Virus record (IMG/VR): IMGVR_UViG_3300032050_000069
Strand: one strand, 5' to 3'
Origin: a virus
Lineage: Duplodnaviria > Heunggongvirae > Uroviricota > Caudoviricetes
Length of the DNA: 64,000 nucleotides
The translations under genes were made by a program, and so were the position numbers. Positions 1 through 64,000 of the stretch are shown here, piece by piece. The notes beneath the pieces were generated by a model. It did not search any database. It was not told where the DNA came from and saw only the letters and a list, made by a program, of their open reading frames with translations. The first letter of the stretch is position 1, and every line of letters starts with the position of its first letter.

Positions 1-222
1 CAAGTTTGTGCCAATTGTGGATACGATGAACCCCGTATAACCGATGGTAAAGTTCCACTTCTTTTGGATTATATGGATGGAAATCGAAAAAATCACAAAT
101 GGGATAATCTTCGAATGTTATGTTACAATTGTTGGTTTCAAATAAATGGAGACCTATTTGGAAAGGCGATGAGGAACGTAAAAAAAGATGCGTGGGATTA
201 TCAATACATACACAAATAAGAT

Positions 223-1032
223 ATGAGTTATTACGGTTACGAAAGGGTTTATATCAATGGTTGTTCTCATTCACAAGGTGGGGGGTTAGAAGGGCCTGAA
301 TTAAGGGATGATTCGGTATTCCCTTTATACAAAGAAAAGTATGGAGTGGAGAAGTGGGATGATAGAACCCGTTTGAATTTTGGACACCACTTATCTGAAT
401 TGATTGGGATTCCACACCTCAATGAAGCGGAGAGTGGTGGTGGAACTGAAAGGGTGGTACGAATGGCGTATAATTGGTTATTAGATAATTGGGAAATTAG
501 GGATAAGGTAATTCTTATATTAGAAAATCCTGATCCATCCCGTTTTGAAGTTTATTATAGACCGGTTGGGGAATACTTTATACTCAATACAAATATAAAT
601 GCGGAGGAGGGTAGTGGCGAATTCGTATCATCTACTCGCAAATACTATGGTAGCGAAACTTCTAATGAGGATAAAATGATAGAACCTATTTTTATGAAGT
701 GGTTTAACAATCATGCAAATATAAGGGAAAATTGGAAAAGAATTGAAAGGGATTTTGTGGGGTTGTATTCGTTTTGTAAGTGGAATGGTATAAAAATTTT
801 TGTAATGACGGGTAATAGTGTTACATTTAAGGAATGTTTTGATAAAGAGGATATAATTAAATTTGGTAATGATGAAAAAAATTACGACATTTGTAGTTGG
901 GCGATTGATAACCGAAAAACTATATCCGATGAATTAGATGGTAAATCCGCAGATAGACATCCAGGTTATTTTGGACACAAAGAATATGCAGAATTATTAA
1001 AAGTGTTTTTAGATAAAAGATTAAATAAATAA
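223..1032 (+). CDS. hypothetical protein; member of a 6-copy paralog family, putative SGNH/GDSL-like hydrolase
   Basis: 269-aa ORF. N-terminal YINGCSHSQGGGL block resembles the GDSFTWGQG / GCSFT blocks of ORFs at 35145, 39725, 41926, 42563, 45964. Hydrolase assignment is motif-level inference only. Confidence 0.35.
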   Translation: MSYYGYERVYINGCSHSQGGGLEGPELRDDSVFPLYKEKYGVEKWDDRTRLNFGHHLSELIGIPHLNEAESGGGTERVVRMAYNWLLDNWEIRDKVILILENPDPSRFEVYYRPVGEYFILNTNINAEEGSGEFVSSTRKYYGSETSNEDKMIEPIFMKWFNNHANIRENWKRIERDFVGLYSFCKWNGIKIFVMTGNSVTFKECFDKEDIIKFGNDEKNYDICSWAIDNRKTISDELDGKSADRHPGYFGHKEYAELLKVFLDKRLNK

Positions 1033-1411
1033 TATATGGAACAGGGATTAAGTTTTATAGCAGTCATTGCCTTATGTATGATAGGGTTATGGTTGGATTC
1101 TCCTCAATGGTTTGGGGTGGCATTTGTTAGCGGTGTAACCTATTTGTTATTGAGAGGTAAGAAAAAAGGTTGGAATTGGAAACGATAAAATTAAAAATTA
1201 TGAAAAAATTATTAGAAAAAATCAGAACCCTATTGGGTATTAAAACAAAGGCCGAAAAGGAGAAAGAAAAGAGAAAGGCTGAATTAGAAGCAGAATTCCA
1301 AAAGAAATTAGAGGAATTAAGAAAAAGAGACCCATTCATTTATCATAACAGATAATTTGGTGGTCTCAAAAATAATTCGTATATTTGAGGAAACAATTTA
1401 AAAACAAAATT

Positions 1412-1633
1412 ATGGCAAAGTTTTTCGAAGTACAGGTTACAGTTCACCACGAAGTTGATGGTGGCAAAGGTGGAACAAAGATTAAGAAAGTAAAAGAAAA
1501 TTATTTAGTAGATGCGATGACAGTTACTGAAGCGGAAGCAAGAGTAGTAAAACAATTTGAAGATTCAGGTGTTCAATTGGATTACGAAGTAACTGGTGCA
1601 AGGGAATCAAAAATTATTCAAGTAATTGATTAA
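1412..1633 (+). CDS. hypothetical small protein
   Basis: ORF track starts at a TTG (1385). First ATG is 1412 (MAKFFEVQ), 25 nt downstream of a TTCGTATATTTG promoter-like motif. Confidence 0.3.
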   Translation: MAKFFEVQVTVHHEVDGGKGGTKIKKVKENYLVDAMTVTEAEARVVKQFEDSGVQLDYEVTGARESKIIQVID

Positions 1634-1884
1634 TGGAAACTGAAATCAAAGAACAAAAGGAACTAATTCTTAAAAGAGTTCCACCTGGTGATAGATGGGT
1701 ATTCGCTAATGCTAATTCAAATAGTATAGTGTATCCATCTCTTACTGATGGTTTAGAAGCTTGGTTTCAGGCTAATGGTCACACTCAATTCTATATCGAT
1801 GCACGAAAGGGAGCTGTGGAAATTGTTCAACAAAAGGAAGTAGAAAAACCTATTACGAAGTATTCTTTATATGGAGAAGACTAA
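1633..1884 (+). CDS. hypothetical protein
   Basis: 83-aa ORF abutting the previous stop (ATGA-type junction), same strand. Confidence 0.3.
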   Translation: METEIKEQKELILKRVPPGDRWVFANANSNSIVYPSLTDGLEAWFQANGHTQFYIDARKGAVEIVQQKEVEKPITKYSLYGED

Positions 1885-2326
1885 AACATTAGTAATTTGT
1901 AGTGGGTATTTTAATCCGATTCATAAGGGACATATAGAATACTTAAAAAGAAGTAAGGAGTTAGGTGATTTTCTTTATGTAATTGTGAATAACGATTACC
2001 AAAGAGAAATGAAAGGTAGTAGACCTTTTATGGAAGCCGATGAAAGAAAACTAATTGTAGAATCTTTGGGATTTGTTGATAGAGCTATGGTGGCGATTGA
2101 TGAAGAAAAAACCGTCAATCGTAGTATCAAATGGATTATGATGAATATTGGAAAAGAATTTAATCGTTATATATTTGCTAATGGAGGTGATCAAAATCGA
2201 AACACAGTTGGTGAAACCAAATTGTGTGAAGAGTTGGGAATAGAATTGGCAGATGGATTGGGTGATAAAATTCAATCTTCATCAAAACTTATAAAAGATT
2301 CAGATGAGTTTTATAATAGGAAATAA
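1871..2326 (+). CDS. cytidylyltransferase-like nucleotidyltransferase (HxGH class, TagD / RfaE-domain-II-like)
   Basis: N-terminal LVICSGYFNPIHKGHIEYL block is the (T/H)xGH signature of the class-I nucleotidyltransferase fold. Size 151 aa fits a stand-alone cytidylyl/adenylyltransferase. Confidence 0.55.
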   Translation: MEKTKTLVICSGYFNPIHKGHIEYLKRSKELGDFLYVIVNNDYQREMKGSRPFMEADERKLIVESLGFVDRAMVAIDEEKTVNRSIKWIMMNIGKEFNRYIFANGGDQNRNTVGETKLCEELGIELADGLGDKIQSSSKLIKDSDEFYNRK

Positions 2327-2618
2327 ATGTGTAGATTGTTTAGATACCAGTTGTGTAAGCGTTTGCCCGATTGATTGTATTCATGGGCCCATTTATACAG
2401 ACCGAATGGGGTGGGAAGTATCTCAAATGAATGATGAAGATAAGAAGGGAAAACAACTATATATTAATCCTGCGGAGTGTATAAATTGTGGAGCGTGTGT
2501 ACCCGAATGCCCGGTTGATGCGATTTATTCCGATGAAAAGGAGGCGATTTCATTAGGAGACGAGGTATCGGTCCACAAAAACTATGAATTCTTTGGACAG
2601 TTTTATCAAAAAAAATAA
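2304..2618 (+). CDS. 2x[4Fe-4S] ferredoxin
   Basis: Two CxxCxxCxxxCP-type clusters: CVDCLDTSCVSVCP and CINCGACVPECP. Confidence 0.7.
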   Translation: MSFIIGNKCVDCLDTSCVSVCPIDCIHGPIYTDRMGWEVSQMNDEDKKGKQLYINPAECINCGACVPECPVDAIYSDEKEAISLGDEVSVHKNYEFFGQFYQKK

Positions 2619-2656
2619 TATATTTATATTTACAATTATAACTTAAAAACACAATT

Positions 2657-2959
2657 ATGACAACGTTTATTTTAATTTTAGTTTTAGTAACAATCGCAGC
2701 AGGTACTGTAATCTTTCTTCAAAAATCTGGTAAAATTGCAGATAAAGATGGTGATTTAATACCTGATGTAGTAGAAGAGAAAGTTGAAGAGGTAAAGGAA
2801 GTTGTTAAAGAAGTAAAGACTAGAGCAAAAAAAGTAGCAACCGAAGTAGGTGATGTAGCCAAAGCTGTAAAAGAAGTGGCGAAACAATCTAAAGATGTAG
2901 TAAATGCTGCAAAAACTTCAACTGGTGCTCGTAGAGGAAGAAAACCTGCTCAAAAATAA
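2657..2959 (+). CDS. small membrane-anchored K/E/V-rich protein
   Basis: N-terminal hydrophobic helix (FILILVLVTIAAGTVIFL) followed by a charged low-complexity tail. Confidence 0.3.
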   Translation: MTTFILILVLVTIAAGTVIFLQKSGKIADKDGDLIPDVVEEKVEEVKEVVKEVKTRAKKVATEVGDVAKAVKEVAKQSKDVVNAAKTSTGARRGRKPAQK

Positions 2960-2976
2960 TAATTTAAATCTATAAG

Positions 2977-4236
2977 GTGGGGTTAGTAAATGAGGCTTTC
3001 TGCCTTGCTCCGTGGATACATACATATAATGGAACATTAGGAGAAAGGAGAGTATGTTGTATTTCATCATTAGAATTAGGAAAGGGTTCAACTCTTTCCG
3101 ATTCCTTTAATGGGGATGAAATAAGACAGCTGAGAAAGGATATGATTGCGGGAAAACAAATAGAATCCTGTAATCTATGTAATAACCAACCTTATGAAAA
3201 CACTTACAAATTTCATTTTAACGGTAATTACAAATACCTAATAGATGAAGTTATAAATAATACAAAAGAAGATGGGACTTATACAGGTCTTCCCATCACA
3301 TTTGATTACCGAAATGATTTATGCAATTTAAAATGTAGAATATGTGGTAGTTCTGCATCATCATCAATCAGAGCAGAATTCACTAAATTCGGTAATTATC
3401 AAAAGGAATCGGAATTACTTTCCGGCACCGAATCCCGCAATCTTTCGGAACTTCAATTAGAAGAAATGTTATTCCTAATTGAAAATACCGATATAAAAGA
3501 AATCTATTGGGCGGGAGGAGAACCTCTTTTCAATATTAATCACTATAAGGTTTTAAACCGTCTTATTGAATTAGGAAAAACCAATGTATTCTTACGATAC
3601 AATACCAATTTTACTAACATTACATTTAGGGAGTTTAATTTTTTAGATATAATTGCTCACTTTGATAGAGTTCACTTTTATTTTTCGCAAGATGGTATAG
3701 GTGAAACTGCTGAGTATTTGAGATATGGACAGAATTTTTCCAAATGGGATTTTAACATTCAGCAAGTAGTAAAAATAAAAAAACCAAAATGGGAATTTTA
3801 TGTTCATTCTGTAATGACAATTCTCACTCTTTTAGATGTTGAAAAGATCATTGAATATGTTCACGAATATGAAAACATAGGAATTAGTTTTTTCAAATGT
3901 TTTTCTGATGAATATAAAGATATACTTACACCTGATTTTTACCCAAAAGAAATTATTACAAAAATAATTGAGGAGAAAATCCAAATTATAGATAATCAAT
4001 ATAGTGGAAGTAGAAAATTAGTTGCAGTAAACTTTTTGGAAAATATGTTAAAAACATTTAATCAAATAGAAAGGAGTGATATACAAACTAAACTTTCATT
4101 TGGTTATATAGATGATTTGGATAAATTGAGACCATACTCAAGAACATTTTCTGATTTTATAAAAGAAGGTAATAATGAACTTTTCCAATATTTAAGTAAA
4201 AGAAAAGCCGAAATTTCAGATAATGATAATAACTGA
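2977..4236 (+). CDS. radical SAM enzyme with N-terminal Cys-rich extension (paralog of 37335..38573)
   Basis: CNLKCRICG is a CxxxCxxC radical-SAM cluster motif. YWAGGEPLF is the glycine-rich SAM-binding motif. N-terminal CLAPW...RRVCC block is shared with the 37335 ORF (CVMPF...KPCC). Confidence 0.6.
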   Translation: MGLVNEAFCLAPWIHTYNGTLGERRVCCISSLELGKGSTLSDSFNGDEIRQLRKDMIAGKQIESCNLCNNQPYENTYKFHFNGNYKYLIDEVINNTKEDGTYTGLPITFDYRNDLCNLKCRICGSSASSSIRAEFTKFGNYQKESELLSGTESRNLSELQLEEMLFLIENTDIKEIYWAGGEPLFNINHYKVLNRLIELGKTNVFLRYNTNFTNITFREFNFLDIIAHFDRVHFYFSQDGIGETAEYLRYGQNFSKWDFNIQQVVKIKKPKWEFYVHSVMTILTLLDVEKIIEYVHEYENIGISFFKCFSDEYKDILTPDFYPKEIITKIIEEKIQIIDNQYSGSRKLVAVNFLENMLKTFNQIERSDIQTKLSFGYIDDLDKLRPYSRTFSDFIKEGNNELFQYLSKRKAEISDNDNN

Positions 4237-4972
4237 TTTCCTTCATAATAATAAGAATCACAAAGAATTAAATCAACTTTGGAATAATTCCACACCATTT
4301 CCTAATTTAGAATTTAAGAATTTTTTGAGTGATGAAATGGTAGTTTCGATGAAAAACGAAATTACAGATTCTTATAGAAAGCATAACCATTTACTCAAAA
4401 ACTTTACCCGAAATGGTTCTCATATGGTTGAGTTATGTGAAGCGGGTGATGTTTGCCCAATAGCACATCAACTTATTGGGGATTTACATTCAAAGTATTT
4501 TATAGATTGGTTGGAAAGAGTTACGGGAATAGATGGATTGATACCCGATCCGTGGCTTGTAGGAGCATCTTATATGAGATGTTATAGAGGTGATTCATTG
4601 CAAGTCCATTCTGATTTTAATTGGAATGAAAAGCTAAAACTTCATAGAAAATTAACATTAGTAATTTACCTAAATCCTGAATGGGAAGAAAATTGGAATG
4701 GTGATATACAATTGTGGGATAAAGATAGAACACACTGCGTTCAAAAATACTATCCTACTAATGGAAACCTCGTTTTATGGGAGTATTCCAAATACGCTTT
4801 TCATGGACACCCACATCCACTAAATTGCCCAGAACACATAACAAGAGATGGAATTAGATTATTTTATTATATATCTGATGCTGAACACAAATCAGATGAC
4901 CCTCCACACCGTTCACTTTATTGGTTCGATGAAAAAACTAAAGAACCTTTCGATAAAAAGAAATCCTTTTAA
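4223..4972 (+). CDS. possible 2OG-Fe(II) oxygenase-like protein
   Basis: LQVHSDF (HxD) and downstream His residues spaced as in the double-stranded beta-helix facial triad. Weak motif-only call. Confidence 0.3.
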   Translation: MIITDFLHNNKNHKELNQLWNNSTPFPNLEFKNFLSDEMVVSMKNEITDSYRKHNHLLKNFTRNGSHMVELCEAGDVCPIAHQLIGDLHSKYFIDWLERVTGIDGLIPDPWLVGASYMRCYRGDSLQVHSDFNWNEKLKLHRKLTLVIYLNPEWEENWNGDIQLWDKDRTHCVQKYYPTNGNLVLWEYSKYAFHGHPHPLNCPEHITRDGIRLFYYISDAEHKSDDPPHRSLYWFDEKTKEPFDKKKSF

Positions 4973-5086
4973 TATTTATTTAAGATAAAGATTATATATT
5001 TATAGTTGTAAGAAATAAGTTTCCTTAAATAGTTTCATAAATTGTTATAGTAATCGGAAAAATAGGTTTCCATAACAAAAATTTAT

Positions 5087-5740
5087 ATGAAACAAAAGGT
5101 CTATTTATTAGTCGATACTCTATCGGATAAATTATTATCAGCATTTTTACGATTAGCCCTACTTTGGGTATTCGTTGCACTCTCAATTCAGGTTTTTTTC
5201 GTTAGTTTAACCTTTATGGGTAAGGATGATTTAATTCGAACTTACTCCAATTGGTTTACTCATACTTTCGATGGTAATTTCAAAAACTCACCCGGTAACA
5301 TTTGGTATAATGAAGATGAGCATATATGGGTTGAGAGCGTTACCAATAATGTTAAGATAGGAAATTTAGCCGGCAATAAAAATTTAGAGTTCGGTGTAAA
5401 GAATATATTAGAAGAGTATTTGCAAGAAAAAGGTTATAACCTATCCCCATCAGCAGTAAACAAATTACAGGTTCAAATTGTATTTTTAGATGTATTAACA
5501 ACTAAAAAGAACATTTCTGTTTTCCACTCCAATGAGGAAGAGGTTGTAATAAGATTAAAAGGTATTTTATTTAAAGATGGTAAGAAGGTAAAAGAAATAG
5601 TGGTTGAGGAATCATCTTCCGAAATTTCAATGTCCACCTTAATTGTAGATCAAGGTGGTAAATTTAACCAAACTTCTTTAAGCAATGCATTGAAGAAAGG
5701 TTGCGATAAACTTGTAACCAAATTATTTTCAACCAAATAA
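5087..5740 (+). CDS. membrane-anchored hypothetical protein
   Basis: 217-aa ORF with one N-terminal TM segment (LALLWVFVALSIQVFFVSL). Confidence 0.3.
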   Translation: MKQKVYLLVDTLSDKLLSAFLRLALLWVFVALSIQVFFVSLTFMGKDDLIRTYSNWFTHTFDGNFKNSPGNIWYNEDEHIWVESVTNNVKIGNLAGNKNLEFGVKNILEEYLQEKGYNLSPSAVNKLQVQIVFLDVLTTKKNISVFHSNEEEVVIRLKGILFKDGKKVKEIVVEESSSEISMSTLIVDQGGKFNQTSLSNALKKGCDKLVTKLFSTK

Positions 5741-5742
5741 AA

Positions 5743-7428
5743 ATGAAAAAAATCGTATTAGGGTTAATATTATTAGTATTAACTTCTCCACTTTTTGCAC
5801 AATTAACCGTTAATAGAACTATTTTACCGACAACTGGCCCATATAGAGTAGGTGATACTTTGACGGTAAAATATGTTATAGATAGAGGAGCTAATCCTGC
5901 AACTACTCCACGTTATTTTTGGTTAAGATACCAATATAGTAATAAGGCATTATTGCTATTACCAAATACTACAATTTATTCGCAGGGTAATTCAGTTCAA
6001 ACATATTCTACTGAATGGGCTAACTTTAAATTTACACCTAATACCGCTAATAGTTTAAGTGCAAATTCACTTTATGCACAATACCAATCATCACCTTGGA
6101 ATTTTGTAGCCAATACTAATTTTAATGTTGGGCAATTAACAATACAAAGAACTGATGCAAGTATTAGTGGTGAATTCGTATCTCAAAAATTTATTATTAA
6201 AGATAATGTATCCTACGAAGATATACATAATTTAATATTAGCATATTCAATAGATGCAAGTTCTGCTTATATATCTCCTATAACAACTACCGGAAATGTT
6301 ATATCGTTAGGTAATGTAGCAGGTGGTTCATCTTCTTTCAAAGTAAAGGTGGCATTCCCTTCTACATATACAACGATTACCGAACATAAAGTTCAGTTAA
6401 TGAAATTGAAAACTGATGGTAGTGGAGGAATAGATTGGTCACAACAACCAATTGCACAATTACCATTAGATGCGACAGGAGAAGCGACGTTTACAACACT
6501 TAAAATTGGTGATTCAGTTGGTGTATTTGTTGGCCCTACCCTTAACAAAACATTTATGAATAATATAGTAACGGTATCAGATGCGTATAAATCATTTTTA
6601 GCCGTTTCTCAAACAGATATAAATGGTAACCCAACATACTTTACTTATCCAAATTTGGAAAAAAATGTTGGAAACATTACTAAAACCGATAATGTATTTA
6701 ATGAATCAGATTCTTACTATATGTTTGCATATATAATGGGAATAAATGTAGATTCAAATGCTATGTTACCTTCAAGTACCGCAACTACTGTAAAATGGCA
6801 AAGTGGATTATTGAATCAAAGTTGGTTAAATGGAGTTCCGACAAATAAAGTATTAATTACATCTAACACTCAAACCGCTAACGCAGTATTTGCTTGGGGT
6901 GGTGATTTAAACTGGTCACACTCAACCGATCCGGCAGTTGTGGCACAAAATATAGCAAACAATACAAATGTAACTAATTCCTTAAACAAAACATCATTTG
7001 GTATTTCATCTATGGCTGTAAATTCAACAAGCAATGTTGGATTATATCAAACAAAAGAATACGAAAAAGCAACATTAAGTGTATCTTCTAAATTGGAAGG
7101 TGGTAAAGTAGTATTAACTACAAACTTAACAAAAGCGGATTTAGCAGGATTGGAAGTGATACTACAATATGATGAAACCAAATTATCGTTGGATAACATA
7201 GTATTTGATGCGGGTTCTACCATTACTAATTTTTCAACAAATAAAGATGGTAGATTAACATTTGGTTCTATTGACCAATTAAAAACTGCAAGAATTAAAA
7301 CTGGAACACCATACAAATTAATTTTTACACCAAAAACTAATTTAACAAATACAGCGGGATTATTCTACTTTGTATTATCAGATGCAGTAGATGCTGCTGG
7401 AAATAAGATAGATTTAATAGTAGAATAA
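5743..7428 (+). CDS. secreted large protein with cohesin-like C-terminal domain (possible virion or host-surface protein)
   Basis: Signal-peptide-like N-terminus MKKIVLGLILLVLTSPLFAQ. C-terminal segment LEVILQYDETKLSLDNIVFDAGSTITNFSTNKDGRLTF resembles cohesin domains and the C-terminus of the next ORF. Confidence 0.35.
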   Translation: MKKIVLGLILLVLTSPLFAQLTVNRTILPTTGPYRVGDTLTVKYVIDRGANPATTPRYFWLRYQYSNKALLLLPNTTIYSQGNSVQTYSTEWANFKFTPNTANSLSANSLYAQYQSSPWNFVANTNFNVGQLTIQRTDASISGEFVSQKFIIKDNVSYEDIHNLILAYSIDASSAYISPITTTGNVISLGNVAGGSSSFKVKVAFPSTYTTITEHKVQLMKLKTDGSGGIDWSQQPIAQLPLDATGEATFTTLKIGDSVGVFVGPTLNKTFMNNIVTVSDAYKSFLAVSQTDINGNPTYFTYPNLEKNVGNITKTDNVFNESDSYYMFAYIMGINVDSNAMLPSSTATTVKWQSGLLNQSWLNGVPTNKVLITSNTQTANAVFAWGGDLNWSHSTDPAVVAQNIANNTNVTNSLNKTSFGISSMAVNSTSNVGLYQTKEYEKATLSVSSKLEGGKVVLTTNLTKADLAGLEVILQYDETKLSLDNIVFDAGSTITNFSTNKDGRLTFGSIDQLKTARIKTGTPYKLIFTPKTNLTNTAGLFYFVLSDAVDAAGNKIDLIVE

Positions 7429-7429
7429 T

Positions 7430-9727
7430 ATGAAAAAACTATTTGTTACAACTATACTTTTATTAATTTCTTTTTTTGGGTTTGGGCAGTCAATAACGAC
7501 ACCCGAACCCAAAACATTTACACTTAATACTGCTGGACAAGATGCTAGTGGTTTTGTGTTAAGTGGATTTGGTGCAACCGAAACTCTATTAGTTGCAATC
7601 GGATTACCAACTGCACCAACCGGCACAACTTTTTATATGACCCGATTTGATGGTATGACACCAGCAACGGGTTTTAATTTTAGTGGTAATAAGACCCGTT
7701 TAGTTTTTACCGGAACAATGGAAGGCATTAACATCGCATTATCTACCTTAAAAATAAACACAACGGGAACTGCCGGTAACATACAAATATCTGTATCAGC
7801 AACCGTAAATCCTTCGGGTTATTTCTACAATCCAAACAATGGACACTTTTATAGACCAATATCAACGGGAGCAACTTATACAAATGCAAAAACATTATCA
7901 TCACAACAAACATTTAAAGGTCAAACTGGATATCTTGTAACAATAACTTCTGCGGATGAAGATGCTTTTATTTTTAATAATGTACCACAAAGTAATATAT
8001 GGTTTGCATTAACAGATGAAGTGACAGAAGCTCAATGGAAAATAGATGCGGGTCCTGAGGCTGGAACTCTTATCAAAACATCAAATGGACAAACCGCAGG
8101 AAACATACAAGGTCAATACAATAACTGGGCAGGTGGTGAACCAAATAACAGTGGTAACGAAGATTACGCTGTAACTAAATGGGGTGGTGGTTCTCAATGG
8201 AACGATTTACCAAACCATTTCAGTTGTGCTTATGTAATTGAATTTGGAACTTGGACAAATCCCGATGACCAGACATTTACTGAATTCGTTTCTAATAGTG
8301 TTATACATTCAAACGGAAACACATTAAGAGCACAATTCACATTTAATTTCGGAAGTAATATAGATGAAACTAAATTTAAATCAAAAATTATAACATCCAC
8401 CGATGATATAACATACAATACAAACAATGCTTTAGTTGCACTTAATGGTATTGGTAGAGTAGATTTAACATCACAAATAGATACCTCAACAATTGTAGGT
8501 AGTGGATTTAAAGCAACAATCAATCCAGGTCAGGTTGAGTATTCATATACAAATCCAAATGCAAGTTGGTTAGGTGGTAATTCTCGATTACTAATTGATA
8601 TGAGAACATTTGGTAGCACTGTTCCTTCAACAATTACAAATGTAAAAATATTTGATGCTTATGATGGACCGGTAACTTTTATAAGTAGTGATGCGGCTTG
8701 GGCTCAGTATAATGTTCCTTCACCACTTACAAAAATAACCGATGGAACATCTGCTTTTAACGCTAATATAAGAAATGTAAATGGATGGAATACCGATTAT
8801 GCTTTTACATCAAATCCAACATTTGGACAAAATCGAATAAACAAATACCATAAAATTTCTATGGAGATTACACAAAGTGATTTACTTACCTTATTGGGAA
8901 GTGTGATTACTGTTGGTGATGTTTATTTGGCATTTAAAGAATTTGCAGATAGGGGTATATTAGGAGATGAAAGTAAGTATTTTACTTCTGGTATTCAATT
9001 TCATAATGCGGATGTAAATGATGATGGGGTATTTGATGAGAGAGATTGTTACACATTATTAACACATTTGCAAGGCACAACTTCTTTATGGCCAAATCCA
9101 CCGGCATTAGGTGATATAATGAAGATTGTAACATCAACGGCGTATGATGGTATTACAAAACAAAATTGGAATACATACACAGGAATTACGAGATATAGAT
9201 ACCCATTCGCGTTTGCAAGTGGTATTCTAAATTCATATAATTTAGATGTTACTTGGAAGGGTGATGTAAACCTTTCTCATTCTTCTCAACCAACAGGATT
9301 TGTAACATCAGCAAATAGTTCAGTTTCAGAAATAAAATCTATGGCTGTATCATCTAATTCAATAGGAGATGTTGAAGCAGAAATTATGATGGAAAAAGTT
9401 GGTGATAGTGTTATTGCAACAATTGAATTAAATCCAAATGGTAATCAAATAGGAGCAACTCAATTTGATATGTTTTTTGATAATTCAGTATTAGAATTTA
9501 GTTCAATACAATTTAGTAATACCAATTCTACAAACTTCGGTAGGAATAACGGCTCAACCATCAGCATTGGTAGTTTAAATACCTCTGGTGGAACGATTTC
9601 TAATATAGGGTATAAAGTTACATTTAAACCAAAGACAACCGTTACAAACCTATTAGGATTGATTTCTGTAAAAAGTGTTGAAACTCTTAATACATCATTA
9701 AATAAAATAAATGTAAAAGTATTGTAA
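7430..9727 (+). CDS. secreted large protein with C-type-lectin-like domain, dockerin-like Ca-binding motif and cohesin-like C-terminal domain
   Basis: Signal peptide. WFALTDE...WKIDAG...NNWAGGEPNNSGNEDYAVTKWGGGSQWNDLPN carries the CTLD WIGL-like / GEPNN / WND motifs. DVNDDGVFDERDCYTLLTHL is dockerin-repeat-like. C-terminus is homologous to the C-terminus of the 5743 ORF. Confidence 0.45.
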   Translation: MKKLFVTTILLLISFFGFGQSITTPEPKTFTLNTAGQDASGFVLSGFGATETLLVAIGLPTAPTGTTFYMTRFDGMTPATGFNFSGNKTRLVFTGTMEGINIALSTLKINTTGTAGNIQISVSATVNPSGYFYNPNNGHFYRPISTGATYTNAKTLSSQQTFKGQTGYLVTITSADEDAFIFNNVPQSNIWFALTDEVTEAQWKIDAGPEAGTLIKTSNGQTAGNIQGQYNNWAGGEPNNSGNEDYAVTKWGGGSQWNDLPNHFSCAYVIEFGTWTNPDDQTFTEFVSNSVIHSNGNTLRAQFTFNFGSNIDETKFKSKIITSTDDITYNTNNALVALNGIGRVDLTSQIDTSTIVGSGFKATINPGQVEYSYTNPNASWLGGNSRLLIDMRTFGSTVPSTITNVKIFDAYDGPVTFISSDAAWAQYNVPSPLTKITDGTSAFNANIRNVNGWNTDYAFTSNPTFGQNRINKYHKISMEITQSDLLTLLGSVITVGDVYLAFKEFADRGILGDESKYFTSGIQFHNADVNDDGVFDERDCYTLLTHLQGTTSLWPNPPALGDIMKIVTSTAYDGITKQNWNTYTGITRYRYPFAFASGILNSYNLDVTWKGDVNLSHSSQPTGFVTSANSSVSEIKSMAVSSNSIGDVEAEIMMEKVGDSVIATIELNPNGNQIGATQFDMFFDNSVLEFSSIQFSNTNSTNFGRNNGSTISIGSLNTSGGTISNIGYKVTFKPKTTVTNLLGLISVKSVETLNTSLNKINVKVL

Positions 9728-10617
9728 TGAGAAAACTAATAATCATATTATCCTTACTTTGTATAACTTTTGTTTCAACCGCACAAATCCAAAAACCGGA
9801 TACATTACAATTATCTCCAAAAGAATTGTTTGGTGAAAGCGATGATTGGAACGATGTGGGTATATTACAATCTTATATTGATTTTTCAAAAGATGTTCTT
9901 TCATCATCAAACCTTTCAGTTGGTATAATTGGAAAGCAGGTATCCACAACTCTTAATTTAGGATATAGTAAATCATCTCTGAATGGTAAGTGGATACATT
10001 CATTCTCAACATCAATAAATCCTATATGGAAATACTACGGTGTTGGTTATGGTTTTAGTAGAAATACCGATAAGAGAACAACTACATTACAAACATTCTA
10101 TTCAACCGATTTTGATTTCCAAAAAGATATTAACTTTTCGTTTATAGATGTATTCAGAACTAAAAAGTGGGGAACATTTGGATATAGCTTAATAGCATCA
10201 AAAACATATTGGGATTCATATCAAGGTGAATGGGAAGGAAAATATACAGTAAATGCAAATGGTGATTTTTTAGATTTGATTTATCCCCAAATGCCAGCAT
10301 CATCCGAAACAACATATAAAGGGATGTTAATGTACACATATACAATTAAAACAAAAAGAGTTAATATATCACCACAAATATTTGCTATGAGTGATGTGTA
10401 TGTAGACTTTAAAGATGGTGAAACTGATTTTGGATATAAAAACGATTTTAATTTAGACCTGTATTATGGAACATCATTTGATTGGAAAATAACTAAAAGG
10501 TTTATATTAAACACCAATATAAGATATAATACAACTTGGGATAAATTAAGTGAATCAGTTGGGTTCAAAAAAAGTAACCCACTATTATTTATGATAGGAA
10601 CAAACTTTCAATTTTAG
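9727..10617 (+). CDS. secreted protein, possible outer-membrane beta-barrel
   Basis: Signal peptide MRKLIIILSLLCITFVSTAQ. Alternating hydrophobic pattern. C-terminal ...MIGTNFQF aromatic end as in OM beta-barrels. Confidence 0.3.
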   Translation: MRKLIIILSLLCITFVSTAQIQKPDTLQLSPKELFGESDDWNDVGILQSYIDFSKDVLSSSNLSVGIIGKQVSTTLNLGYSKSSLNGKWIHSFSTSINPIWKYYGVGYGFSRNTDKRTTTLQTFYSTDFDFQKDINFSFIDVFRTKKWGTFGYSLIASKTYWDSYQGEWEGKYTVNANGDFLDLIYPQMPASSETTYKGMLMYTYTIKTKRVNISPQIFAMSDVYVDFKDGETDFGYKNDFNLDLYYGTSFDWKITKRFILNTNIRYNTTWDKLSESVGFKKSNPLLFMIGTNFQF

Positions 10618-10620
10618 GAT

Positions 10621-10977
10621 ATGAAATGGAGTAAAATTATAATAATGTGTTGTATGGTTTTTATGATTTCTTGTTATAAAGAAGAAATAGAGCCAACTCC
10701 TCAGCCAAAACCTTTGGTAGATATTTTTACATATACTGAAACATCAGTAAATGATGGACAAGAAATTATGTTTAGATTAAATTCAGATAGTTTGTATATA
10801 ATAAAATTAATTGATAAACCAACGAATCAGGTGGTAAGTAAAGAAAAGATTTTTGGTAAAATTGGTGATAATAAAATAAAGATTTACACTAAAACCCTAC
10901 AAAGTAAATATTTATATTTGGTTTTGGAAAATGTTAATAGAAAAGAATTAAAAAAAACAACATTAATACTTAAATAA
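10621..10977 (+). CDS. small lipoprotein with T9SS-CTD-like C-terminal segment
   Basis: Lipobox-like ...MISCYKEE. C-terminal IIKLIDKPTNQVVSKEKIFGKIGDNKIKIYTKTLQSKYLYLVLEN resembles the Por secretion sorting domain pattern. Confidence 0.35.
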   Translation: MKWSKIIIMCCMVFMISCYKEEIEPTPQPKPLVDIFTYTETSVNDGQEIMFRLNSDSLYIIKLIDKPTNQVVSKEKIFGKIGDNKIKIYTKTLQSKYLYLVLENVNRKELKKTTLILK

Positions 10978-10978
10978 A

Positions 10979-11347
10979 ATGAAAAAACTATTTTTAATAG
11001 CAATTGTAACAATAACCTTAACCGGTTGTTTTAAAGAAGATTTGGTTAATCCAATCGTAAATGTTACACCAGATTTAAAAATAGAATCTACTGCTGGTAT
11101 CAAATTAGCATCATCCTTTGTAACCGATGAGGTAAGTATGAATGTAAAATTAGAATCAGCGGGGACTATTAATGTAAAGATTTTAGATATATCTAATAGA
11201 GTAGTATCAAAAGAAACTATGAATGTTAGTGCAGGTGATAATATATTAAAAGTATATACGAGAGCTTTACCATCATCAGCATATAGAATTGCATTATATA
11301 ATAGTAATAATGTATTAATTGGTATAACAGATTTTAACAAACTATAA
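10979..11347 (+). CDS. small lipoprotein with T9SS-CTD-like C-terminal segment (paralog of previous)
   Basis: LTGCFKED lipobox. C-terminal NVKILDISNRVVSKETMNVSAGDNILKVY...YRIALYN matches the T9SS CTD pattern. Confidence 0.35.
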   Translation: MKKLFLIAIVTITLTGCFKEDLVNPIVNVTPDLKIESTAGIKLASSFVTDEVSMNVKLESAGTINVKILDISNRVVSKETMNVSAGDNILKVYTRALPSSAYRIALYNSNNVLIGITDFNKL

Positions 11348-11358
11348 ATTACAATAAA

Positions 11359-11682
11359 ATGTCAGAAGAATTAGAACAAAACAATGATGGAACATGGTCG
11401 GGATTAAAAAAGACCATTATAGGGGTTGCAACGACCGCAGTTATGGGTTTAGGAACTTGGGGAGTAACTCAACTAACAGGTGGGGATAAAGAAGAAGCAC
11501 CTGTGCAACAAGCAGCTCCAGTAATTAACATTACAAACTCAAACCAACAATCTCAGGCAGCAGGTGGTACAACTAAAATTATCGAAAGAGAAAGAGTAGT
11601 AGAAAAGCCAGCAGCTGAAAAAGCTAAACCTGCTAAGAAGAAAGAAGGTGATGAATTTAAAGAAGAAGCTCCTAAATGGTAA
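11359..11682 (+). CDS. hypothetical protein with TM segment and K/E-rich tail
   Basis: 107-aa ORF, one hydrophobic segment (IIGVATTAVMGLGTWGV). Confidence 0.3.
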   Translation: MSEELEQNNDGTWSGLKKTIIGVATTAVMGLGTWGVTQLTGGDKEEAPVQQAAPVINITNSNQQSQAAGGTTKIIERERVVEKPAAEKAKPAKKKEGDEFKEEAPKW

Positions 11683-11688
11683 TAAACT

Positions 11689-12339
11689 ATGAATAATCAA
11701 CAACCGACTGGATTTAAAGATTTATTAAATGCAATGATGAAACGCAGATGGTTCATTACTGCAATTGTTTTGGGTGGCTTTATGGTCATTATTATAGGTA
11801 TTTTTGCATCTATTGTGGGGCAAACTGCAATTAGTGGAGAGTGGAAAGAACTTCTTCTATTATTATTGGGTGCTTTCATTGGTTCTTATGGTAAAATCAT
11901 TGACTATTGGTTTAGTGATACCGATAAGGATAAGATGTTAGTTCAGAAAATGGATGAGGAAGATGGTGTAGCATTAGGTAGTGTTAATGATATAAAAGAA
12001 AGTAACAAACCCGTAACACCACTTATTCCAGATGCATTTGTGCAGGCTGCGAATAATGCACATGAAATCAACCTAATTGAAGCTAATAAAGAAGAATCAG
12101 TAGTATCCCTACCAAAAACTGAAGAAAAACAAACTCCTCAACCTAGAACAGGTATTGAAGTTGATGAAGATGGCGATGGTTCAATGGATGGTATTGATTT
12201 TGATGGCGATGGTAAGATTGATGTATATTTCGCACATAGACAGTGTGAACACATTTGGGGAGATTCCGATAACGATGGTGATTTGGAATGTTTAAAATGT
12301 GGAAAAATAAAAGATGATGATGCTGAAATAGCAGGTTAA
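11689..12339 (+). CDS. membrane protein with Asp-rich Ca-binding-like repeats and C-terminal Cys pair
   Basis: TM segment WFITAIVLGGFMVIIIGIFASIV. DEDGDGSMDGIDFDGDGKIDVYF, then CEH...CLKCG. Confidence 0.3.
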   Translation: MNNQQPTGFKDLLNAMMKRRWFITAIVLGGFMVIIIGIFASIVGQTAISGEWKELLLLLLGAFIGSYGKIIDYWFSDTDKDKMLVQKMDEEDGVALGSVNDIKESNKPVTPLIPDAFVQAANNAHEINLIEANKEESVVSLPKTEEKQTPQPRTGIEVDEDGDGSMDGIDFDGDGKIDVYFAHRQCEHIWGDSDNDGDLECLKCGKIKDDDAEIAG

Positions 12340-12355
12340 TAAAAAAGGTTACTGA

Positions 12356-12664
12356 TTGTTACGATTAATAATTAAATTAAAAAATATGAGTTTTATAAAA
12401 GAATTATTTAAAGATAACAACGATATAAATGAAAAATCAGTCGTAGGTTTTCTTTCTTTTGCAATGATGGTTATTGCATTGTTTGTAGATCTTATAACCG
12501 GTTGGATGGGTAAAGAATTGTTGATTAACGAATACATTTTTAATGGATTTTTAGTAATCACATTAGGTTCATTCGGTATTGCTTCAGTTGATAAGTATAT
12601 CAATAGAAAATCCGAACATGATAAAGCTAAATTAGAAGCGGAACAAGAAGAAGAATTAGGATAA
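12356..12664 (+). CDS. holin candidate
   Basis: 102 aa, two predicted TM helices (VVGFLSFAMMVIALFVDLI and FLVITLGSFGIASV), charged C-terminus, immediately upstream of the endolysin. Confidence 0.4.
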   Translation: MLRLIIKLKNMSFIKELFKDNNDINEKSVVGFLSFAMMVIALFVDLITGWMGKELLINEYIFNGFLVITLGSFGIASVDKYINRKSEHDKAKLEAEQEEELG

Positions 12665-12681
12665 TTTAAACAATAAAAAAT

Positions 12682-13512
12682 ATGTTATTAAAAAGAGGAG
12701 ATAACAACGAAAGTGTAAAACAATTGCAAACCAAATTAGGTTTAGAACCTATTGGTAATTTTGGGCCTAAAACTGAAGAAGCAGTAAAAGCATTTCAATT
12801 AAAAAATGGTTTGACAGCAGACGGTATTGTAGGTGATGGAACTTGGGCAAAAATAATGGGAGGTTCAGCACCTGCACCACAACCAGCTGCTCCGATAGTT
12901 CCTGTTGGTGGATTAAAATTGGATAAATTAAAAGGTAATATTCCTGATGCGGTAATTGCGATGATTCCCGATACGGCAGCTAAATTCCAAATTAATACTC
13001 CATTAAGATTGGCACACTTCTTAGCACAATGTGGGCATGAAAGTGGTGGATTTAGAGCAACACAGGAAAACTTAAACTATTCAGCTAAAGGATTGGCTGG
13101 TATATTTAGAAAGTATTTTCCAACTGAAGCTGCAGCAGCATCTTATGCTAGAAACCCACAAAAGATTGCCAACAAAGTATATGGTAATAGAATGGGTAAC
13201 GGACCTGAATCAAGTGGTGATGGCTACAAATTTAGAGGTAGAGGATATATCCAATTGACAGGTAAAGAAAACTATACTGCATTTGGTAAAGCAATTGGTG
13301 AAGATATATTAGCAAATCCTGATGTAGTGGCATCTAAATACGCATTATTATCAGCAGCTTGGTTCTTCTCTAAAAACGGATTACATAAGATGGCAGATGG
13401 TGGAGCAACTGATGCGGTAGTAACATCAATTACTAAAAGAGTAAATGGAGGAACGATTGGATTGGCAGATAGAATAAAACATTTTAAAGAATATTATCAT
13501 CTATTAGCATAA
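12682..13512 (+). CDS. endolysin: N-terminal peptidoglycan-binding domain plus GH19 (chitinase/lysozyme-like) catalytic domain
   Basis: LQTKLGLEPIGNFGPKTEEAVKAFQLKNGLTADGIVGDGTW is a PG_binding_1 repeat. AHFLAQCGHESGGF and GRGYIQLTG are GH19 signatures. Confidence 0.7.
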   Translation: MLLKRGDNNESVKQLQTKLGLEPIGNFGPKTEEAVKAFQLKNGLTADGIVGDGTWAKIMGGSAPAPQPAAPIVPVGGLKLDKLKGNIPDAVIAMIPDTAAKFQINTPLRLAHFLAQCGHESGGFRATQENLNYSAKGLAGIFRKYFPTEAAAASYARNPQKIANKVYGNRMGNGPESSGDGYKFRGRGYIQLTGKENYTAFGKAIGEDILANPDVVASKYALLSAAWFFSKNGLHKMADGGATDAVVTSITKRVNGGTIGLADRIKHFKEYYHLLA

Positions 13513-13516
13513 GTAA

Positions 13517-13545
13517 AAAGGAGAAGTTTTTCTCCTTTTTTTTAT
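13517..13545 (+). terminator. rho-independent terminator after endolysin gene
   Basis: aaaggagaa-gtt-ttctccttt hairpin followed by a T-run. Confidence 0.6.
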
Positions 13546-13575
13546 ACTTATACATAACTAAACATTCAACTATGT

Positions 13576-14298
13576 ATGAAAAAATTATTCGTATTATTAA
13601 GTTTCTTTTTGTTAAGCAGTGTTGCGGTTGTTGCTCAAACAATAGGAAGCACTAAAACAGAACAATATAAAGCATCCTTTGAAACCGCGATAGATATAGA
13701 AAGATTTTTAGATTATGATGGACCACAAATCCCAATTCAAATTCTAAAAGCCGGTATTAGTGATGAGATGTATGAGATGTATCCTGAATTAAAAGAAAAA
13801 AGGGTAGGTTTGGGTGTTGCTAACATTTCGATGGAATATTTGGAAAACCTTAATCGTTTCAAATTTACCGAAGATAAAACGGAAATTAAGAATAGAATGG
13901 TTAAGCAATTCCAAGCATCGCAAGCTGGCATTTCCGAAAACAAATTAGATGGTAGAGGAAAGATTAACTTAGCAAAATACTTTGTAACAATCGAATGTTA
14001 CGATTATTCGGTATCCGAAGATGAAACTGTAAACCTTAAAGATGGTGTTAAAAACCTTATGGTAACTCGTATCGGTTTGCAAGTTAGATTTACCGATGCA
14101 GAAACAGGTGTAGTATTTGGAGCAAGTGGTTTGGGAGAAGCAAAAACTACTAGAGAATTAACTCTTTTATCAGATGCAACTGTTGATGAAGTTAAATTCA
14201 ATCAATCAACTATATCTATTGCTACTAAAAAAGCATTGGATATTGCGTGTGCTAGAATTTTAGATAGAATGATTAAAAAAGGTATATTCACAAACTAA
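13576..14298 (+). CDS. secreted hypothetical protein (possible periplasmic/OM lysis accessory)
   Basis: Signal peptide MKKLFVLLSFFLLSSVAVVAQ. 240 aa. Position after the lysis genes. Confidence 0.3.
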   Translation: MKKLFVLLSFFLLSSVAVVAQTIGSTKTEQYKASFETAIDIERFLDYDGPQIPIQILKAGISDEMYEMYPELKEKRVGLGVANISMEYLENLNRFKFTEDKTEIKNRMVKQFQASQAGISENKLDGRGKINLAKYFVTIECYDYSVSEDETVNLKDGVKNLMVTRIGLQVRFTDAETGVVFGASGLGEAKTTRELTLLSDATVDEVKFNQSTISIATKKALDIACARILDRMIKKGIFTN

Positions 14299-14303
14299 TA
14301 AAA

Positions 14304-14636
14304 ATGATTAAGTTAAAAGATTTATTGAACGAAGCGAAAGTTAAAACTCCAACCGAAATCGTTACATCCGTTCCTGCGACGGCAATCCCTCAGACTAATA
14401 TAGCCAGAGCAGAGGTTATGTTAGGATTACACATGGGTGGTGTATTAGGTAGGGGAACACTAACTGTTAGAGATTATTCATTGGGCTATTCTGAAGGCAA
14501 GGTTGCGTTGAAACTAACCCGAAATGGAATAATGGCAGTACGGGTTAGAAGTGAAAAAGATCCTGATTATGTGAACCAAATTAAAAAGGTTGCCGATGCT
14601 TTCTTAATTGACTACGTCAAGCAAATAAAAAAGTGA
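14304..14636 (+). CDS. MIKLKDLL-family protein, paralog 1
   Basis: N-terminus MIKLKDLLNEA shared with the next three ORFs and the ORF at 34044. Confidence 0.4.
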   Translation: MIKLKDLLNEAKVKTPTEIVTSVPATAIPQTNIARAEVMLGLHMGGVLGRGTLTVRDYSLGYSEGKVALKLTRNGIMAVRVRSEKDPDYVNQIKKVADAFLIDYVKQIKK

Positions 14637-15034
14637 TTAGATTAAAAGATATATTAAGAGAATCAAAACTTTACTCATTTACCGGAGCTAGTGGCAAACA
14701 GGTTAAACATAAGCACATGTGCCATAAGGTTGCTCGACAAAAATACTTTCAATTAAAAAAGAAAGGAAAAAATATCAAATATATTGAAGGAGAAGTTTAT
14801 GTTCCTTTAGAAGATGGAAAATATAAATGGGTTGAGCATGCATGGAATTTAATTGATGGTAAGCCTGTTGATTTTGCATACGGTGAGAATAATTACAAAT
14901 ATAAAGGGCGTGTTATTAAAGATGACTATATGAATATGTTACCTAAGTGGATGCATACTTTTTTAGGGCCAGAAGATATATGCGATGTGAATATCAGAGT
15001 TGGTGATGAATATGGAAATAAAGCATACGAATAG
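14633..15034 (+). CDS. MIRLKDIL-family protein, paralog 2 (GTG start overlapping previous stop)
   Basis: GTGA overlap with the upstream stop. N-terminus (M)IRLKDILRES. Confidence 0.4.
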   Translation: MIRLKDILRESKLYSFTGASGKQVKHKHMCHKVARQKYFQLKKKGKNIKYIEGEVYVPLEDGKYKWVEHAWNLIDGKPVDFAYGENNYKYKGRVIKDDYMNMLPKWMHTFLGPEDICDVNIRVGDEYGNKAYE

Positions 15035-15035
15035 A

Positions 15036-15584
15036 ATGATACGATTAAAAGATATACTTTCAGAAGTAGATAAGCGATTTGAGATACCACAAAATAAGTG
15101 GACTCCAATAATGCGTTCAGAACTACCCCGTTTCAAAAGAATTATATTTGATTTGATTTCAACTGCGTATCAACCAATTGGAGGACACTCTAATGTGAAA
15201 GATAAAGAAGACCTACCGGATGAGGGTGATTTCTTTGATGTGATAGATGTAGATGGTGATGATGAGATAGATGCAGCTACAATAGCAAAATATAAACCAG
15301 CCGGTAAGAAGTTTGTTGCATTGGGACATGATGGTTCTTCGGCAGGTAAATCGGCAGCAGTAAATCATCAGGTAGATAAATTAAAGAGTGGTGGATACTA
15401 TGTAGAAGTATCCGGTAAAATGAGAGATATATTTATGGGTAAAGGATTGGTGCCTGTTACCGATGAAGATGTTGTTCGCAAGGCCTTAAAAGGAAAAGAA
15501 CTTAAATGGAACGGAGATGGTTCATACGATAGAAAAATCGGTGGAACTATACACACTAAAATGATGTTTGGAAAACCAAGATGA
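15036..15584 (+). CDS. MIRLKDIL-family protein, paralog 3
   Basis: ATG at 15036 directly after the upstream TAG. N-terminus MIRLKDILSEV. ORF-track start 15000 is an upstream in-frame extension. Confidence 0.4.
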   Translation: MIRLKDILSEVDKRFEIPQNKWTPIMRSELPRFKRIIFDLISTAYQPIGGHSNVKDKEDLPDEGDFFDVIDVDGDDEIDAATIAKYKPAGKKFVALGHDGSSAGKSAAVNHQVDKLKSGGYYVEVSGKMRDIFMGKGLVPVTDEDVVRKALKGKELKWNGDGSYDRKIGGTIHTKMMFGKPR

Positions 15585-16150
15585 TAAAATTAGGTAACAT
15601 ATTAAACGAAGGTGTACGAAATCCCGCTAATATAAAAGCGTATTATGAGGCATTGTGTAAAAACGAAAAAGTAACTCCTTTGCCTGTAAAGTTTGGAAAT
15701 GTTGGTAAGGGTGGAGCAGCATTAACGTTCAATCCCAAAACAATGAAACCCCTTTACATTTCATTTGATGTAAATAGAATGATGGATCCTGAGCAAGCGG
15801 TTATACATGAATTGACACATCAGATAAAATTAGAAACTGAAAAGGATGCTTATATTGGAAAGAGAGACCAAACTGCTAAATTTAAGAAATTAGAAAATCG
15901 TTTGTTTGAAAAATATGCATATTCGAAATTTTCTAGCATTCTTTGGAAAGAAAGTAAAGCAATAGATGAAAAGTTATCAGTAGCAGGTTCAGCAGCAAGA
16001 AATATAATTAATACTATATTACCTAAAACAACTTTCGCTAAGGGAGATGAGAAATCACAATCAGACCATCAGAAAATGATTAATGATTTGGTGAAAATTC
16101 TTAATAATTTTTATAAGAAATATAACATAGATAAAACAATAGATTTATAA
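15581..16150 (+). CDS. MIKLGNIL-family protein, paralog 4, with HExxH motif
   Basis: ATGA overlap. N-terminus MIKLGNILNEG. Internal VIHELTHQI (HExxH). Confidence 0.4.
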   Translation: MIKLGNILNEGVRNPANIKAYYEALCKNEKVTPLPVKFGNVGKGGAALTFNPKTMKPLYISFDVNRMMDPEQAVIHELTHQIKLETEKDAYIGKRDQTAKFKKLENRLFEKYAYSKFSSILWKESKAIDEKLSVAGSAARNIINTILPKTTFAKGDEKSQSDHQKMINDLVKILNNFYKKYNIDKTIDL

Positions 16151-16231
16151 TTTCTTAATAATTTGATAATATAAAATTAGGTATAAACACAAAATCGATT
16201 CATAATTATTGGGGAACTAACTTGATAATTT

Positions 16232-18709
16232 ATGAATCGTTTCTTTTTATTGTTGTTACTATTGCCAAATTTATTATTTTCGCAGGTAACAATCAAAGGT
16301 GTTACAAAATCCAAATCGGAAACACTTTATTTCTCCCACATTTCTTTTAAAAACCCAAATAGTGATGTTTTTACAACAATTTCAGACACCGAAGGAAAAT
16401 ACTCTATTGTATTAAAAGAAGGTAAGTATCAAATCAAATCTTCATTCGTTGGATATAAGGAATATACAAATGAGGTGGTGTTTGATAGAGATACTGAATT
16501 TGATATATTATTTCCAGATGATGCCAAACAATTATCCGAAGTTGTCGTAAGAAGTGTTTCTCAAAAGGTAACGGAAGCGGCAGTAGTAAGAACAATACGA
16601 AATAGTAATGTAGTATCGGATGGGTTATCAATTGATTTTATTAAAAAAACACCCGATAGAAATGTGGGCGATGCACTTAAAAGAGTAAGTGGGGTTACGA
16701 TACAAAACGATAAGTTTGTATTAGTAAGAGGATTAGCGGATAGATATAATTCAGCTCTACTTAACAAAACCCAACTACCATCAACCGAACCTGATAGAAG
16801 AGCATTTTCATTTGATATAATACCAACATCTCTAATAGATAACATCATAGTTTCTAAATCAGCATCAGCAAATCAACCAGGCGATTGGGCAGGTGGATTA
16901 GTCCAAATAACTACAAAAGAAGTATCTGATAACTTTTTTAATATATCTTTGGGAAGTGGTTGGGGTTCGGTTTCAACTTTGAGAGATTTCAAGTTAGTTC
17001 AACCTACCGATTTCCCCTCCACATTCCCTTCCACTTACAAATACCGAATAAGTAGTAATGGTGATAAAAGAGCTTACACTAAACTACTTACCAATCCCTC
17101 TACCGATGAATTACAATCTATTCCAAACTTAAATGGTGGATTATCATTTGGATATACAAAAGGTAAATGGAATTCATTATTTAGTTCCACAATACGAAAT
17201 GGATTTACAATAAATAATATTGATAGAAAAGATTATCAATCATCAAGTGAATTGGCGTATAATTACAAAGATGTTTTATTTACAAAAAGATTTTCCACAA
17301 ATGGTTTATTTAATTTCACTTATTTAGGTGAAAATCGATATAGTTGGAAAACATTAGTGAACTACCAAAAGGATGATACATACTTAACCCGTAATGGTGA
17401 TAACTTTGATAATGTTCAGAATGTTTTATCTACTGCATCAAATCACATTAATAATTTAGTAATTAGTTCTCAATTTGATGGTAAAATCGAAACATTAGAT
17501 TTCAATTTAGGATACACATACACTTTTAGAGAGCAACCTGATTATCGAATAAACCCAATTACAAAATCATTAGGAGTAAACGAACCATACCAAACTGCAT
17601 GGAGAGATACCTATCGTTTTTGGAGTGTGATGGATGAGAACTCTTTTAATGGTAATATAAACAAACAAATAGGAGATATAAAAATAGGTGGTGGCTATCT
17701 AAAAAGAATTAGAGGATTTAATGCTAGAATATTCCGTAATCTATCGACTGATATGTTAGATGAGATTACAAACAACACCGATAGATACACAGCCGATTTT
17801 GATTTGGGTTCTCTTTATACAATGTATGATACTGAATTTGGTAAATGGAAACTAAACACCGGATTAAGAGGTGAGTATAACCTATTCAATGTATCAACCG
17901 CAGATTTTAGTGGTCAAAAGGTAAATGTAGATAGAAAATATTTGGATATATTACCATCGCTAAATCTTTCATACAACGAAGAAAAAACAAAGTATAGATT
18001 TTCATTAAGTAAAACATTAGCAAGACCGGAGTTTAGAGAAGTAGCTAATTTTGCTTATTATGATTTCGTTAGAAACGCACAAATATTAGGAAACTCAAAG
18101 TTAGAAAAATCTGACATATATAATGTAGACCTTAAATACGAATGGTATCCAAAGGTGGGTGAGAACATTTCACTTTCTCTATTTGGTAAGAACTTTATCA
18201 AACCAATTGAACAAATCGTAGCAGATGGTTCAGTTCCATCAAACTTATTATTGACTTATACAAACCCTAATTCAGCTATCCTATATGGTGTTGAATTGGA
18301 AGTTCGTAAAAAAATAAACGATTGGTTTGATTTTTACACAAACGCTTCGGTAATGAATTCAGAAGTAGAAGTGAATGGTGTGAAAAGACAATTGCAGGGA
18401 CAATCAAACTATGTGTTAAATAGTGGAGTAAACATTCATAAAAAGAAAAATACTATTAACATAACTTACAATAGAGTTGGCGATAGAATTTCAGCAGTAG
18501 GGTTTCAGGGTTACCCAAACATCTTTGAAAATAGTAGAGATGTATTAGATTTAACCTTTTTACATAAACTTCCAAAAGGAGAAATAAAACTGGCAATAGG
18601 TGATGTATTTGCGCAACCATCGATTTATTACCAAAAGTTACAAAACCGAAATCTAATAAAAACAAACAACGAACAAACAATTTCTTTAACATTAAATTTG
18701 AATTTATGA
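16232..18709 (+). CDS. TonB-dependent receptor-like outer-membrane protein (SusC/RagA-like) with N-terminal carboxypeptidase-regulatory-like domain
   Basis: Signal peptide. ...GVTKSKSETLYFSHISF...TDTEGKYSI matches CarbopepD_reg-like. ...DRNVGDALKRVSGVTIQ...VRGLADRYNSALLNKTQLP is the TonB plug signature. 825 aa. Confidence 0.55.
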   Translation: MNRFFLLLLLLPNLLFSQVTIKGVTKSKSETLYFSHISFKNPNSDVFTTISDTEGKYSIVLKEGKYQIKSSFVGYKEYTNEVVFDRDTEFDILFPDDAKQLSEVVVRSVSQKVTEAAVVRTIRNSNVVSDGLSIDFIKKTPDRNVGDALKRVSGVTIQNDKFVLVRGLADRYNSALLNKTQLPSTEPDRRAFSFDIIPTSLIDNIIVSKSASANQPGDWAGGLVQITTKEVSDNFFNISLGSGWGSVSTLRDFKLVQPTDFPSTFPSTYKYRISSNGDKRAYTKLLTNPSTDELQSIPNLNGGLSFGYTKGKWNSLFSSTIRNGFTINNIDRKDYQSSSELAYNYKDVLFTKRFSTNGLFNFTYLGENRYSWKTLVNYQKDDTYLTRNGDNFDNVQNVLSTASNHINNLVISSQFDGKIETLDFNLGYTYTFREQPDYRINPITKSLGVNEPYQTAWRDTYRFWSVMDENSFNGNINKQIGDIKIGGGYLKRIRGFNARIFRNLSTDMLDEITNNTDRYTADFDLGSLYTMYDTEFGKWKLNTGLRGEYNLFNVSTADFSGQKVNVDRKYLDILPSLNLSYNEEKTKYRFSLSKTLARPEFREVANFAYYDFVRNAQILGNSKLEKSDIYNVDLKYEWYPKVGENISLSLFGKNFIKPIEQIVADGSVPSNLLLTYTNPNSAILYGVELEVRKKINDWFDFYTNASVMNSEVEVNGVKRQLQGQSNYVLNSGVNIHKKKNTINITYNRVGDRISAVGFQGYPNIFENSRDVLDLTFLHKLPKGEIKLAIGDVFAQPSIYYQKLQNRNLIKTNNEQTISLTLNLNL

Positions 18710-19908
18710 AAAAACTATTAGTAGCTATTTTAGCATTTGGATTATTAAGTTGCGAAAAAGAATTAGGTGGAGAAGATGGACCTATTAACATCCCAACTTC
18801 AACAACACTTTCAGGCAACATCAACGCAACAACAACTTTAACTGCGGATAAAGTTTGGACATTAAAAGGATATGTGTATGTAACCGATGGTGCAAAACTT
18901 ATCATTCAACCTGGTACAACAATCGTATCTGATATTGCTGAAAAGGGAGCATTGTGTATCGAAAGAGGAGCACAAATAATTGCGGAAGGAACTGCAACAA
19001 AACCAATTGTATTTACATCAGGTAGAGCAAATGGTGAAAAGGCACCTGGAGATTGGGGTGGTATTGTAATATTGGGTAGAGCAAAAACCAATAGAACATC
19101 AGAACCAACAATAGAAGGTGGTATTGGTAGACCTTATGGGGGAACAAACGATTTAGATAATAGTGGTGTTCTTCGTTTTGTAAGAATAGAATATGCTGGT
19201 ATTGCAGCAATGCCGAATTCAGAAATCAACGCACTAACATTAGGTGGTGTTGGTAGCGGAACAATTATTGAAAATGTTCAAACAATTTATGCTAACGATG
19301 ATGCATTTGAATTCTTTGGTGGAACTGTATCACCCAAAAATCTATACGCATATGCAACCGCAGATGATGACTATGATTTTGATTTTGGATATACTGGCAC
19401 CGTATTAAATAGTGTAGCAAAGAGAGACCCACAATTTGTAGATAATGGTGATGCTGGAAATGGAGTGGAGTGTGATAATGATGGAACAGGTTCTCCTGCG
19501 CAACCTTTTACACACCCTAAATTGAATGGTATGATACTAATCGGACCATTTGATGTGGCATCTTTGACAAATCATAATTTAGGGTTAAGATGGAGAAGAG
19601 CGACACAATTTACAATTACTAATTCAAAGGTATTGGGTTATCAAAAGGGTTCATTCTCTATTGAAAGTAATGAAACGGCAACTGCATACAAAGATGGGAT
19701 TTCGAAGTTCTTAAACAACGAAATTCAGGCATTTGACCCATTATTAAATTTCAAATCTACATCAACACTTTTCACCGCAGCTCAAATGAAAGAGAAAGCA
19801 TTGGGTGAGGGAAATGTGGAAAAGAACTACACAAAAGCGGAATTAGAAACACTTTCTAAACCTATATGGAGTAATGGATGGACTAGATTCCCATCGAAAG
19901 GTAATTAA
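18706..19908 (+). CDS. lipoprotein, partner of the TonB-dependent-receptor-like gene
   Basis: ATGA overlap with the upstream gene. Lipobox LLSCEKE. 400 aa. Confidence 0.35.
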   Translation: MKKLLVAILAFGLLSCEKELGGEDGPINIPTSTTLSGNINATTTLTADKVWTLKGYVYVTDGAKLIIQPGTTIVSDIAEKGALCIERGAQIIAEGTATKPIVFTSGRANGEKAPGDWGGIVILGRAKTNRTSEPTIEGGIGRPYGGTNDLDNSGVLRFVRIEYAGIAAMPNSEINALTLGGVGSGTIIENVQTIYANDDAFEFFGGTVSPKNLYAYATADDDYDFDFGYTGTVLNSVAKRDPQFVDNGDAGNGVECDNDGTGSPAQPFTHPKLNGMILIGPFDVASLTNHNLGLRWRRATQFTITNSKVLGYQKGSFSIESNETATAYKDGISKFLNNEIQAFDPLLNFKSTSTLFTAAQMKEKALGEGNVEKNYTKAELETLSKPIWSNGWTRFPSKGN

Positions 19909-19926
19909 TAATTTAATAATGAAATA

Positions 19927-19955
19927 ACCCTCACTTAAAAGTGGGGGTTTATTAT
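19927..19955 (+). terminator. rho-independent terminator
   Basis: accctcac-ttaaaa-gtgggggt hairpin plus T-run. Confidence 0.55.
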
Positions 19956-19963
19956 TTATATCT

Positions 19964-20659
19964 ATGAAAGATTTACTAACTATTGTAATCCCTTGTAAAA
20001 ACGAAAAAGATAACATTTATGAATGTATTTCATTTATTGCAAAGCAAGTTGGAAGTGCAGGACTTAAAGTTATTATTGCAGATACTTCCGATGAGGGAGA
20101 TAGTTTAGATTTTATTGAATATACGAAAAGAGACTACCGATATTCATTAGATATTGAACTAATTGAAGGTGGATTTCCTGCAAAAGCCCGTTTAGAGGCT
20201 AGTAAATTAGTAACCACTCCTTACATACTATTTTTGGATGCTGATATAATGTTAAGAGATAAATCTGTTTTGAAAAAATGTTTAGAGTATAATACGGATT
20301 TAGTTACTGTTCCATTTCAAACTGAAACGGGATTTAATTGGATATTTAGGTTATTCGATATTCAACAAAGATTGAGTAATTGGTTGGGCACTCCATTTGC
20401 AGTTGGTGGATTTCAATTGTGGAAAACCGAAGCATATTGGAAGACCGGTGGATATGATGAAACACATTTATTCGCAGAAGATTATTGGGTTTCACAAAAA
20501 GTAGATGTAATGAAAATACACAAAACAAAAGGTGTATGGACATCTGCAAGAAGATTTAGGAATAAAGGATTTTTTTATATGTTTTGGTTGAGTATTAAAT
20601 GTTACTTTAATAGAAACAATTCTGAATTTTTTAAACAACATCACAATTATTGGAATTAA
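19964..20659 (+). CDS. family-2 (GT-A fold) glycosyltransferase
   Basis: N-terminal LTIVIPCKNEKDNI is a typical GT2 start. DAD-like LFLDADIML (DxD). Confidence 0.5.
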   Translation: MKDLLTIVIPCKNEKDNIYECISFIAKQVGSAGLKVIIADTSDEGDSLDFIEYTKRDYRYSLDIELIEGGFPAKARLEASKLVTTPYILFLDADIMLRDKSVLKKCLEYNTDLVTVPFQTETGFNWIFRLFDIQQRLSNWLGTPFAVGGFQLWKTEAYWKTGGYDETHLFAEDYWVSQKVDVMKIHKTKGVWTSARRFRNKGFFYMFWLSIKCYFNRNNSEFFKQHHNYWN

Positions 20660-20758
20660 AAATGGGCACTATATTTCCTTGGATTTTCTCAATTGCTATC
20701 GTTGTATCTTTGTGTATAATTGGATTGATTGTAGATAATATAACTAAAAAAAGATAAT

Positions 20759-21481
20759 ATGAATTATCAGGCTATTATAGTATCAGATTTACATTTAGGA
20801 ACTAAAGATTCTAAAGCAGAAGAATTTATAGAATTTTTGGAAACACATCCAACTGATTTACTAATTCTTAATGGAGATATAGTCGATGGGTGGGCTTTGA
20901 ATAGAGGAACTAAATGGAAAAAACAACATACTAAAGTTATATCTAAATTATTACAATTATCAAATACAACCAGAATTATCTGGATAAGGGGGAATCATGA
21001 CGAATTTATACAAGAATTTATCGGAACACATTTGGGTTCGATTGAAATTAGAGAAGATTATAAGTTGGACATCAATAATACTATGGAGAGTTACTATATT
21101 TTCCACGGAGATGTTATTGATGTTTTTATAACCAAATACAAATGGTTATCAAAGATAGGTGCGGTAGGATATGATTTTGCACTTTGGTTAAATAGAGTAT
21201 ATAATTCATATCGTAAATGGAGAAAGTTACCCTATATATCCATATCCCAAAAAATTAAAGAAAGTGTTAAGGTGGCAACAAATTATGTAAACGATTTTGA
21301 AGTTACCGCATTGAGCATGGCCACTAAAAAAGGGTGTAATGGAGTTATTTGTGGGCATATCCATCAACCAGCTGATAGAATGATTGCTGGAAAACGATAT
21401 TTTAATAGTGGGGATTGGATTGAAAATATGAGTGCTATTTGTATAAATAATGCCGGAAAGGTATATTTATATCAAAGATAA
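20759..21481 (+). CDS. calcineurin-like metallophosphoesterase
   Basis: IIVSDLHLG, LNGDIVDGW, RGNHDE, CGHIHQP are the ordered metallophosphatase motifs. Confidence 0.6.
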   Translation: MNYQAIIVSDLHLGTKDSKAEEFIEFLETHPTDLLILNGDIVDGWALNRGTKWKKQHTKVISKLLQLSNTTRIIWIRGNHDEFIQEFIGTHLGSIEIREDYKLDINNTMESYYIFHGDVIDVFITKYKWLSKIGAVGYDFALWLNRVYNSYRKWRKLPYISISQKIKESVKVATNYVNDFEVTALSMATKKGCNGVICGHIHQPADRMIAGKRYFNSGDWIENMSAICINNAGKVYLYQR

Positions 21482-21485
21482 CACT

Positions 21486-22319
21486 ATGAAAAATTTAATT
21501 ATATTATTGTGTTTAGTTCCAAGTTTAACTTTTTCACAAGTTAGTAATTGGAGAAGTAATCCACCACAACCACAAAGAAGTACACCATCAGTACAACAAT
21601 CAATTCCACAAAGAAACGATGTTAGTAGTTGGAGAAACGAATCACCTAGAGAGTATAATAGACCGAACAGAACAAGACCTGGTTCTAATATTATTATTAG
21701 AGACCCATATTGGGGTATGAACAATTGGGGTTGGGGTTGGAATAGATGGGATATGTGGGGTGCACCTGCATTTGGTTGGAACTTTTGGCAACCATCTTGG
21801 TATTGGAACGATTGGGGATACCGTCAACCACAAAGAATTTATGTTTATGATGATGGTAAAAGAGATACCATTAGAGGTAAAAAACCTGTAATTAGTTTTG
21901 GTATTCAGAAAACAACTGATAAACAAATTGGAGGATTTTTTACAATAGGAAATAAGGGATACTTTATAATGGAATACAATTCAAGTGTTGAAAGAGATAA
22001 TTCAACATTCTTCCCATATGGTAATATAACACAAATTGATTTTCCATTGGTAAATGATTTAGTTCAACGAAATAGTTTTTACATCGGTGCAGGTAAAAGA
22101 ATAAAGAGAACGGGTATTCACTTTATGGTTGGAACTGTTTCTGAAGATGTGAAATGGAGAGGTAGAGATGATTTGGGATACATTACTTTTCCAAAATATT
22201 TAGATAGATTTACTACATTCAAAATAGGTGGGTTACATGATTATAAAAATTTCACAATAAAGGGTGATTATGACCCTATAATTAATACCGGAACTTTTGG
22301 TTTTGGTGTGAATTTCTAA
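21486..22319 (+). CDS. secreted Trp-rich low-complexity protein with C-terminal beta-barrel-like segment
   Basis: Signal peptide MKNLIILLCLVPSLTFSQ. WGMNNWGWGWNRWDMWGAPAFGWNFWQPSWYWNDWGY block. C-terminus ...FGFGVNF. Confidence 0.35.
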   Translation: MKNLIILLCLVPSLTFSQVSNWRSNPPQPQRSTPSVQQSIPQRNDVSSWRNESPREYNRPNRTRPGSNIIIRDPYWGMNNWGWGWNRWDMWGAPAFGWNFWQPSWYWNDWGYRQPQRIYVYDDGKRDTIRGKKPVISFGIQKTTDKQIGGFFTIGNKGYFIMEYNSSVERDNSTFFPYGNITQIDFPLVNDLVQRNSFYIGAGKRIKRTGIHFMVGTVSEDVKWRGRDDLGYITFPKYLDRFTTFKIGGLHDYKNFTIKGDYDPIINTGTFGFGVNF

Positions 22320-23750
22320 ATGAAAAAATGGATACTACCTTTACTGATAATTGTTATATGTCTATTCGCTGAAAATGCGATTGGGCAGACTTATACACAA
22401 ACTTATATCGATAAATGTACCGGCGAGGTTAAGGTTGCAACTACAACTTTTATTAATGGTAATGCAGTAGTTTCTTTTTATAATGAAGTAAGAAGTTTTT
22501 CACCATTTGAAGTTCAGAGTGGAGCTACACAAGTTTGGATTAAAGCCATACAATTAAAATACCAACAAATGGGATGCCCAACTGCTGTTGTAGTTCAACA
22601 AACAGTTCAGCAAGCCGTTTCACAAGCAGCATCACAGGCTGCAAGTGCCGCAGCTTCACAGGCGGCAAGTTCAGCGGCCTCATCAGCGGCGAGTAGTGCT
22701 GCTAGTGGTGCAGCAAGTTCTGCGGCATCATCATCAGCGAGTTCTGCTGCAAGTTCTTCGGCTTCAACCGCCGCGAGTTCATCTGCATCAACTCCACCAC
22801 CCACATCATCTTCAACATCATCTACACCGCCTGCAAGTTCATCTTCGAGCAGTAATAGTTCATCATCTTCATCATCGAGTAGTAGTTCATCTTCATCATC
22901 AGAAACCAAAACTGAAACGAAGGCAGAAACTAAATCAGAAACAAAGAGTGAATCTAAAACCGAAGAGAAGAAAACTGAAACTAAAAGTGAGGAAAAGAAA
23001 GAGGAGAGCAAATCTGAAAGCAAAGAAGAAAAAAAGGAAGAATCTAAATCCGAAGAAAAGAAAGAAGAGAAAAAGGAAACAAAAAAGCAACAAAATCTAA
23101 ACCCACTATTAGTAGCTTCTGATTTAACGGTGGCAGATGATCAGGAAGGTAAATTTACAACCATTGCATCAGTAGGTGTTTCTAAATCATCTCTAATGGG
23201 TGATAAATCTTATAGTGCTAACCTAATGGTGTGGAGCACTCTTAATCAATTTGCACTTACTACCGGAACTACAAAGATGGATTTTAAAGATGGTAAGTTA
23301 AATTCAATCAGTTCGTATTCTTCTACCGGTGCGTATCTTAAAGGTAATTGGATGGGTTTATTGGGATACACTTGGATTAAACCACACCCTAAATGGGGAA
23401 CATATGGATATAATGTTGGTGCGATAGTATTGTTGTTAAAAAATGCTGAAAACAAATTCACAACATCTCTATCAACATCAGCAGTTGTATTTTGGACAAA
23501 ACCTTATTCATTCAGCAAAAAACTTACACTATCTCCACAAGTATTTATTATGAATTCCCCTATAAATTATGATACTTATAATGGAACTACTTTAGTAAAT
23601 AGACATTTTGGTGGATTAGTTGGAACATCTTTTGATTATAGAATAAGTAAAAGATTTGGATTTAGTGCAAACTACAAATTAAATGTGAATACTATGGGGG
23701 GTATTAAGGCTACCCATATGTTTATGATAGGAAGCCGAATGATACTTTAG
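22320..23750 (+). CDS. secreted protein with long S/A-rich and K/E/T-rich low-complexity linkers and a C-terminal beta-barrel-like domain
   Basis: Signal peptide. SAAS repeats and ETKTETKAETKSETKSE repeats. C-terminal ~250 aa with alternating pattern ending ...FMIGSRMIL (compare 9727 ORF ...FMIGTNFQF). Confidence 0.35.
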   Translation: MKKWILPLLIIVICLFAENAIGQTYTQTYIDKCTGEVKVATTTFINGNAVVSFYNEVRSFSPFEVQSGATQVWIKAIQLKYQQMGCPTAVVVQQTVQQAVSQAASQAASAAASQAASSAASSAASSAASGAASSAASSSASSAASSSASTAASSSASTPPPTSSSTSSTPPASSSSSSNSSSSSSSSSSSSSSSETKTETKAETKSETKSESKTEEKKTETKSEEKKEESKSESKEEKKEESKSEEKKEEKKETKKQQNLNPLLVASDLTVADDQEGKFTTIASVGVSKSSLMGDKSYSANLMVWSTLNQFALTTGTTKMDFKDGKLNSISSYSSTGAYLKGNWMGLLGYTWIKPHPKWGTYGYNVGAIVLLLKNAENKFTTSLSTSAVVFWTKPYSFSKKLTLSPQVFIMNSPINYDTYNGTTLVNRHFGGLVGTSFDYRISKRFGFSANYKLNVNTMGGIKATHMFMIGSRMIL

Positions 23751-24009
23751 ATTTCCTTATCTAATTGTAAAGGTTGTGTGTGTTGCCTTTGTTTCTTTAC
23801 ACCAGATTCGGTTTGATTTTTAGAAATAAAGATACCAAATGAGCTACAAATTGCTAGAATACCAAAAATTAAGTTTATCATATATTATATTATTTTAATA
23901 TATATATTTGTAAAAAAATTGAAAATATAACAAAAATTGTATTTTCCTAAGAAGTTGATAAAAGTTCATAAAATTATACAATTACATATTTATACACAAA
24001 AATAGAATT

Positions 24010-24663
24010 ATGAAAAAGTACTTGAACATTAAAAATATCGCTATTGCGGTTTTAGTAATTATCATCTTATTACAATTTATCAACCCAAATGGAATTATAC
24101 CGGGTAGAACAATTAAAATAGATGGAAAGAAATACGAAGTTGTGAAACATGAAATTGATACTGTGGAAGTTGAGAAAGTAAAAGTTGTAACTAAACAAGG
24201 TAAAGACATTGTGCATGAAGTTGTGGATGTTGATACATTAGTTTTAAAAGAACTACAATCAGTTGATAGTTTGGCAATCCTTAAAGACTATTTAGCAAAA
24301 GTAACTTACAAAGATGTATTAGTATTGCCTGATTCATTAGGAACTGTGGCGGTAACTGATATAATCCATAAAAACCGAATCGAAAGTAGAACCTTTGATG
24401 CGAAAGTAAAGGAAAGAACAATAAAAGAAACTACAATTGTTAAGGAATTACCAAAGAACCAATTATATTTTGGATTTGATGGCGGATTTAACAAAGCAGA
24501 TGTTGTATCACATATTGGAACAGGATTGGTTCTTAAAACTAAAAAAGATAAATTGTATCAGTTAGGAGTAGGTGTGGCAAATAGAACAATCGATGGAACA
24601 AATGGTTCTTTATCACCATATATTGGAGCCGGAGTTTATTGGAAGATTAAATTAAAAAAATAA
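24010..24663 (+). CDS. membrane-anchored hypothetical protein
   Basis: N-terminal TM helix IAIAVLVIIILLQFI. 217 aa. Confidence 0.3.
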   Translation: MKKYLNIKNIAIAVLVIIILLQFINPNGIIPGRTIKIDGKKYEVVKHEIDTVEVEKVKVVTKQGKDIVHEVVDVDTLVLKELQSVDSLAILKDYLAKVTYKDVLVLPDSLGTVAVTDIIHKNRIESRTFDAKVKERTIKETTIVKELPKNQLYFGFDGGFNKADVVSHIGTGLVLKTKKDKLYQLGVGVANRTIDGTNGSLSPYIGAGVYWKIKLKK

Positions 24664-24683
24664 CAAAGAACAAAATAATTTAA

Positions 24684-24714
24684 ATGGCTATTAACAAATA
24701 GCCATTTTTTTTTA
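24684..24714 (+). terminator. rho-independent terminator
   Basis: atggctat-taacaa-atagccat hairpin followed by a T9 run. Confidence 0.6.
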
Positions 24715-24902
24715 TTTTTATAATATATAGATATAAAATTGAATTATTATGTTAGATAAACTAAACAAAATTTTAATAGCATTAGAAGATGCCGTAGATT
24801 CCGAAGATTGGTCTTTGGTTCAACATGCAATTGGTAAGTTGGAAGAATTGTATGAAAAATTAGAAATGGAAGATCAATTTGGTGATTACGAAGATTAAAC
24901 AA

Positions 24903-26069
24903 ATGAAAAACATCTTAATCCACTGTGAAAAGAAGTTCGTTGATGCCCTTCTAAATAATTCTCCATTTTTAGAAAAAGATTATTACTCTTATTCAACTGA
25001 TGAAATAACAAATTTATTAGAAGGGTATAACATTAAAATCGCAAGTGGGAAAAAGATAGAGAACGAAAGTGAGTATAGTGTTATAATAATTGATGAGTTA
25101 TCCGATTATAATATACACAATACAACATCGGTTTATTATTTTATACCTCCCATAGATTTTAACATTTCCGACCCATTCATAATGAGTAGGTGGCCAGAAT
25201 CAACATTAGATTCAAAAAGTGAAAATAAAGTTAAATGGGCAGAATCATTATATCCTAATCTAAAGTTTTTGGGTTCTAATTTATATCAAAGCGAAAATCA
25301 GATATTTGATTTATCATTGGTTTTAAATTTGAATAATCATAGCGGTAATTGGGGTAAGTATCATTTTGCAGCAGATAGATTATTTAAAGCAATTAATCAA
25401 AAAGCGTATAGATTGGATTATACCTTTAGAGAAGTTAAAAAAGAAAATAGAGTAAAATTTTTATTTGATTTAATAAATACATTAGATGAAAAGGAGATAG
25501 AGGAAATAAAAGTTTCTATGCATGGTGGATTTTTAAATAACGAAACTTATTATAAAGATGTTGAAGAGTTTTTTAAATCACAACAAAATTACTCTCTTTT
25601 TTTAGAATTGATAAAGTTAGATAGAAGATTTTTTAGTTTTGATGAATTATTAAATCCAAAAGCTGGATACGAAGCATGGCCGGTAAACAAATTAATTTAT
25701 AACACCCTTTCATCCGACATAGCAATCTATTTTGAAACTGCTAGGGAAAAGCCTGGCATTCTTAATACTATGAATCATTTGATTACCGAAAAAACTATCG
25801 ATTTATTAAATGTTAGAAAACCATTCATTCATATGACAAAAAATGTTGATGAATTTTTAGAACGATTTGGATTTTATAATTACAATAAGGAAATTTTTGA
25901 TAGTATTGAGGTGGATAAGCCTAAATTGATTAAAAAGATACTCAATATGGAAATTCAGTATTTTGAGGTTTTAATCGAAAAATTGAAGAATCTGGCCGAT
26001 AAAAATAAGGATATATTGGATTCATATTACAAAAAAAATACATTTTTATACAATTTAGTTCATAACTAA
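24903..26069 (+). CDS. hypothetical protein
   Basis: ORF-track start 24879 overlaps an upstream 49-aa ORF. ATG at 24903 (MKNILIHC) is the first non-overlapping start. Confidence 0.3.
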   Translation: MKNILIHCEKKFVDALLNNSPFLEKDYYSYSTDEITNLLEGYNIKIASGKKIENESEYSVIIIDELSDYNIHNTTSVYYFIPPIDFNISDPFIMSRWPESTLDSKSENKVKWAESLYPNLKFLGSNLYQSENQIFDLSLVLNLNNHSGNWGKYHFAADRLFKAINQKAYRLDYTFREVKKENRVKFLFDLINTLDEKEIEEIKVSMHGGFLNNETYYKDVEEFFKSQQNYSLFLELIKLDRRFFSFDELLNPKAGYEAWPVNKLIYNTLSSDIAIYFETAREKPGILNTMNHLITEKTIDLLNVRKPFIHMTKNVDEFLERFGFYNYNKEIFDSIEVDKPKLIKKILNMEIQYFEVLIEKLKNLADKNKDILDSYYKKNTFLYNLVHN

Positions 26070-26154
26070 TTGATTTTCAATATAAAAGTTTTTTAGAAAA
26101 AGCTTGTTTTTTTCGATTATTTTTCATAATTTAGACGTATAAAGTTTGAGAGTT

Positions 26155-28221
26155 ATGAAAAAATACAACAACTACCACTCCTCCTTCTGGTTAGAGGAAC
26201 ATGATTTTGATGAGGATATCGTTTTCTCATCCCTTTCCGAACAAAGTGTAGATACTATTAAAAAATATCGTTTATCTTCTGCTCGTAAGGCCATCTCCAA
26301 TTTCGTTTCAATTGCTACTGGAAAAAACATTCCGGTCACATTTGCTACTAACAACTCCTATACCGATGGTAAATCGGTTGTTATTAGTGGTGACATTGAT
26401 AAGGCAGAGAAATTTGACATTGGTGTTGGTTTGGCATTGCATGAGGGTTCTCACATTCTTCTTTCGGATTTTGAATTACTTCGAAATTTGGATTCTAAAA
26501 TTCCAACTTCGTTGTTTGAATTGGCGGCTACTAAAAATTTAGGTAGATACCAAGTGATTGATATGGTGAAGAATTTAGGTAACATTGTAGAAGATAGAAG
26601 AATTGACAACTATATCTACAAAAATGCACCTGGATATAGAGAGTATTACCTTAAACTTTACGAACATTACTTTGGTGATAAGGCCATCGAAAAGGGTTTG
26701 GAAAGTGATGATTTCAAAAAAGAGAATTGTGAATCATATATGTTTAGGTTGATTAACCTAATGAATAAAAAATCAGATTTGACTTCTCTTAAAGGTTTAA
26801 AAGAGATTTGGAAACTATTGGATTTGAAAAACATAGATAGATTAAAAAACTCTATCGATACACATAATGTGGCCTTAGAAATCGCTAGCGTAATCTTTAC
26901 AAACATCGATGTGGTTGAGAATCAAAATAATAATCAATCTGCCGGACAGGGTGAGCCTGATGAGCAGGGTGAGGGTAATCAACAAGATGGTGATGCTGGG
27001 GATATGAAAGGTGATGAAAATGAAACACCCTCTTCAAATGGGCCTTCAATGAGTTCTGACGCTGATGGTGGTAATAGTATGAGTGAATCTTCCGAAGGTG
27101 AATCTTCCGAAGGTGAATCCGATTCTAATGAAGGAAAATCATCTAATTCACTTTCAGATAGTGCTTTGAAGAAACTTAATAGAATCATCAAACAACAAAA
27201 AGAGTTTTTAGATGGTGATGTTAAGAAAAAGAAAATCACTAAAACATTAGAGAATGAGATTACTTCGGTTGAATCGCAGGGTGCTGAGATTGTGCATGTT
27301 GGTGAGGGACTTCATAACTCCAAAGGTTGTGATGTAATCGTTCTTAAAAACCTTACCAAAAAAATGCTTGAAGATGATTCTTTCGGTATGGCATACGCAT
27401 ATCAAGATTGGAAGACAGGTAAAAAGAGTTTAAATCAAGTAATCAAATCTGATGATTTTTCAAAGGCAGAGATGATGGGAACCGTAATGGGTAAAAAATT
27501 GCAGGTTCGTAACGAATCCCGTAACACCATCTTTAATCGCCAGAAAAATGGTAAGATTGATGGTAGAATGATTGCTACTTTGGGATTCGATAATGAAAAT
27601 GTTTTCTCACAAACATTTGTTGATAAGTTTAAGAAAGCTAACATTCACCTTTCTATCGATGCTAGTGGCTCAATGGGAGGTAGAAAATGGAGAGAAACGA
27701 TGATTAACGCAATTGCACTCGCAAAGGCTACCTCAATGATTTCGAATTTAGAATTACAAATTACATTTAGGTATTCAGATAATGATTTGCCGGTAATTGT
27801 ATTCGCTTACGATAGTAGAAAAGATTCATTTCAGAAAATCAAAAGTATCTTCCCTTATCTTAAAGAGTGTGGGACTACGCCAGAGGGATTGACATTCGAA
27901 GCAATCCAAAAGATGTTAGTTCCGGCATCAAACGATGTGGATTCATTCTTTGTAAATATATCAGATGGTGAACCTACCTTTGGTAATAGAAACATTCAGT
28001 ATGGTGGAATGGCAGCCTGTGAGCACACTAAGAAGCAGGTTAATAAGATTAAAGCAAATGGTATTGGAGTTCTTTCTTACTTCGTTTCAGATAACGATTA
28101 CTACTCCGAAGGTTCTAAAACTAAGTTTAAAACGATGTATGGGGCTGATGCGAGGTTTATTAACATCAACTCAATCGGTGAAGTAACCACCACGCTAAAT
28201 AAAATGTTCCTTTCTAAATAA
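26155..28221 (+). CDS. VWA-domain protein with acidic central region (CobT / MoxR-partner-like)
   Basis: Acidic S/E/G-rich low-complexity middle. C-terminal IHLSIDASGSMGG is a MIDAS DxSxS motif. Conserved leader gtttgagagtt-ATG shared with the next gene. Confidence 0.55.
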   Translation: MKKYNNYHSSFWLEEHDFDEDIVFSSLSEQSVDTIKKYRLSSARKAISNFVSIATGKNIPVTFATNNSYTDGKSVVISGDIDKAEKFDIGVGLALHEGSHILLSDFELLRNLDSKIPTSLFELAATKNLGRYQVIDMVKNLGNIVEDRRIDNYIYKNAPGYREYYLKLYEHYFGDKAIEKGLESDDFKKENCESYMFRLINLMNKKSDLTSLKGLKEIWKLLDLKNIDRLKNSIDTHNVALEIASVIFTNIDVVENQNNNQSAGQGEPDEQGEGNQQDGDAGDMKGDENETPSSNGPSMSSDADGGNSMSESSEGESSEGESDSNEGKSSNSLSDSALKKLNRIIKQQKEFLDGDVKKKKITKTLENEITSVESQGAEIVHVGEGLHNSKGCDVIVLKNLTKKMLEDDSFGMAYAYQDWKTGKKSLNQVIKSDDFSKAEMMGTVMGKKLQVRNESRNTIFNRQKNGKIDGRMIATLGFDNENVFSQTFVDKFKKANIHLSIDASGSMGGRKWRETMINAIALAKATSMISNLELQITFRYSDNDLPVIVFAYDSRKDSFQKIKSIFPYLKECGTTPEGLTFEAIQKMLVPASNDVDSFFVNISDGEPTFGNRNIQYGGMAACEHTKKQVNKIKANGIGVLSYFVSDNDYYSEGSKTKFKTMYGADARFININSIGEVTTTLNKMFLSK

Positions 28222-28314
28222 TTGATTATCAACGGCTATAAACCGTTGATTCTCAATAAGAAAATTTTCAAAATAATTGATAAATTGCTTGGAAAATTCA
28301 GAATTATTTCGTAG

Positions 28315-28328
28315 TTTTACTATGTAAT
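28315..28328 (+). promoter_or_regulatory. class-II upstream motif TTTACTATGTAAT (with CTTGGAAAATTC element about 25 nt upstream)
   Basis: Same composite motif precedes genes at 50544, 51331, 61583. Confidence 0.4.
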
Positions 28329-28359
28329 CAGTTTGAGAGTTAAAAACAAAAATAGAGTT

Positions 28360-29574
28360 ATGAAAAAATCACAAAAAGTTTATGAGGCAGGTTTCACTAA
28401 TGAAATCTACAAAATCGAAAAAGTTGGAAATCGATACCTTTTGGTAAATACCGAAGGTGAATACTCCAATACATTTGTTGGCTCGGTAATGAGACGTGAA
28501 GCAGGTGAAAATGGTAAAGCAATTAGAGGCTATGTAAATTCAAAGGGTAGTAATTCTTTTAGAATGGTTGAGATGGCCGAATACAATATGCTTGTTAAAC
28601 CATTAAAAGAAAATGGTGAGGTGAACATTGAGGCCACAAGTGAGCACTCTGAATTACTTCGTATTATCCACGAGGATTCAATCAAATTAAAACCTGATAA
28701 TCTAATTATCAAGGATATAAAATGGAAATACCTTATTCGTTCTGCCGTTAGAGGTAAGAACATTATGATGACAGGGCCGGCGGGTTGTGGTAAAACTATG
28801 GCGGCTAAATTCTTAGTTACCCAATTACAACGACCTGATTTTTACTTCAACTTAGGTTCAACGCAAGACCCGCGAGCAACTTTGGTTGGTAATACCCAAT
28901 TCAATAAAGAGACAGGAACTTACTTCTCTGAATCGGCTTTCGTTAAGGCAATTAAAACTCCTAACGCAATTATCCTTTTGGATGAGTTAAGTAGAGCTCA
29001 CCCTGATGCTTGGAACATTTTGATGACAGTATTAGACCAAAACCAACGATACCTTCGTTTGGATGAGGCAGAGGGTTCACCGATTGTAAAGGTGGCAGAA
29101 GGTGTTACTTTCATCGCTACCGCAAACATCGGTAATGAATACACCGCGACTAGGGTATTGGATAGAGCTATCTTAGACCGTTTTGTTACAATTGAAATGG
29201 ATGTGTTGAATAGTGAAGAAGAATTCACACTACTTAAAAAGATGTATCCTGAGGTGAGTGATGATGACCTTAAAGCGATTGGTGAGATTGCTCACAACAC
29301 AAGAGAGGTGAGCCGTTCAGAGGTTGCTAAGTTGAGTAATATGGTTTCAACGAGAGCATCGGTAGAAATGGCAGGATTACTTTACGATGGATTCTCCCTT
29401 ATGGAGGCCGCAGAGGTTGCTATCTTACCTTTCTTCTCTAATGATGGAGGATTGGAAAGTGAGAGAACTTATGTGAAGCAGTTGGTTCAGAAATACATCA
29501 AAACAACTGACCAAAATCTTTTCAATGAAATGAAAGATGAGAAGGTAGAAAATGAAGAAACTATTGTGTGGTAA
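28360..29574 (+). CDS. MoxR-type AAA+ ATPase (CobS-like)
   Basis: Walker A IMMTGPAGCGKT. Walker B AIILLDELSRAHP. Sensor/arginine region ATANIGNEY...RFV. ATG at 28360 follows the conserved leader. Confidence 0.65.
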   Translation: MKKSQKVYEAGFTNEIYKIEKVGNRYLLVNTEGEYSNTFVGSVMRREAGENGKAIRGYVNSKGSNSFRMVEMAEYNMLVKPLKENGEVNIEATSEHSELLRIIHEDSIKLKPDNLIIKDIKWKYLIRSAVRGKNIMMTGPAGCGKTMAAKFLVTQLQRPDFYFNLGSTQDPRATLVGNTQFNKETGTYFSESAFVKAIKTPNAIILLDELSRAHPDAWNILMTVLDQNQRYLRLDEAEGSPIVKVAEGVTFIATANIGNEYTATRVLDRAILDRFVTIEMDVLNSEEEFTLLKKMYPEVSDDDLKAIGEIAHNTREVSRSEVAKLSNMVSTRASVEMAGLLYDGFSLMEAAEVAILPFFSNDGGLESERTYVKQLVQKYIKTTDQNLFNEMKDEKVENEETIVW

Positions 29575-29594
29575 TTTTTCATAACTCGGGAATT

Positions 29595-29619
29595 GGGGGG
29601 AGTAATCCCCTCTTTTCTT
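29595..29619 (+). terminator. possible rho-independent terminator
   Basis: gggg-agtaat-cccc hairpin followed by tcttttctt. Confidence 0.4.
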
Positions 29620-29632
29620 ATAAACCCAACCT

Positions 29633-30232
29633 ATGATTAAAACTAAAAAGGAATTACAATTTATTCAGTTTGTAAAAGATGAGTGTAAAAAACATAATGT
29701 AAAATGTTCGCTCCGACCTTCAAAGTATGTTATAATGGATGGAAATGTAAAATGTAGTGGTTGGTTTGATGAAGAAGTACCGGAATTAGTTGTTGCTACA
29801 AATAGACCCGATTGGATTGAAATACTTGCACATGAATATGGGCATCTAACACAATGGGTAGAACAAGTTCCGATATGGAAAAAGGCAGAAGTTTCATTAG
29901 GGAAAGTGTGGGAGTGGTTAGATGGTAAAAATTGCAGAAGTATCCAAAAGCATATTGGGGTTGCGAGAGATTTGGAATTGGATAATGAAAAAAGGGCAGT
30001 AAAGATAATTAAGAAATTTGGATTGAAGGTTGATTTAGAACATTATGTAAAAAAGGCAAATGCTTATGTTCAGTTTTACAATTGGATGTTGATAACTAGA
30101 AGGTGGAGTAAACCTAAAAATTCTCCATATAAGAATAAAAATTTGGTAAACGCAATGAGTAGTAAGTTTAATATGAAATACGACTCACTAACTCCTAAAT
30201 TGGAAAAAATATTCCAAACCGAAAACATTTAA
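29633..30232 (+). CDS. hypothetical protein with HExxH motif (possible Zn-metallopeptidase-like)
   Basis: LAHEYGHLTQW contains HEYGH. Confidence 0.3.
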   Translation: MIKTKKELQFIQFVKDECKKHNVKCSLRPSKYVIMDGNVKCSGWFDEEVPELVVATNRPDWIEILAHEYGHLTQWVEQVPIWKKAEVSLGKVWEWLDGKNCRSIQKHIGVARDLELDNEKRAVKIIKKFGLKVDLEHYVKKANAYVQFYNWMLITRRWSKPKNSPYKNKNLVNAMSSKFNMKYDSLTPKLEKIFQTENI

Positions 30233-30233
30233 A

Positions 30234-30896
30234 ATGATACTAATAGATTATAAAATAATAGAAGTAAAACCCAAACTATTCGCGGTAATTGTGCCAGATG
30301 ATTATCATAGGCCAATGCTATTTTGTAGAGTGCAGGAATACTATGAATCACCTAATCCGCAATTTAAGGGAAAGAGTTTCGATATGTGGGATTATATTGA
30401 ATGGTATAGTAGAAATCACAGCGATGCCTTTACATACGCATTTGATTGGGGTGGGTTCAATATACCATTAGAAATTGCATACACCTGCTATGATACTCTT
30501 ACCGAACCATATACACCATATGATAATATAATGGAGGAGATAGTTCAAAAGGTATATGAAATGAATGATTATAGTTGTGATGGGTATATCATTGGGGCAG
30601 GAGATTTAGTAGGAGAAACATTTAAGCATGAAGTTTGTCATGGTCTTTATTCAACTAATCCTTTATATAAAGAATTAGCAGATGAAATAACGCAAATGAT
30701 ACCTACAAAATTATATAATCAATTTGTAACCAATTTGGTTGATTATGGTTATACATTAGAAGTTATGGATGATGAAATTCAGGCATACCTAATGACTAAT
30801 TGGGAAACCACTTCATTCAGTAAAAAAACAAATAAAAAAGAAATAACAAAATTTAGTAAACTTTATAAACAAACTTTAAATTCATTTTTAAATTAA
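30234..30896 (+). CDS. hypothetical protein with HExxH motif
   Basis: FKHEVCHGLYS contains HEVCH. Adjacent to another HExxH protein. Confidence 0.3.
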   Translation: MILIDYKIIEVKPKLFAVIVPDDYHRPMLFCRVQEYYESPNPQFKGKSFDMWDYIEWYSRNHSDAFTYAFDWGGFNIPLEIAYTCYDTLTEPYTPYDNIMEEIVQKVYEMNDYSCDGYIIGAGDLVGETFKHEVCHGLYSTNPLYKELADEITQMIPTKLYNQFVTNLVDYGYTLEVMDDEIQAYLMTNWETTSFSKKTNKKEITKFSKLYKQTLNSFLN

Positions 30897-30901
30897 TAAC
30901 A

Positions 30902-31438
30902 ATGCAAACATTAAAAAAATACAAAACCGCAATTTTCAACTTCATTACAATTTTTCTAATTATAGAATTTGTAATTTTTCCTGGTCTTACAACTGCTAAT
31001 ACTTTTTTAAATATTATGGCAGGAATAGGCACTTTACTATTAGTTTTATGGGGTGGTATTTCTCTTTATGAATATGTAAAGAATTCGGAAGGATTAGTTG
31101 ATTCCGAAGAATTAAAAGAGGCAAAGCAAATGATGGAACAATCCAATGAAGAATTTGCTCAAAAAGATGAATTTCAAATTAAAGCAGGTATTAAGGGAGA
31201 TTTTTATAAATCAAAAAATATACCACCTGAAATATTAAAAGAAATGGCGGATAGCTGGAGAGAGAAATTAGAAGATGCTGATCCATTGGCTGCAATTCCA
31301 ATGAGTAGAGTATCAGATGAAACAAAAAAATTGATTGCTCAAATGGCTAAGGATGATATTCAGAGGCAATTGGAAAAAAATGAAGTAAACTTTTCAAAAA
31401 TTAAAAATATTGCAGTGAATAAAACTAAAACAAAGTAA
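30902..31438 (+). CDS. membrane protein (2 TM) with coiled-coil tail; possible partner of the downstream SPFH protein
   Basis: FNFITIFLIIEFVIFPGL and GIGTLLLVLWGGISL hydrophobic helices. Confidence 0.3.
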   Translation: MQTLKKYKTAIFNFITIFLIIEFVIFPGLTTANTFLNIMAGIGTLLLVLWGGISLYEYVKNSEGLVDSEELKEAKQMMEQSNEEFAQKDEFQIKAGIKGDFYKSKNIPPEILKEMADSWREKLEDADPLAAIPMSRVSDETKKLIAQMAKDDIQRQLEKNEVNFSKIKNIAVNKTKTK

Positions 31439-31543
31439 TATGATAGATAGTATAATGGTGTGGGTTATTTCAATTTCTGTATTAGTATTTTTTGGTAAGT
31501 TGATATACGATAGAGAACAAAGAAAAAATAAATAATATAATAT

Positions 31544-32464
31544 ATGGAATCATTTGAAGAAAGGTATGCTCGCCAAACTAAAGAACGCGAGGAACAACAA
31601 TTAAAACAACAATTAAAAATCAAAAAAATGGTCAAAACAACAATCATTGGAATCGGAGTATTCCTATTATCAATTATCTTTTTTAAATCTTGTGAAAGAA
31701 TTGATGCAGGGCATGTGGGTGTCAAAGTAAATCTTTATGGTGATAACAAAGGTGTGGATGATGTAGTAGCAGTTACGGGAATGGTATTTTATAATCCAAT
31801 CACAACTGCAATTTATGAGTTCCCTACATTTATTCAACACAAAGAATATAGAAAGACAGAGGATGAGGATAATTCATTCATTGTAAACTCAAAGGATGGT
31901 TCGGAGTTTAGTGTATCGCCTATTATGAACTATTCAGTACAAAGAGAAAAAGTACCGGCTATATTTAGTAAGTATCGTAGACCATTGGTTGATATTGAGG
32001 AAGGATTCTTAAAGACAGCAGTATATGATGCATTCAGATTAGCAACTAACAAATATACGGCAGATGAATTGATTAGTAATAGAGCAGTATTCGAAATCGA
32101 AGTTCGTAGATTATTAGATGCACAATTACTAAAAGAAGGATTTGTTATCAATCAGTTCACATCGAATTTGATTTATCCTGAAACATTTAAGAAATCAATT
32201 GAAGCTAAGAATAATGCAGTTCAGGCAGCATTAAGAGCAGAGAACGAAGTTAAAACGGCAGAAGCACAGGCTAAGATTAAGGTGGCAACTGCGGAAGGTA
32301 ACGCTCAGGCTATGTTGACATCAGCAAAAGCAGAAGCTGAATCAAATAGAATGAAGCAACAAACATTGACACCATTGTTGTTACAATTAGAGTACATTAA
32401 CAAATGGGATGGTAAGTTACCGGTATATGGACAAGTTCCTCAGTTATTCAAAAATCTCCAATAA
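31544..32464 (+). CDS. SPFH/band-7 (stomatin/prohibitin/HflK-C-like) membrane protein
   Basis: N-terminal TM anchor, then SPFH-like core and a C-terminal AEAQAKIKVATAEGNAQAMLTSAKAEAE coiled-coil typical of band-7 proteins. Confidence 0.55.
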   Translation: MESFEERYARQTKEREEQQLKQQLKIKKMVKTTIIGIGVFLLSIIFFKSCERIDAGHVGVKVNLYGDNKGVDDVVAVTGMVFYNPITTAIYEFPTFIQHKEYRKTEDEDNSFIVNSKDGSEFSVSPIMNYSVQREKVPAIFSKYRRPLVDIEEGFLKTAVYDAFRLATNKYTADELISNRAVFEIEVRRLLDAQLLKEGFVINQFTSNLIYPETFKKSIEAKNNAVQAALRAENEVKTAEAQAKIKVATAEGNAQAMLTSAKAEAESNRMKQQTLTPLLLQLEYINKWDGKLPVYGQVPQLFKNLQ

Positions 32465-32498
32465 TTTCATAACTCTAACTCTCAAATGGAGGTTTTTA

Positions 32499-32527
32499 GG
32501 GGGGTAGAAATACCCCCTTTTTTATTT
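32499..32527 (+). terminator. rho-independent terminator
   Basis: gggggta-gaaa-taccccc hairpin plus T7. Confidence 0.6.
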
Positions 32528-32544
32528 GGTAAATTGCCATTTTT

Positions 32545-32556
32545 TTCGTATATTTA
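32545..32556 (+). promoter_or_regulatory. class-I promoter-like motif TTCGTATATTTA
   Basis: Variant of the recurring TTCGTATATTTG element, about 20 nt upstream of the 32576 start. Confidence 0.4.
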
Positions 32557-32575
32557 ACCTATAATTAAATCACTT

Positions 32576-32836
32576 ATGAAAACATTTAAAGATTTACAAT
32601 TTGGAACTCATCCTATGGGTATGGGTATCCTAGCGAGAGAAGATTTCGATAATGGTTTTGGGGTTACTGTTGTAATGACACCTTACACCTATGGTGGTGA
32701 TAAAGGGTTGTATGAATTAGCCGTTTGGAAAGATGGGGAAATTCATTATGATAATTCGGTTGCAAATGGAGATGTTGTTGGTTATTTGAGAGAGGAAGAT
32801 GTAACCGATGCGATGTTAGTAATACAAAAATTTTAA
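32576..32836 (+). CDS. hypothetical protein
   Basis: 86-aa ORF downstream of promoter-like motif. Confidence 0.3.
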   Translation: MKTFKDLQFGTHPMGMGILAREDFDNGFGVTVVMTPYTYGGDKGLYELAVWKDGEIHYDNSVANGDVVGYLREEDVTDAMLVIQKF

Positions 32837-32838
32837 TT

Positions 32839-33330
32839 ATGGGATATAATCCGTATAGATGGTGGACAAAAGGTAGACCTAATAAACCACTAAAAGCAGA
32901 TGCTCCTTTACTATTGAAGATACGAAATGGTGACTTTGATTATTCTTATATGTTTAGTGAAGCTAAAAGTGTTAGGAAATCGGCAGAGAAGGCGTATTCT
33001 GAGGCTTATTCTAACTATGGTGGAACTGATGAAAAGAATAGGGAACAGGCGGCATTAGAAGCCGGTAGAATGAAAAGAGTAAAAGCACTCAAATTGGAAA
33101 TGGAAGCTGCAAGAGATGAGGAAATGATTTTGTGGAGGCTGAGGGGTGAGTTAAAAAAAGAATTCGAAAAGGATTTGTGGGATAAAGCAATGGAAAGACA
33201 GAGAGGAAAGGGAACGTTAGAAGACCTATATGTGTGGTATAAAAAGCAGGTAAAACAAGGAACAACCACATCAGAATTTGATATAAAATACCGAAGACCA
33301 AACACTATTGGATTGGAACATCTTATCTAA
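32839..33330 (+). CDS. hypothetical basic coiled-coil protein
   Basis: 163 aa, K/E/R-rich. Confidence 0.3.
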   Translation: MGYNPYRWWTKGRPNKPLKADAPLLLKIRNGDFDYSYMFSEAKSVRKSAEKAYSEAYSNYGGTDEKNREQAALEAGRMKRVKALKLEMEAARDEEMILWRLRGELKKEFEKDLWDKAMERQRGKGTLEDLYVWYKKQVKQGTTTSEFDIKYRRPNTIGLEHLI

Positions 33331-33366
33331 AAAATTCATACTTATATATGAATTTAAATACATAAG

Positions 33367-34026
33367 ATGAGTTATTTAGTAGCGAACATCCCACCAATTG
33401 AGGTTTTAGTAGATAAAAGGTTTCTTTACGATTTTCAAACCGATTCCAAAGGTAAATTATTGGGAGAGGGGGAATATGAGAAAGGGCATTGGGTGACAGT
33501 TAAATCCATACCGAATAGGGCCTTACTATTTGAAACCTACATAGATAAGTTCGGTGCGGTATATGATAAGCTACCATTACACGCTTTCCGTTGGAGAGAA
33601 TTAGAATCAAACGACAGGGTGTTTCCGTTGGATTTCTTACAACTTTGGGATTGTCTATCATATAACATATCAGTAATAGAGAAAAGGGTGCTAAGGGGTT
33701 CTAAAACGATTACAACACTCAAAGACCAGACAACTATTGAAGGGGAATACCTATTTACAGTAGATACTGCACATTCAGACCCGAATGAAATAGATGCGGG
33801 TTGGAGTGAAACCCCAAATGAACACAAATCATACAACATTTCTAAGCTAACAAACGGTCAATTCTCTGCCCAACCTAATAATCGTACAAGATGGTATCAA
33901 CCGAGTAGAACCGAATCAATCACCGAAATCCCATACTTTAGGTATTCCACGAAAATTTGGAGATGTGAAGATTTTGGTAAATGGAGACCATCCGAAACAA
34001 ATTGGGATTACACACTAAATAAATAA
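33367..34026 (+). CDS. hypothetical protein
   Basis: 219-aa ORF, same-strand compact spacing. Confidence 0.3.
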   Translation: MSYLVANIPPIEVLVDKRFLYDFQTDSKGKLLGEGEYEKGHWVTVKSIPNRALLFETYIDKFGAVYDKLPLHAFRWRELESNDRVFPLDFLQLWDCLSYNISVIEKRVLRGSKTITTLKDQTTIEGEYLFTVDTAHSDPNEIDAGWSETPNEHKSYNISKLTNGQFSAQPNNRTRWYQPSRTESITEIPYFRYSTKIWRCEDFGKWRPSETNWDYTLNK

Positions 34027-34043
34027 TCATATATTTATAGAAG

Positions 34044-34547
34044 ATGATACGATTAAAAAGCATATTAAAAGAAGGAAATGCCGATACTGCTATGGTAAAT
34101 GGCGTTGCTGACATTTTAACTAAAGTGGATGATAAAGAAAATCGTAAAGATATAGCAAATCAAATGATGGATAAATTCGATTTAGAAGATGTTGAATTTG
34201 ATAAAGATTCATTTCTTAAATTAAGTGGTATAAACGAAGGTGGGTATCCAGAAGACCTTTCATTCGAAGAATTTGCAGCAAAAAGATTAGAAGGAGCAAC
34301 TAAAATTTCAGGTGATGCGAAAGAAAAGGGTGGAGCCGCTCTACTAACATATCACCACTTTGTAGTTAAACTACCATACTATAAAAAAGCATCGGAAGGT
34401 AGCTTTAATTTAGATGAAGCCCAAATCGAATTAAAAAAATATTTGGATGAATTATGTAGCGTTTCCGATGATATGGGGCCGATTCATTTCCAAAGATTAG
34501 TTGGTCTAATTGAAGTATTAGGTGAATTAATCATTAAATTTAAATAG
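34044..34547 (+). CDS. MIRLKSIL-family protein, dispersed paralog 5
   Basis: N-terminus MIRLKSILKEGNAD matches the 14304-16150 array. Confidence 0.4.
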   Translation: MIRLKSILKEGNADTAMVNGVADILTKVDDKENRKDIANQMMDKFDLEDVEFDKDSFLKLSGINEGGYPEDLSFEEFAAKRLEGATKISGDAKEKGGAALLTYHHFVVKLPYYKKASEGSFNLDEAQIELKKYLDELCSVSDDMGPIHFQRLVGLIEVLGELIIKFK

Positions 34548-34865
34548 TTATATTTTTCAACTAAATAAACCACAGATGGACGAAGGTGATAGTAGAAACA
34601 ATCAACAAATTAAAAAACAAGCAAAACAGAATAATGCTGTACAAGGATATGGCCTTAATGATGGCTCTATTCTTCAATCCATTTGGATTCGATGCCGTGC
34701 AGTATTCCCTTATATTACTGACAGGAAGTTTATGGAAAGCGAACTTCGTTTTGTATTGTATAGCGGGATGTTTTTTTGGTTTTTATATATACTTTTCGAA
34801 ATTGTTAGATAAAAAGTAAAATCTCTGTATTTATATAAAATAGTGTTTCAACAAAAGTTATAAAA

Positions 34866-35138
34866 ATGGAAAATCTTATTAATCGCAATGGTGAAGAAAG
34901 AACCATAGAGCGAATTTCACATGATAGAGTTAGAGTTATGGGAAACTCTGCTTTCATCAGAAAATCCTCCGATAGTGAGGGAATCACAATGTTTGATTTT
35001 GAGGGTGGACCTTGTTTAAACGTTGGGGGTAAAATTAAATTTGAAAAATTGGATTGGTATATTCACAACATTATACAAGAAGATACCCAATATAAAGACT
35101 TCGCATCAGTCCAATTATTTGTTTCACCAATCTATTAA
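34866..35138 (+). CDS. hypothetical protein
   Basis: 90-aa ORF. Confidence 0.25.
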   Translation: MENLINRNGEERTIERISHDRVRVMGNSAFIRKSSDSEGITMFDFEGGPCLNVGGKIKFEKLDWYIHNIIQEDTQYKDFASVQLFVSPIY

Positions 35139-35144
35139 TTTTTA

Positions 35145-36164
35145 ATGAGAGAGATAATTTGTGCAGGGTGTTCCTTCACTAATTTTAATACTCTTAATGA
35201 GGATATGGTTTTAAATGGGATGACACCTGATATAGATGGTGTATCTCCATTAGGTTCGTATCCGGAAGCAATTCATCGTAATTATAGAAATAAAGTATAT
35301 AATGCGGGAATGGCTGGTAATAATATATCTACTTCGGTATTATCTATATTATCGATTGCAGATAGATTACTAAAAGAAGGTAAGAAAATTTCTATTATCT
35401 TACAATGCACCGAATTCACAAGAAAATCACATTATTTTCCAACCTCTTTTCAGATTATTAAAAACATTGCAAGTGATAATAGTTCAGTTCGCAATAATAA
35501 TTATTTATTTGATGGAAGTGAAAACGGATTTTTTCAATTCGGAACATTAAGTGACGTATCGCCAAATTTTTCAACAAATAAAAATTTAGTAGAGATAGCG
35601 AAAAGTATCGGAGAAAATTTGTTTAGCATTGAATCAACTTATATAGATTCAATTATACACATATTATTACTACAAAATTATTGTAAGGCTAACAAAATAC
35701 CATATAAAGTATTTTGCAAAACTGAATCATTTAGTTTGCCATTTGCCCCTCTATTCTATATTGATGATACAACAATAGATTCACAATTTAGATCTATTTT
35801 TATTAATAAACAATTTGCCACTAAAAAAAGATTATCGTTTGTAAATTCGGATCCATATATTAAGAATTTATTTGGATTATTGGATTTAGATAATTTTTGG
35901 TTTTTAGATGATGAAAATTGTAAATATGGTGGAATAACGGAATGGGTTTATCTGAAAAACATTTATAGAAATGGTGATAGTGAATATACACCATTAGTGG
36001 TTGAGGATATAGATGGAACTCCTACCCAAATAAAACCTATGTATCCAATAGAAAGAGTATTTGAGAAATTAGAAAACAATACATTCAATCCAAATGGCCA
36101 TCCCTCTTATTTTTATTGGGATTATTTTGTAAAATCTGAAATCGTAAAATGGGAAATATTATAA
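35145..36164 (+). CDS. SGNH/GDSL-like hydrolase family paralog
   Basis: MREIICAGCSFTNF N-terminal block of the paralog family. Confidence 0.35.
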   Translation: MREIICAGCSFTNFNTLNEDMVLNGMTPDIDGVSPLGSYPEAIHRNYRNKVYNAGMAGNNISTSVLSILSIADRLLKEGKKISIILQCTEFTRKSHYFPTSFQIIKNIASDNSSVRNNNYLFDGSENGFFQFGTLSDVSPNFSTNKNLVEIAKSIGENLFSIESTYIDSIIHILLLQNYCKANKIPYKVFCKTESFSLPFAPLFYIDDTTIDSQFRSIFINKQFATKKRLSFVNSDPYIKNLFGLLDLDNFWFLDDENCKYGGITEWVYLKNIYRNGDSEYTPLVVEDIDGTPTQIKPMYPIERVFEKLENNTFNPNGHPSYFYWDYFVKSEIVKWEIL

Positions 36165-37342
36165 ACATATATCCAATAGATTTTGATGAAAATGCAAATG
36201 GTAAATTTGTAAAGACAACCGATTTTAAAGATAAAGATTGGGTGTTAGGCAACATTTATTGGTATCCATTTTTAGAAAAGATATACAACTTTACATTTAA
36301 TTATTCCGAAGATAATACCATATTGTTTCTTACATATAATGGTATGGCCGAATCATTAATTTCTGAAAGGCAATGGTTTTTAGATGTTAAGAGGCAATTA
36401 GATAGTGGTAATTATAAAAAGGTTGTAGTTTATCAAAATGAAGTAAATTGGGATACTTTTCATAAAATACTGGAAATAGAAGATTTTTTTTACGAAATTT
36501 TTGGAGATGATGAAAGATTTGTATTTGTTAGAAACATTTTCAAATCTAGATTTAACTTCACTAAAATAAATGCTACATATACATTTGGATGTTTTCCATT
36601 TCAATTATTCCATAACTATTCGGAAACTTTAGATTTTAATTATGAGATAGAAAAGCAGTTTCATTTATTTTCAGCAAATTGTAATGTAAAAGAAGAAAGA
36701 CTCCATTTTTATCAATTTTTACAAAAGGGGAATTATTGGGATAAAGTAAATACATCGTTTTTTCTTCCATTATATAATAGGAATAAAAAAAGGTTTGAAA
36801 TTTCAGATTTTGTAAATGAAAAATTTTTACATGCAAATACCGGAAATACGAACTCTTTTGTTTCTCATTTGGGAGAATTGGATTTAAGTATTGGGTATCA
36901 TCCCAAAAAATTAAAATATGATGATTTCAATCAAGTAAAAAACTTAGCATTAAATGATAGTGTTGAATCTTTATTTCAAGTAATTTTTGAAACCCGTTAT
37001 CATTCTCCTTGTGGCATTGTATTAAGTGAAAAGATTTTTAAGGGTTTTTGTTACAAGTCTCCATTTATAGTTTTTGCTCAATATGGTGTAATTAAATTAC
37101 TCAAAGAATTTGGGTTTAAAACATTTGATTGGTTGGTAGATGAGAGTTATGATAATGAATTGGATGATAAGAAAAGATTTGAAATGGTTTTAGCGGAAAC
37201 TAAAAAATTATTAGATACACCATTCGATGAACTTAAATCTAAAATAGAAAAAAATTATGATGTATTAGAGCATAATCATAAAATGGTAAATGAATTTGCC
37301 TTATCAGAAATAGATAAAATATATAAATTATTCGATGTATAA
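36149..37342 (+). CDS. putative glycosyltransferase, GT10 fucosyltransferase-like (paralog of 40707..41933)
   Basis: FQVIFETRYHSPCGIVLSEKIFKG resembles the GT10 FxxxFEN(S/T)...(T/S)EK motif. C-terminal ~120 aa alignable with the 40707 ORF. Confidence 0.35.
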   Translation: MGNIINIYPIDFDENANGKFVKTTDFKDKDWVLGNIYWYPFLEKIYNFTFNYSEDNTILFLTYNGMAESLISERQWFLDVKRQLDSGNYKKVVVYQNEVNWDTFHKILEIEDFFYEIFGDDERFVFVRNIFKSRFNFTKINATYTFGCFPFQLFHNYSETLDFNYEIEKQFHLFSANCNVKEERLHFYQFLQKGNYWDKVNTSFFLPLYNRNKKRFEISDFVNEKFLHANTGNTNSFVSHLGELDLSIGYHPKKLKYDDFNQVKNLALNDSVESLFQVIFETRYHSPCGIVLSEKIFKGFCYKSPFIVFAQYGVIKLLKEFGFKTFDWLVDESYDNELDDKKRFEMVLAETKKLLDTPFDELKSKIEKNYDVLEHNHKMVNEFALSEIDKIYKLFDV

Positions 37343-38573
37343 TAAAGAAACATTTTGTGTGATGCCGTTTATGCACTTTTCCGTTTTTCAGGATGGAAAG
37401 GTAAAGCCGTGTTGTATGGCAAGTGATTTCTTTGAAGAGAACTTTAATGATTATGTTGATTTTGAACAATTTTATAAAAACGAATCTTATGAAAAATTAA
37501 GAGAGGATTTAAAAAGTGGAATAAAGAATAAGATATGTGATGCCTGTTGGAAAACCGAAGAAAGAGGTGGGAGAAGTTTTAGGCAAGAAAAGAATACACA
37601 TTTTCAAAAACAATATGATAAACTTATAAAAGGTGAATCTGATAAAAACGAATTGGTATTTTTAGATGTAAGATTTTCTAATCAATGTAATTTTAAATGC
37701 CGAATGTGTGGAGAGAGGGATTCTACAAGTTGGTATGATGAAAGAGCTGAGTATTGGGAAAAGGAAGTTGTAGATCCTGTGAGAGAAAAACTTAAACAAT
37801 GGAAATTAGACCACAGAGTATATGAACACATTGCTCCATTTAATAAAAAGAAACTTCACATTCTTAAAAATGATTTTAATAAAGAAGAATTAGAGCATTT
37901 GGAATATGTTTATTTAGCAGGAGGAGAACCATTGTACACAAGAAAAGTATGGGATTTCATAGAAATTATACCACATCCTAAAAATGTGACACTACAATTT
38001 CAAACAAACTTTTCTATATTAGAATACAAAGATACTTCTATTTTTGAATTCACAAAAGGATTTAAAAATGTAGTTTATTCTATATCATTAGATGGATTGT
38101 TTGAGACGGGGGAATTTCAAAGAACTAATTTTAAAACACAAAACTTCTTATCTAATCTAAAAAAATTAAACGAAGAGGTAAAGAATAATCCTAACATTAG
38201 CTATGATTTTACCTTTACCGCAACTTTATTAAATGTATTTCAATTTTTTGAAACCTATGATTACCTAATTGATAATGGGTATATAGCAGATTATTCTAAC
38301 ATTAGATTACAAATAGTAAGTTGGCCGAAACATTTAGATGCTAAAAACTTTGGATTAGAAGCTGAAATAGAAGAGTATTTTAGTAGAACTGAAATAAAAG
38401 GAGTTGAAAAGAATCCTTATTTATTGGGAGATATAAAAAATTACTTATTACATATTAAACAAGGGATAGAGGGTGATAAAGAAGAACACTTAACAAATCT
38501 AAAAAATTACTTAAATTGGTCTTCACTTTACAATAACCTACCGATACCAAAACATTTACATAAATTTTTATAA
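37335..38573 (+). CDS. radical SAM enzyme, paralog of 2977..4236
   Basis: CNFKCRMCG (CxxxCxxC), YLAGGEPLY, N-terminal CVMPFMHF...KPCC. Confidence 0.6.
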   Translation: MYNKETFCVMPFMHFSVFQDGKVKPCCMASDFFEENFNDYVDFEQFYKNESYEKLREDLKSGIKNKICDACWKTEERGGRSFRQEKNTHFQKQYDKLIKGESDKNELVFLDVRFSNQCNFKCRMCGERDSTSWYDERAEYWEKEVVDPVREKLKQWKLDHRVYEHIAPFNKKKLHILKNDFNKEELEHLEYVYLAGGEPLYTRKVWDFIEIIPHPKNVTLQFQTNFSILEYKDTSIFEFTKGFKNVVYSISLDGLFETGEFQRTNFKTQNFLSNLKKLNEEVKNNPNISYDFTFTATLLNVFQFFETYDYLIDNGYIADYSNIRLQIVSWPKHLDAKNFGLEAEIEEYFSRTEIKGVEKNPYLLGDIKNYLLHIKQGIEGDKEEHLTNLKNYLNWSSLYNNLPIPKHLHKFL

Positions 38574-38575
38574 CT

Positions 38576-38980
38576 ATGGAACAAAGAAAGTATTTACCAA
38601 CATTGGCTGAACTAATTGATAGATTGAGTATAATTCAGTTAAAGGAAGTTTTCATTACCGAACATAAGGAAGAATATGCAAAAGAAATTGCAGACATTGT
38701 GCATGATATAAACCTATGTTTGAAAGAAAGTAAAGAGGAATTGACGGGGGAAACGATAAGAGCAATAGTTGTTTTATCACAAATGAATCTACACATATGG
38801 ACAAACGAAACTAATGTGAGAAATGGTTCGGAAGGGCCAAATAAGTTAGCTCTAACGCATGGCTTAAATGGTATTCGAAACACCGCTAAGAATCGGATAC
38901 AAGAAGTAGTAGGTGGTAGAAAGGATTATAAGATTGATTGTTTAGCATCAGAATTTAAAGACTGGGAAATCAGTTGGTAA
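38576..38980 (+). CDS. hypothetical protein
   Basis: 134-aa ORF inside the modification cluster. Confidence 0.3.
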   Translation: MEQRKYLPTLAELIDRLSIIQLKEVFITEHKEEYAKEIADIVHDINLCLKESKEELTGETIRAIVVLSQMNLHIWTNETNVRNGSEGPNKLALTHGLNGIRNTAKNRIQEVVGGRKDYKIDCLASEFKDWEISW

Positions 38981-38993
38981 AATATATATCATT

Positions 38994-39728
38994 ATGAGAA
39001 TTTTAGTTATAGGAGATAGTTGCACCGATATATTCATTTATGGAAACGCAACTCGTTTATGTCCAGAAGCACCTGCACCAGTATTTGAGCCATCAAGAAC
39101 GGTAACAAACGATGGTATGGCCGGAAACGTTAGGGCAAATTTAGAATCATTAGGAGCAAAGGTTGAGTTAATTACCAACAAAGAGCAAATCACTAAAACT
39201 AGGTATGTAGATGTTAAATCAAACCAAATGTTTATTAGAGTGGATACATTGGATAAGGTGAAATCTGCATTTGACATTAATAGAGTAAATTGGGATGTTG
39301 ATGCTGTGGTGGTATCAGATTACGATAAAGGATTCTTAACCGAAAGTGATATACACTCAATAAGTGGAAGGCATCCTCTTACATTTATTGATACAAAAAA
39401 GCCGATAAACCTACAAACCTTTTCAGATTACACTTATATAAAAATGAATGAATTTGAATGGGAGTTGTGTGAAAAGAAAGGAGCTAAGTATGTTGATTGG
39501 GCAGATAAACTTATTATAACAATGAGTGAGAGAGGTTGCCTTTATCAAAATGAAGTGTTTCCGGTAAATAGAGATATAGAGGTAAGAGATTTAAGTGGTG
39601 CGGGTGATACATTTATGGCATCATTAGTATTCAAATATGTGGAAACAAAGGATTTAAAGGAATCAATTAAATTCGCTAATGAGTGTGCAACGAAAGTTGT
39701 TCAAAAAAGAGGTGTCACCACAATATGA
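38994..39728 (+). CDS. PfkB-family carbohydrate kinase (ribokinase / RfaE-domain-I-like)
   Basis: N-terminal MRILVIGDSCTDIF. C-terminal DLSGAGDTF (the PfkB GAGD anion-hole motif). Confidence 0.55.
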   Translation: MRILVIGDSCTDIFIYGNATRLCPEAPAPVFEPSRTVTNDGMAGNVRANLESLGAKVELITNKEQITKTRYVDVKSNQMFIRVDTLDKVKSAFDINRVNWDVDAVVVSDYDKGFLTESDIHSISGRHPLTFIDTKKPINLQTFSDYTYIKMNEFEWELCEKKGAKYVDWADKLIITMSERGCLYQNEVFPVNRDIEVRDLSGAGDTFMASLVFKYVETKDLKESIKFANECATKVVQKRGVTTI

Positions 39729-40705
39729 AACAAATAGATTTTTTTGGTTGTAGTTTCACCGAAGCACCAATGTGGGAAATGAATCCCAAATTAGGTGAGT
39801 TGGATATACTACTATATTCAATGCATACTCAATCTACAAAGCCGGTAAGTAATTTTTTAGAATTTGATTTGGCTTATAATAATCAAAGTGGATACAAAGT
39901 AAATAATTTTGGGGGAGGTAGTTTTGGAAATCATGTTATAAAAGAGATTCTTAAAAATAGAATTAAAAACTCCAATACAAAGGAAGGGGTAGCTATTGTT
40001 CAATTAAGTGCTTTATTAAGAAATACACAAAGTTATGAAAATATATTTACCTCACCATACTCCTCTTTGACCAAATCCCAAAAGTATGGCATTACTGAAT
40101 TTAATATAATAGGAGGAAATGTCCGAAATGATTATTTTGTTGAAACTGATAATTTAGAAGATTACTATAATTTACATATAAAAAATATAGAAGAAATTGT
40201 AGATTTATTAAAAACAAATTATTCAAATTATTTTATACATTTTGGTTGGGATGTTTCAACAAAAGAATTTGAAAGGTTATGGGGAAAATCTGATATAAAA
40301 AATTATGTTCAAACTTATGAATATGAATACCCTATTAATCATCTAGCATATTTTGAAAATCAATCAAAATACAGCATAGTTACGAAAAAATGTAAAGGTA
40401 ATATGGGGGGGATGTTAGATTATTCCGCAAACCATTTGGAAGAATCTTTAAGATATGTCCATCTGACATTAGACCATCATCCATCATACTTTTCTAATAA
40501 AATCTTTTATAAAGGTGTTATAAAACCATTTTTATCAAAACTAATAAATTTAGAAAAGGATTATTTTGAAGAAGATAATTTATTAAAATTTGAAGAATTC
40601 TTAAAAGTTTTATTGCCTACAAAAGAAAGCACCGATGGTAAGATTTATGGAGAGATGCAGGTAAAAATAGTAAATTACATTAAAAATTCTATCACAAATA
40701 AGTAA
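39725..40705 (+). CDS. SGNH/GDSL-like hydrolase family paralog
   Basis: ATG at 39725 overlaps the kinase stop (ATGA). MKQIDFFGCSFTEAPMW. Confidence 0.35.
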   Translation: MKQIDFFGCSFTEAPMWEMNPKLGELDILLYSMHTQSTKPVSNFLEFDLAYNNQSGYKVNNFGGGSFGNHVIKEILKNRIKNSNTKEGVAIVQLSALLRNTQSYENIFTSPYSSLTKSQKYGITEFNIIGGNVRNDYFVETDNLEDYYNLHIKNIEEIVDLLKTNYSNYFIHFGWDVSTKEFERLWGKSDIKNYVQTYEYEYPINHLAYFENQSKYSIVTKKCKGNMGGMLDYSANHLEESLRYVHLTLDHHPSYFSNKIFYKGVIKPFLSKLINLEKDYFEEDNLLKFEEFLKVLLPTKESTDGKIYGEMQVKIVNYIKNSITNK

Positions 40706-40706
40706 T

Positions 40707-41933
40707 ATGAAAAATTTGGTATTTTACAAATATGCACCTAATCATAATGAAAATTTAGAATTTGATGATTTTCATTTAGATTCCATCCATCAACCAGAGA
40801 GAGAATTTTTTAAAGCAAGAAAAGATTATTTTTATTCTTTTTTATCTGATTACAATATTATAGAAAATGAAAAAGAAATAAATGGGTTAGATAAATTCTA
40901 TTTAATTATAGGCTTTGATGATTCATTTAGGCAATTATTTTCATTACCAAATAGAAAAGATTTTACTGATTTAGTTTCAAATAATATAACCAAAATAAAA
41001 AAGGTAATATTTTGGGAAATGGATACTGATTGGACAAATTATACTTTAATGGAGTATAAAGAAAATTTTGTTAAATTTAATAGTTATTTTTCAGAATTAA
41101 AATTACCATATAAATTATTTTCAACTGTTTTTAAATTTAAATATGATAGTGATGTGGGTTATTTTGCAGCTCAGAATGCTATGACAATTGAAAAATTAGA
41201 TAATGAGTTATTGAAAAATGATTACTTTGATGCTAACTATAATAAAGAAAAAACAAAGTATTTCTATTCTGCGGCTAATAGTATAAACACCGATAGAATG
41301 CATTACTATAAATTTGTAGATGATAATAATCTATGGGATAAAAATAATTTGGCATTCTTTTCAACTTATAGAAATAATGAATTAGGGCAAGGATTTAACT
41401 ACTCACAAATTGTATATGATTACAATAGAGGTAAGGGTGGATTGGTGGAAATCGATGATTCATATATCTTTAAGCCAAAACCATTTGATGATGAAGAGTT
41501 TAAAACGATGGAGTATTCGTTATTAACCAATCTAAATAGATATAGTGATTCTCTTTTTGAAATGGTTTTTGAAACTATGTATGAATCATGTGAAGGGCAA
41601 ATTATACAAACATCGGAAAAAACTTTAAAACCATTTATTCAAAAAAAACCATTTCTTACATTCTCATATACTAATATGTTAAGTGAATTAAAAAAGTTAG
41701 GTTTTAAAACTTTTGATTTTATTTTTGATGAGAGCTATGATGAATTGGCAGACCATACAAATCGTCTTTATTACATATTAGACGAATATAAAACTATTTG
41801 TGATAGAGATATAAAAGAATTACATAATATAGTGAAGGAGAACTATGATGTTTTAGACCATAATTATAATAATATGATTACGATTTTAAATAAATTCAAA
41901 TCAGATTTCATAAACGAAATAGAAAATGGGTAA
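40707..41933 (+). CDS. putative glycosyltransferase, GT10-like paralog
   Basis: FEMVFETMYESCEGQIIQTSEKTLK motif. C-terminal homology with the 36149 ORF. Confidence 0.35.
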   Translation: MKNLVFYKYAPNHNENLEFDDFHLDSIHQPEREFFKARKDYFYSFLSDYNIIENEKEINGLDKFYLIIGFDDSFRQLFSLPNRKDFTDLVSNNITKIKKVIFWEMDTDWTNYTLMEYKENFVKFNSYFSELKLPYKLFSTVFKFKYDSDVGYFAAQNAMTIEKLDNELLKNDYFDANYNKEKTKYFYSAANSINTDRMHYYKFVDDNNLWDKNNLAFFSTYRNNELGQGFNYSQIVYDYNRGKGGLVEIDDSYIFKPKPFDDEEFKTMEYSLLTNLNRYSDSLFEMVFETMYESCEGQIIQTSEKTLKPFIQKKPFLTFSYTNMLSELKKLGFKTFDFIFDESYDELADHTNRLYYILDEYKTICDRDIKELHNIVKENYDVLDHNYNNMITILNKFKSDFINEIENG

Positions 41934-42609
41934 AATACTTTTTTTAGGTGATAGTTTTACTTGGGGACAGGGTTTGTATTTTTACAAATGGAAAGAGGAG
42001 GGTAGAGAACTACCAACTAATATAGGAGGTATGTATCCTAGTCATTCCGATTTAATTAGAGAGCAGGATTTAGTATATAAAGATAAATTATCCTTTACAG
42101 GTTTAGTATCCGATTACTATAATTTAGAACCAATAAAAAGAAATAAAAATGGCGGTAGTAATACCGATATATTATTAGATACTATCCCTTTAATAGATAC
42201 TTATAATAATTCTATACAAAAATTAGTATTTCAATTTACAACTATAAGTAGATACCAATTTAGAGATTTAAACATCGTTGATGATGATTCAATAAACCCA
42301 TCGTTTAATGATATGTTTGAGCAAAGGGCATTTAACTTTTATAAATTTATCGATGGGATACTAAAATACTATTCAGAGCTATATAAATTTCAATACTGTT
42401 TTATGGATTGGTTGGGTGATTTTTACAAATTCCAACCACATAAATTTGTTAAGTATTTATATAATGAAAAAAATCATTATTGTTTCAATCCATTATTAAA
42501 TGAGTATAAAATAGATATCGATATTAATAATCATAAAATTATTGATTTACATTTAAATAAAGATGCACAACATATATTATCAACTTCAATTATCAAACAC
42601 TTCGGATAA
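41926..42609 (+). CDS. SGNH/GDSL-like hydrolase paralog
   Basis: MGKILFLGDSFTWGQGLYF. Confidence 0.4.
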   Translation: MGKILFLGDSFTWGQGLYFYKWKEEGRELPTNIGGMYPSHSDLIREQDLVYKDKLSFTGLVSDYYNLEPIKRNKNGGSNTDILLDTIPLIDTYNNSIQKLVFQFTTISRYQFRDLNIVDDDSINPSFNDMFEQRAFNFYKFIDGILKYYSELYKFQYCFMDWLGDFYKFQPHKFVKYLYNEKNHYCFNPLLNEYKIDIDINNHKIIDLHLNKDAQHILSTSIIKHFG

Positions 42610-43348
42610 CTCAAAAGAAATAGTCTTTATAGGAGATAGTTTCACTTGGGGACAGGGCCTATATTTAGACTATTGGAAAGAAAATAGACCAGAACTATTT
42701 GAAAAGTTTTATGCTAATACAATAGAAAATGAAACACACTTACAGTGGATTGATCAGCAAGAATTTATTGGAAAAGAAGAAATGATTATTAAAGATAATT
42801 TATCATTTACCAATAAAGTAGGTGAATCGTTGGGTAGAAAAGTATATAAGAAAAAATATAATGGTGGGAGTATAACATCGAATAGACAGCTTTTAGAAAA
42901 CTTTTATAAATTAGAATCTGAAAAAAGAGATGTTATTTTAATTTTCCAATTTACATCTTTGGGGAGAGAGGATTTTGGTATAATTACTGATGAAGAATTC
43001 AGTAGGTATAATTTACTAATACATCGGCCTGATTCTGTTGTAAGAGAAATATTAAAAGATAGAATATACTCAATTTATAAATCCATAGATTCAATTATTG
43101 ATAATTTAGAAACTGAATTGGGTTGGAGATGCTACTATTTGGATTGGTTAGGAGATTTCTCTGAATTTGATGAAAAAAATAGATTTATTAAAATAAATGA
43201 TAATACATCCTTTTTTAATTTGGTTTTAAACAATCCAATAAAAATTGAATACAAAGATAAAATTTTCTATGATTATCATTTAAATAGAAAAGGAAATATA
43301 ATACTCGCGGAATCTATCTTAAAAAAAATAAATTTGGAAAATTCATAA
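42563..43348 (+). CDS. SGNH/GDSL-like hydrolase paralog (tandem duplicate, overlaps previous gene by 47 nt in another frame)
   Basis: KEIVFIGDSFTWGQGLYL. Own start codon upstream of the GDS block. Confidence 0.4.
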   Translation: MHNIYYQLQLSNTSDNSKEIVFIGDSFTWGQGLYLDYWKENRPELFEKFYANTIENETHLQWIDQQEFIGKEEMIIKDNLSFTNKVGESLGRKVYKKKYNGGSITSNRQLLENFYKLESEKRDVILIFQFTSLGREDFGIITDEEFSRYNLLIHRPDSVVREILKDRIYSIYKSIDSIIDNLETELGWRCYYLDWLGDFSEFDEKNRFIKINDNTSFFNLVLNNPIKIEYKDKIFYDYHLNRKGNIILAESILKKINLENS

Positions 43349-43369
43349 TTATTTTGTATATTTGAATAA

Positions 43370-43702
43370 ATGTTTTTTATTATGAAAGAATGGATAAGTA
43401 AATACCAAAAGGCGATAGTTGGAACTGGTGCAGTATCAGTTTTATTAATTTGTTATTTTCAACAACAACAAATGGCCAAATTACGAAGTGAATTAAAAGA
43501 GCTACGATATCTTAATGGGGGTGATATAGTAAAGGGAAGATATATCGATTCATTGCAGAATGTAACTGATAGTTTAAGTGGTGATAATTTCCATTTAAAC
43601 ACTATAATTTTTAGATATGAATTGACTTTGGAGAATCTTAAAGAGGAGAACCCAAATGCCGCCAAAGAATTTGAAAACTTTTTTAACACACAAACAGAAT
43701 AG
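43370..43702 (+). CDS. membrane-anchored hypothetical protein
   Basis: TM segment AIVGTGAVSVLLICYF. Confidence 0.3.
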   Translation: MFFIMKEWISKYQKAIVGTGAVSVLLICYFQQQQMAKLRSELKELRYLNGGDIVKGRYIDSLQNVTDSLSGDNFHLNTIIFRYELTLENLKEENPNAAKEFENFFNTQTE

Positions 43703-43828
43703 AACAATGAAAAATTTATTAAAAAAGATTGAAAAATGGTATGATTTAAATGTTGTTTATTTCTTATTTAATGGAAATAAAACTTACCGTTATCATGCAT
43801 ACCTAAAAAATAAATACGGAAACGATTT

Positions 43829-44305
43829 ATGAAAAAAGAAAAAATATATCTTTATCTAGATGATGTAAGGATACCAACTGAATTGAGTTGGGAAGTGGTT
43901 AGGAATTATGATGAGTTCGTTGCTCATATTCGTCTAAATGGTTTAGAGAATTATGAAGTTATTTCCCTAGATCATGATTTAGGTGAAGGTGCTATGCAGG
44001 AATACTATACTAATGTAAAACCAAACTACGAATTGGATTACAAAAGGATTGAAGAAAAGACAGGTATGGATTGTGCACGATTTTTAGTGGCGGAAAGCAT
44101 TACTAGAGGCATACCATTACCACAAATTTATGTTCATTCTGCTAATCCAATTGGAACTCACAATATATTAGGATATGTAAACAATTATTTGAGAAATCAA
44201 AGATTGCCAGAAACTTGTATAAAGGCAAAAATCGAACATACATATACTGAATTCCTTACCGAAGAAGAGAGAGTAAGAAGGTATAAAATAATGAAAGGAG
44301 AATAA
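43829..44305 (+). CDS. hypothetical protein with conserved acidic DD...DHD motifs
   Basis: IYLYLDDVRIPT ... VISLDHDLG. Possibly a receiver/phosphoesterase-like fold, unverified. Confidence 0.25.
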   Translation: MKKEKIYLYLDDVRIPTELSWEVVRNYDEFVAHIRLNGLENYEVISLDHDLGEGAMQEYYTNVKPNYELDYKRIEEKTGMDCARFLVAESITRGIPLPQIYVHSANPIGTHNILGYVNNYLRNQRLPETCIKAKIEHTYTEFLTEEERVRRYKIMKGE

Positions 44306-44608
44306 ATGGCTACTAAACCTAAACCAATACCCGGTATATTCCATTTAGGAGATGGAGCACATCTAACCGTAAAAAGTTCGACTGTGGTAGAAATGCGTGA
44401 CCATTTAAAACTTATGGTTGCGGATAATAAAAGTGTGGATTTAGATGTGGTTATAAGAGCAGATTTTGAAAAGATACCACCAAACTATCACCACCTATTT
44501 ATGCAGATGATGTCGGTAAGATATGGTGGGATTGTAAATATTTGGGATAACTCACATCCATTTTCTAAACCGGTTGAAAAAAAGAAATGGTGGCAGTTTT
44601 GGAAATGA
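44306..44608 (+). CDS. hypothetical protein
   Basis: 100-aa ORF, ATGG-adjacent to the previous stop. Confidence 0.3.
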   Translation: MATKPKPIPGIFHLGDGAHLTVKSSTVVEMRDHLKLMVADNKSVDLDVVIRADFEKIPPNYHHLFMQMMSVRYGGIVNIWDNSHPFSKPVEKKKWWQFWK

Positions 44609-44640
44609 TAGTAGTATATATTTAATAGTAAATAAACTTT

Positions 44641-45243
44641 ATGAAACATTTGCTATTAATTTCGTTATTATCCTTCTTTACAACTGTTGGTTATTCACAA
44701 GATGTAAGGATTAAAAATAATGTGTTTGAAACACTTTATTCTCAATCATTAGAACAACCATTATGGATTAGGTATCGTTCTATAAATCGACCTACAAATG
44801 TGAATAGGGGAACTATGGATTTCTATAAAGAACCTAATGTTAAAACATCGGATGCGGAAGATTATGTGAAGAACATTTATGATAAGGGACATGGAGCACC
44901 AGCCGCATCGTTCTCCGATAATATGGAGAACTTAAAGCAAACATTCTCTTATTTGAATTGTATATTACAGGATCAATATCTTAATAGAGGAGAGTGGAGA
45001 TTGTTAGAGGAGCAAGAAAGAAAGTGGGATGATGTTGAAAATCTGACGGTGTTAATAACATTACACTTTGATAATCCTGTTAGAAGAATCGCAACAAACG
45101 CTGCAATTCCAGCTTATTTAGAAAAACACATATATTTTGAAAAATCAGGTAAATGGAGATGTTTTGTGTTTTTGAATGAAAGGCCTAAATATAAGTGGGA
45201 ACAATTGGAAAAACTTTGCGAAACAAAAGAACATAATAAATAA
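44641..45243 (+). CDS. secreted DNA/RNA non-specific endonuclease (beta-beta-alpha-Me, DRGH-type)
   Basis: Signal peptide MKHLLLISLLSFFTTVGYSQ. DKGHGAPAASFSDN matches the DRGH active-site block. Downstream N (LNCILQDQYLNRGEW). Confidence 0.55.
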   Translation: MKHLLLISLLSFFTTVGYSQDVRIKNNVFETLYSQSLEQPLWIRYRSINRPTNVNRGTMDFYKEPNVKTSDAEDYVKNIYDKGHGAPAASFSDNMENLKQTFSYLNCILQDQYLNRGEWRLLEEQERKWDDVENLTVLITLHFDNPVRRIATNAAIPAYLEKHIYFEKSGKWRCFVFLNERPKYKWEQLEKLCETKEHNK

Positions 45244-45641
45244 TGGCGTATAGTCAAAAAGTGCTTGGGCACTATGAAAACCCAAAGAATGTAGGAACGT
45301 TAGATAAGAGTAAATCAAATGTTGGAACGGGATTGGTTGGAGCACCGGAATGTGGTGATGTAATGAGATTGCAGATTGAAGTAAATGATGGTGTAATAAC
45401 TGATGCTAAGTTTAAAACTTTTGGATGTGGTTCGGCGATTGCAGCTTCATCATTAGCCACCGAATGGTTAAAAGGTAAATCAATTGATGAGGCACTTACA
45501 ATTGATAATATGGATTTAGTTGAAGAATTGGCCTTACCACCTGTAAAAATCCATTGCAGTGTTTTGGCGGAGGATGCAATTAAATCTGCGATAAATGATT
45601 ATAGAGTTAAACAAGGATTAGAACAATTAAATTTTGAATAA
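45243..45641 (+). CDS. iscU: Fe-S cluster assembly scaffold IscU/NifU-like
   Basis: YSQKVLGHYENPKNVG, GAPECGDVMRLQ, TFGCGSAIAASS, HCSVLAEDAIKSAI contain the three conserved Cys and the LPPVK-HC motif. Confidence 0.8.
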   Translation: MAYSQKVLGHYENPKNVGTLDKSKSNVGTGLVGAPECGDVMRLQIEVNDGVITDAKFKTFGCGSAIAASSLATEWLKGKSIDEALTIDNMDLVEELALPPVKIHCSVLAEDAIKSAINDYRVKQGLEQLNFE

Positions 45642-45964
45642 TGATTACGGTTACAGAAAACGCTTCTAAAAAAGTTAAATCACTTATTGAAGAAAGTGGT
45701 AATACGACACCTTATTTAAGAGTTGCTGTAAAAGGTGGTGGATGTAGTGGATTATCATATGACCTTTCGTTTGATGATGATGTTAAACCATCGGATATGC
45801 AGTTTGAGGATAAAGATGTAAAAATTTTAGTAGATGGTAAATCGTTTATGTATTTGTTTGGAACTGAATTAGATTTTTCTGATGGATTAAATGGAAAAGG
45901 ATTTGAATTTAAGAATCCAAATGCAAGTAGAACCTGTGGATGTGGTGAATCATTCTCTTTGTAA
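45641..45964 (+). CDS. iscA: A-type Fe-S carrier IscA/HesB-like
   Basis: KGGGCSGLSYDL ... CGCGESF C-terminal CxC motif of the HesB/IscA family. Confidence 0.75.
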   Translation: MITVTENASKKVKSLIEESGNTTPYLRVAVKGGGCSGLSYDLSFDDDVKPSDMQFEDKDVKILVDGKSFMYLFGTELDFSDGLNGKGFEFKNPNASRTCGCGESFSL

Positions 45965-46836
45965 TGAATAAATACACTCAATTATATATTAATGGAAGTA
46001 GTCTAAGCTGTGGAGGGGCATTGGGATACCAATCGGCAGCGTGGAGGTATTATACAACTGAATTAGATATAGAAAATTGGGCTACTCAAAAAGAACTATC
46101 CTATGGAAACATATTAGGTTCGATGATGAATTTAGAAGTTATTAACGAAGCAAAAGAGGGTGGTGGGTTAGATAGATTGATAAGAAAAACATATGATTTC
46201 ATCAGCACTAAAACATTAGAAGAGCTATCTAAAATCCTTTTCATATTTGATATACCATTACAACCTGCCAGATTTGAGGTCTATTCCCGAAAACATAGCG
46301 ATTATTTTGCCGTTTCCATTTCTTACAAAGGAGGTAGTGATGTAAATCAATATGATGAAATTGAAATTAGTAGAGATTGGCATGATTCCTGGTTTTCAAA
46401 AGTATCATTCAGTAGAGATTTTTCTAGCCTACATTCAACCATAACATTTGAGGAACTAAAAGAGAATGATGAATTACTAAATAAGATTGTTGATTTCTAT
46501 ATTGATTATGATGTAGAGACGAAAAGATTATTAAGACAATTAACAATGTTTTATTCATTTTTAGATAAATTAAAAATCTCATACATTAGAGACCCAAATG
46601 AAACTATTTTTGCAAGTTCTATTAATTTTGGGGATAGAAACAATACGGCTGAGCTAATTAAAAAACTAAAACTATTTGATTCCACAAATGAAAATGTAAT
46701 TAATTTACCTACCATATGGAATTTAGCAGAAAAGAAAAAGTGGAGAATATTGGATGAAACGCCAGTTTATGATGCCCATTTAGGTTATTTTGGTAATAAA
46801 AAATATGCTGAGTATTTATATGAAAAATTAAAATAA
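45964..46836 (+). CDS. SGNH-like paralog family member (most divergent)
   Basis: YINGSSLSCGGALGY N-terminal block. Confidence 0.3.
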   Translation: MNKYTQLYINGSSLSCGGALGYQSAAWRYYTTELDIENWATQKELSYGNILGSMMNLEVINEAKEGGGLDRLIRKTYDFISTKTLEELSKILFIFDIPLQPARFEVYSRKHSDYFAVSISYKGGSDVNQYDEIEISRDWHDSWFSKVSFSRDFSSLHSTITFEELKENDELLNKIVDFYIDYDVETKRLLRQLTMFYSFLDKLKISYIRDPNETIFASSINFGDRNNTAELIKKLKLFDSTNENVINLPTIWNLAEKKKWRILDETPVYDAHLGYFGNKKYAEYLYEKLK

Positions 46837-46945
46837 TGGCACAAACAAAAAGACAAAAGGTAAATGCAAATCGTAAAAGGATTGCTAAAAAGACCCGTAG
46901 AGAACAACAAAGAAAAGGAATCTTTAAAAAGAAAACTTAATAATC

Positions 46946-46975
46946 AACCCCTTAATTATATAGGGGTTTTTTATT
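46946..46975 (+). terminator. rho-independent terminator
   Basis: aacccct-taattatat-aggggtt hairpin plus T-run. Confidence 0.55.
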
Positions 46976-46993
46976 TGGAATTTACACTTTTTT

Positions 46994-47005
46994 TTCGTAT
47001 ATTTG
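46994..47005 (+). promoter_or_regulatory. class-I promoter-like motif TTCGTATATTTG
   Basis: Recurring element, about 21 nt upstream of the 47027 start. Confidence 0.45.
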
Positions 47006-47026
47006 TAATTACTTAAAAGTATTAGT

Positions 47027-47287
47027 ATGAGTAGATGGCCTGAAAAATCAACTGAAAAACCTCGTAAGTTTCAGCATATCTATAAAGATGATGATGGGGT
47101 AGAATCAATATGGAAATACGATTTAGATAAGTTTCCAAATGGGCCTATTTCGGTAGAAAATAAATTCCCCCCTCACTATGAAAAGGCTTTCCAAAAGAGG
47201 CAAAAGGAAGCTAAGTTGGAAAAAACTAAATCAACATTAGAATTGGCGAAAGAGGGTAAGTTAGGAGTTAATAAAAAGTTTTGGTAA
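47027..47287 (+). CDS. hypothetical protein
   Basis: 86-aa ORF. Confidence 0.3.
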   Translation: MSRWPEKSTEKPRKFQHIYKDDDGVESIWKYDLDKFPNGPISVENKFPPHYEKAFQKRQKEAKLEKTKSTLELAKEGKLGVNKKFW

Positions 47288-47299
47288 AATCAAATATTT

Positions 47300-47311
47300 T
47301 TCGTATATTTG
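47300..47311 (+). promoter_or_regulatory. class-I promoter-like motif TTCGTATATTTG
   Basis: About 14 nt upstream of ATG 47326. Confidence 0.45.
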
Positions 47312-47325
47312 ATAAATTATTTGGC

Positions 47326-47466
47326 ATGAAGGGATTTATTTTTGTGTTTATTTTGTTATGGATTTGGATAGCATACGAAATGTGGAGAGCACCCCATATG
47401 GATGAACAAACGGGAAAAATAATAAAAAAGGCCAAAAGATTTAAAGATTTATTAAAAAAACAATAA
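47326..47466 (+). CDS. small membrane protein
   Basis: MKGFIFVFILLWIWIAYEMW hydrophobic N-terminus. ORF-track start 47281 lies upstream of the promoter motif. Confidence 0.3.
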   Translation: MKGFIFVFILLWIWIAYEMWRAPHMDEQTGKIIKKAKRFKDLLKKQ

Positions 47467-48032
47467 TGGATATAAAAATTACTGATTCGTTTACACATTC
47501 ATTGAGAAGATTAATGTGGCATGAACATTGGTTATATCGTTTTTATGCAACTTTTAGATATGATATACCACTATTCTTTAAGAATGTATGGAGATTTCGT
47601 AGGGAGTTATATAATCACCAATGGTGGGATTATCGATACACTCTAAATATGTTAGAAAAATCACTTTCAATTTTAGAAAAGGGGATTAGGGAAAAGGGTA
47701 TTGAGGCCCATCAGAGTAGAGAATCAAAGTTGGTAGCTATGCAAAGGGCATTAGAGCTACTTCGTAATAATAGAGAAGATAATTATTTGGATAGAGCACA
47801 GGCTGAATTGGGAAATTTAAGTGAGTGGGAGTGGGAAGTTGATGAAAATGGATTACTGATTGATAAGGATACTCCGGAACAAAAGGAACATAACAAAGCG
47901 GTTTTCAAAAGAGCAAATGAAATTCAGGAAAAAGAATGGAAAGAGCTTTGGGAAATAATTAAAGGAACTAAAAATTCAAAGAAATTTGGATGGGCATACG
48001 ATGGAACTGATATGAGGGGTTGGTGGGATTAA
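47466..48032 (+). CDS. hypothetical protein
   Basis: 188 aa, W-rich. Confidence 0.3.
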   Translation: MDIKITDSFTHSLRRLMWHEHWLYRFYATFRYDIPLFFKNVWRFRRELYNHQWWDYRYTLNMLEKSLSILEKGIREKGIEAHQSRESKLVAMQRALELLRNNREDNYLDRAQAELGNLSEWEWEVDENGLLIDKDTPEQKEHNKAVFKRANEIQEKEWKELWEIIKGTKNSKKFGWAYDGTDMRGWWD

Positions 48033-48135
48033 AACAAATAAAAAATGAAAAACTATAAAACAAAATTCTTAGCACTTACAGCAGCAATACTATTTTGGGT
48101 ATTGTGTTATTCTTGCACAGTTTAAATTTAATTAA

Positions 48136-48561
48136 ATGAATGTAAAAATTAAAAGATTAGATAAAGATGCAGTAATCCCAAAATACTCTAAAATAGGAGA
48201 TGCGGGTTTAGATTTGGTAGCAACGAACATTAAAGAAAATACTACATTTCAAATTACTTATGGATTGGGTATTGCTTTGGAAATACCCGAAGGGTTTGTT
48301 GGACTAGTATTCCCTCGTTCTTCAATACGAAATACAGAACTCACATTAAGTAATTGTGTGGGGGTAATTGATAGTGGATATAGAGGAGAACTGCAAGCAA
48401 CTTTTAATAAATCAAATGGTCTTGATTCTATTTCTTATAATATAGGTGATAGAGTTTGCCAAATTCTTATTATCCCATATCCTCCTATTGAATTCGTTGA
48501 AGTTGATGAATTATCGAATACTGAAAGAGGTGAGGGTGGTTTCGGTTCAACAGGAAAATAA
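48136..48561 (+). CDS. dut: dUTP diphosphatase
   Basis: AGLDL, FPRSS, GVIDSGYRGE, GDRVCQILI, RGEGGFGSTG correspond to dUTPase motifs I-V. Confidence 0.7.
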   Translation: MNVKIKRLDKDAVIPKYSKIGDAGLDLVATNIKENTTFQITYGLGIALEIPEGFVGLVFPRSSIRNTELTLSNCVGVIDSGYRGELQATFNKSNGLDSISYNIGDRVCQILIIPYPPIEFVEVDELSNTERGEGGFGSTGK

Positions 48562-48751
48562 CTTATATCAAAAATGGAATACTTACCGGCTTTCGCAATT
48601 ATTTTAACTATTGTAGCAATAATCTCTTGGAGATGGGTTAAGGCAATAGATTATATGAAAGAAAACCATCCTGATTATAAAGGTGAAGATTTCTTAAATT
48701 GGGGAGAAAACAAAGATGAAAACGAAAATGATAAAAATCAAATAATGTAAT

Positions 48752-49063
48752 ATGGAAAAATCAATTATTATCGACTACATCGAATACAAATGTAGTGATG
48801 CTGAAATTACTCTTAACGATGAGGAAGTAATCTTTGAAATCCTCGATAGACATGGTAGAATAAATTATGCAATTGCATCACCTACTGATTTATTAGGAGA
48901 TTGTATTCAAAAAGTTTGGAAGATTGAATCAGTAGAAGACCTTTCCGAAAGTTTATTTGTGGAAGATGTAGTATATGATGATGAATACTATAAATCAACT
49001 TATTTCCCAACAGCGGAAGAGGAAGAAGAAGCTAGAAAATTATTTAACGAAAACATAGATTAA
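48752..49063 (+). CDS. hypothetical acidic protein
   Basis: 103-aa ORF. Confidence 0.3.
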   Translation: MEKSIIIDYIEYKCSDAEITLNDEEVIFEILDRHGRINYAIASPTDLLGDCIQKVWKIESVEDLSESLFVEDVVYDDEYYKSTYFPTAEEEEEARKLFNENID

Positions 49064-49283
49064 ATGGAAGAAAACAATTTTTACCCATTAGAGGTGTTGC
49101 AAAAAGCGGAAAGTGTTTTAATGCAAAGAATACGAAAAATGAAAGATGGAGAACCTAAATGGGCTGCATCACAAAGATTAAGAGAGGTTAGAGATGTAAT
49201 GGTATCGGTGAAAAAACAATTCATTAAACCCATCGAAGAATAATCCTTTCTTTTTTATATTATATTTATAGAAAAGATAATAA

Positions 49284-50129
49284 ATGGAATTACTTAAAGA
49301 GTTTAAGAATATTGTAGATGAAGTGGCTTTATTAGAGGCTGAACTTTTAGAGCAGTTAGTATTGGAGGGAGTTGATGATCCTGGTATACTTAAATGTATC
49401 TTTATGGCAGGTGGACCTGGTAGTGGTAAATCATTTGTAGCACAAGAAATTTTTGGAATAGATAAAAATCTTCGAACATCAGTTGCGGCATCCGGTCTTA
49501 AAGTAGTCAATTCAGACCCTGCATTTGAAGCCCAACTTAAAAAGCATGGAATTAATCCAAAAGATTTAGCAAAAATAGAAAAGGAAGAACCCGAATTATG
49601 GGATTTTATTACAAAGAATCCACAAGGGCCAAGAGAAACCGCTAAAAAACAAGTAGCTAAATTTAAGGAATTTTATGAAGCCGGTAGATTGGGTATGATT
49701 ATCGATGGAACTGGTGACAACTATGATAAAGTTGCAAGACAAAAGAAAGAAGCAGAAGCATTAGGATATGATACCTATATGGTATTCGTAAATACATCAT
49801 TAGAAGTAGCTCTTATTAGAAATTCAGAAAGAGGTAGAACTTTGGGTGAGGAATTAGTAACTCAAAGTTGGAAAGAGTGCCAGGAAAATTTAGGTAAGTT
49901 TCAACAATTATTCGGAGGTGGTAATAAATTTATGATTGTTGATAATACTGAATATAAAAAAGGTAACTACACTTTCAAACATAAGAAAACTGGAAAAACA
50001 GTAGCAGCGGCTAAACCATTACAACCAGAGGTTAGAAAGGCTATTGATACATTTTTAAGATTACCAATTTACAATCCCATCGGAAAAAAATGGATAGAGG
50101 GAGCAAGATTAATAAAGAAATATTTTTAA
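49284..50129 (+). CDS. P-loop NTPase, nucleotide/nucleoside-monophosphate-kinase-like
   Basis: FMAGGPGSGKSF Walker A. 281 aa. Confidence 0.45.
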   Translation: MELLKEFKNIVDEVALLEAELLEQLVLEGVDDPGILKCIFMAGGPGSGKSFVAQEIFGIDKNLRTSVAASGLKVVNSDPAFEAQLKKHGINPKDLAKIEKEEPELWDFITKNPQGPRETAKKQVAKFKEFYEAGRLGMIIDGTGDNYDKVARQKKEAEALGYDTYMVFVNTSLEVALIRNSERGRTLGEELVTQSWKECQENLGKFQQLFGGGNKFMIVDNTEYKKGNYTFKHKKTGKTVAAAKPLQPEVRKAIDTFLRLPIYNPIGKKWIEGARLIKKYF

Positions 50130-50458
50130 TGTATAAACTAAAATCTCTCATAGAATCATTACACTTTCCCTTATGGATTATAAAGGATTTTGCTTGGTTT
50201 TTGGGGTTTGGTTGGATTAGTCTCTTATTCGCCATTCCAACAATTCTTATTTCCCTAATTTTGGTAGGATATACATCGGGAATTAAGAAGATAGAAAACA
50301 TCATATTAGGGTGTTGGTTGAGTGGGAATACATTTTGGATGGCTTCTGAGTTATTCGAAACTAATACCAGATGGTTAGCTATCCTATTGTTTATTATTGG
50401 ATTAGGGCTTTGTTTTAAAATCATACCATCAGTTATAAAAAAATACATAAGTAACTGA
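50129..50458 (+). CDS. small multi-pass membrane protein
   Basis: ATG overlaps upstream stop (TAATG). Three hydrophobic helices. Confidence 0.35.
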   Translation: MYKLKSLIESLHFPLWIIKDFAWFLGFGWISLLFAIPTILISLILVGYTSGIKKIENIILGCWLSGNTFWMASELFETNTRWLAILLFIIGLGLCFKIIPSVIKKYISN

Positions 50459-50492
50459 TAATCAATTATTTAATTTTTTAAAATAATTACAA

Positions 50493-50523
50493 AAAGACTT
50501 GGAATTTCCAAGTCTTTTTTTTA
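50493..50523 (+). terminator. rho-independent terminator (also contains class-II CTTGGAA element)
   Basis: aagacttgga-attt-ccaagtctt hairpin plus T9. Confidence 0.55.
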
Positions 50524-50524
50524 T

Positions 50525-50538
50525 CTTTACTATGTAAT
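50525..50538 (+). promoter_or_regulatory. class-II upstream motif CTTTACTATGTAAT
   Basis: Identical or near-identical motif at 28315, 51300, 61556. Confidence 0.4.
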
Positions 50539-50543
50539 AAAAA

Positions 50544-50783
50544 ATGAGAGATATGACTATTAGAGAATTTTATTTGAACAACTACCCAACTGATGAATTG
50601 GGTGTAGAAATTAATGAAAACGCTACTTTTGCTGGTTTAGTTACCGAATTATTTGGTGGACATGATGTTTACGAATATATTGGTGTTAGTGATAGTGTTA
50701 TCAGAGAAAGATGTTTTGAAGAATTAGCAACTCAACTAAACAAACCTTATGATTTTGTTTACGATATGTGGTTAAACTCTTAA
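50544..50783 (+). CDS. hypothetical protein
   Basis: 79-aa ORF downstream of class-II motif. Confidence 0.3.
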   Translation: MRDMTIREFYLNNYPTDELGVEINENATFAGLVTELFGGHDVYEYIGVSDSVIRERCFEELATQLNKPYDFVYDMWLNS

Positions 50784-50794
50784 AATCCGAAAAT

Positions 50795-51226
50795 ATGGAA
50801 AATTTAATTGGTCAAATGGTTCACGTGGTAGTTTCCAAAGATGGTAAAAAGGGAACTAAAATCCTTAAAGTTTGTAAGGTTAAGGCACGCTCGGTATTGT
50901 TTATTGAGGTAGATAGAGAGAACCGCAAAAACATCTTCCGTAAGGTTTCTAATAAAGATATAACCACAACAGGAATGATTGGGGATTCACCCTTTGTTTA
51001 CATCAAAGAAGGGGTATTACCTGAGAAATGGGAGAGTTATTGGGATAGTATGGGTAACCCATCCCCAATGAGTATAAACAATAGAATTAAACCCTATTTC
51101 AGTAATCACTCCAAAGGATGGGCTCCTGTAATCAAAGCACCTATGGGGGCATCTATGGATGCATTAGCAGTTTCGGTATCAAATCGTTCAACCACTAATT
51201 CAGCCGCTGGATTTCCAATGGTCTAA
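50795..51226 (+). CDS. hypothetical protein
   Basis: First ATG after the upstream stop (MENLIGQ). Confidence 0.3.
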   Translation: MENLIGQMVHVVVSKDGKKGTKILKVCKVKARSVLFIEVDRENRKNIFRKVSNKDITTTGMIGDSPFVYIKEGVLPEKWESYWDSMGNPSPMSINNRIKPYFSNHSKGWAPVIKAPMGASMDALAVSVSNRSTTNSAAGFPMV

Positions 51227-51299
51227 CTCATTGATAATCAATAAAAAATTTTCAAAGAATTATTCAAAAAGGCTTGGAAAATCCAAATTTATTTACTAC

Positions 51300-51313
51300 C
51301 TTTATTATGTAAT
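51300..51313 (+). promoter_or_regulatory. class-II upstream motif TTTATTATGTAAT
   Basis: Preceded by GGCTTGGAAAATCC. Confidence 0.4.
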
Positions 51314-51330
51314 CAAAAGAGATAGAAACT

Positions 51331-51690
51331 ATGAGTTTACCGTTCAACCTTAATTCAGTATTAGCATCGGCTTCGTTAATCGAAGGATTCGATGTAGTTA
51401 GAAACGCTTTTCCCGTTGAGGGACAGTTTACAAAGAGAGTAATTACTTACTCCGATGCAGTGTATGAGGCCCTTAATGATGTGGCTGAAGATTATTCGGA
51501 TTGGCCAGAGGATCAAGGGTTTGGTTCATCAGATATGACATATGTTCGTAAATCGTTCATTGATTCAATGATTAGTTTCGCTAACCTTAGAGGTTATTAT
51601 GAAACTAAATTTCAACCTTACCTTAAAGTGGTAGAGTATTCGGAAATCGAAAAGGAAGAATATGATTTGCGTAGAGAGCAAGGATTGTAA
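51331..51690 (+). CDS. hypothetical protein
   Basis: 119-aa ORF. Confidence 0.3.
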   Translation: MSLPFNLNSVLASASLIEGFDVVRNAFPVEGQFTKRVITYSDAVYEALNDVAEDYSDWPEDQGFGSSDMTYVRKSFIDSMISFANLRGYYETKFQPYLKVVEYSEIEKEEYDLRREQGL

Positions 51691-51725
51691 TAAATAAATT
51701 TTTTAAAATATAAAATATAAAAGTT

Positions 51726-52097
51726 ATGGGATGTTTCAGTTTTATTTGTAAAGAGAGTGGTTTGCCAGTTGCTTCATCTTCGTTTGATGGTGATGCGGTT
51801 CGCATGTACTTACTGAAAAATGGTAAGGTATTGGAAGAAATGCGAGGCCATTATGATTCGTATGGTAGAGTGTTCACCGCTGATAAAGAAGATTCATTTG
51901 AGTGGAAAATGGATTGGAATGAAGTATGTGATTTAATGTTCACCAAAAATGAAGGTGATGGAATCGCGGTGATTTTAGAAAAGTATTTCACCGGCAATAT
52001 ACCAACGACTCGAAGTGAAGGAGACCCTGATCAAGGTTGGGGGAAACGAAATGGTGGGCGCAAGAAGATTAAAGAACCAATTCATATTATTTACTAA
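51726..52097 (+). CDS. hypothetical protein
   Basis: 123-aa ORF. Confidence 0.3.
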   Translation: MGCFSFICKESGLPVASSSFDGDAVRMYLLKNGKVLEEMRGHYDSYGRVFTADKEDSFEWKMDWNEVCDLMFTKNEGDGIAVILEKYFTGNIPTTRSEGDPDQGWGKRNGGRKKIKEPIHIIY

Positions 52098-52109
52098 AAT
52101 ATAAAAGTT

Positions 52110-52457
52110 ATGTTATACGATTCTTATGATGTTGAAGTTTTGGCAGATAGGTTAGAGGAAGAAATGGAAGTAATAAACGAAATGAATAAAATTATGGATA
52201 TAAGAGAACAATGTAGAGAGCGAGCAATTGAATTTGCTAAAGAGTGGGGATATGAGGAAGTTAGTTCCCACATTTTAGATATAATGGTATCGATTATGTG
52301 TACCAGAGATAAATCCTCTTACGCCGGTGGTGGTTTTGTGGAGGCAGTTGTGGCTAACAATTTGTATTTGGCAATGAATAGAGCCGATACCCAATGTAGA
52401 AACCACATCTTTTTATTAACTATGTGTAAGGCAAATTGCTACCTTAACCAATTTTAA
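52110..52457 (+). CDS. hypothetical protein
   Basis: 115-aa ORF. Confidence 0.3.
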   Translation: MLYDSYDVEVLADRLEEEMEVINEMNKIMDIREQCRERAIEFAKEWGYEEVSSHILDIMVSIMCTRDKSSYAGGGFVEAVVANNLYLAMNRADTQCRNHIFLLTMCKANCYLNQF

Positions 52458-52467
52458 AAAAATAATT

Positions 52468-52701
52468 ATGGCAAGTATTGACATTGACATTGATGACATC
52501 CTATGTGGGATGATGAGTTATGAAAAGCAACAACTCGCAGATGAACTTTATCAAGAGGGGTATGTAGCTAAAAAAGATAGTGAAGCTAGAAATACCGATG
52601 ATGAGTGGAATGAGCAAGTGAATAAGCTGTTCAATAACAAATGGAGATTATCCAAAGAAGATGAAGAAACAATTTTAAAAATAACAAATAAATTAGTTTA
52701 A
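52468..52701 (+). CDS. hypothetical acidic protein
   Basis: 77-aa ORF. Confidence 0.25.
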   Translation: MASIDIDIDDILCGMMSYEKQQLADELYQEGYVAKKDSEARNTDDEWNEQVNKLFNNKWRLSKEDEETILKITNKLV

Positions 52702-52702
52702 G

Positions 52703-53161
52703 ATGGGACTAGACATGTATCTGTATAAAAAGAACTACATTTGGAGTGGTGATTGGGTAAAGCCCGAACATAAACAAGAAGTTATTGTAAAGAAGGGCGG
52801 TGAAGTAGATAGTTCAGTAAAGCCTGAAAAGATTAGGTATGTAATTGAAGAGGCGGGTTATTGGCGTAAAGCGAATCAGATTCACCAATGGTTTGTTGAT
52901 ACGGTACAACAAGGTGAAGATGATTGTGGCAACTATTATGTAAGTAGAGAGCAGTTATCATCATTATTAGAGATTTGTAAAAAAATCAAAGCTGATAATT
53001 CTTTGGCCGAATCATTATTACCTACTCAAAGTGGTTTCTTCTTTGGAGGAACTGAATATGATGAATACTATTATCAGGATATAGATAATACTATTGAAAT
53101 TTTGGAAGATTGCCTTTCAGATGAATCAGCAGATGATTTTGAATACCATTCTAGTTGGTAG
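52703..53161 (+). CDS. hypothetical protein
   Basis: 152-aa ORF. Confidence 0.3.
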   Translation: MGLDMYLYKKNYIWSGDWVKPEHKQEVIVKKGGEVDSSVKPEKIRYVIEEAGYWRKANQIHQWFVDTVQQGEDDCGNYYVSREQLSSLLEICKKIKADNSLAESLLPTQSGFFFGGTEYDEYYYQDIDNTIEILEDCLSDESADDFEYHSSW

Positions 53162-53164
53162 TAA

Positions 53165-54265
53165 ATGAAAAAGCTACTAATACCATTATCACTACTTTTA
53201 TTTAGTTGTGAGAAAAGTGATGTTTTACCAATACAACCTCCTTTAATTAATTCAGTTAAACCAAAGGAATTCCGATACGATACTCTTACATCAAACGAAG
53301 TTAGATTAACATCGACTAGATGGGATAATTTTAATGGTAAGGGATTGATTGGTTATGCGGATTTGAATAATGATGGTGAGGATGATGTAATTTATATTGA
53401 TGGAGATGTATTCATTAGGATATACAAAAAAGGCATATATGAATCATACAAAATACCAAATGTTTCATTCATCTTTGCCCGTTCAATTATACCTTTCGAT
53501 ATTAATGGTGATAATCTTTTAGATTTCGTTGTATTGGCCCACAACGATGAGCGATTACAATTTAATCCTGGTGAAGTTCCCTATGTTTTTATCAATAGAG
53601 GGAATAATCAATTTGAAACTAAAAAACTAAATACTAAGCAAGATTTCTGGCATTTAGGAACTGCTGGTGATTTAGATGGAGATGGTGATAATGATTTAAT
53701 TATTTGCACAGCGGGTTCAGTATCTTATTTTAAAAATGTTGGAGGAGAGTTAATAGAAACTCCAAATGTAATTCCTTCTTCATATAAAGATTCACATTAT
53801 GTAGGTGCATTGATTGATGATTTCAATAGTGATGGTATAAATGATGTAATCTTCTTTGGACATGAATACGCTATATTAAAAGATAAATCACAAATTGCAT
53901 TGACAAGGATTATGTATGGTAGCAAAAGTGGAATCTTTACCGAAGAAAACTCTATTACTTTAAATGAAGATAAAATTGGATTCGGTGTAATCATAGATGC
54001 ATTGTGTTATGATTTAAATAACGATGGGAAAGAAGAGTTAATACTAATTAGAACCGGAGACCCAATTAATTTTTCATTCTACAAAGGTTACCGCGTTCAA
54101 ATACTAAATCAAACAACCGATGTAACATCTCAATTTATAGATAATCCGTATTCATATACCGAAGGTTGGATTTGTATGATTAAATTAGTAGATGTAAATA
54201 AAGATGGGAAAAGGGATATAGTGGAATTGGATAAAAGGCGGGAAAAACATTTTATTCAAAAGTAA
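53165..54265 (+). CDS. lipoprotein with FG-GAP/VCBS-like Ca-binding repeats (beta-propeller-like)
   Basis: Lipobox LLFSCEKSD. Six repeats of the form D(L/I/V)N(N/G/S)DG(x)(D/N)D(V/L/F): DLNNDGEDDVIY, DINGDNLLDFVV, DLDGDGDNDLII, DFNSDGINDVIF, DLNNDGKEELIL, VDVNKDGKRDIV. Confidence 0.5.
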   Translation: MKKLLIPLSLLLFSCEKSDVLPIQPPLINSVKPKEFRYDTLTSNEVRLTSTRWDNFNGKGLIGYADLNNDGEDDVIYIDGDVFIRIYKKGIYESYKIPNVSFIFARSIIPFDINGDNLLDFVVLAHNDERLQFNPGEVPYVFINRGNNQFETKKLNTKQDFWHLGTAGDLDGDGDNDLIICTAGSVSYFKNVGGELIETPNVIPSSYKDSHYVGALIDDFNSDGINDVIFFGHEYAILKDKSQIALTRIMYGSKSGIFTEENSITLNEDKIGFGVIIDALCYDLNNDGKEELILIRTGDPINFSFYKGYRVQILNQTTDVTSQFIDNPYSYTEGWICMIKLVDVNKDGKRDIVELDKRREKHFIQK

Positions 54266-54321
54266 AAAAAATAACGTTTTATAAAAAAAACTTATATATA
54301 TGTATATAAGGTTTTAAAAAG

Positions 54322-54624
54322 ATGTTTGAAAAATTGAGTGTATCAATGTTATTATTTTTTAATAGTATTGGAATTGGGTTAGACCCTTCGATAATGAATG
54401 AAACCAAATCAATTGAATTATTTAAAAATGAAATAAAAGTTTTAAATAGAAAAATTGAATGGGTAGAAGTAATTGAAGATGACCCGGCTTCTAAGCATTT
54501 ATTAGTTGAAAAGTATAACAAAAAAATTGAAAAGTTGAATAATAAAATTATTGCTTTCAAAAAGGTTTCAGATTTAAAATTAAAGTGGGCAAAAGAGGAT
54601 TCTTTGGGTTCACCTATCAAATGA
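54322..54624 (+). CDS. hypothetical coiled-coil protein
   Basis: 100-aa ORF. Confidence 0.25.
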   Translation: MFEKLSVSMLLFFNSIGIGLDPSIMNETKSIELFKNEIKVLNRKIEWVEVIEDDPASKHLLVEKYNKKIEKLNNKIIAFKKVSDLKLKWAKEDSLGSPIK

Positions 54625-55028
54625 AAAAATTATTAGTAGTGGCTTTGGTACTCGGAATAAGTATCAATGCGAAAGCGCAGGAGGTATTTGCTTCTGCAAC
54701 AAACAAAGCGGTAGATGGTTACCTAACTTTGGGTTACATTAAAAATGGTTGGGGAGTTTTTATCGGAAGTAAATACAACGATAATAACCTTATATCACCA
54801 AAAAGTGGAACGATTTCCAACCAAATGAAATACGGTGTGATTAAAACTATCGCACAAGATAAATGGATGGCGGGAGCAGGTGTTCAACCGACATCAGATG
54901 GGCATAAGGTAAATGCCTTCATAGGGTATAACCCACTAAAATCTAAAGACCTAAAACTTTGGATGATAGGAAACATTGTAGGAGATACTTTTACACCTGG
55001 TTTAGGTTTATCTTACAAATTAAAATAA
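54621..55028 (+). CDS. small secreted outer-membrane beta-barrel-like protein
   Basis: ATG 54621 (MKKLLVVALVLGISINAKAQ signal peptide). Alternating amphipathic strands. C-terminus ...GLGLSYKLK. Confidence 0.35.
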   Translation: MKKLLVVALVLGISINAKAQEVFASATNKAVDGYLTLGYIKNGWGVFIGSKYNDNNLISPKSGTISNQMKYGVIKTIAQDKWMAGAGVQPTSDGHKVNAFIGYNPLKSKDLKLWMIGNIVGDTFTPGLGLSYKLK

Positions 55029-55075
55029 AAAAGCTTGGAAGTTTGGAAAAACTTTCTTATATTTGAAGAATAATA
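55028..55075 (+). promoter_or_regulatory. promoter cassette copy 1 (GCTTGGAA ... TTCTTATATTTG)
   Basis: First of four about 45-nt cassettes repeated at 55246-55293, 55400-55437, 55497-55537. Confidence 0.45.
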
Positions 55076-55245
55076 AAATAAGTTCTTTAAAATAGCAGGC
55101 GGGAGGTGAGGTATCTCGTTGGTCTCATAAGCCAAATTAACTAGGTTCGATTCCTAGGCGTTGCAACAAATCTACACTACTAGATTTTTGTGAGAGTAGT
55201 ATTCAGACGGTATCCTTAACAGGGCTTGGATGAGGTTCACAAAAA
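55076..55245 (+). ncRNA. small RNA 1 with isolated tRNA-like T-arm
   Basis: CTAGG-TTCGATT-CCTAG T-arm-like hairpin, but no foldable acceptor/anticodon arms. Downstream ACTACT...AGTAGT hairpin. Lies between promoter cassettes 1 and 2. Confidence 0.3.
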
Positions 55246-55278
55246 AAATTACAAAAATGCTTGAAACTTTGAAAAAAC

Positions 55279-55291
55279 TTCCGTATATTTG
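55279..55291 (+). promoter_or_regulatory. class-I promoter motif TTCCGTATATTTG (cassette copy 2)
   Basis: Preceded by ATGCTTGAAACTTTG -33-like element. Confidence 0.45.
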
Positions 55292-55307
55292 TAATAACAA
55301 AATGAGA

Positions 55308-55400
55308 TAGTGGTTGAAGCCAACATCTAATAAAACCGAATGTGTAACTACCCGGCGCGTGGTAGGATAAAGCCGGACACCACTACTTCATTTTGTTAAA
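55308..55400 (+). ncRNA. small structured RNA 2
   Basis: Nested hairpins: AGTGGT...ACCACT, GTTG-aagc-CAAC, CTACC-cggcgcgt-GGTAG. Ends in a T-rich stretch. No ORF. Confidence 0.35.
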
Positions 55401-55424
55401 AAAGATTTGGAAATACGAAAAAAG

Positions 55425-55437
55425 TTTCGTATATTTG
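55425..55437 (+). promoter_or_regulatory. class-I promoter motif TTTCGTATATTTG (cassette copy 3)
   Basis: Preceded by GATTTGGAAATACG. Confidence 0.45.
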
Positions 55438-55449
55438 TTAAAGTTTGAA

Positions 55450-55500
55450 ACTTATAGGTGATGAAAGATACTCGGTTTCAAATGGAAAAAAAAGTTGTTA
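55450..55500 (+). ncRNA. short hairpin RNA 3
   Basis: TTTGAAAC ... GTTTCAAA 8-bp stem followed by an A-rich tail. Confidence 0.25.
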
Positions 55501-55524
55501 AAATGCTTGGAAATTAAAAAAAAC

Positions 55525-55537
55525 TTCCGTATATTTG
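55525..55537 (+). promoter_or_regulatory. class-I promoter motif TTCCGTATATTTG (cassette copy 4)
   Basis: Preceded by ATGCTTGGAAATT. Drives the large structured region. Confidence 0.45.
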
Positions 55538-55559
55538 TAACAACAAAGAAAAGTTCTTT

Positions 55560-56790
55560 AAATTATTGAAACTAATTTCTATATAGTAACTTTGTGTTAC
55601 ATAATAGAGTGGCCGCATATGGTCGTTAAATAAACTTCGAAAGAAGGATAAAGTGAATCGGTTTGGTTTAATCGATTTGCGGCTCCTCCCCCGTAAGGGA
55701 GATGAGCTCGAGTATGCAAGTGAGGTATCACAAATGCTTAGTATCTGAGGGTAACACTTTAGGAGAGGAGTAGAGGTGACTGGGCAAGTGTAGATTGTTC
55801 AGTTGAGGTAGGAATACCAATAAGAATAACTCATAGAATTAATGCAAGAAGTAAAGACTTAATCTCTCTTTATCATTGCGTGATTCAATACCAAAGTTAT
55901 CTTAAAATCAAATTAGGGAAACCTTTTGAGATAAGATAGTGTACAGGTGGTGCTGTTACCATCCTTTTATAGAGTGTACCAACACCTATAAATGAAGATG
56001 ACTTAAAGTATGACGATAGGGATATCGTATCGGGTAGTAAAGTATTCCGTTGTTCAAAAGATAACGGAGCTTAAGGCAAACCACTACCTGAAACCATCTA
56101 CAAACCAAACTCATTTTTACTTCGGTGTAAAAACTATAAATAAAAATAAGAAAAAGAGTTTGCCAGTTACATCCGAAAGGTGTCTACATAGTAGTGAGTT
56201 GTTCACTGCCACAGACCTCCTCAAGGGGAATGTGATTCATTTGAAAGGTTTCTAACACCGCAAGTGTGAATCTGCTCGGCAGAGTAGAAGAAAATGAGTA
56301 TGATGAGAGTAAGATGTAACTCTAAGATTGGTTGGCTATACCAACCGACATTGAATTGGTACTTCTCAAAAGGAAGTGGAAACGAAAGGAAACAAATAAT
56401 CTTTCAAAAGCTGGTTCACAATATGGAGTATTCTCATCCTTATTTTATTATCATAATGGTTAATGTTGGTTCGATTCCAATGATGATAGCTTCGTAGTGG
56501 TTTCCGGCAGAAAGTTAGATGTATCTTCTAGACAACTGAAAGTTCCACTTTAATAAAAAATGAAAAAATGTATGATGGTATGGTTTTCCGTAGGGGATTT
56601 TCGCCTTAAACAATCTCAACAAAGCGAATTTAATTGATGGTAAAAACGGCTGTAGCTAGGCCTTTTGAAAGAACCACCCTACAAATCTTTCATTTTTATG
56701 AGTAACTTGTCGAGGCGGGTATTAACCAGAGCATGACTTGGATGGAGTATTTTGAAGACCGGTTACTTATTTTTTAGCTAAATTGATTTA
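55560..56790 (+). ncRNA. large GC-enriched structured non-coding RNA candidate (about 1.2 kb)
   Basis: No credible ORF. The 81-aa and 67-aa ORFs inside have no start context and arise because local GC is much higher than the flanks. Dense local stems: CTCCC-ccgtaa-GGGAG, GGTAGT...TCCGTT-gttcaaaagat-AACGGA...ACTACC, GGTTGG-ctata-CCAACC. Sits directly upstream of the tRNA array and directly downstream of a promoter cassette. Confidence 0.4.
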
Positions 56791-57016
56791 AAAAGAAATA
56801 GTGTTATACTTATATTAGAAGAAAATGAAAACTCTTAACTTACATACAGATTATCAACTGCCTACACAGAGATGTGAATGGACGGGGATTAGTATGTTTA
56901 GTGCGATAGAGAATCCGTCATTCTTGAATTTAGGCAAGGTGGATTATATTAGCACGAATAAGTTAGAGGATACCGATGTGGGATAAAATATAGATTTTTG
57001 AACAATATTAGAAGAA

Positions 57017-57047
57017 CCCTCTAACTGAAAAAGTTAGGGGGTTTTTT
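57017..57047 (+). terminator. rho-independent terminator ending the large ncRNA transcription unit
   Basis: ccctctaac-tgaaaaa-gttaggggg hairpin plus T6. Confidence 0.6.
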
Positions 57048-57054
57048 AGTTTAT

Positions 57055-57126
57055 GTTGGTGTGGCGCAGTGGTAGCGCAGTAGACTGTTAATCTATTGGT
57101 CGTAGGTTCGAATCCTACCATCAACG
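57055..57126 (+). tRNA. tRNA-Asn (anticodon GTT)
   Basis: Cloverleaf folded by hand: acceptor gttggtg/catcaac, D GCGC-agtggta-GCGC, anticodon stem gtaga/tctat loop ctGTTaa, T gtagg-ttcgaat-cctac. Confidence 0.7.
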
Positions 57127-57157
57127 CAAGAAAGGTTCTTTGACATTGTGGGAAAAT

Positions 57158-57231
57158 AGAAGATTAGCTCAGTTGGTTAGAGCATTTGGTTTACATCCAA
57201 AGGGTCATAGGTTCGAATCCTATATCTTCTA
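57158..57231 (+). tRNA. tRNA-Val (anticodon TAC)
   Basis: Acceptor agaagat/atcttct, anticodon stem tttgg/ccaaa loop ttTACat, T atagg-ttcgaat-cctat. Confidence 0.7.
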
Positions 57232-57239
57232 CAATTTAT

Positions 57240-57321
57240 GCCTGTATCGCATAGTGGCAATTGCTGGAGACTGTAAATCTCCTCTCTTCGGAGTTCGGTG
57301 GTTCGAGTCCATCTGCAGGCA
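57240..57321 (+). tRNA. tRNA-Tyr (anticodon GTA), type II
   Basis: Acceptor gcctgta/tgcaggc, anticodon stem ggaga/tctcc loop ctGTAaa, long variable arm ctc-ttcg-gag, T ggtgg-ttcgagt-ccatc. Confidence 0.65.
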
Positions 57322-57326
57322 CAATT

Positions 57327-57399
57327 GGAGCTTTCGTATAGCTGGTGCGTACGTCCGCCTGAAGAGCGGAAGGATGCGGTTCGATTCCTCAAGGCTCCA
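57327..57399 (+). tRNA. tRNA-Phe (anticodon GAA)
   Basis: Acceptor ggagctt/aggctcc, anticodon stem tccgc/gcgga loop ctGAAga, T-loop ttcgatt. Confidence 0.65.
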
Positions 57400-57406
57400 C
57401 ACAATG

Positions 57407-57481
57407 AACTCGTAGCTCAGTTGGTTAGAGCTTCTCACTTTTAATGAGAAAGTCAATGGTTCGAGTCCATTCGGGTTCACA
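57407..57481 (+). tRNA. tRNA-Lys (anticodon TTT)
   Basis: Acceptor gaactcg/cgggttc, D tagctcagttggttagagc, anticodon stem tctca/tgaga loop ctTTTaa, T aatgg-ttcgagt-ccatt. Confidence 0.7.
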
Positions 57482-57539
57482 AAATAGTTTACTTCGGCAA
57501 CGTTCTATACAAAAATCGGAGCCGGCCATATAGATGTAG

Positions 57540-57615
57540 AGGAGGCAGGTTTATCTCGCCACTTTTGGGAAGTGGAACACGTTGGTTCGAATCCAACCAT
57601 CTATACAAAATTGGA
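57540..57615 (+). tRNA. tRNA-Pro (anticodon TGG)
   Basis: Acceptor atagatg/catctat, anticodon stem ccact/agtgg loop ttTGGga, T gttgg-ttcgaat-ccaac. Enlarged D-loop. Confidence 0.55.
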
Positions 57616-57621
57616 ATATAA

Positions 57622-57695
57622 CTCAATTGGTTAGAGTGTCATCCTGATACGGTGAAAGTTGAAAGTTCGAGTCTTTCTATTCCAACAAATAAGGT
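57622..57695 (+). tRNA. tRNA-Ile (anticodon GAT)
   Basis: Acceptor tggaata/tattcca, anticodon stem tcatc/ggtga loop ctGATac, T gaaag-ttcgagt-ctttc. Confidence 0.65.
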
Positions 57696-57776
57696 AATCG
57701 TTCCCAGAGTTGGTGTGGCCACATCCGGACTCAAAAAAAGTAAAGTTACAGATGGATGCGTAACGCCTTATTAACT

Positions 57777-57848
57777 ATCTCCTTGGTGCAATGGCTAGCA
57801 TACCGGTCTCCAAAACCGTTGATAAAAGTTCGAATCTTTTAGGGGGTG
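57777..57848 (+). tRNA. tRNA-Trp (anticodon CCA)
   Basis: Acceptor atctcct/agggggt (two G-U), D gtgc-aatggcta-gcat, anticodon loop ctCCAaa, T aaaag-ttcgaat-ctttt. Confidence 0.55.
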
Positions 57849-58051
57849 CTAAATGAATAAAACTATGAAAATAAACTTTGATTTAAAAAACAATTATCCA
57901 AGTATAGAATTTTGCTACAACAATAAATGTGTTATTATAAGGTATTGGGGTGGATTAAAATTTGATAAAGTTGTTATTTACGGCGGTGAATAATATAAAT
58001 GTAAAACTATGAAACAATTATTTGACAAGCATTAGTTAAACCTAATGCAAA

Positions 58052-58243
58052 ATGAAAGAAGAAAGAGTAAAACAAATGAATCAAATCTACAACTATTGTA
58101 TGATTTGTAACAAACGAAATGGAAGTTGGTATTATGATTGTCATCCATCATCGTTCAGAGCAAAAAGACATGGTAGTGGTAAGGTTGTAAGAGTAAGAGA
58201 GTGTAGAAGTTGGAAACACAGCCGAAAGACTCAATGGAAATAA
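58052..58243 (+). CDS. small basic Cys/His-rich protein (possible Zn ribbon) embedded in the tRNA array
   Basis: 63 aa. CMICNKRNGSWYYDCH ... CRSWKH. Confidence 0.3.
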   Translation: MKEERVKQMNQIYNYCMICNKRNGSWYYDCHPSSFRAKRHGSGKVVRVRECRSWKHSRKTQWK

Positions 58244-58247
58244 CGAT

Positions 58248-58319
58248 GGCTCTTTGGTGTAACGGATAGCACACAACACTACGGATGTTGGAGTAAGGGT
58301 TCGAATCCTTTAGGGGCTA
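58248..58319 (+). tRNA. tRNA-Arg (anticodon ACG)
   Basis: Anticodon stem caaca/tgttg loop ctACGga, T aaggg-ttcgaat-ccttt, acceptor ggctctt/aggggct with G-U pairs. Confidence 0.6.
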
Positions 58320-58325
58320 CAATAG

Positions 58326-58396
58326 GGTGGATTGTCCGAGAGGCGAGGAGGTGGTCTGCAAAACCATTCACATTGGTTCAAATCCAATATCCACCT
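58326..58396 (+). tRNA. tRNA-Cys (anticodon GCA)
   Basis: Acceptor ggtggat/atccacc, anticodon stem gtggt/accat loop ctGCAaa, T attgg-ttcaaat-ccaat. Confidence 0.6.
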
Positions 58397-58401
58397 CAAA
58401 C

Positions 58402-58471
58402 TGCGTGGCTTAGTGGAAAAGAGTTATCTCTCATAAGGATGACCAATTGAGTTCAAACCTCAAACACGCAA
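58402..58471 (+). tRNA. tRNA-Met-like (anticodon CAT), atypical D-arm
   Basis: Acceptor tgcgtgg/acacgca (one mismatch), anticodon stem tatct/ggatg (two G-U) loop ctCATaa, T ttgag-ttcaaac-ctcaa. Could be elongator Met, initiator, or Ile2. Confidence 0.45.
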
Positions 58472-58479
58472 CTTAATAT

Positions 58480-58551
58480 GGTGTTTATTGTGTAAGGGTA
58501 GCACGACAGATTGTGGTTCTGTTAGTATGGGTTCGAATCCCATTATTCACC
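58480..58551 (+). tRNA. tRNA-His (anticodon GTG) with extra 5' G(-1)
   Basis: Anticodon stem acaga/tctgt loop ttGTGgt, T atggg-ttcgaat-cccat, discriminator C and an additional 5' G consistent with His identity. Acceptor has two T-T mismatches. Confidence 0.5.
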
Positions 58552-58616
58552 CCCAACCCCGAGTTCTGGAGCTGGTATCTCCTCTTACCCGAATTGAGAT
58601 TAAAAACTACCAAAAT

Positions 58617-58702
58617 AGAGAGTTACCCAAGTTGGTGAAGGGGCCTGTTTGCTAAACAGGTAGGATGTAAAAGTCGCAAGAGTTCGAACCTCTTACTCTC
58701 TA
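58617..58702 (+). tRNA. tRNA-Ser (anticodon GCT), type II
   Basis: Acceptor agagagt/actctct, anticodon stem cctgt/acagg loop ttGCTaa, about 17-nt variable arm, T aagag-ttcgaac-ctctt. Confidence 0.6.
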
Positions 58703-58710
58703 CTCAAAAT

Positions 58711-58785
58711 GCCCGTATGGCGGAATTGGCATACGCAATGGTCTTAGAAGCCATCCAATTGAAGGTTCGAATCCTTCTATGGGCA
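58711..58785 (+). tRNA. tRNA with anticodon TAG (Leu decoding) but type-I (short variable arm) architecture
   Basis: Acceptor gcccgta/tatgggc, anticodon stem atggt/gccat loop ctTAGaa, variable region only 6 nt, T gaagg-ttcgaat-ccttc. Confidence 0.5.
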
Positions 58786-58806
58786 CAAAACTAAAAAAGT
58801 AATAAT

Positions 58807-59262
58807 ATGGAATACAAACGGCTATACGATGGAGAAAAAGTTAGTTTGATTGATTATCTAAATGATTATCTTCAAACGAATAATGATGTAGATATACTTA
58901 TCGGATGTGATTCACAAAACTATGTTGATAAGACAATATATGCCATTGTAGTTGCCTTATATCATAGAGGTAAAGGTGCGCATGTTCTTTATAGAAGATG
59001 GAATACACAAAGAGAAAGAGTAAGGGCAACCAGATTATTAAATGAAGTTTGGTATGCTATTGAAGTTGCTGAAAGTATTAAAAATGCAGGATTACCGAAG
59101 GTTAAATGGATTGATATTGATTTGAATCCTGATCCTCGATATAAATCAAACGAAGTGTTCAGACAAGCAGTTGGTATGGTGGAAGGAATGGGGTATGCGG
59201 TTAGATATAAAACATTAGGCCCAATTGCTACATACGCTGCTGACCATATCGTAAAGGGTTAA
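58807..59262 (+). CDS. hypothetical protein
   Basis: 151-aa ORF between tRNA sub-clusters. Confidence 0.3.
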   Translation: MEYKRLYDGEKVSLIDYLNDYLQTNNDVDILIGCDSQNYVDKTIYAIVVALYHRGKGAHVLYRRWNTQRERVRATRLLNEVWYAIEVAESIKNAGLPKVKWIDIDLNPDPRYKSNEVFRQAVGMVEGMGYAVRYKTLGPIATYAADHIVKG

Positions 59263-59288
59263 ACTTTTTTTGGATATATCAGATATTT

Positions 59289-59300
59289 TTCGTATATTTG
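59289..59300 (+). promoter_or_regulatory. class-I promoter motif TTCGTATATTTG
   Basis: 6 nt upstream of ATG 59307 (possibly leaderless or near-leaderless). Confidence 0.45.
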
Positions 59301-59306
59301 TAAACG

Positions 59307-59729
59307 ATGAAGATAATCAATTGGGATAAGTTAAGGTATAAGTTTATTATATTAGCAGGTATGGATTTGGCTATTGATACAACATATACCACCGAAGATG
59401 AATTGGGTAAAACTACCTATTGCTTTACTATGTGTGATAGTGATTCGGTTGGGGAAACTTTTATAGAAGTGTTTCTTAAAGAAGGTGAGTTTGATGAATT
59501 TTTAATGAGTGTTAATTTACCTCAACAACAAATCACTCCGAATATAAAAAGAGTATTTAGAAGAAAAGACCTTTTAGATATAAATGAATTTATGAAACAA
59601 ATGGGAAGCGAATTAGTTAAAAATAGTATGGTAAATAGTTATTTAAATTTTTTAAGTGGTCTTAAACAAACTAAATTAAAAGCATCTAATAATACATTTG
59701 CATCCCATTCAATAAATTTACCATTTTAA
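59307..59729 (+). CDS. hypothetical protein
   Basis: 140-aa ORF. Confidence 0.3.
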   Translation: MKIINWDKLRYKFIILAGMDLAIDTTYTTEDELGKTTYCFTMCDSDSVGETFIEVFLKEGEFDEFLMSVNLPQQQITPNIKRVFRRKDLLDINEFMKQMGSELVKNSMVNSYLNFLSGLKQTKLKASNNTFASHSINLPF

Positions 59730-59730
59730 T

Positions 59731-59802
59731 GCTCGGTTGGACTAGGGGTTAGGTCACATCCCTTTCACGGATGTAGCACGGGTTCGAATCCCGTACCGAG
59801 TA
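59731..59802 (+). tRNA. tRNA-Glu (anticodon TTC)
   Basis: Acceptor gctcggt/accgagt, anticodon stem catcc/ggatg loop ctTTCac, T acggg-ttcgaat-cccgt. Confidence 0.65.
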
Positions 59803-59810
59803 CATAATAG

Positions 59811-59884
59811 GCCTCCGTAGCTCAGTTGGCCAGAGCTCCTGATTTGTAATCAGGTTGTCGTTGGTTCGAATCCGACCGGAGGCT
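59811..59884 (+). tRNA. tRNA-Thr (anticodon TGT)
   Basis: Acceptor gcctccg/cggaggc perfect, D gctc-agttggcca-gagc, anticodon stem cctga/tcagg loop ttTGTaa. Confidence 0.7.
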
Positions 59885-59889
59885 CAAAA

Positions 59890-59961
59890 GGTCTATTAGT
59901 GAAGTAGTTATCATATCACACTGTCACTGTGAAGTAAAGGGAGCGTAACCCTTATAGACCG
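59890..59961 (+). tRNA. tRNA-Asp-like (anticodon GTC) with non-canonical T-loop AGCGTAA
   Basis: Acceptor ggtctat/atagacc perfect, anticodon stem tcaca/tgtga loop ctGTCac. T-stem aaggg/ccctt but loop agcgtaa lacks the T54-Psi55-C56 consensus. Confidence 0.45.
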
Positions 59962-59965
59962 CAAT

Positions 59966-60039
<74 letters not shown>

Positions 60040-60053
60040 CAAACAAATAAAAT

Positions 60054-60509
60054 ATGAAAATAACAATTACGAAATTATTGATTTTGTTTATCATAACAAT
60101 TGCCTTTATTCCACATAATAATGAAGTGGTAAAAAGTGAAGAGCAAATTGTAGATGACATAATTGAAAGGAAAAGACCAGATTATCATTTGGTAACGGCG
60201 ACGACATATTCAATTACCGAAGAAGAAACTGATTCAACTCCATTAATTACCGCAAGTGGTTACAAATTGGATAGTATAAATCCAAAGAAACAAAAGGTAA
60301 TAGCAGTTAGTAGAGACCTTAAACGAAAGTTAAAATTTGGGGAAAAAGTAAGAATTAAAGGAGCAGGTAATTTAGATGGTATTTACTATGTAAGGGATTT
60401 GATGAATAAACGATTCCGAAATAAGATAGATATACTTATTAATCCTGATGAAGATGGGAATAAGTTTACGAAAGTAAAATTGTATGCTGTAAATAAAATT
60501 TTAAAATAG
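60054..60509 (+). CDS. secreted or membrane-anchored hypothetical protein
   Basis: Hydrophobic N-terminus LLILFIITIAFIP. 151 aa. Confidence 0.3.
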   Translation: MKITITKLLILFIITIAFIPHNNEVVKSEEQIVDDIIERKRPDYHLVTATTYSITEEETDSTPLITASGYKLDSINPKKQKVIAVSRDLKRKLKFGEKVRIKGAGNLDGIYYVRDLMNKRFRNKIDILINPDEDGNKFTKVKLYAVNKILK

Positions 60510-60529
60510 CTTGTTTTCTTTCAATCGTT

Positions 60530-60541
60530 TTCGTACATTTG
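60530..60541 (+). promoter_or_regulatory. class-I promoter motif variant TTCGTACATTTG
   Basis: 11 nt upstream of tRNA-Leu(TAA). Confidence 0.4.
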
Positions 60542-60552
60542 ATTTAAATAAT

Positions 60553-60636
60553 GCCGGAGTGTTGGAATGGTAGACAAGATTGACTTAAAATCAATTGAGC
60601 TGAAAGCTCGTGTGGGTTCGAGTCCCACCTCTGGTA
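60553..60636 (+). tRNA. tRNA-Leu (anticodon TAA), type II
   Basis: Acceptor gccggag/ctctggt, anticodon stem attga/tcaat loop ctTAAaa, variable arm gagc-tgaaa-gctc, T gtggg-ttcgagt-cccac. Confidence 0.65.
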
Positions 60637-60648
60637 CGTGAATTTTAA

Positions 60649-60722
60649 GGGGGATTAGCTCAGTTGGCTAGAGCGTTTGATTTGCATTCAAAAGGCCACA
60701 GGTTCGACTCCTGTATTCTCCA
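60649..60722 (+). tRNA. tRNA-Ala (anticodon TGC)
   Basis: Acceptor gggggat/attctcc (G-U pairs), anticodon stem tttga/tcaaa loop ttTGCat, T acagg-ttcgact-cctgt. Confidence 0.65.
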
Positions 60723-60737
60723 CCAAAATAAAACAAT

Positions 60738-60929
60738 ATGAAAAGATTTACAATTACAGGCGTAAGAACAATCGATGAGTATGTTACTTACACCGTTGAA
60801 GCAGAAACCGAAGATGATGCAATTGAATTGGTAGAGAGTGGTGAGATTGAAGATAATGGTGATTTCTGGCAAAAGGAAACATCAGGTGGTGAGGATTTCA
60901 CTATAACTGAAGTAGAAGATATTGATTAA
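60738..60929 (+). CDS. small acidic hypothetical protein
   Basis: 63-aa ORF, highly acidic C-terminus. Confidence 0.3.
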   Translation: MKRFTITGVRTIDEYVTYTVEAETEDDAIELVESGEIEDNGDFWQKETSGGEDFTITEVEDID

Positions 60930-60937
60930 AGATATAT

Positions 60938-61056
60938 GCCGGTGTGGCGGAATGAATGGGTTTGAATTCGAATAGAAACCATTAGACGTCCTGAATTCTA
61001 GATAGGGGGTGTATCCGAAATGGACATCGTATAGGTAACCAATCCTTTCACCGGCA
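60938..61056 (+). ncRNA. unknown structured small RNA (about 119 nt) closed by a tRNA-like acceptor stem
   Basis: Perfect 7-bp closing stem gccggtg/caccggc followed by a discriminator-like A. Internal hairpin aatgGTTTgaattcgaatagAAACcatt. Long-range gacgtcc/ggacatc stem. No anticodon or T-arm could be folded. Confidence 0.35.
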
Positions 61057-61115
61057 CCTTTATTTATCGTTGAAAGAAAAGATAATTCATTTTATCATCA
61101 GATTAAACGATGTTA

Positions 61116-61189
61116 GGGCTTGTAGCTCATTCGGTTAGAGCAACGCACTCATAATGCGGAGGTAATAGGTTCGATTCCTATCTGGCCCA
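61116..61189 (+). tRNA. tRNA-Met (anticodon CAT), second copy (initiator or elongator or Ile2 unresolved)
   Basis: Acceptor gggcttg/ctggccc, D tagctcattcggttagagca, anticodon loop ctCATaa, T atagg-ttcgatt-cctat. Confidence 0.6.
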
Positions 61190-61203
61190 CCAAACAAACA
61201 AAA

Positions 61204-61275
61204 GCGGATGTCGTATAATGGTTATTACTCCATCCTTCCAAGTTGGAGACGTAGGTTCGATTCCTATCATCCGCT
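61204..61275 (+). tRNA. tRNA-Gly (anticodon TCC)
   Basis: Acceptor gcggatg/catccgc perfect, anticodon stem ccatc/gttgg (one T-T) loop ctTCCaa, T gtagg-ttcgatt-cctat. Confidence 0.55.
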
Positions 61276-61410
61276 CAAGTGGGCCATTGTGGATAGGCCA
61301 GAAGAAAAATAGATGTTTTTCGTTCACAGAAACTCAAGTACCCATACCGCTAACGATGGGCTAAGTAAGATACAATTCCGTACTGCGGGGAGTAGAATGC
61401 TTGAGATTAT
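61276..61410 (+). ncRNA. structured small RNA candidate between tRNA-Gly and tRNA-Gln
   Basis: GGCC-attgtggata-GGCC hairpin. Then a roughly 90-nt element closed by ctcaag/cttgag containing hairpins cccat-accgctaacg-atggg and tact-gcgggg-agta. Confidence 0.3.
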
Positions 61411-61481
61411 TGCCCGATGGTGTAGCGGTAGCACAAATGTTTTTGGTGCATTTAGGGTTGGTTCGAATCCAGCTCGGGTAA
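61411..61481 (+). tRNA. tRNA-Gln (anticodon TTG)
   Basis: Acceptor tgcccga/tcgggta (U1-A72 as in bacterial tRNA-Gln), D gtgt-agcggta-gcac, anticodon stem aatgt/gcatt loop ttTTGgt, T gttgg-ttcgaat-ccagc. Confidence 0.6.
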
Positions 61482-61555
61482 CATTTTTATAAACGATTGA
61501 TTTCCAATGGCTTATTTTCTCCCTTTTTCTTGGAAAATTCAACAATTTTTACTAT

Positions 61556-61569
61556 CTTTATTATGTAAT
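61556..61569 (+). promoter_or_regulatory. class-II upstream motif CTTTATTATGTAAT
   Basis: Preceded by TTCTTGGAAAATTC. 14 nt upstream of ATG 61583. Confidence 0.4.
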
Positions 61570-61582
61570 AAAAACAAAAGAT

Positions 61583-62209
61583 ATGAATAATTGGATTACC
61601 CCTAATGAAATTTTAAGTGAAATTAAGGAGATTGGTTCTTATGTAGGTCATTTAGATTCTCGAAGTGGAACTTTGGAATGGTATGATAAGGAAAGAGAAA
61701 TCTCCATTTACGCCACACCAAATTGGGAAACCGATGGTGAAGTTCCATTTGATGTGAATAGAGATGATGAGAATGGTTATCATCATATTTGTACTATTAA
61801 AATGGTAAAAGGTGAAAAATCTACACAACTTACCCATTACCTTAATGTTTTAATGATGGTTATGAATCATTATTCTGAATTTGGAAAATATGAGGTAACT
61901 GATGTGTATTCATTTAAAACTTTGAACCTACCTTCTTTTGGAAATGGTGTTGTTAATGAAACAATTAAAAATTCAAAAGGTATTACACAATCAATTTTAG
62001 ATTTTGTTGAAAAAAATGGAAATGCTAGTTTTACCAAAATGAATGAATTTTATAAGAAATCATTTGGTTCAAATAGCTTTGTTCATATTTTAAAATCTCT
62101 TCAAATACCATACAAAAATCGATTAACTAAAAGATACTTAATTAAAGTAGGTAGGAACTATGAAGTGAGATTGGCTAATCCTTCAAATTGGATTGTAAAA
62201 GAGTATTAA
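61583..62209 (+). CDS. hypothetical protein
   Basis: 208-aa ORF. Confidence 0.3.
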   Translation: MNNWITPNEILSEIKEIGSYVGHLDSRSGTLEWYDKEREISIYATPNWETDGEVPFDVNRDDENGYHHICTIKMVKGEKSTQLTHYLNVLMMVMNHYSEFGKYEVTDVYSFKTLNLPSFGNGVVNETIKNSKGITQSILDFVEKNGNASFTKMNEFYKKSFGSNSFVHILKSLQIPYKNRLTKRYLIKVGRNYEVRLANPSNWIVKEY

Positions 62210-62237
62210 AACATAAGATAAGTTTAAACTAAAAGTT

Positions 62238-62435
62238 ATGAAAAATTATCAAATTATATTAACTTCAATTCTTTCCATTTCGATTGGAGTTGCAATTCTA
62301 AATGGTTCAATCCCACAGCGTTATTTTGCCGGTGAGTTAAATGAATTAGGTTGTGCAGTAATCGCATTATCTATGGGAACATTATCTCTATTTGCATTAG
62401 ATTGGAAAGGATTAGTAAATTGGTTAGTAAAATAA
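62238..62435 (+). CDS. small membrane protein (2 TM)
   Basis: YQIILTSILSISIGVAILNG and GCAVIALSMGTLSLFALDW. Confidence 0.3.
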   Translation: MKNYQIILTSILSISIGVAILNGSIPQRYFAGELNELGCAVIALSMGTLSLFALDWKGLVNWLVK

Positions 62436-62438
62436 AAT

Positions 62439-63032
62439 ATGAAAGTAATTTTTTTAGACCACGATGGTGTGATATGTTTATCAACTGAATGGGGTAGTAG
62501 GCATAAAAAACAAAGAGAGTTTGGCCGTAAGATGAGCCAGGGTATTAAAGAGATGCCCGTTGAAATGCGGTTTGATAATTTTAACAAGAAAGCGGTTAAG
62601 ATACTAAATGAAATTTTAGAAGAAACTGATGCTGAAATTGTTATATCATCTGATTGGAAAAGATGGGCAAATGTTGAGGAGATGGGTGAGTATTATGAAT
62701 CAAAGGGAATCAAAAAGAAACCGATTGCCTTTACTCCTAATTTGGGTAATTGTACTTGGTATATTGATGCTTATCCAGCGGGATTCATTTGGAGTAGAGC
62801 TTGGGAATTGGAACAAACTAGAACTATTGAAATTAAACAATACCTAAACGATCATCCTGAAATTACACATTGGGTTTCAGTTGATGATTTGAGAATGGGG
62901 AAGAGTGGAATGGATTATTCAGTTCCATATGAGCATGAATGGGGGTTGGATAACTTTGTAGAAACACCGCGTAGCACCGAAGGTATTAAACAAACTGGAA
63001 TTAAAGAAAAGATACTAAACTTTTTAAAATGA
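62439..63032 (+). CDS. HAD-superfamily phosphatase
   Basis: MKVIFLDHDGVICL carries the DxDG(T/V) HAD motif I. Confidence 0.5.
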   Translation: MKVIFLDHDGVICLSTEWGSRHKKQREFGRKMSQGIKEMPVEMRFDNFNKKAVKILNEILEETDAEIVISSDWKRWANVEEMGEYYESKGIKKKPIAFTPNLGNCTWYIDAYPAGFIWSRAWELEQTRTIEIKQYLNDHPEITHWVSVDDLRMGKSGMDYSVPYEHEWGLDNFVETPRSTEGIKQTGIKEKILNFLK

Positions 63033-63682
63033 GAATAGCATTAAATAAAGGGCAAAGATTATGGTTTACAAGTGATACCCATTATAACCACGCTAATATA
63101 TGTAGTGCAACAACAAAATGGAAAGACCCGGTAACTTTAAGGGAATTCAAAACATTAGAACATATGAATTCACATTTAGTTGGGAACATTAATGAAGTTG
63201 TAAGACAAGATGATATATTAATCCATTTGGGCGATTGGAGTTTTGGTGGATTTGAACAAATACAAAAGTTTAGAGAACAAATTGTATGTAATAACATTCA
63301 TATCATTACAGGTAATCACGACCATCATATTGAAAACAATAGAGATAATTGTCAAACATTATTTAATTCGGTAAACAAATATGTTGAATTAAATGTGAAG
63401 TGGAATGTTGGAACTCCTCTAATGGGTGAACAAAACTTTGTATTAATGCACTTCCCAATTGCCAGTTGGAACAATATGGCAAGAGGGGCAATTCATTTGC
63501 ATGGGCATGTTCATTTCAATCCTAATTTGAGATTGCAAGTGGGTAAGATGATGGATGTTGGCTGTGATGGTAATATGTTATATCCTATTCAAATGCAAGA
63601 AGTATTGAGGATAATGGAGAACAGGCCGGTCAAATCTATATTCAATTTTGACCATCACGAGATTGTAGAAAATTATAAATAA
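63029..63682 (+). CDS. calcineurin-like metallophosphoesterase
   Basis: ILIHLGDWSFGG, ITGNHDHH, GHVHFN motifs. Confidence 0.6.
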   Translation: MRIALNKGQRLWFTSDTHYNHANICSATTKWKDPVTLREFKTLEHMNSHLVGNINEVVRQDDILIHLGDWSFGGFEQIQKFREQIVCNNIHIITGNHDHHIENNRDNCQTLFNSVNKYVELNVKWNVGTPLMGEQNFVLMHFPIASWNNMARGAIHLHGHVHFNPNLRLQVGKMMDVGCDGNMLYPIQMQEVLRIMENRPVKSIFNFDHHEIVENYK

Positions 63683-63687
63683 AAATT

Positions 63688-63945
63688 ATGAAAACAATTT
63701 ATAAATACACATTAGATTCACAGGATTGTACTTTACAATTACCTAAAGGTTCAGAACTTCTAACGGTGAAATTACAAAATCAAATGCCAACTCTTTGGGC
63801 TTTGGTAAATCCTAATACATCCGAATCGGAAGAAAGGCATATTTGTATTGTAGGTACTGGGTGGCAGGTTGAAGATAATATGAAATATATCACAACCTAT
63901 ATGGATGGATATTTTGTATGGCATGTATTTGAATTAATAAAATAA
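63688..63945 (+). CDS. hypothetical protein
   Basis: 85-aa ORF. Confidence 0.3.
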   Translation: MKTIYKYTLDSQDCTLQLPKGSELLTVKLQNQMPTLWALVNPNTSESEERHICIVGTGWQVEDNMKYITTYMDGYFVWHVFELIK

Positions 63946-63948
63946 ATT

Positions 63949-64000
63949 ATGATACCAAAAACATTAGTGTTATTAAGAGGATTACCAGGAAGTGGTAAAA
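63949..64000 (+). CDS. P-loop kinase, 5' fragment (polynucleotide-kinase-like), continues beyond window
   Basis: MIPKTLVLLRGLPGSGK Walker A at the window edge. Confidence 0.4.
   Translation, partial: MIPKTLVLLRGLPGSGK

Follow-up and report, generated by a model that had tools for sequence, protein, structure and literature searches.

The founding twitch-domain radical-SAM (rSAM) enzyme is BtrN, a 2-deoxy-scyllo-inosamine dehydrogenase that acts on a sugar-like aminocyclitol and whose auxiliary cluster serves in electron transfer. Also among the closest known systems to the genes described herein are BlsE, DesII and AprD4 (rSAM enzymes whose substrates are sugars linked to a nucleoside or an NDP), together with the SPASM/twitch peptide maturases anSME, SkfB, CteB and SuiB. 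For sugar activation, the reference is HldE/RfaE, a bifunctional heptose-7-P kinase and heptose-1-P adenylyltransferase, and among phages the “LPS” heptose cluster of P-SSM2 and S-SM2 (PSSM2_308-314). For Fe-S supply, marine T4-like viral genomes have been described that carry IscU/A-type carrier genes with up to 12 rSAM genes, and a viral scaffold serving viral Fe-S enzymes was already proposed for them (Nishimura et al. 2017, PMC5332604).

Herein we analysed a window (the whole stretch of DNA, 64 kb) that is phage-like in its single-strand coding, its 22 tRNAs and its relatives, which are metagenomic viral contigs. Every gene named in the first-pass annotation was found intact on the plus strand where it had been placed, and the set is dispersed over 1.9-46.8 kb of the window and does not form a single operon. 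The features are as follows, where hhalign values are probabilities against the SGNH family of the viral rSAM cassette.

223..1032, +, SGNH-family protein, paralog of 45964 (BLAST 1.4e-19 to 45964; hhalign 97%)
1871..2326, +, small cytidylyltransferase-fold nucleotidyltransferase (HxGH, read as HKGH), RfaE/HldE domain II-like (CTP_transf_like 50 bits)
2304..2618, +, dicluster FdxA-like ferredoxin (Fer4_10, Fer4, Fer4_7)
2657..2959, +, 100-aa membrane-anchored K/E-rich protein (invariant C-terminal RGRKPAQK)
2977..4236, +, rSAM-1, radical-SAM enzyme with N-terminal twitch domain, NF033640 (GTG start, 419 aa)
4223..4972, +, 2OG-Fe(II) oxygenase, prolyl-hydroxylase-like superfamily (2OG-FeII_Oxy_3)
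19964..20659, +, GT2 (GT-A fold) glycosyltransferase (Glycos_transf_2 6.4e-13)
35145..36164, +, SGNH-family protein (hhalign 97.6%)
36149..37342, +, GT-B-fold glycosyltransferase of a Pfam-less family, directly upstream of rSAM-2
37335..38573, +, rSAM-2, distant paralog of rSAM-1, NF033640 (412 aa)
38576..38980, +, 134-aa protein between rSAM-2 and kinase (only a sub-threshold DUF4254 match, E 0.02)
38994..39728, +, short PfkB-family sugar kinase, RfaE/HldE domain I-like (PfkB 70.6 bits)
39725..40705, +, possible SGNH-family protein, weak (G-C-S-F-T and D-H-H-P motifs; hhalign only 62%)
40707..41933, +, GT-B-fold glycosyltransferase of the Pfam-less family (35% identity to 36149..37342)
41926..42609, +, SGNH-family protein, paralog of 42563 (GDSFTWGQG motif; hhalign 97.3%)
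42563..43348, +, SGNH-family protein (hhalign 92%; sub-threshold Lipase_GDSL, E 0.05)
45243..45641, +, IscU Fe-S scaffold (NifU_N 167 bits)
45641..45964, +, IscA / A-type Fe-S carrier (Fe-S_biosyn 75.6 bits; start abuts IscU stop)
45964..46836, +, SGNH-family protein (hhalign 94.7%; start abuts IscA stop)

The two radical-SAM proteins

Both rSAM proteins match, at full length, the NCBIfam family NF033640 (“twitch domain-containing radical SAM protein”, N_Twi_rSAM), with 260.9 bits for rSAM-1 (E 2e-77, residues 6-396) and 264.6 bits for rSAM-2 (E 1.5e-78, residues 5-394) against a curated cutoff of 170 bits. They share 23% identity (E 2e-17), in agreement with the earlier proposal that they are paralogs of one unusual subfamily. 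The CxxxCxxC, GGEPL and N-terminal C-x2-P-(W/F)...CC motifs claimed for the pair can be read in both, as C116-x3-C120-x2-C123 (CNLKCRICG), AGGEPL at 179-184 and C9-x2-P12-W13...C27-C28 in rSAM-1, and as CNFKCRMCG, AGGEPL and FCVMPF...CC in rSAM-2. Across an alignment of 33 NF033640 sequences, no variation is seen at C27, C28, C65, C68, C116, C120, C123 or G180-G181-E182, and almost none at C9.

The cysteine-rich extension that the first-pass annotation had noticed is, as judged from sequence, a predicted Fe-S twitch auxiliary-cluster domain that has been relocated so that it precedes the SAM-cleaving core at the N-terminal end. Over the first 90 residues, the alignment to the BtrN twitch has an E of about 1e-7 and preserves its C-x17-C...C-x2-C spacing, and a Pfam SPASM match lies at residues 8-72 of rSAM-2. 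In BtrN, however, the twitch comes after the core, the cores are barely alignable, and the predicted structure has an extra C-terminal region, helical and roughly 100 residues long. This high-confidence model adopts a SPASM/twitch-class fold whose nearest solved relatives are BlsE (a sugar-nucleoside rSAM), SkfB, anSME and MoaA, with as many peptide-modifying as sugar-modifying enzymes among the neighbours, at equal Z. Relative to anSME, SkfB, CteB and SuiB, the domain order in the window proteins is permuted, the C-terminal SPASM is missing, and neither an evident precursor nor a sulfatase gene adjoins. A RiPP-type SPASM/twitch maturase is an unlikely identity, as the auxiliary domain is N-terminal and the adjoining genes encode the membrane protein, the 2OG oxygenase, a GT-B protein and the 134-aa protein. 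The housekeeping identities raised beforehand, QueE or an NrdG activase, were likewise discarded: matches to QueE and NrdG2 reached an E of only 6e-5 to 2e-4 over ~45 residues, far under cutoffs, and a PHROG QueE-like match only 1.3e-4. Our literature search on NF033640 returned no paper and no member with a reported substrate.

Genomic neighbourhoods of the family

At least 583 viral relatives were found, usually as 5-6 tandem paralogs per locus, and we counted neighbours at 80 IMG/VR loci, which hold 378 NF033640 genes. rSAM-1 and rSAM-2 match different array members at 56 of these 80 loci. Interleaved with the arrays are the Pfam-less GT-B family (53/80) and the SGNH family (34/80), and the recurrent partners include a carbamoyltransferase (40/80), a sugar epimerase/dehydratase (23/80), and a DegT aminotransferase (19/80). 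Also present are UDP-Glc/GDP-Man dehydrogenase, GT7, GT2 and a protein resembling APS kinase. A matching glycan-type neighbourhood surrounds NF033640 genes in three TARA contigs (L010-L012), and another contig (L179) carries two GT-B genes, a UDPG dehydrogenase and an rSAM together. Bacterial NF033640 contigs encode GDSL proteins, PhyH dioxygenase, carbamoyltransferase, B12-rSAM and ABC ATPase. By genomic neighbourhood, NF033640 is strongly associated with glycan-type genes, and this family context is a stronger signal than the gene block around rSAM-1. The nucleotide-sugar or glycan reading offered by the first-pass annotation fits the neighbourhoods in bacteria, and those in viruses much more strongly. 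The conserved cassette families U1, U4, U5, U7 and U9 are without annotation, and no homolog of them was found in the window.

The window itself holds two GT-B genes and five or six SGNH genes. Homologs of the 36149..37342 GT-B protein adjoin rSAM arrays in three contigs (L016, L010, L004); the family has no Pfam assignment among 33 homologs and no PDB sequence match, and the window GT-B proteins show two Rossmann-like domains with predicted transferase activity. The GT2 protein is the sole window ORF with IVIPCKNE...DAD motifs, and its PDB matches are the TagF N-terminal and TarS GT domains. The putative SGNH assignment is built on profile matches under Pfam thresholds: in the viral family the G and S are invariant and the H nearly invariant (block I G-D/C-S and block V (D)xxH motifs), and its profile (A7) has 4lhs as best PDB match at 5e-6, followed by numerous GDSL/CE2 esterases between 1e-3 and 0.3. 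With moderate confidence, we read these genes as a toolkit, loosely linked around the N-twitch rSAMs, for tailoring a glycan or a nucleotide-sugar.

Sugar activation, Fe-S supply and gene order

The two RfaE domains are the best NCBIfam models for the window kinase and nucleotidyltransferase, but the genes are split, the proteins short and the scores far under the equivalog cutoffs (122.2 bits against 345 for rfaE_dom_I and 65.5 against 181.5 for rfaE_dom_II, respectively). Typical PfkB proteins are about 60 aa longer than the kinase, whose best PDB match is HldA; the nucleotidyltransferase matches ECT, 3glv and TagD. Full-length homology was seen to PHROG 8133 (kinase, 3e-81) and PHROG 7878 (nucleotidyltransferase, 1.5e-18), and the split pair has tblastn matches in 34 phage records. 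The kinase is 40-48% identical to the “carbohydrate kinase” of T4-like cyanophages; the nucleotidyltransferase is 35-40% identical to those of P-SSM2 and S-SM2, and 34-38% identical to CTP_transf + MannoseP_isomer proteins of two contigs (L010, L093) over their N-terminal part. In support of the first-pass grouping, the two make up a true functional pair in other phages, lying side by side in the P-SSM2 and S-SM2 heptose clusters. These clusters also contain carbamoyltransferase, epimerase and 2OG oxygenase genes, and in P-SSM2 the pair adjoins these three and a phosphoheptose isomerase. In the window, by contrast, 37 kb separate the two genes and the scan gave no phosphoheptose isomerase, and the cyanophage clusters examined are without an N-twitch rSAM.

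The window IscU is 70% identical to the NifU-like gene of Phage C48C1, and IscU, IscA and the SGNH gene at 45964 form a unit with abutting start and stop codons, closed by a terminator-like hairpin at 46949-46966. Like the genomes of Nishimura et al. (PMC5332604), the window combines IscU and A-type carrier genes of its own with phage rSAM genes; unlike the present analysis, that study gave no rSAM subfamily, arrays or glycan-type partners. The suggestion that IscU/IscA supply the phage rSAMs is plausible, although it repeats what was proposed in PMC5332604 and is not new. Of the ISC system the scaffold and the A-type carrier are present and the complete set was not found, with no domain of the cysteine desulfurase IscS or of the chaperones HscA/B among the ORFs scanned in the 64-kb window. 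The same scan yielded no SIS-type heptose isomerase (GmhA) domain and no dedicated GmhB-type phosphatase, and the P-SSM2 and S-SM2 isomerases had no match anywhere in the 64 kb. The idea of a self-sufficient pathway fails because GmhA, a GmhB-type phosphatase and cysteine desulfurase were not found in the scanned ORFs; both sugar enzymes also fall under their equivalog cutoffs.

In the block at 1871-4972, the ferredoxin gene overlaps the nucleotidyltransferase gene by 23 nt and the oxygenase start overlaps the rSAM-1 end by 14 nt. FdxA models match the ferredoxin under cutoff, and it could be the reductant for the rSAM clusters. The 100-aa protein, whose membership of the pathway is doubtful, is conserved in two related contigs (L006, L008) and had no family match in Pfam, NCBIfam and PHROG profile scans. 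The oxygenase scores 55.7 bits against a gathering score of 27, its H-x-D...H triad is legible (VHSD...FHGH), and its PDB matches are 9blq (“putative hydroxylase”, 5e-8) and a P4H at 4e-3. The first-pass annotation had treated this block as a unit, but synteny of the five genes is confined to the window's own phage lineage (rSAM identity at least 59%), and the block is broken in a relative with a 50%-identical rSAM. In L009, a contig of a related phage, the neighbours of the rSAM-1 ortholog are instead a phosphoribosyltransferase, an RmlC-like gene and two SGNH genes, and a homolog of the SGNH gene at 35145..36164 lies two genes upstream of that ortholog.

This rearrangement, together with the scatter of the genes across 1.9-46.8 kb, speaks for there being no single pathway, such that IscU/IscA would boost the general Fe-S supply of the host, the kinase and nucleotidyltransferase would change host LPS in the manner of cyanophages, the ferredoxin would meet other redox needs, and the rSAMs would have an unrelated role. 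The same view draws on the absence of viral IscU/A-type carrier genes from close relatives of the genomes that carry them (PMC5332604), and on the absence of ferredoxin, nucleotidyltransferase and kinase homologs beside NF033640 genes at the 80 viral loci, where a 2OG oxygenase occurs once. However, the rSAM, GT-B and SGNH families are found together far too frequently for an unrelated set; in addition, rSAM-2 overlaps its GT-B gene, IscA abuts an SGNH gene, and stop and start codons overlap within the block between nucleotidyltransferase and ferredoxin and between rSAM-1 and oxygenase. We consider separate auxiliary modules possible but unlikely.

Possible chemistry and targets of the proposed tailoring toolkit

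In the glycan-tailoring reading, each rSAM would reductively cleave SAM, and the 5'-deoxyadenosyl radical would abstract a hydrogen at a carbon of the sugar, either in a nucleotide-sugar or in a glycan under assembly. By analogy with BtrN or anSME, the Cys-ligated auxiliary cluster may act as an electron relay, with an outcome of the oxidation, epimerisation or dehydration type. The split HldE-like kinase and nucleotidyltransferase would activate a sugar phosphate, and two novel GT-B and one GT2 transferase would assemble and decorate the glycan. The five or six SGNH proteins may be O-acyl esterases or transferases, the 2OG oxygenase would belong to the same toolkit, the ferredoxin could reduce the rSAM clusters and IscU/IscA could help to load them. 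Host functions, among them a sulfur donor, the sugar precursor and a ferredoxin reductase, would still be required, and the target may be a host envelope polysaccharide or a virion protein.

An unlikely alternative, somewhat less probable than separate modules, is that the rSAMs modify a peptide or protein, either a structural protein (a fibre, for example) or a small product of RiPP type, with the 2OG oxygenase as a protein hydroxylase and the transferases then glycosylating the modified protein. The prolyl-hydroxylase-like character of the window oxygenase would fit, as would the position of the viral arrays behind a conserved stretch of genes without annotation, some of them small ORFs of 105-115 aa, and giant proteins adjoin two arrays. 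The first protein of that stretch has a C-terminus faintly like tailspike auto-chaperone domains, but this fibre-like match is not significant (E 0.2-0.3). Neither window rSAM is adjoined by a precursor-like peptide with a conserved core, the 100-aa neighbour being a membrane-anchored K/E-rich protein, and the recurrent partners of the family are nucleotide-sugar enzymes, not proteases, exporters or RiPP recognition elements.

Hypermodification of phage DNA or nucleotides, which had also been suggested and in which the GT-B enzymes would attach sugar to a modified base and the rSAMs would tailor either that base or its sugar, is very improbable and gained no support: a GT-B homolog (P0226) is fused to a dCMP-deaminase domain and a dCMP deaminase gene lies near the arrays in L004 and at 4 of the 80 viral loci, but at such distance GT-B enzymes score alike, with dozens of envelope-glycan transferases equal or better, the scan of the remaining window ORFs gave only the dUTPase and dCTP-deaminase-like domains of ordinary phage nucleotide genes and no base hydroxymethylase or other DNA-base-modification domain, and the carbamoyltransferase, DegT, epimerase and UDPG dehydrogenase partners are typical polysaccharide-pathway genes.

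The glycan-tailoring reading places two unusual rSAM enzymes of a large uncultured phage amid sugar-activating, sugar-transferring and Fe-S-cluster genes. They belong to a huge family, NF033640, which many phages keep as tandem arrays within apparent glycan-building clusters.

Family membership, cluster motifs and fold of the two radical-SAM proteins

All the genes listed in the first-pass annotation were found in the window, together with every motif quoted there. The genes considered here are as follows:

1871-2326, + strand, nucleotidyltransferase of the cytidylyltransferase fold (HKGH)
2304-2618, + strand, dicluster ferredoxin
2977-4236, + strand, rSAM-1, radical-SAM protein
4223-4972, + strand, 2OG-Fe(II) oxygenase
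19964, + strand, GT2 gene
37335-38573, + strand, rSAM-2, second radical-SAM protein
38994-39728, + strand, PfkB kinase
45243-45641, + strand, IscU
45641-45964, + strand, IscA

Both radical-SAM (rSAM) proteins clear the curated 170-bit threshold of NF033640, the NCBIfam model for "twitch domain-containing radical SAM protein": rSAM-1 scores 260.9 bits and rSAM-2 264.6 bits, and they are 23% identical to each other. They are not QueE or NrdG, the housekeeping identities that the first-pass annotation had named as fatal to its reading; the QueE, NrdG and MoaA models gave marginal partial matches, and these three as well as AslB were ruled out by score. An alignment of 33 sequences spanning 20–86% identity shows four invariant cysteines towards the N-terminus (C27, C28, C65 and C68), with the C116/C120/C123 triad and the GGE motif equally invariant and C9 nearly so. 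Residues 10–98 of the family profile match the twitch domain of BtrN (E ~1e-7), which is C-terminal in that enzyme, whereas the matching part is N-terminal in NF033640 proteins; the C-x2-P-(W/F)...CC extension is thus, on profile alignment, a predicted twitch auxiliary-cluster domain permuted to the N-terminus. With 7,383 representatives at an E of 1e-30 or better in a 50%-identity library, the family is very large; some of these representatives are fused double enzymes of ~800 aa. Many members (P0241–P0255 and others) reach ~800–1100 aa and carry two or three complete N-twitch rSAM modules per chain.

Genomic context of the family in bacteria and viruses

Bacterial relatives were surveyed with one genome per species, and the best 80 of at least 280 belong mostly to Bacteroidota, Bdellovibrionota and Elusimicrobiota. 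Tandem copies (2–5) occur at 20 of these 80 loci, and the recurrent neighbours (a GDSL-like protein, PhyH-type 2OG dioxygenases, a carbamoyltransferase, a B12-rSAM and an ABC ATPase) are each present at no more than 10% of them. In the chromosome of Cytophagales bacterium Alg240-R148 (LS999827.1), a lone family member has a LitR-like regulator of the MerR/B12-binding type as a neighbour, along with genes for carotenoid and photolyase functions, a context unlike the glycan-type contexts of the family elsewhere.

IMG/VR holds at least 583 viral relatives, and their context is much sharper than in bacteria. The best 80 of these loci contain 378 family genes, usually five or six per locus, in a conserved layout where an unannotated run precedes the four to seven rSAM genes, members of two further families are interspersed among these, and an unannotated gene and a carbamoyltransferase follow. 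The interspersed families are a predicted glycosyltransferase family lacking Pfam domains (GT-B, 53/80 loci) and a putative esterase/acyltransferase family (SGNH, 34/80). Further partners include the carbamoyltransferase (40/80), an NAD-dependent sugar epimerase/dehydratase (23/80) and a DegT aminotransferase (19/80), and a UDP-Glc/GDP-Man dehydrogenase, an APS-kinase-like protein, GT7 and GT2 also lie near the arrays. The unannotated protein families flanking these arrays (L098–L177, e.g., L098, L112, L136 and L144) run U12-U9-U7-U5-U5-U14-U1 before the array and U4 after it; they have neither a Pfam domain nor a homolog in the window, and the U12 C-terminus bears a faint likeness to tailspike auto-chaperone domains (E 0.2–0.3).

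Metagenome contigs retrieved by protein search give the same picture, with three paralogs inside a sugar-nucleotide cluster on TARA contigs, five on a 351-kb contig and four on a 72-kb contig. By tblastn, rSAM-1 matched only the cultured Vibrio phages K566 and K567, which carry four family members, and proteins of KVP40 and phi-pp2 are structural matches.

Gene organization of the window

Coding in the window is nearly all on the + strand, with a G+C of ~32%. Megablast of 25 kb returned no close GenBank phage match, the nearest relatives being metagenomic contigs (one a 126-kb JGI contig), and PHROGs was near-empty for ten large ORFs. A full-length GOLLD RNA (56030-56440, +; Rfam RF02032, 303 bits against a gathering threshold of 150) lies directly upstream of a tRNA island (57055-61482, +), whose 22 tRNA genes cover most amino acids and are separated by small ORFs (among them an RNaseH-like one at 58807). 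An extra weak tRNA-like match was seen at 55095-55165 (31 bits), and an 81-aa ORF (56010-56255) that starts 20 nt upstream of the GOLLD RNA and lies almost wholly inside it is probably not a gene. An AAA ATPase (CobS-like PHROG 249) and an SPFH/Band-7 protein are encoded by auxiliary genes at 28333-29574 and 31544-32464, and a cREC_REC (cyclic-phosphate processing receiver) domain protein at 43829 (+). A pooled ORF scan added dUTPase/dCTP-deaminase-like, HAD_SAK_2 and two Metallophos domains, of which only the Metallophos at 63029 was placed, via a homolog on the related contig L009.

The five-gene block at 1871-4972 has overlaps of 23 nt (nucleotidyltransferase/ferredoxin) and 14 nt (rSAM-1/2OG oxygenase). 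Relatives with an rSAM identity as low as 59%, all of the same phage lineage as the window, preserve a gene order that runs from DUF4494 and a small ORF through nucleotidyltransferase, ferredoxin and the 100-aa membrane protein to rSAM and the 2OG oxygenase. On L009, whose proteins match other parts of the window at 63–79% identity, the rSAM-1 ortholog (50% identity) has two SGNH genes, together with a phosphoribosyltransferase and an RmlC-like gene, to one side of it and an RNaseH-like gene to the opposite side; neither ferredoxin nor nucleotidyltransferase was found on that contig, and its sole 2OG oxygenase is ~6 kb off. Within 10 kb of the family genes at the best 80 of at least 583 viral loci, homologs of the window's ferredoxin, nucleotidyltransferase and kinase were found at none and of the 2OG oxygenase at one. 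The block is a lineage-specific arrangement and not a conserved operon. Its 100-aa protein (2657-2959, +), kept in relatives, combines an N-terminal membrane helix with a K/E-rich one, carries an invariant, AT-hook-like RGRKPAQK at the C-terminus, and was ruled out as a precursor peptide on account of the membrane anchor and K/E-rich helix. Just downstream of the block, in synteny kept in relatives, two genes (5743-7428 and 7430-9727, +) encode large proteins whose signal peptides (…LFAQ, …GFGQ) are of the Bacteroidota style and whose C-terminal halves are related (24% identity, E 1e-11); the second also has a C-type lectin domain. The products may be secreted or surface proteins, and they could point to a Bacteroidota host.

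The kinase belongs over its full length to PHROG 8133 (3e-81), and its identity to the "carbohydrate kinase" that T4-like cyanophages encode is 40–48%. In P-SSM2 that gene has a small nucleotidyltransferase on one side and a phosphoheptose isomerase on the other, with a carbamoyltransferase, an epimerase and also a 2OG oxygenase next to them, and S-SM2 is similar. The window's nucleotidyltransferase matches those of both phages, and since the two genes are adjacent there, their pairing in the first-pass annotation is reasonable, although they are 37 kb apart in the window. Both miss the HldE equivalog cutoffs.

The start and stop codons of IscU, IscA and an SGNH gene (45964) abut, and a terminator-like hairpin follows 46836; promoter and terminator scans were otherwise uninformative, with fewer promoter-like sites than in shuffles. 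Immediately upstream, the stop codon of a DNA/RNA non-specific endonuclease with a signal peptide (44641, +) abuts the IscU start. IscU is rare in GenBank phages (17 records), among them the T4-like Phage C48C1. Among marine T4-like viruses, genomes that encode IscU, A-type carriers or both along with 2–12 rSAM genes have been described, and viral scaffolds were proposed to serve viral Fe-S proteins (Nishimura et al. 2017, PMC5332604). The self-sufficient pathway of the first-pass annotation did not hold up: the genes are real, yet they form a loosely linked toolkit, and neither a GmhA isomerase in searches of the window nor a desulfurase domain in Pfam scans of its ORFs was found.

Two paralogs, at 36149 and 40707, share 35% identity and belong to the GT-B family of the viral arrays. 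None of their homologs has a Pfam domain, Pfam and NCBIfam returned nothing for the window's GT-B and SGNH proteins, and tblastn of the GT-B protein gave no match. The motifs G-(D/C/S)-S and (D)xxH are present in six window proteins (223, 35145, 39725, 41926, 42563 and 45964), and five of them match the viral SGNH family at 92–98% hhalign probability (39725, 62%). PDB profile searches with the small GT-B and six-protein SGNH alignments gave spurious matches only, and hhalign against a bacterial GDSL cluster reached 79% probability over just 20 residues; the relationship was resolved only with the larger viral alignment, the joint profile of which matches solved SGNH/GDSL/CE2 esterases at best at 5e-6. 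As the Pfam thresholds are not reached, we regard the SGNH assignment as likely rather than proven. The order at 35145-43348 (SGNH, GT-B, rSAM-2, unknown, kinase, possible SGNH, GT-B, SGNH, SGNH) resembles the viral rSAM cassette in reduced form. A link between dCMP deaminase and the arrays was examined and set aside: the gene is near arrays at 4/80 viral loci (L110, L111, L120 and L156) and beside a GT-B gene on contig L004 (17894-19373), and one 638-aa GT-B homolog (P0226) is fused to an N-terminal dCMP-deaminase domain.

Possible substrates of the radical-SAM proteins

The most economical reading is that the rSAM proteins tailor a carbohydrate (nucleotide-sugar or glycan) within a phage-encoded glycan toolkit, which we find about as easy to believe as to doubt. 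Of this, the analysis shows the family membership, the cluster motifs, the fold and the genomic association. An rSAM protein would abstract a hydrogen from the sugar while the twitch cluster would relay an electron; IscU and IscA would load the Fe-S clusters, and the ferredoxin, judging from adjacency alone, may be the reductant. The alternative that the genes are unrelated modules sharing no pathway we regard as rather doubtful. A protein or peptide target, favoured by the history of the enzyme class and by the prolyl-hydroxylase-like oxygenase, seems unlikely. DNA or nucleotide modification, for which a generic likeness of GT-B to T4 glucosyltransferases and the thin dCMP-deaminase link are the sole arguments, is very improbable.

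Extending the carbohydrate reading, arrays of N-terminal-twitch rSAM genes with their private GT-B and SGNH partners could, tentatively, represent a widespread virus-encoded "radical glycan" pathway, in which each paralog would perform its own, distinct radical step (epimerisation, oxidation, dehydration or C-C bond formation) on a glycan of virion fibres or the infected-cell surface, the window phage having a reduced, scattered version with its own ferredoxin and IscU/IscA. To our knowledge, such chemistry has no characterised counterpart. The literature yielded nothing specific on the function of NF033640, on N-terminal twitch domains, on phage combinations of rSAM and carbamoyltransferase or on PDB 9BLQ; a single cyanophage paper labels an rSAM gene as an "antibiotic synthesis gene" but gives no evidence for it. 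As the family name is curated and the co-occurrence of IscU with rSAM genes is published, the finding as written is not categorically new; we found no reports of the permuted-twitch family's massive tandem expansion in viruses, or of its close linkage to an SGNH family and an unannotated GT-B family.

Occurring at a minimum of 583 viral loci, with arrays of 5–7 genes accompanied by GT-B in sugar-nucleotide clusters, NF033640 offers a concrete lead to phage radical chemistry on carbohydrates, and since four members occur in cultured Vibrio phages of the KVP40 group, the question can be addressed by experiment. If confirmed, this would be a new branch of rSAM enzymology and would help explain the many rSAM and Fe-S assembly genes of large marine and freshwater phages.

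Follow-up and report, generated by a model that had tools for sequence, protein, structure and literature searches.

In bacteriophage T4, the first 10 amino acids of the internal protein IPIII suffice for targeting, with residues 4 and 7 serving targeting and residues 8 and 10 serving processing, and gp21 cuts after L/I-x-E (PMC9026906). In the phiKZ-like giant phages (phiKZ, 201phi2-1, and SPN3US), many head-internal proteins are freed by a diverged gp21-like protease, for which the cut also lies behind Glu (PMC9026906). Here, we describe a decapeptide with the anatomy of the T4 capsid-targeting peptide (CTS) on otherwise unrelated proteins of an uncultured freshwater jumbo phage. The analyzed window, a stretch of 64,000 nucleotides, is part of a 288,575-bp phage contig (ERZ27280291 k141_965817).

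Five ORFs in the window begin with the common N-terminus M-I-[RK]-L-x-x-[IL]-L-x-E, four of them in a tandem array and one at a distant position (Table 1). A six-frame scan of the 64-kb window with the regular expression [MVL]I[RK]L..[IL]L.E resulted in five matches, which correspond to the five tagged ORFs, each at the start codon. In the parent contigs, the 10 kb flanking the window on each side contained no further copies. The reading of the ORFs and the scan thus confirm the original prediction that four array genes and one dispersed copy have an N-terminal decapeptide in common, and the GTGA, TAGAATG, and ATGA junctions between the array genes were seen as it had described them. In all five proteins the decapeptide is the extreme N-terminus, running from the initiator codon, and conservation stops at residue 10. 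Only I2, L4, L8, and E10 are invariant across the five proteins, and position 7 is I or L in every copy. Outside the decapeptide the proteins could not be aligned, in agreement with the divergence noted earlier, and their folds differ. Because nothing is common beyond the decapeptide, the five genes are not paralogs, and the label they had been given was wrong. The AF2 model places the tag as a detached helix on a disordered linker.

Table 1. Tagged genes and neighboring features in the window
Feature	Coordinates	Strand	Length (aa)	Description
Endolysin (PG_binding_1 + GH19)	12682..13512	+		two genes upstream of the array; context only
Upstream anchor gene	13576..14298	+	240	signal peptide; untagged; edge of the variable region holding the array
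Tagged gene 1	14304..14636	+	110	tag MIKLKDLLNE, then A; tag DNA 14304-14333
Tagged gene 2	14633..15034	+	133	GTG start overlaps gene 1 stop; tag (M)IRLKDILRE, then S
Tagged gene 3	15036..15584	+	182	tag MIRLKDILSE, then V; flexible linker; GNAT acyltransferase-fold globular domain
Tagged gene 4	15581..16150	+	189	tag MIKLGNILNE, then G; SprT/Wss1-like minimal zincin; C-terminal helical domain
Tagged gene 5	34044..34547	+	167	tag MIRLKSILKE, then G; cargo family conserved across the clade
P-loop kinase (Zeta_toxin/AAA_33-like)	49284..50129	+		possible sixth leader-bearing gene

Searches with the five tagged protein sequences in Pfam, PHROGs, and the PDB yielded nothing significant, and a megablast search of GenBank phages with the array region as the query was without a match. 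For the cargo of gene 1, which starts 5 nt past the anchor-gene stop codon, no match was obtained in Pfam, PHROG, or PDB searches, and the cargo of gene 2 had no significant family or PDB match; neither could be assigned to a family. For gene 3, the mechanical ORF list has a TTG start at 15000, and metagenome gene callers give the 182-aa ATG form; its cargo has the alpha/beta fold of GNAT enzymes. The HExxH motif that had been reported for one member is present in the gene 4 protein as IHELTHQI (residues 76-80), on the fold of SprT/Wss1-like zincin metallopeptidases, with H76, E77, and H80 unchanged throughout 30 homologs. Gene 5 adjoins a ferredoxin-like gene, as it does in Flavobacterium phage immuto, where the homolog (gp082) has the N-terminus MRLLELLRE followed by A. 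Tagged homologs of gene 5 lie between the terminase and portal genes at three loci. A homolog of the gene at 24010 was considered as a marker of an adjacent terminase, which holds in other lineages and not in the window. Additionally, the P-loop kinase in the window carries a 24-aa N-terminal extension unlike the decapeptide, consisting of MELLKEFKNIVDE, VALLE, and AELLSE. The kinase is 44% identical (E = 8e-63) to a protein with the tag MIRLKDILFE from another locus, with homology only from residue 25, and the extension is possibly a leader.

Relatives of the contig are phage immuto (vB_FspM_immuto) and a large clade of freshwater phages with T4-like heads, and about 11 genes are common to the window and immuto. 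The head genes of immuto encode a gp20-like portal, the prohead protease gp070, a scaffold, and a gp23-like major capsid protein (MCP). The related protease carries PF03420 (gp21 family) in all homologs listed. In comparison to T4, the identity is 36% for the protease of the lineage (E = 1e-24), in which the catalytic His and Ser motifs are kept, and 33% for the MCP (E = 5e-29). A tagged gene was located within the head module in at least 27 of 50 IMG/VR tag loci, and one tagged family of 140-175 aa (MIRLKDILKE, followed by TEEYQQ) always lies between protease and scaffold. On the 238-kb contig IMGVR_UViG_3300021962_000021, one locus (L075) contains a gene 95% identical to the anchor gene of the window with a tagged gene directly downstream, and another (L362) contains the protease, a tagged core protein, and the scaffold. 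Since both are present on this relative of the window lineage, the tagged genes can be tied to a gp21-family (PF03420) protease, which together with the scaffold core was found in relatives including this contig. Within 10 kb of the window in both directions, the window contig holds auxiliary genes only, and no head module. Its own prohead protease was absent among the 120 listed of 7,994 homology matches and among the members read of 10 protease clusters.

The anchor gene has 539 relatives in IMG/VR; 80 of these loci were fetched, and nearly every one has a different content downstream of it. Only a single one of these loci contains a homolog of an array gene (gene 4), with two tagged genes present there. 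An unrelated tagged gene of 67 aa occupies the position of the array in 4 of the 80 loci, and at another locus one tagged gene is found about 4.7 kb downstream of the anchor gene. We considered that the array could be a conserved operon, which is ruled out by its absence from the syntenic relatives. Therefore, as array genes are nearly absent from loci with the anchor gene, we conclude that the site is a hyperplastic accessory region that changes rapidly, comparable to the loci for internal proteins in T-even phages.

We propose, with a probability of about 0.7, that the decapeptide is a T4-type capsid-targeting propeptide that is portable across unrelated cargo. This reading, the leading one of those that the original prediction had offered, is favored by the anatomy of the T4 CTS, by the head genes of the lineage, and by the tag between protease and scaffold. 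L4, [IL]7, L8, and E10 in all five copies combine hydrophobic residues at positions 4 and 7 with the prohead-protease site (L/I)-x-E, a short motif that is frequent by chance. The same pattern is seen in the T4 N-termini of gp24 (MAKINELLRE, then S), Alt (MELITELFDE, then D), and IPII/IPIII (MKTYQEFIAE, then A). The tag has no sequence similarity to the T4 CTS MKTYQEFIAE, with which it has in common only the pattern x3-hydrophobic-x2-hydrophobic-hydrophobic-x-E; because a CTS is defined by function, this leaves a CTS-like mechanism possible. The tag occurs on proteins as different as the GNAT and zincin enzymes and, in relatives, a J-domain (DnaJ) protein, a P-loop kinase (Zeta_toxin/AAA_33), and a VanY peptidoglycan peptidase, the last of which is not an obvious head-internal protein. 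In the literature searched, the motif was not mentioned, and for immuto, pT24, or the Microcystis phage Mel-JY01 the searches gave no usable proteomics. In pT24, the homolog of the GNAT cargo bears the annotation "hypothetical" and not "virion structural."

We infer that the tagged proteins are packaged, cleaved after E10, and ejected. Late in infection, the short N-terminal amphipathic helix would draw the tagged protein into the assembling prohead core, with L4 and I/L7 as the key residues. After closure of the shell, the gp21-family serine protease would cut behind Glu10 at (I/L)-x-E and free the mature enzyme in the head, from where it would be ejected with the DNA into the next host cell. 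The tag is a portable module, and its cargo in the window consists of a GNAT acyltransferase, an SprT-like zinc protease, and three proteins with no assigned fold.

Homologous cargo was found behind different leaders. Homologs of the GNAT cargo start with MIRLKDLLxE, MKLLKILxE, MKSLYELYLE, an 18-mer ending in IIKE, or a leader ending in LELAGLITE, and nearly all of these leaders close with hydrophobic-hydrophobic-x-E in front of the domain. No leader precedes the zincin domain in small Bacteroides phages or in metagenome homologs of roughly 105-115 aa. The leaders are modular, and interchangeable on homologous cargo. Phage immuto has leaders of more than one kind as well, with MIKLIDLLTE (then S) in gp231, MISIYNILKE (then V) in gp093, and leaders ending in LAGIITE (then S) in gp083 and gp230. 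One leader class (class B, M..Q(I/F)L.E.F.RMQKLAGIITE) is a near copy of the scaffold C-terminus (...RFKKLAGIIK), and the match is highly specific, with 11/15 and 10/15 identities to the last 15 residues of the scaffold and 6/15 for the next best match. The decapeptide, as M-x-[KR]-L-x-x-I-[IL]-x-E, has the length and register of the last ten class B residues, MQKLAGIITE. With a position-specific scoring matrix built from 46 tags of the decapeptide class (class A), the scaffold end was not among the top matches in phage immuto, and the likeness of this class to the scaffold C-terminus is therefore at the pattern level only. Tentatively, and with rather less conviction than for the propeptide itself, we suggest that the leaders of the supergroup may constitute an address code derived from scaffold termini, of which the decapeptide would be the minimal form. 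Class B leaders would then dock the cargo at the scaffold's own site inside the procapsid. Such a code, if it exists, would amount to programmable, cleavable cargo loading in an abundant uncultured phage clade with T4-like heads, analogous to the loading peptides of encapsulins. Dozens of enzyme families would then be packaged for injection, multi-domain proteins of 800-1900 aa among them.

Several other explanations of the tag were weighed. An element acting at the nucleotide level and copied with each gene, either for translation initiation or as an A/T-rich unstructured 5' coding region, would fit Bacteroidota-type genes that have no Shine-Dalgarno sites, and the tag codons are A/T-rich. 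Across relatives, however, Arg3 is encoded by all of AGA, CGA, CGT, CGC, CGG, and AGG, Leu4 and Leu8 draw on both Leu codon families, the 30 nt upstream of the tag genes are unconserved and unrelated among the copies, and Glu10 and the hydrophobic pattern are retained across contigs of 30-45% GC. Selection thus acts on the tag peptide and not on the DNA, and we regard a duplicated start region, which had been named as an alternative from the outset, as excluded and a nucleotide element of any kind as very improbable. Least probable of all is a signal for secretion or export (Sec, Tat, lipoprotein, or T9SS), a second alternative named there. The N-terminal position and the many neighboring genes that encode exported proteins would suit it; T9SS signals are C-terminal, however, and the tag has no hydrophobic h-region, for which at least about 7-15 residues behind a basic n-region would be expected, and contains K/R, D/N, and E within 10 residues, as opposed to the classical signal peptides of neighboring genes (e.g., MKKLFVLLSFFLLSSVAVVAQ). 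The tag is also virtually absent from cellular genomes: across 596 Gb of bacterial and archaeal genomes, its DNA pattern matched only 13 times, with 3 matches N-terminal and the other 10 inside ORFs. In IMG/VR the pattern was found at 50 loci, in front of many different proteins and mostly directly after an in-frame stop codon. By these counts the tag is phage-specific and far above chance.

Two further explanations accept a function of the peptide. The decapeptide could be a docking or regulatory tag with a function outside the head, directed to another part of the virion, a phage-made compartment, or a chaperone, or acting as an N-terminal degron that sets when the proteins are removed. Conservation at the peptide level and portability would be expected of such a tag as well, the head location of the tagged proteins is itself inferred only, and the VanY peptidase and the J-domain protein could act in the producing cell. 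We nevertheless consider it unlikely, since it leaves unexplained the gp21 cleavage motif at exactly positions 8-10, the tagged protein between protease and scaffold across the clade, and the leader class that copies the scaffold C-terminus. Alternatively, the tag could be a protease-removable pro-sequence that silences toxic enzymes according to a zymogen logic, without a role in targeting. The cargo does include a protease, a zeta-toxin-like kinase, and an acetyltransferase, and in 110 of 112 GNAT-family homologs the leader ends, just before the domain, in a protease-type site (hydrophobic-hydrophobic-x-E). A detached 10-residue helix on a disordered linker is, however, unlikely to inhibit enzymes of unrelated folds, and the fact that positions 2-7 are conserved at a distance from the scissile bond points to a binding function, as in T4; we judge this explanation more doubtful still than a docking tag. 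The capsid-targeting propeptide remains our preferred reading.

If the tag is indeed a CTS, T4-style packaging of anti-host proteins would not be specific to T-even phages and would represent a general modular system, used by globally abundant uncultured freshwater and marine phages with T4-like heads. A simple sequence rule would then predict the injected proteome of these phages from metagenomes, which would be a source of candidate anti-defense and host-takeover effectors. Candidates of this kind are the GNAT, the SprT/ArdC-like protease, the zeta-toxin-like kinase, the J-domain protein, and multi-domain proteins as large as 0.8-1.9 k aa. Further, the leader that mimics the scaffold offers a concrete hypothesis for how the tag is recognized, and short cleavable loading peptides could become tools for putting foreign proteins into phage capsids.

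The closest known counterparts are the T4 CTS of IPI, IPII, and IPIII, which, like the tag described here, are N-terminal peptides of about 10 residues on otherwise unrelated small proteins. They likewise have hydrophobic residues at positions 4 and 7, (I/L)-x-E at positions 8-10, and a gp21-family protease in the lineage. The genes of the T4 internal proteins also resemble the array in being arranged in tandem within a variable region near the endolysin (e-ipIII-ipII in T4). The two systems differ in the sequence of the tag (MIRLKDILxE in comparison to MKTYQEFIAE) and in the phages that carry it, which are Bacteroidota-type freshwater jumbo phages here and enterobacterial T-evens there. Additionally, the cargo described here covers a much wider range and consists largely of enzymes, leaders of several classes coexist, and the loading is predicted from sequence. 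At the residue level, the decapeptides of T4 gp24 and Alt are the closest match to the tag, and the ..L.RES ending of gp24 is also that of gene 2 in the window. Neither protein has homology to the tagged proteins past the peptide. While gp24 is a vertex protein of the shell and not cargo, Alt is a packaged, injected host-modifying enzyme and is in this function comparable to the tagged GNAT and zincin.

The phiKZ-like phages have an S/A/G-x-E cleavage motif and long propeptides that are not shared, whereas here P3 is always I or L and the decapeptide is shared. A propeptide of the phiKZ type is ruled out by the I/L two positions before Glu10 together with the shared decapeptide, and the head genes of the lineage are much closer to T4 than to the phiKZ-like phages. 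Encapsulin loading peptides and the C-terminus of P22-type scaffolds are short terminal peptides by which cargo or scaffold docks on the inside of an HK97-fold shell. In contrast to the leader proposed here, the peptides of encapsulins are mostly found at the C-terminus and stay uncleaved; the analogy with encapsulins and the P22 scaffold lies in the one leader class that nearly copies the last 15 residues of the scaffold.

A six-frame scan of the 64 kb for [MVL]I[RK]L..[IL]L.E returned exactly five matches, each at a start codon. Four lie in an array two genes downstream of the endolysin and one stands apart; the 10 kb flanking the window on either side in the parent contigs contained no further tag. 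Within the N-terminal decapeptide of the five proteins (M-I-[RK]-L-x-x-[IL]-L-x-E, hereafter the tag), I2, L4, L8 and E10 are invariant and position 7 is I or L. The junctions between the array genes (GTGA, TAGAATG and ATGA) read as in the original prediction. That prediction also called the genes paralogs; because nothing aligns among the five proteins past residue 10, we regard them as unrelated proteins with one common tag. Gene 15036 (genes are named by their start) encodes a GNAT acyltransferase fold and 15581 a SprT/Wss1-like HExxH zincin, and sequence searches of Pfam, PHROG and PDB gave no recognisable family for the products of 14304, 14633 and 34044.

Tagged genes of the window and carriers of the class B leader (↓, predicted cleavage point)
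Feature	Coordinates	Strand	N-terminus
Array of four head-to-tail ORFs	14304-16150	+	
Array gene 14304	start 14304		MIKLKDLLNE↓A
Array gene 14633	start 14633		(GTG)IRLKDILRE↓S
Array gene 15036	start 15036		MIRLKDILSE↓V
Array gene 15581	start 15581		MIKLGNILNE↓G
Fifth tagged ORF, 34044	start 34044		MIRLKSILKE↓G
immuto gp083, gp230	L060:11675-12139 and L058:25061-25456		MKKQILSEQF(R/K)RMQ(K/F)LAGIITE↓S

Scanning IMG/VR with back-translated MIRLKDILxE found 50 loci with the tag pattern, most matches lying directly after an in-frame stop codon. The tagged proteins are of many kinds (55-473 aa; contigs of 6-221 kb, 30-45% GC), and among the cargo with an identical decapeptide are a DnaJ J-domain protein, a P-loop kinase of the Zeta_toxin/AAA_33 type, a VanY peptidase and a further HExxH protein. 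In bacterial and archaeal genomes (596 Gb) the same pattern had 13 matches, 10 of them ORF-internal (e.g. in SMC proteins); the three at ORF starts, all in metagenome-assembled genomes, may be mis-binned phage DNA. The tag is therefore a phage feature.

The window (GC about 32%) has all its genes on one strand, among them 22 tRNA genes, an endolysin, radical-SAM and sugar-modification genes and many exported proteins. Its proteins are also encoded on a 288,575-bp ENA contig and in freshwater JGI samples, and Flavobacterium phage vB_FspM_immuto (immuto), a 160-kb myovirus, has homologs of about 11 window genes (33-68% at the amino acid level). The immuto head module is T4-like (terminase, gp20-like portal, prohead serine protease, scaffold, gp23-like capsid protein), and the same module occurs in related metagenomic jumbo genomes of 216-234 kb (Pfam Portal_T4, Peptidase_S77, Gp23, gp13). 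The protease of the lineage is 36% identical to that of T4 (E 1e-24) and retains the LGELxHP and SSRGLGS motifs; for the capsid protein the identity to T4 is 33% (E 5e-29).

The tRNA genes form a block at 57055-61482 with small ORFs interspersed, covering 19 amino acids, with Arg and Leu doubled and "all but methionine's partners" single. A TonB-dependent-receptor-like outer-membrane beta-barrel protein (CarboxypepD_reg, Plug and OMP_b-brl_3 domains, signal peptide) and a run of exported or lipoprotein genes, an unusual cargo for a virus, occupy 16232-18709 and 5743-11347. The region of lowest GC (35145-43348, about 25-31%), a run of mid-sized ORFs, resembles, by eye, an acquired island for sugar or surface modification. 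Just past the downstream end of the window come GroES/GroEL and UvdE genes (L064:16356-20617). Genes for homologs of the membrane-anchored product of 24010-24663 directly precede that for the large terminase in L027, L006, L009, L150 and L151; in the window unrelated genes follow, and in this genome the head module has therefore become separated from 24010.

The tagged gene belongs to a T4-like head module at no fewer than 27 of the 50 IMG/VR loci. One tagged family (MIRLKDILKE↓TEEYQQMPTELKKHFLEIISTYG..., 140-175 aa) is always located between the protease and scaffold genes, and in L006, L009 and L025 homologs of 34044 occur between the terminase and portal genes. The protease is known from relatives of the window phage. 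The contig of one relative, IMGVR_UViG_3300021962_000021 (238,219 bp), unites it with tagged genes: locus L075 has a counterpart, 95% identical, of the untagged gene upstream of the array (13576), directly followed by a tagged 67-aa gene, and about 130 kb away L362 encodes the protease and the scaffold together with a tagged core protein (MIKLKNILRE↓T...). Head modules of related jumbo phages also carry a ribosomal protein S21 gene between protease and scaffold (L150:11653-11838; L167:12184-12411, Mel-JY01), and in one relative a 205-aa ORF, by eye like a GIY-YIG homing endonuclease from its N-terminal motif, is inserted between the prohead protease and tagged core-protein genes (L045:6192-6809).

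A homology search with the 15036 cargo gave at least 120 proteins (48-92% identity among the matches listed). In 110 of the 112 full-length members listed, residues 1-24 include a hydrophobic-hydrophobic-x-E site immediately N-terminal to the conserved domain, and the leaders vary: M-I-[RK]-L-x-x-ΦΦ-x-E (66 members), the 9-mer MKLLKILxE (30), MKSLYELYLE (six), an 18-mer ending IIKE (a few) and MRADNRMLELAGLITE (one). The pT24 homolog begins MVNISEYLEE↓K. The zincin domain of 15581 has no leader in small Bacteroides phages or in metagenome homologs of about 105-115 aa, is tagged in the window's clade, and preceded by ...SKLAGINLLTE in the homolog P0258. It also forms part of multi-domain proteins of 0.8-1.9 k aa (P0246, P0247, P0254, P0259, P0261, P0262), which all begin with a third leader type, MNELSxFLV[DE]xILxE. 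These combine cytidylyltransferase-like, AAA_33 kinase, HD, poly(A)-polymerase-head, DUF5661 and Hint/intein-like domains and look like polyvalent injected proteins. Within the window, a Zeta_toxin/AAA_33-like P-loop kinase (49284-50129), homologous to a decapeptide-tagged protein of L028, has its own 24-aa N-terminal extension (MELLKEFKNIVDE/VALLE/AELLSE), which contains several hydrophobic-x-E sites, and may be a sixth leader-bearing gene.

A further leader, class B, has the consensus M..(Q)(I/F)L.E.F.RMQKLAGIITE↓, a near copy of the C-terminal 15 residues of the scaffold (...RFKKLAGIIK before the stop). The scaffold proteins of the clade all terminate in ...(D/N)RFKKLAGI(I/L)K, that of immuto in ...SEQVSRWQKLAGIIK. 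The last 15 scaffold residues share 11/15 and 10/15 identities with the N-termini of gp083 and gp230; the next best of 48,016 immuto ORF 15-mers reaches 6/15. KLAGIITE was found at 120 or more IMG/VR loci (L168-L287) with very diverse cargo, 5-19 residues from the first Met in 116 of the 135 matches listed; 112 of the 120 loci listed have genes in common with immuto, and one match comes from a contig of the window's lineage (L228, identical to L144). The papers searched do not mention this leader. Because class B takes the place of the decapeptide on homologous cargo, both leaders presumably have the same function. The decapeptide matches MQKLAGIITE in length and register; a PSSM built from the decapeptides did not single out the scaffold end, so we keep their resemblance as a hypothesis.

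The array itself is a recent assembly within a hyperplastic region, since the gene following 13576 (539 relatives in IMG/VR) differs widely among the 80 loci fetched and an array-gene homolog occurs only in L106 (15581, 84%). Four of the 80 carry a different tagged mini-gene at the array position, and in L115 a tagged gene lies about 4.7 kb downstream. The C-terminal 60 aa of 15581 elsewhere form an independent tagged mini-gene of 74 aa (P0269; L073/L074/L075/L098; at about 7720 in L074/L075), and part of P0242 matches the N-terminal part of the 34044 product; cargo pieces have therefore been shuffled among tagged genes.

The most likely reading, to which we give a probability of about 0.7, is that the tag is a T4-type capsid-targeting propeptide: the decapeptide would direct its protein into the head, and a gp21-family (T4 prohead protease) enzyme would cut after Glu10. 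Other roles fit less well. The DNA 5' of the five start codons is mutually unrelated, and codon choice for identical residues varies (ATT/ATA, AGA/CGA, AAG/AAA, TTG/TTA/CTT); among 40 distinct IMG/VR contexts Arg3 is encoded by six different codons and Leu4 and Leu8 by codons of both families, and the bases upstream of the tag show no conservation. This excludes the duplicated initiation region that the original prediction had named as the finding that would count against it, and makes any mRNA-level element highly improbable. That the tag serves some other docking function or as a degron is unlikely, that it is purely a zymogen pro-sequence is distinctly more doubtful, and a secretion signal is hardly credible.

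Reading the tag as a capsid-targeting propeptide draws on comparison with T4, where IPIII residues 1-10 are enough for packaging, residues 4 and 7 being the main determinants of targeting and 8 and 10 those of processing, and gp21 cleaves after L/I-x-E (PMC9026906). These positions correspond to L4, [IL]7, L8 and E10 of the window tag; the functional pattern is common to both, without sequence homology. In NC_000866, gp24 begins MAKINELLRE↓S, Alt MELITELFDE↓D, IPII and IPIII MKTYQEFIAE↓A and IPI MKTFKEFTSTTTPVSTITE↓A. In T4 a tandem of ipIII and ipII comes after the endolysin gene e, as the window array lies two genes 3' of the endolysin, and, like the region of the array, the T-even internal-protein loci have been described as hyperplastic (PMC3012670). 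Were the acetyltransferase and the protease packaged, they would be counterparts of T4 Alt and of the anti-restriction protein IPI. Systems of this kind are already known; new here are the sequence, the clade, the cargo breadth and the coexisting scaffold-mimic leader.

Follow-up and report, generated by a model that had tools for sequence, protein, structure and literature searches.

Two overlapping genes on a 64,000-nucleotide stretch of tailed-phage DNA (IMG/VR record IMGVR_UViG_3300032050_000069, here called the window) probably form a self-contained phosphorus-acquisition cassette, consisting of a promoter region, a transporter gene, a lipoprotein gene and a terminator, whose ancestry is common with the phosphate-starvation regulon of a Bacteroidota host. 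This host is a freshwater bacterium, most likely Aquirufa or a close relative, and the phages that carry the cassette form a freshwater family with very large members. Both ORFs (825 and 400 aa) lie at the coordinates given earlier. The cassette and its downstream neighbors comprise the following features:

16145..16177, + strand: phased direct repeats TTATAATTTCT / TAATAATTTGA / TAATATAAAAT with an 11-bp period
16206..16221, + strand: conserved leader or promoter-proximal element TTATTGGGGAACTAAC, shortly 5' of the start codon
16232..18709, + strand: TonB-dependent transporter, 825 aa (Pfam, NCBIfam, AlphaFold2, Foldseek, homologue names, dN/dS)
18706..19908, + strand: surface lipoprotein and putative transporter 'lid', 400 aa (lipobox LLSC, Cys16; right-handed parallel beta-helix)
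19926..19959, + strand: intrinsic-terminator-like hairpin with a 10-bp stem, 5 G-C pairs and a T-rich tail (consensus scan and sequence)
19964..20659, + strand: family-2 glycosyltransferase, 231 aa (Pfam Glycos_transf_2, 6.4e-13; weak Glyco_transf_21)
20759..21481, + strand: metallophosphoesterase of the LpxH/PlcP-like superfamily, 240 aa (Pfam Metallophos and Metallophos_2)

The window is very probably jumbo-phage genome

An earlier note on this DNA had assumed a phage context, and its gene content and layout very probably mark the window as part of a jumbo-phage genome. All 99 kept ORFs lie on one strand, alongside a 22-tRNA array and an endolysin gene, and the 84 window ORFs scanned matched 57 PHROG families versus 34 Pfam families, with several PHROG families without known function matching at E <1e-30. 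The examined DNA also encodes a dUTPase, HNH endonucleases and a PHA02142-type RNA ligase, and other window genes have relatives in huge phages, crAss-like or Lak phages. Relatives are encoded on 122 IMG/VR stretches, on contigs that cluster at ~230-330 kb and reach 326 kb.

If the window were instead cellular DNA misclassified as viral, from a chromosome, a plasmid or a reduced symbiont, the pair would simply be a host gene pair. Such an origin is favored by the cell-like GroEL/GroES, IscU/IscA and tRNA genes, and by the gene content of the 64-kb window and the examined 10-kb flanks, which revealed no gene for a capsid, portal or terminase. We consider it quite unlikely, given the single-strand layout, the excess of PHROG over Pfam matches, the phage-type enzymes and the IMG/VR relatives. 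In addition, no ribosomal-protein or evident housekeeping family appears among the Pfam matches listed, and the GC content is 0.32 in the window versus 0.39-0.45 in Aquirufa.

The pair encodes a TonB-dependent transporter and a beta-helix lipoprotein

On sequence and predicted structure, the 825-aa protein is a TonB-dependent transporter, with the signal peptide, carboxypeptidase-regulatory-like domain and plug that had been proposed for it. Pfam placed CarbopepD_reg_2 (PF13715) at residues 25-106, Plug (PF07715) at 132-221 (E 5.7e-8, over the gathering score) and OMP_b-brl_3 (PF14905) at 414-822 (E 2.6e-26); the plug blocks quoted earlier correspond to residues 142-158 and 165-183. The signal peptide MNRFFLLLLLLPNLLFS (residues 1-17, with Q following) precedes a CarboxypepD_reg beta-sandwich at ~18-94, a plug at ~115-228 and a predicted barrel at ~229-825. 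The AlphaFold2 model (pLDDT 81, pTM 0.75) shows a mixed alpha/beta domain at residues 115-228, the plug region, and DSSP assigns ~23 long strand segments beyond residue 229. In a Foldseek search of the PDB, the model resembled PhuR, FepA, Cir and BtuB (E 1e-24 to 1e-20), with target-normalised TM scores of 0.6-0.74 against solved TonB-dependent transporters and ~720-850 columns aligned to 22-strand transporters, the sequence identity in the top matches being just 10-13%; XusA and BtuB3 were also among the matches. Homologues carry the database name TonB-dependent receptor.

The search for a TonB box near the N-terminus, which the earlier note had suggested, yielded a putative one, LSEVVVRS, at residues 101-108 (nt 16532-16555), N-terminal to the plug. 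Its L-x-E-V-V-V pattern is conserved among 69 transporter homologues, V104 is conserved in 68/69 of the aligned sequences, and the linker that holds it has pLDDT <50 at residues 99-111. The protein ends in ...LNLNL, with Leu as the last residue in all phage variants; the Aquirufa transporter ends in ...NYNF. Outer-membrane barrels usually end in an aromatic residue, a typical rather than strictly defining trait.

The label 'SusC-type' did not survive closer comparison. NCBIfam models, scanned with an E-value limit of 0.01, gave no SusC/RagA signature (TIGR04056) for the transporter, the lone match being to TIGR01782, the TonB-Xanth-Caul subfamily to which sugar transporters belong, at a sub-threshold 177 bits versus a cut-off of 310. 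The predicted structure is closer to classical TonB-dependent transporters than to SusC, whose chain 8a9y_A came after them at rank 45 (TM 0.47-0.50).

The second gene overlaps the first by ATGA and encodes the lipoprotein that had been expected there, with the N-terminus MKKLLVAILAFGLLSC-EKELGGED. Strongly acidic stretches follow the Cys in the cellular lipoprotein homologues, and acidic residues in this position fit surface export in Bacteroidota (Price & Arkin). Structure prediction confidently gives a pectin-lyase-like right-handed beta-helix. A Pfam scan of the lipoprotein found no family, neither SusD domains (e.g. PF07980, PF14322) nor PF28492, a precomputed family on the cellular lipoprotein homologues whose model the scanned library may lack. 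The earlier suggestion of a SusD-like partner is ruled out by the beta-helix fold, which is not alpha-helical and TPR-like, and by the missing SusD Pfam domain.

The possibility that the fold is re-used in the virion was also raised earlier. As virion or lysis components, the lipoprotein would act as a depolymerase resembling a tailspike, and the barrel protein would be structural or membrane-disrupting. This is extremely improbable, with export signals on both proteins (a lipobox signal peptide on the lipoprotein, a Sec signal peptide on the transporter), no PHROG match for either, and 64-72% identity to chromosomal Aquirufa genes that lie in phosphate loci and have an upstream motif in common with the phage pair. 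The N-terminal lipoprotein signal, the cellular lipoproteins as nearest relatives and an identity to tailspikes of ~10% argue against a tailspike or depolymerase identity for the lipoprotein.

Cellular homologues of the pair lie among phosphate genes

The closest cellular homologues are from freshwater Aquirufa, at 64% identity (63-65%) for the transporter and 72% (69-74%) for the lipoprotein, and Chitinophagales and Sphingobacteriales carry the adjacent pair too (transporter 32-41%, lipoprotein 51-65%). In every cellular locus whose DNA extends far enough upstream, the lipoprotein adjoins the transporter. Across 80 cellular loci, the neighbors were PHO4/PiT (32 loci), PhoU_div (30), Porin_O_P-like (27) and metallophosphoesterase (23) genes, together with PhoBR-like regulators (histidine kinase 20, OmpR-type regulator 17); genes that on inspection look like those for polyphosphate kinase and exopolyphosphatase occurred in 6-7 of the 80.

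In the window, a generic metallophosphoesterase is the sole phosphate-related gene near the pair. It is 35-44% identical to the enzyme found a few kb from the pair in the 23 cellular loci, and its match to the LpxH model of NCBIfam is under the cut-off. Neither PhoH nor PstS is among the Pfam matches listed for the window (25 of 34 families). The hairpin at 19926..19959 appears from its sequence to close the two-gene unit. The glycosyltransferase gene beyond it is a separate transcription unit, weakly linked to the pair but possibly related through glycolipid synthesis. It was found in just 7/80 phage loci; in Aquirufa avitistagni, the gene for the homologous metallophosphoesterase adjoins a glycosyltransferase gene.

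The pair resembles a known phosphate-starvation module

On architecture and gene context, the pair appears to match the family of Fjoh_0545/0546, BT4055/4056 and CC0171/ElpS, the named proteins being compared by description only. In Flavobacterium johnsoniae, Fjoh_0545 has three Pfam domains, PF13715, PF07715 and PF14905, the same set as the window transporter, and sits in a phoBR operon ('PUSIV') with Fjoh_0546, a pectin-lyase-fold lipoprotein without a Pfam domain (PMC8115612). Depletion of phosphate strongly induces both genes, and the locus shows no response to nitrogen or iron limitation (PMC8115612). The window lipoprotein is like Fjoh_0546 in its pectin-lyase-like beta-helix and, as far as the Pfam copies used go, in lacking a Pfam domain, and the surroundings of the cellular homologues are as in Fjoh_0545/0546 (phoBR-like genes, an OprP-like porin, a glycosyltransferase and PiT). 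BT4055/BT4056 of B. thetaiotaomicron has been proposed to act as transporter and lid, with conservation across 621 genera and a relationship to ElpS (bioRxiv 10.1101/2023.03.17.533168). ElpS of Caulobacter crescentus is phosphate starvation-induced and its gene adjoins one for a TonB-dependent receptor; ElpS raised phosphatase activity only in an indirect way, and CC0171 was described as constitutive (PMC2996285). By fold, architecture, gene context and published descriptions, the window lipoprotein matches the ElpS / Fjoh_0546 (FII) / BT4056 type. The window pair differs from these systems in being phage-borne and in a barrel that ends in Leu, and its transporter is compact: it has 825 aa, those of most Bacteroidota have ~920-960 aa, and Aquirufa alone has the same trait. 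The match to a phosphate-starvation module did not figure in the earlier interpretation.

Since the pair matches this module, its likely substrate is a phosphorus source rather than a carbohydrate. Uptake of carbohydrate in SusC/SusD fashion, in which the lipoprotein binds or cuts a glycan and the transporter imports the oligosaccharides, has several points in its favor: beta-helix folds are typical of polysaccharide lyases and hydrolases, Lidbury et al. noted a similarity to polygalacturonase in modelling (PMC8115612), the sub-threshold TonB-Xanth-Caul match is the sole one in NCBIfam, and carbohydrate uptake was proposed for megaphage transporters by Michniewski et al. 2021 (PMC9723777). It is nevertheless improbable, with neither a SusC/RagA signature nor a SusD domain in the pair, homologues that are induced by phosphate depletion and, among the recurrent neighbor families of the 80 cellular loci (scanned or by eye), phosphate genes and no evident carbohydrate-degrading enzyme. 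A phosphorylated glycan substrate would reconcile the phosphorus and carbohydrate readings.

Uptake of iron or another metal chelate, the default annotation in some sources, would fit the siderophore and haem transporters at the top of the structural matches, the Fe-S assembly genes in the window and some JGI names ('outer membrane receptor for ferrienterochelin' or 'Fe transport'). However, these names are generic and the structural matches reflect a common fold. The F. johnsoniae locus answers to phosphate and not iron depletion, and the recurrent neighbors in the 80 cellular loci are phosphate genes, with none seen that relates to siderophores. A role in metal-chelate uptake is very unlikely.

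Several other systems share part of this arrangement. Like SusC/SusD and the phosphate-inducible PusC/PusD, the window pair has a transporter that bears a CarboxypepD_reg domain at its N-terminus, and the next gene encodes a surface lipoprotein, the presumed lid; unlike them, it has no SusC/RagA signature and its lipoprotein is an all-beta helix instead of the alpha-helical SusD fold. BtuB-BtuG and XusA-XusB of Bacteroides likewise combine a non-SusC transporter with a substrate-capturing surface lipoprotein cap, but their substrates are vitamin B12 and siderophores and the folds of the BtuG and XusB lids are unrelated to the window beta-helix (Price & Arkin).

Phage and cellular copies have a common upstream motif

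The repeats at 16145..16177 are a putative Pho-box-like regulator site. An exact motif match, TAATAATTTGATAATA, lies at 16156-16171, 76 nt 5' of the transporter ATG, and TAAYA-N6-TAAYA was present in 23/56 unique phage transporter upstream regions (41%), mostly at -74 to -79, compared with 9/1182 upstream regions of other phage ORFs and a mean of 0.8 (maximum 4) in shuffled sequences. Among cells, it occurred upstream of 54/66 transporter homologues, 11/20 metallophosphoesterases, 11/26 phosphate-porin-like genes and 10/35 PiT genes, versus 16/368 of the remaining ORFs. The core of the phased repeats resembles TTTAACA, the PhoP DAP-seq motif of Riemerella anatipestifer (PMC9603813), and the cassette is possibly under host Pho control. 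The TAAYA motif is AT-rich and lies within an AT-rich genome. The second element, TTATTGGGGAACTAAC, is retained, little altered, across many phage variants despite differing upstream genes; the window has one exact copy, and its three matches at <=3 mismatches are no above-chance number.

The cassette is retained under purifying selection

We kept 80 phage loci out of the 122 IMG/VR stretches. The lipoprotein lies directly 3' of the transporter in 71/71 of those whose contig extends far enough, while other neighbors vary, and near-identical (99%) transporter copies occur on 288-kb contigs. The window proteins retain every invariant column of the 61- and 69-sequence family alignments. Among phage variants dN/dS was 0.14 for the transporter and 0.18 for the lipoprotein, indicating purifying selection over whole genes, with surface loops pooled in. 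A clade of jumbo phages has probably carried the cassette for a long time.

Phages classically use TonB-dependent transporters as receptors, and phage T5 blocks its own receptor, FhuA, with a lipoprotein, Llp. The earlier note raised superinfection exclusion or receptor replacement. In this reading, the host transporter-lid pair would be the phage receptor and the ~35% diverged phage copy would let infected cells still import the nutrient yet evade related phages, or keep progeny from being trapped on debris. The greater diversity of the phage copies (62-100% identity, versus 84-98% among Aquirufa copies) would suit such a role. We regard it as unlikely: the dN/dS values are those of ordinary purifying and not diversifying selection, a small protein would suffice for blocking, and the phage transporter is complete, its TonB box and plug conserved, and the Pho-like motif common to phage and cells points to nutrient-responsive control. 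Nutrient uptake during infection, also among the roles first proposed, is the best supported.

Phage transporters of this kind have been mentioned once before: the megaphages Mar_Mega_1 and LR745206 are described as encoding a 'TonB-dependent receptor (SusC)', in passages that mention neither a partner lipoprotein nor a link to phosphate (Michniewski et al. 2021, PMC9723777). In BFVD, a library of viral protein structures, the Mar_Mega_1 transporter was the sole match over the full length (TM 0.8, 21% identity). In LR745206, an unrelated huge phage of 635 kb, both families are adjacent in reversed order, and the beta-helix lipoprotein is 37% identical to that of the window. The transporters of both megaphages are full-length but distant (21-28% identity) from the window transporter, and the window clade is a freshwater lineage, different from and far more numerous than they are.

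A proposed role in phosphorus supply during infection

During infection, host RNA polymerase would transcribe the cassette, and a host PhoB/PhoP-type regulator may act through the phased TAAYA repeats. Using Sec, Bam and lipoprotein export, the host would insert the transporter into the outer membrane and deliver the beta-helix lipoprotein to the cell surface, where the latter would serve as a substrate-capturing lid. Engagement of LSEVVVRS by host TonB-ExbBD would drive import of a putative phosphorus-containing substrate.

The cyanophage phosphate-acquisition genes pstS and phoA are reportedly under host PhoBR control. Like them, the window pair would be a set of phosphorus-acquisition genes of host origin that is retained by phages where phosphorus is limiting, and a putative site for the host Pho regulator lies upstream of it. 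It differs in encoding an outer-membrane transporter and lid and not a periplasmic binding protein or phosphatase, in its Bacteroidota host and in a regulation suggested by a motif.

Since phosphate starvation turns the pair on in bacteria, the phage probably uses its own copy so that the infected cell continues to scavenge phosphorus. In phosphorus-poor lake water, this may benefit phage fitness by keeping up or boosting the phosphorus supply for replication of a ~290 kb genome.

The transporter and its lipoprotein partner

ORF inspection bore out the two genes of the earlier note, at the same coordinates and with the same ATGA overlap. Their features are as follows.

16232-18709, + strand: transporter, 825-aa ORF
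Transporter residues 25-106: CarbopepD_reg_2 (Pfam)
Transporter residues 132-221: Plug (Pfam)
Transporter residues 414-822: OMP_b-brl_3 (Pfam)
18706-19908, + strand: lipoprotein, 400-aa ORF, lipobox Cys16

The transporter has a signal peptide, and the plug blocks quoted earlier lie at residues 142-158 and 165-183. A TonB box, which the earlier note proposed looking for near the N-terminus, is present as a TonB-box-like LSEVVVRS at residues 101-108, with its L-x-E-V-V-V core kept across 69 transporter homologues. An AlphaFold2 model built from a diverse alignment (pLDDT 81, pTM 0.75) begins with a beta-sandwich, followed by a disordered linker that holds the TonB box, a plug and some 23 long strands. 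Foldseek matched this model to the solved TonB-dependent transporters PhuR, FepA, Cir, PfeA, BtuB and XusA (E 1e-24 to 1e-20, target-normalised TM 0.6-0.74). Of the 22-strand barrel and plug anticipated earlier, the plug is predicted, and the fold matches suggest that the barrel closes. A PDB sequence search with both proteins gave no useful match, and PHROG, NCBIfam and Pfam scans placed the lipoprotein, a beta-helix protein, in no family.

Comparison of the phage variants gave dN/dS values of 0.14 (transporter) and 0.18 (lipoprotein), and the window proteins retain all invariant columns of the 61- and 69-sequence family alignments; these are working genes rather than decaying passengers. The transporter ends in Leu (...NLNL) in all phage variants (window 18692-18706; L001-L080, the loci in related phages), an unusual terminal residue for an outer-membrane barrel signal, and the homologues in Aquirufa terminate in Phe (...NYNF).

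The earlier note described the pair as SusC/SusD-like, a label that proved wrong. The transporter has no SusC/RagA match in the NCBIfam scan, where its sole match is to the TonB-Xanth-Caul subfamily and sub-threshold; a SusC chain ranks 45th among the structural matches of its model; and the lipoprotein has no SusD domain in Pfam. The working principle, a transporter with a surface lipoprotein, is the same, and since the SusC/RagA and SusD signatures are absent, the pair resembles SusCD in principle without being a member. We consider glycan uptake improbable.

Cellular relatives often lie among phosphate genes

Searching one genome per prokaryotic species with a lipoprotein alignment as query returned 80 cellular loci, in which the transporter lies directly upstream of the lipoprotein wherever upstream DNA was available. 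We clustered all ORFs of these loci and scanned the representatives. The recurrent neighbours are a PHO4 phosphate transporter (PiT; 32 of 80 loci), PhoU_div (30), a phosphate-porin-like barrel (27), a metallophosphoesterase (23), a histidine kinase (20), an OmpR-type response regulator (17) and a glycosyltransferase (16). In 6-7 of the 80 there are also a putative polyphosphate kinase and exopolyphosphatase, which were identified by eye rather than by scan.

This layout is that of the Flavobacterium johnsoniae phoBR operon, which includes a glycosyltransferase (Fjoh_0541), OprP (Fjoh_0542), PhoRB (Fjoh_0543/0544), a transporter (Fjoh_0545) and the 'FII' lipoprotein Fjoh_0546, whose fold is that of a pectin lyase and which lacks Pfam domains (Lidbury et al., PMC8115612). 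Fjoh_0545 has the same Pfam set as the window transporter (PF07715, PF13715, PF14905), and phosphate depletion strongly induces both Fjoh_0545 and Fjoh_0546 (PMC8115612). In Bacteroides thetaiotaomicron, BT4056 was proposed to be the lid of the non-SusC transporter BT4055; it is 40% identical to Fjoh_0546 and related to Caulobacter ElpS, and pairs of this type are adjacent in 621 genera (Price & Arkin, bioRxiv 10.1101/2023.03.17.533168). ElpS is a phosphate-starvation-induced surface lipoprotein whose gene adjoins a TonB-dependent receptor gene (PMC2996285). We assign the window lipoprotein to the ElpS/Fjoh_0546/BT4056 family by its fold, architecture, adjacency and genomic context, with the named proteins compared by description.

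We therefore hold, with moderate confidence, that the pair represents a phosphate-starvation transporter with its lid, related to that of the host and serving phosphorus acquisition during infection; our confidence in the identity of the two parts is higher than in this function. The earlier suggestion of nutrient uptake during infection was thus right in spirit, though not in its SusC/SusD label. Iron uptake, compatible with a generic TonB-dependent fold, has little to recommend it beside the phosphate genes of the cellular loci. We give receptor replacement, in which the phage transporter would stand in for a host surface receptor, a slim chance.

Distribution in phages and cells

A scan with the transporter found relatives encoded by 122 IMG/VR stretches, from which we kept 80 loci (65-95% identity, contigs up to 326 kb); a large protein database held many further relatives (81-100% identity, contigs up to ~289 kb). 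Of the kept loci, 71 lie on contigs that extend beyond the transporter, and in each of these the lipoprotein comes directly after it; in 37 of the 71 the tblastn matches of the two abut without a gap, as expected if the genes overlap in the same way. The remaining neighbours differ between loci. Two short faecal contigs labelled 'Bacteriophage sp.' that carry the pair were left out of the phage evidence as unverified 5-8 kb fragments. A comparison of 20 kb of window DNA with GenBank phages gave no near-identical match.

The closest cellular copies are in Aquirufa, freshwater Cytophagales (lipoprotein 69-74% and transporter 63-65% identical), followed by Chitinophagales and Sphingobacteriales (51-65% and 32-41%). 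In neighbour-joining trees of both proteins, phages and Aquirufa form an exclusive clade, and they have in common a compact transporter of 825-845 aa, versus ~920-960 aa elsewhere. The hosts of these jumbo phages are probably Aquirufa-like Bacteroidota. Each copy, phage or Aquirufa, matches the base composition of its own genome, which indicates that the transfer between them is old; trees and GC content yielded no direction for it. The Aquirufa copy falls either inside the phage diversity or beside it as its sister; the compact form of the module may therefore have been spread by phages.

Similar transporters have been noted in few phages. Michniewski et al. (PMC9723777) list a 'TonB-dependent receptor (SusC)' for the marine megaphage Mar_Mega_1 and for LR745206, with carbohydrate uptake as the guessed role, a label that the present reading corrects. 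The Mar_Mega_1 protein is the only full-length match to the transporter model in BFVD, a set of viral protein structures (TM 0.8). In the uncultured phage LR745206.1 (634,780 bp), the same two families are adjacent (lipoprotein at 4560-5855, 37% identical to that of the window, E 1e-56; transporter at 5752-8400, 28%), with the lipoprotein directly upstream as in elpS-cc0171 and opposite to the window. LR745206 is unrelated to the window phage, so huge phages of at least two unrelated lineages have acquired the module, which is rare among catalogued phage proteins. Our literature searches found no link between phage transporters and the phosphate regulon, no description of the present freshwater clade, nothing relevant on Aquirufa phages or on phage PlcP or lipid remodelling, and no mention of a TonB-dependent receptor among the papers listed for viral TonB-receptor auxiliary genes linked to phosphate.

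A candidate Pho box and the cassette borders

The region 5' of the transporter gene is conserved across phage variants, including those in which another gene precedes it, and contains direct repeats with an 11-bp period. The elements around the pair in the window are as follows.

16156-16171: repeat match TAATAATTTGATAATA, 76 nt 5' of the transporter ATG
16206-16221: element TTATTGGGGAACTAAC, 11 nt 5' of the transporter start codon
19926-19959: strong terminator-like hairpin, 3' of the lipoprotein gene

Other phage variants read the same repeat as TTAACAATTTCTTAACA. The corresponding pattern, TAAYA-N6-TAAYA (Y = C/T), was counted upstream of phage and cellular genes.

Occurrence of TAAYA-N6-TAAYA, an AT-rich motif within an AT-rich genome
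Upstream of the phage transporter: 23 of 56 unique regions, mostly at -74 to -79
Shuffled phage transporter regions: mean 0.8, maximum 4
Upstream of other phage ORFs: 9 of 1182
Upstream of cellular transporter homologues: 54 of 66
Upstream of cellular metallophosphoesterases: 11 of 20
Upstream of cellular phosphate-porin-like genes: 11 of 26
Upstream of cellular PiT genes: 10 of 35
Upstream of remaining cellular ORFs: 16 of 368

The DAP-seq motif of Riemerella anatipestifer PhoP has the core TTTAACA, and the promoters tested by gel shift in that study include that of a TonB-dependent receptor (PMC9603813). Judged by sequence, the upstream repeats are candidates for a Pho box that the phage has kept. 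The second element, TTATTGGGGAACTAAC, is conserved in many phage variants, has no second exact copy within the window, and could be a promoter element or leader signal. We rejected both upstream motifs as general phage promoters, as neither recurs above chance in the window.

Bounded by conserved upstream elements and a 3' hairpin, the pair looks like a self-contained unit. Directly after the lipoprotein stop codon, TAATAATTTAATAATG (19906-19921) matches TAATAATTTGATAATA at 14 of 16 bases; it could mark where the cassette ends or, in DNA this AT-rich, be a chance resemblance.

Phage context

All 99 kept window ORFs lie on one strand, together with an array of tRNA genes.

57055-61482, + strand: 22-tRNA array covering most amino acids

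An endolysin gene is present, and PHROG matched 57 families among 84 ORFs, including several uncharacterised ones with very low E-values, where Pfam matched only 34. Within 26146-29574 and 31544-32464 lie a CobT/CobS-like pair of a vWA-like protein and an AAA ATPase, closest to the 484-kb uncultured phage LR756508, and an SPFH/Band 7 protein of a kind common to crAss-like and Lak phages of Bacteroidota. The flanks continue on the strand of the window ORFs, with genes for a PHA02142-type RNA ligase, HNH endonucleases and GroES/GroEL. Misclassified cellular DNA would explain why neither the window scan nor both 10-kb flanks contain a capsid, portal or terminase gene; given the other features, we regard the window as phage DNA with high confidence and a cellular origin as quite unlikely. 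The recurrent neighbours in related viral loci include phage-associated accessory genes only and no virion hallmark genes. A virion role of the pair, also raised in the earlier note, seems remote.

Several further features were observed. GroES and GroEL lie at 16356-18284 of locus L163, ~6 kb past the right window end, with the RNA ligase, a UvdE endonuclease and a dTDP-sugar isomerase on the same strand. Just 3' of the cassette are a family-2 glycosyltransferase (19964-20659) and a metallophosphoesterase (20759-21481), which resemble the PlcP/glycosyltransferase lipid-remodelling pair of phosphate starvation. The metallophosphoesterase is 35-44% identical to an enzyme that 23 cellular loci encode close to the transporter-lid pair; in Aquirufa avitistagni the gene of that enzyme adjoins a glycosyltransferase gene. 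The two downstream genes are near the transporter in only 7 of 80 phage loci.

Five ORFs (starts 14304, 14633, ~15036, 15581 and 34044) share a near-identical N-terminal peptide, MI[KR]LK[DN][IL]L.E, four of them consecutive just 5' of the transporter; among the 80 phage loci, three of these four have no homologue and 15581-16150 has one in two loci. Signal-peptide or lipobox ORFs are unusually many and mostly without a family match (5743-11347, 13576-14298, 21450-23750, 44641-45243 and 53165-55028), including 561-, 765- and 296-aa proteins, an FG-GAP lipoprotein and an ORF with a long Ser/Ala/Lys/Glu-rich low-complexity stretch (22320-23750). ORF 44641-45243 (200 aa, signal peptide, DKGH motif) is probably the source of the Pfam Endonuclease_NS match and, if so, would encode a non-specific nuclease for export; 10 other phage loci have a distant relative a few kb away from the transporter. 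NifU/IscU-like and IscA-like Fe-S assembly proteins, a ferredoxin and two radical-SAM-like proteins are encoded among 45243-45964, 2304-2618, 2977-4236 and 37335-38573. The paralogous ORFs 223-1032, 35145-36164, 39683-40705, 41926-43348 and 45964-46836 have putative GDSL/SGNH-hydrolase-like N-terminal motifs (GCSFT, GDSFTWGQGLY), assigned by motif rather than family scan.

Significance

Cyanophage genes that boost host phosphate uptake are well known, and their products are periplasmic or cytoplasmic. The cellular module and the concept of phage phosphorus-acquisition genes are already known. In the mechanism we propose, jumbo phages would keep the transporter and lid as a regulated cassette through which phosphorus is acquired during infection. 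The fuller scenario, which we advance tentatively and at slightly under even chances, is that an abundant freshwater jumbo-phage clade remodels the host outer membrane, installing a TonB-powered phosphorus importer with its lid, and co-opts host PhoB/PhoP through the retained Pho box. If true, the cassette would be the first set of phosphorus-acquisition auxiliary genes to work at the outer membrane, and it would include the first phage gene outside cyanophages wired into the host phosphate-starvation circuit.

The upstream repeats offer a concrete candidate Pho box for Bacteroidota, and the 825-aa transporter is a compact, naturally minimal version of a transporter-lid family of hundreds of bacterial genera. 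An outer-membrane transporter and lid strictly conserved on more than 100 lake jumbo-phage contigs would take the nutrient-uptake concept to the cell surface and to Bacteroidota, and would imply infections long enough to make and insert new outer-membrane proteins.
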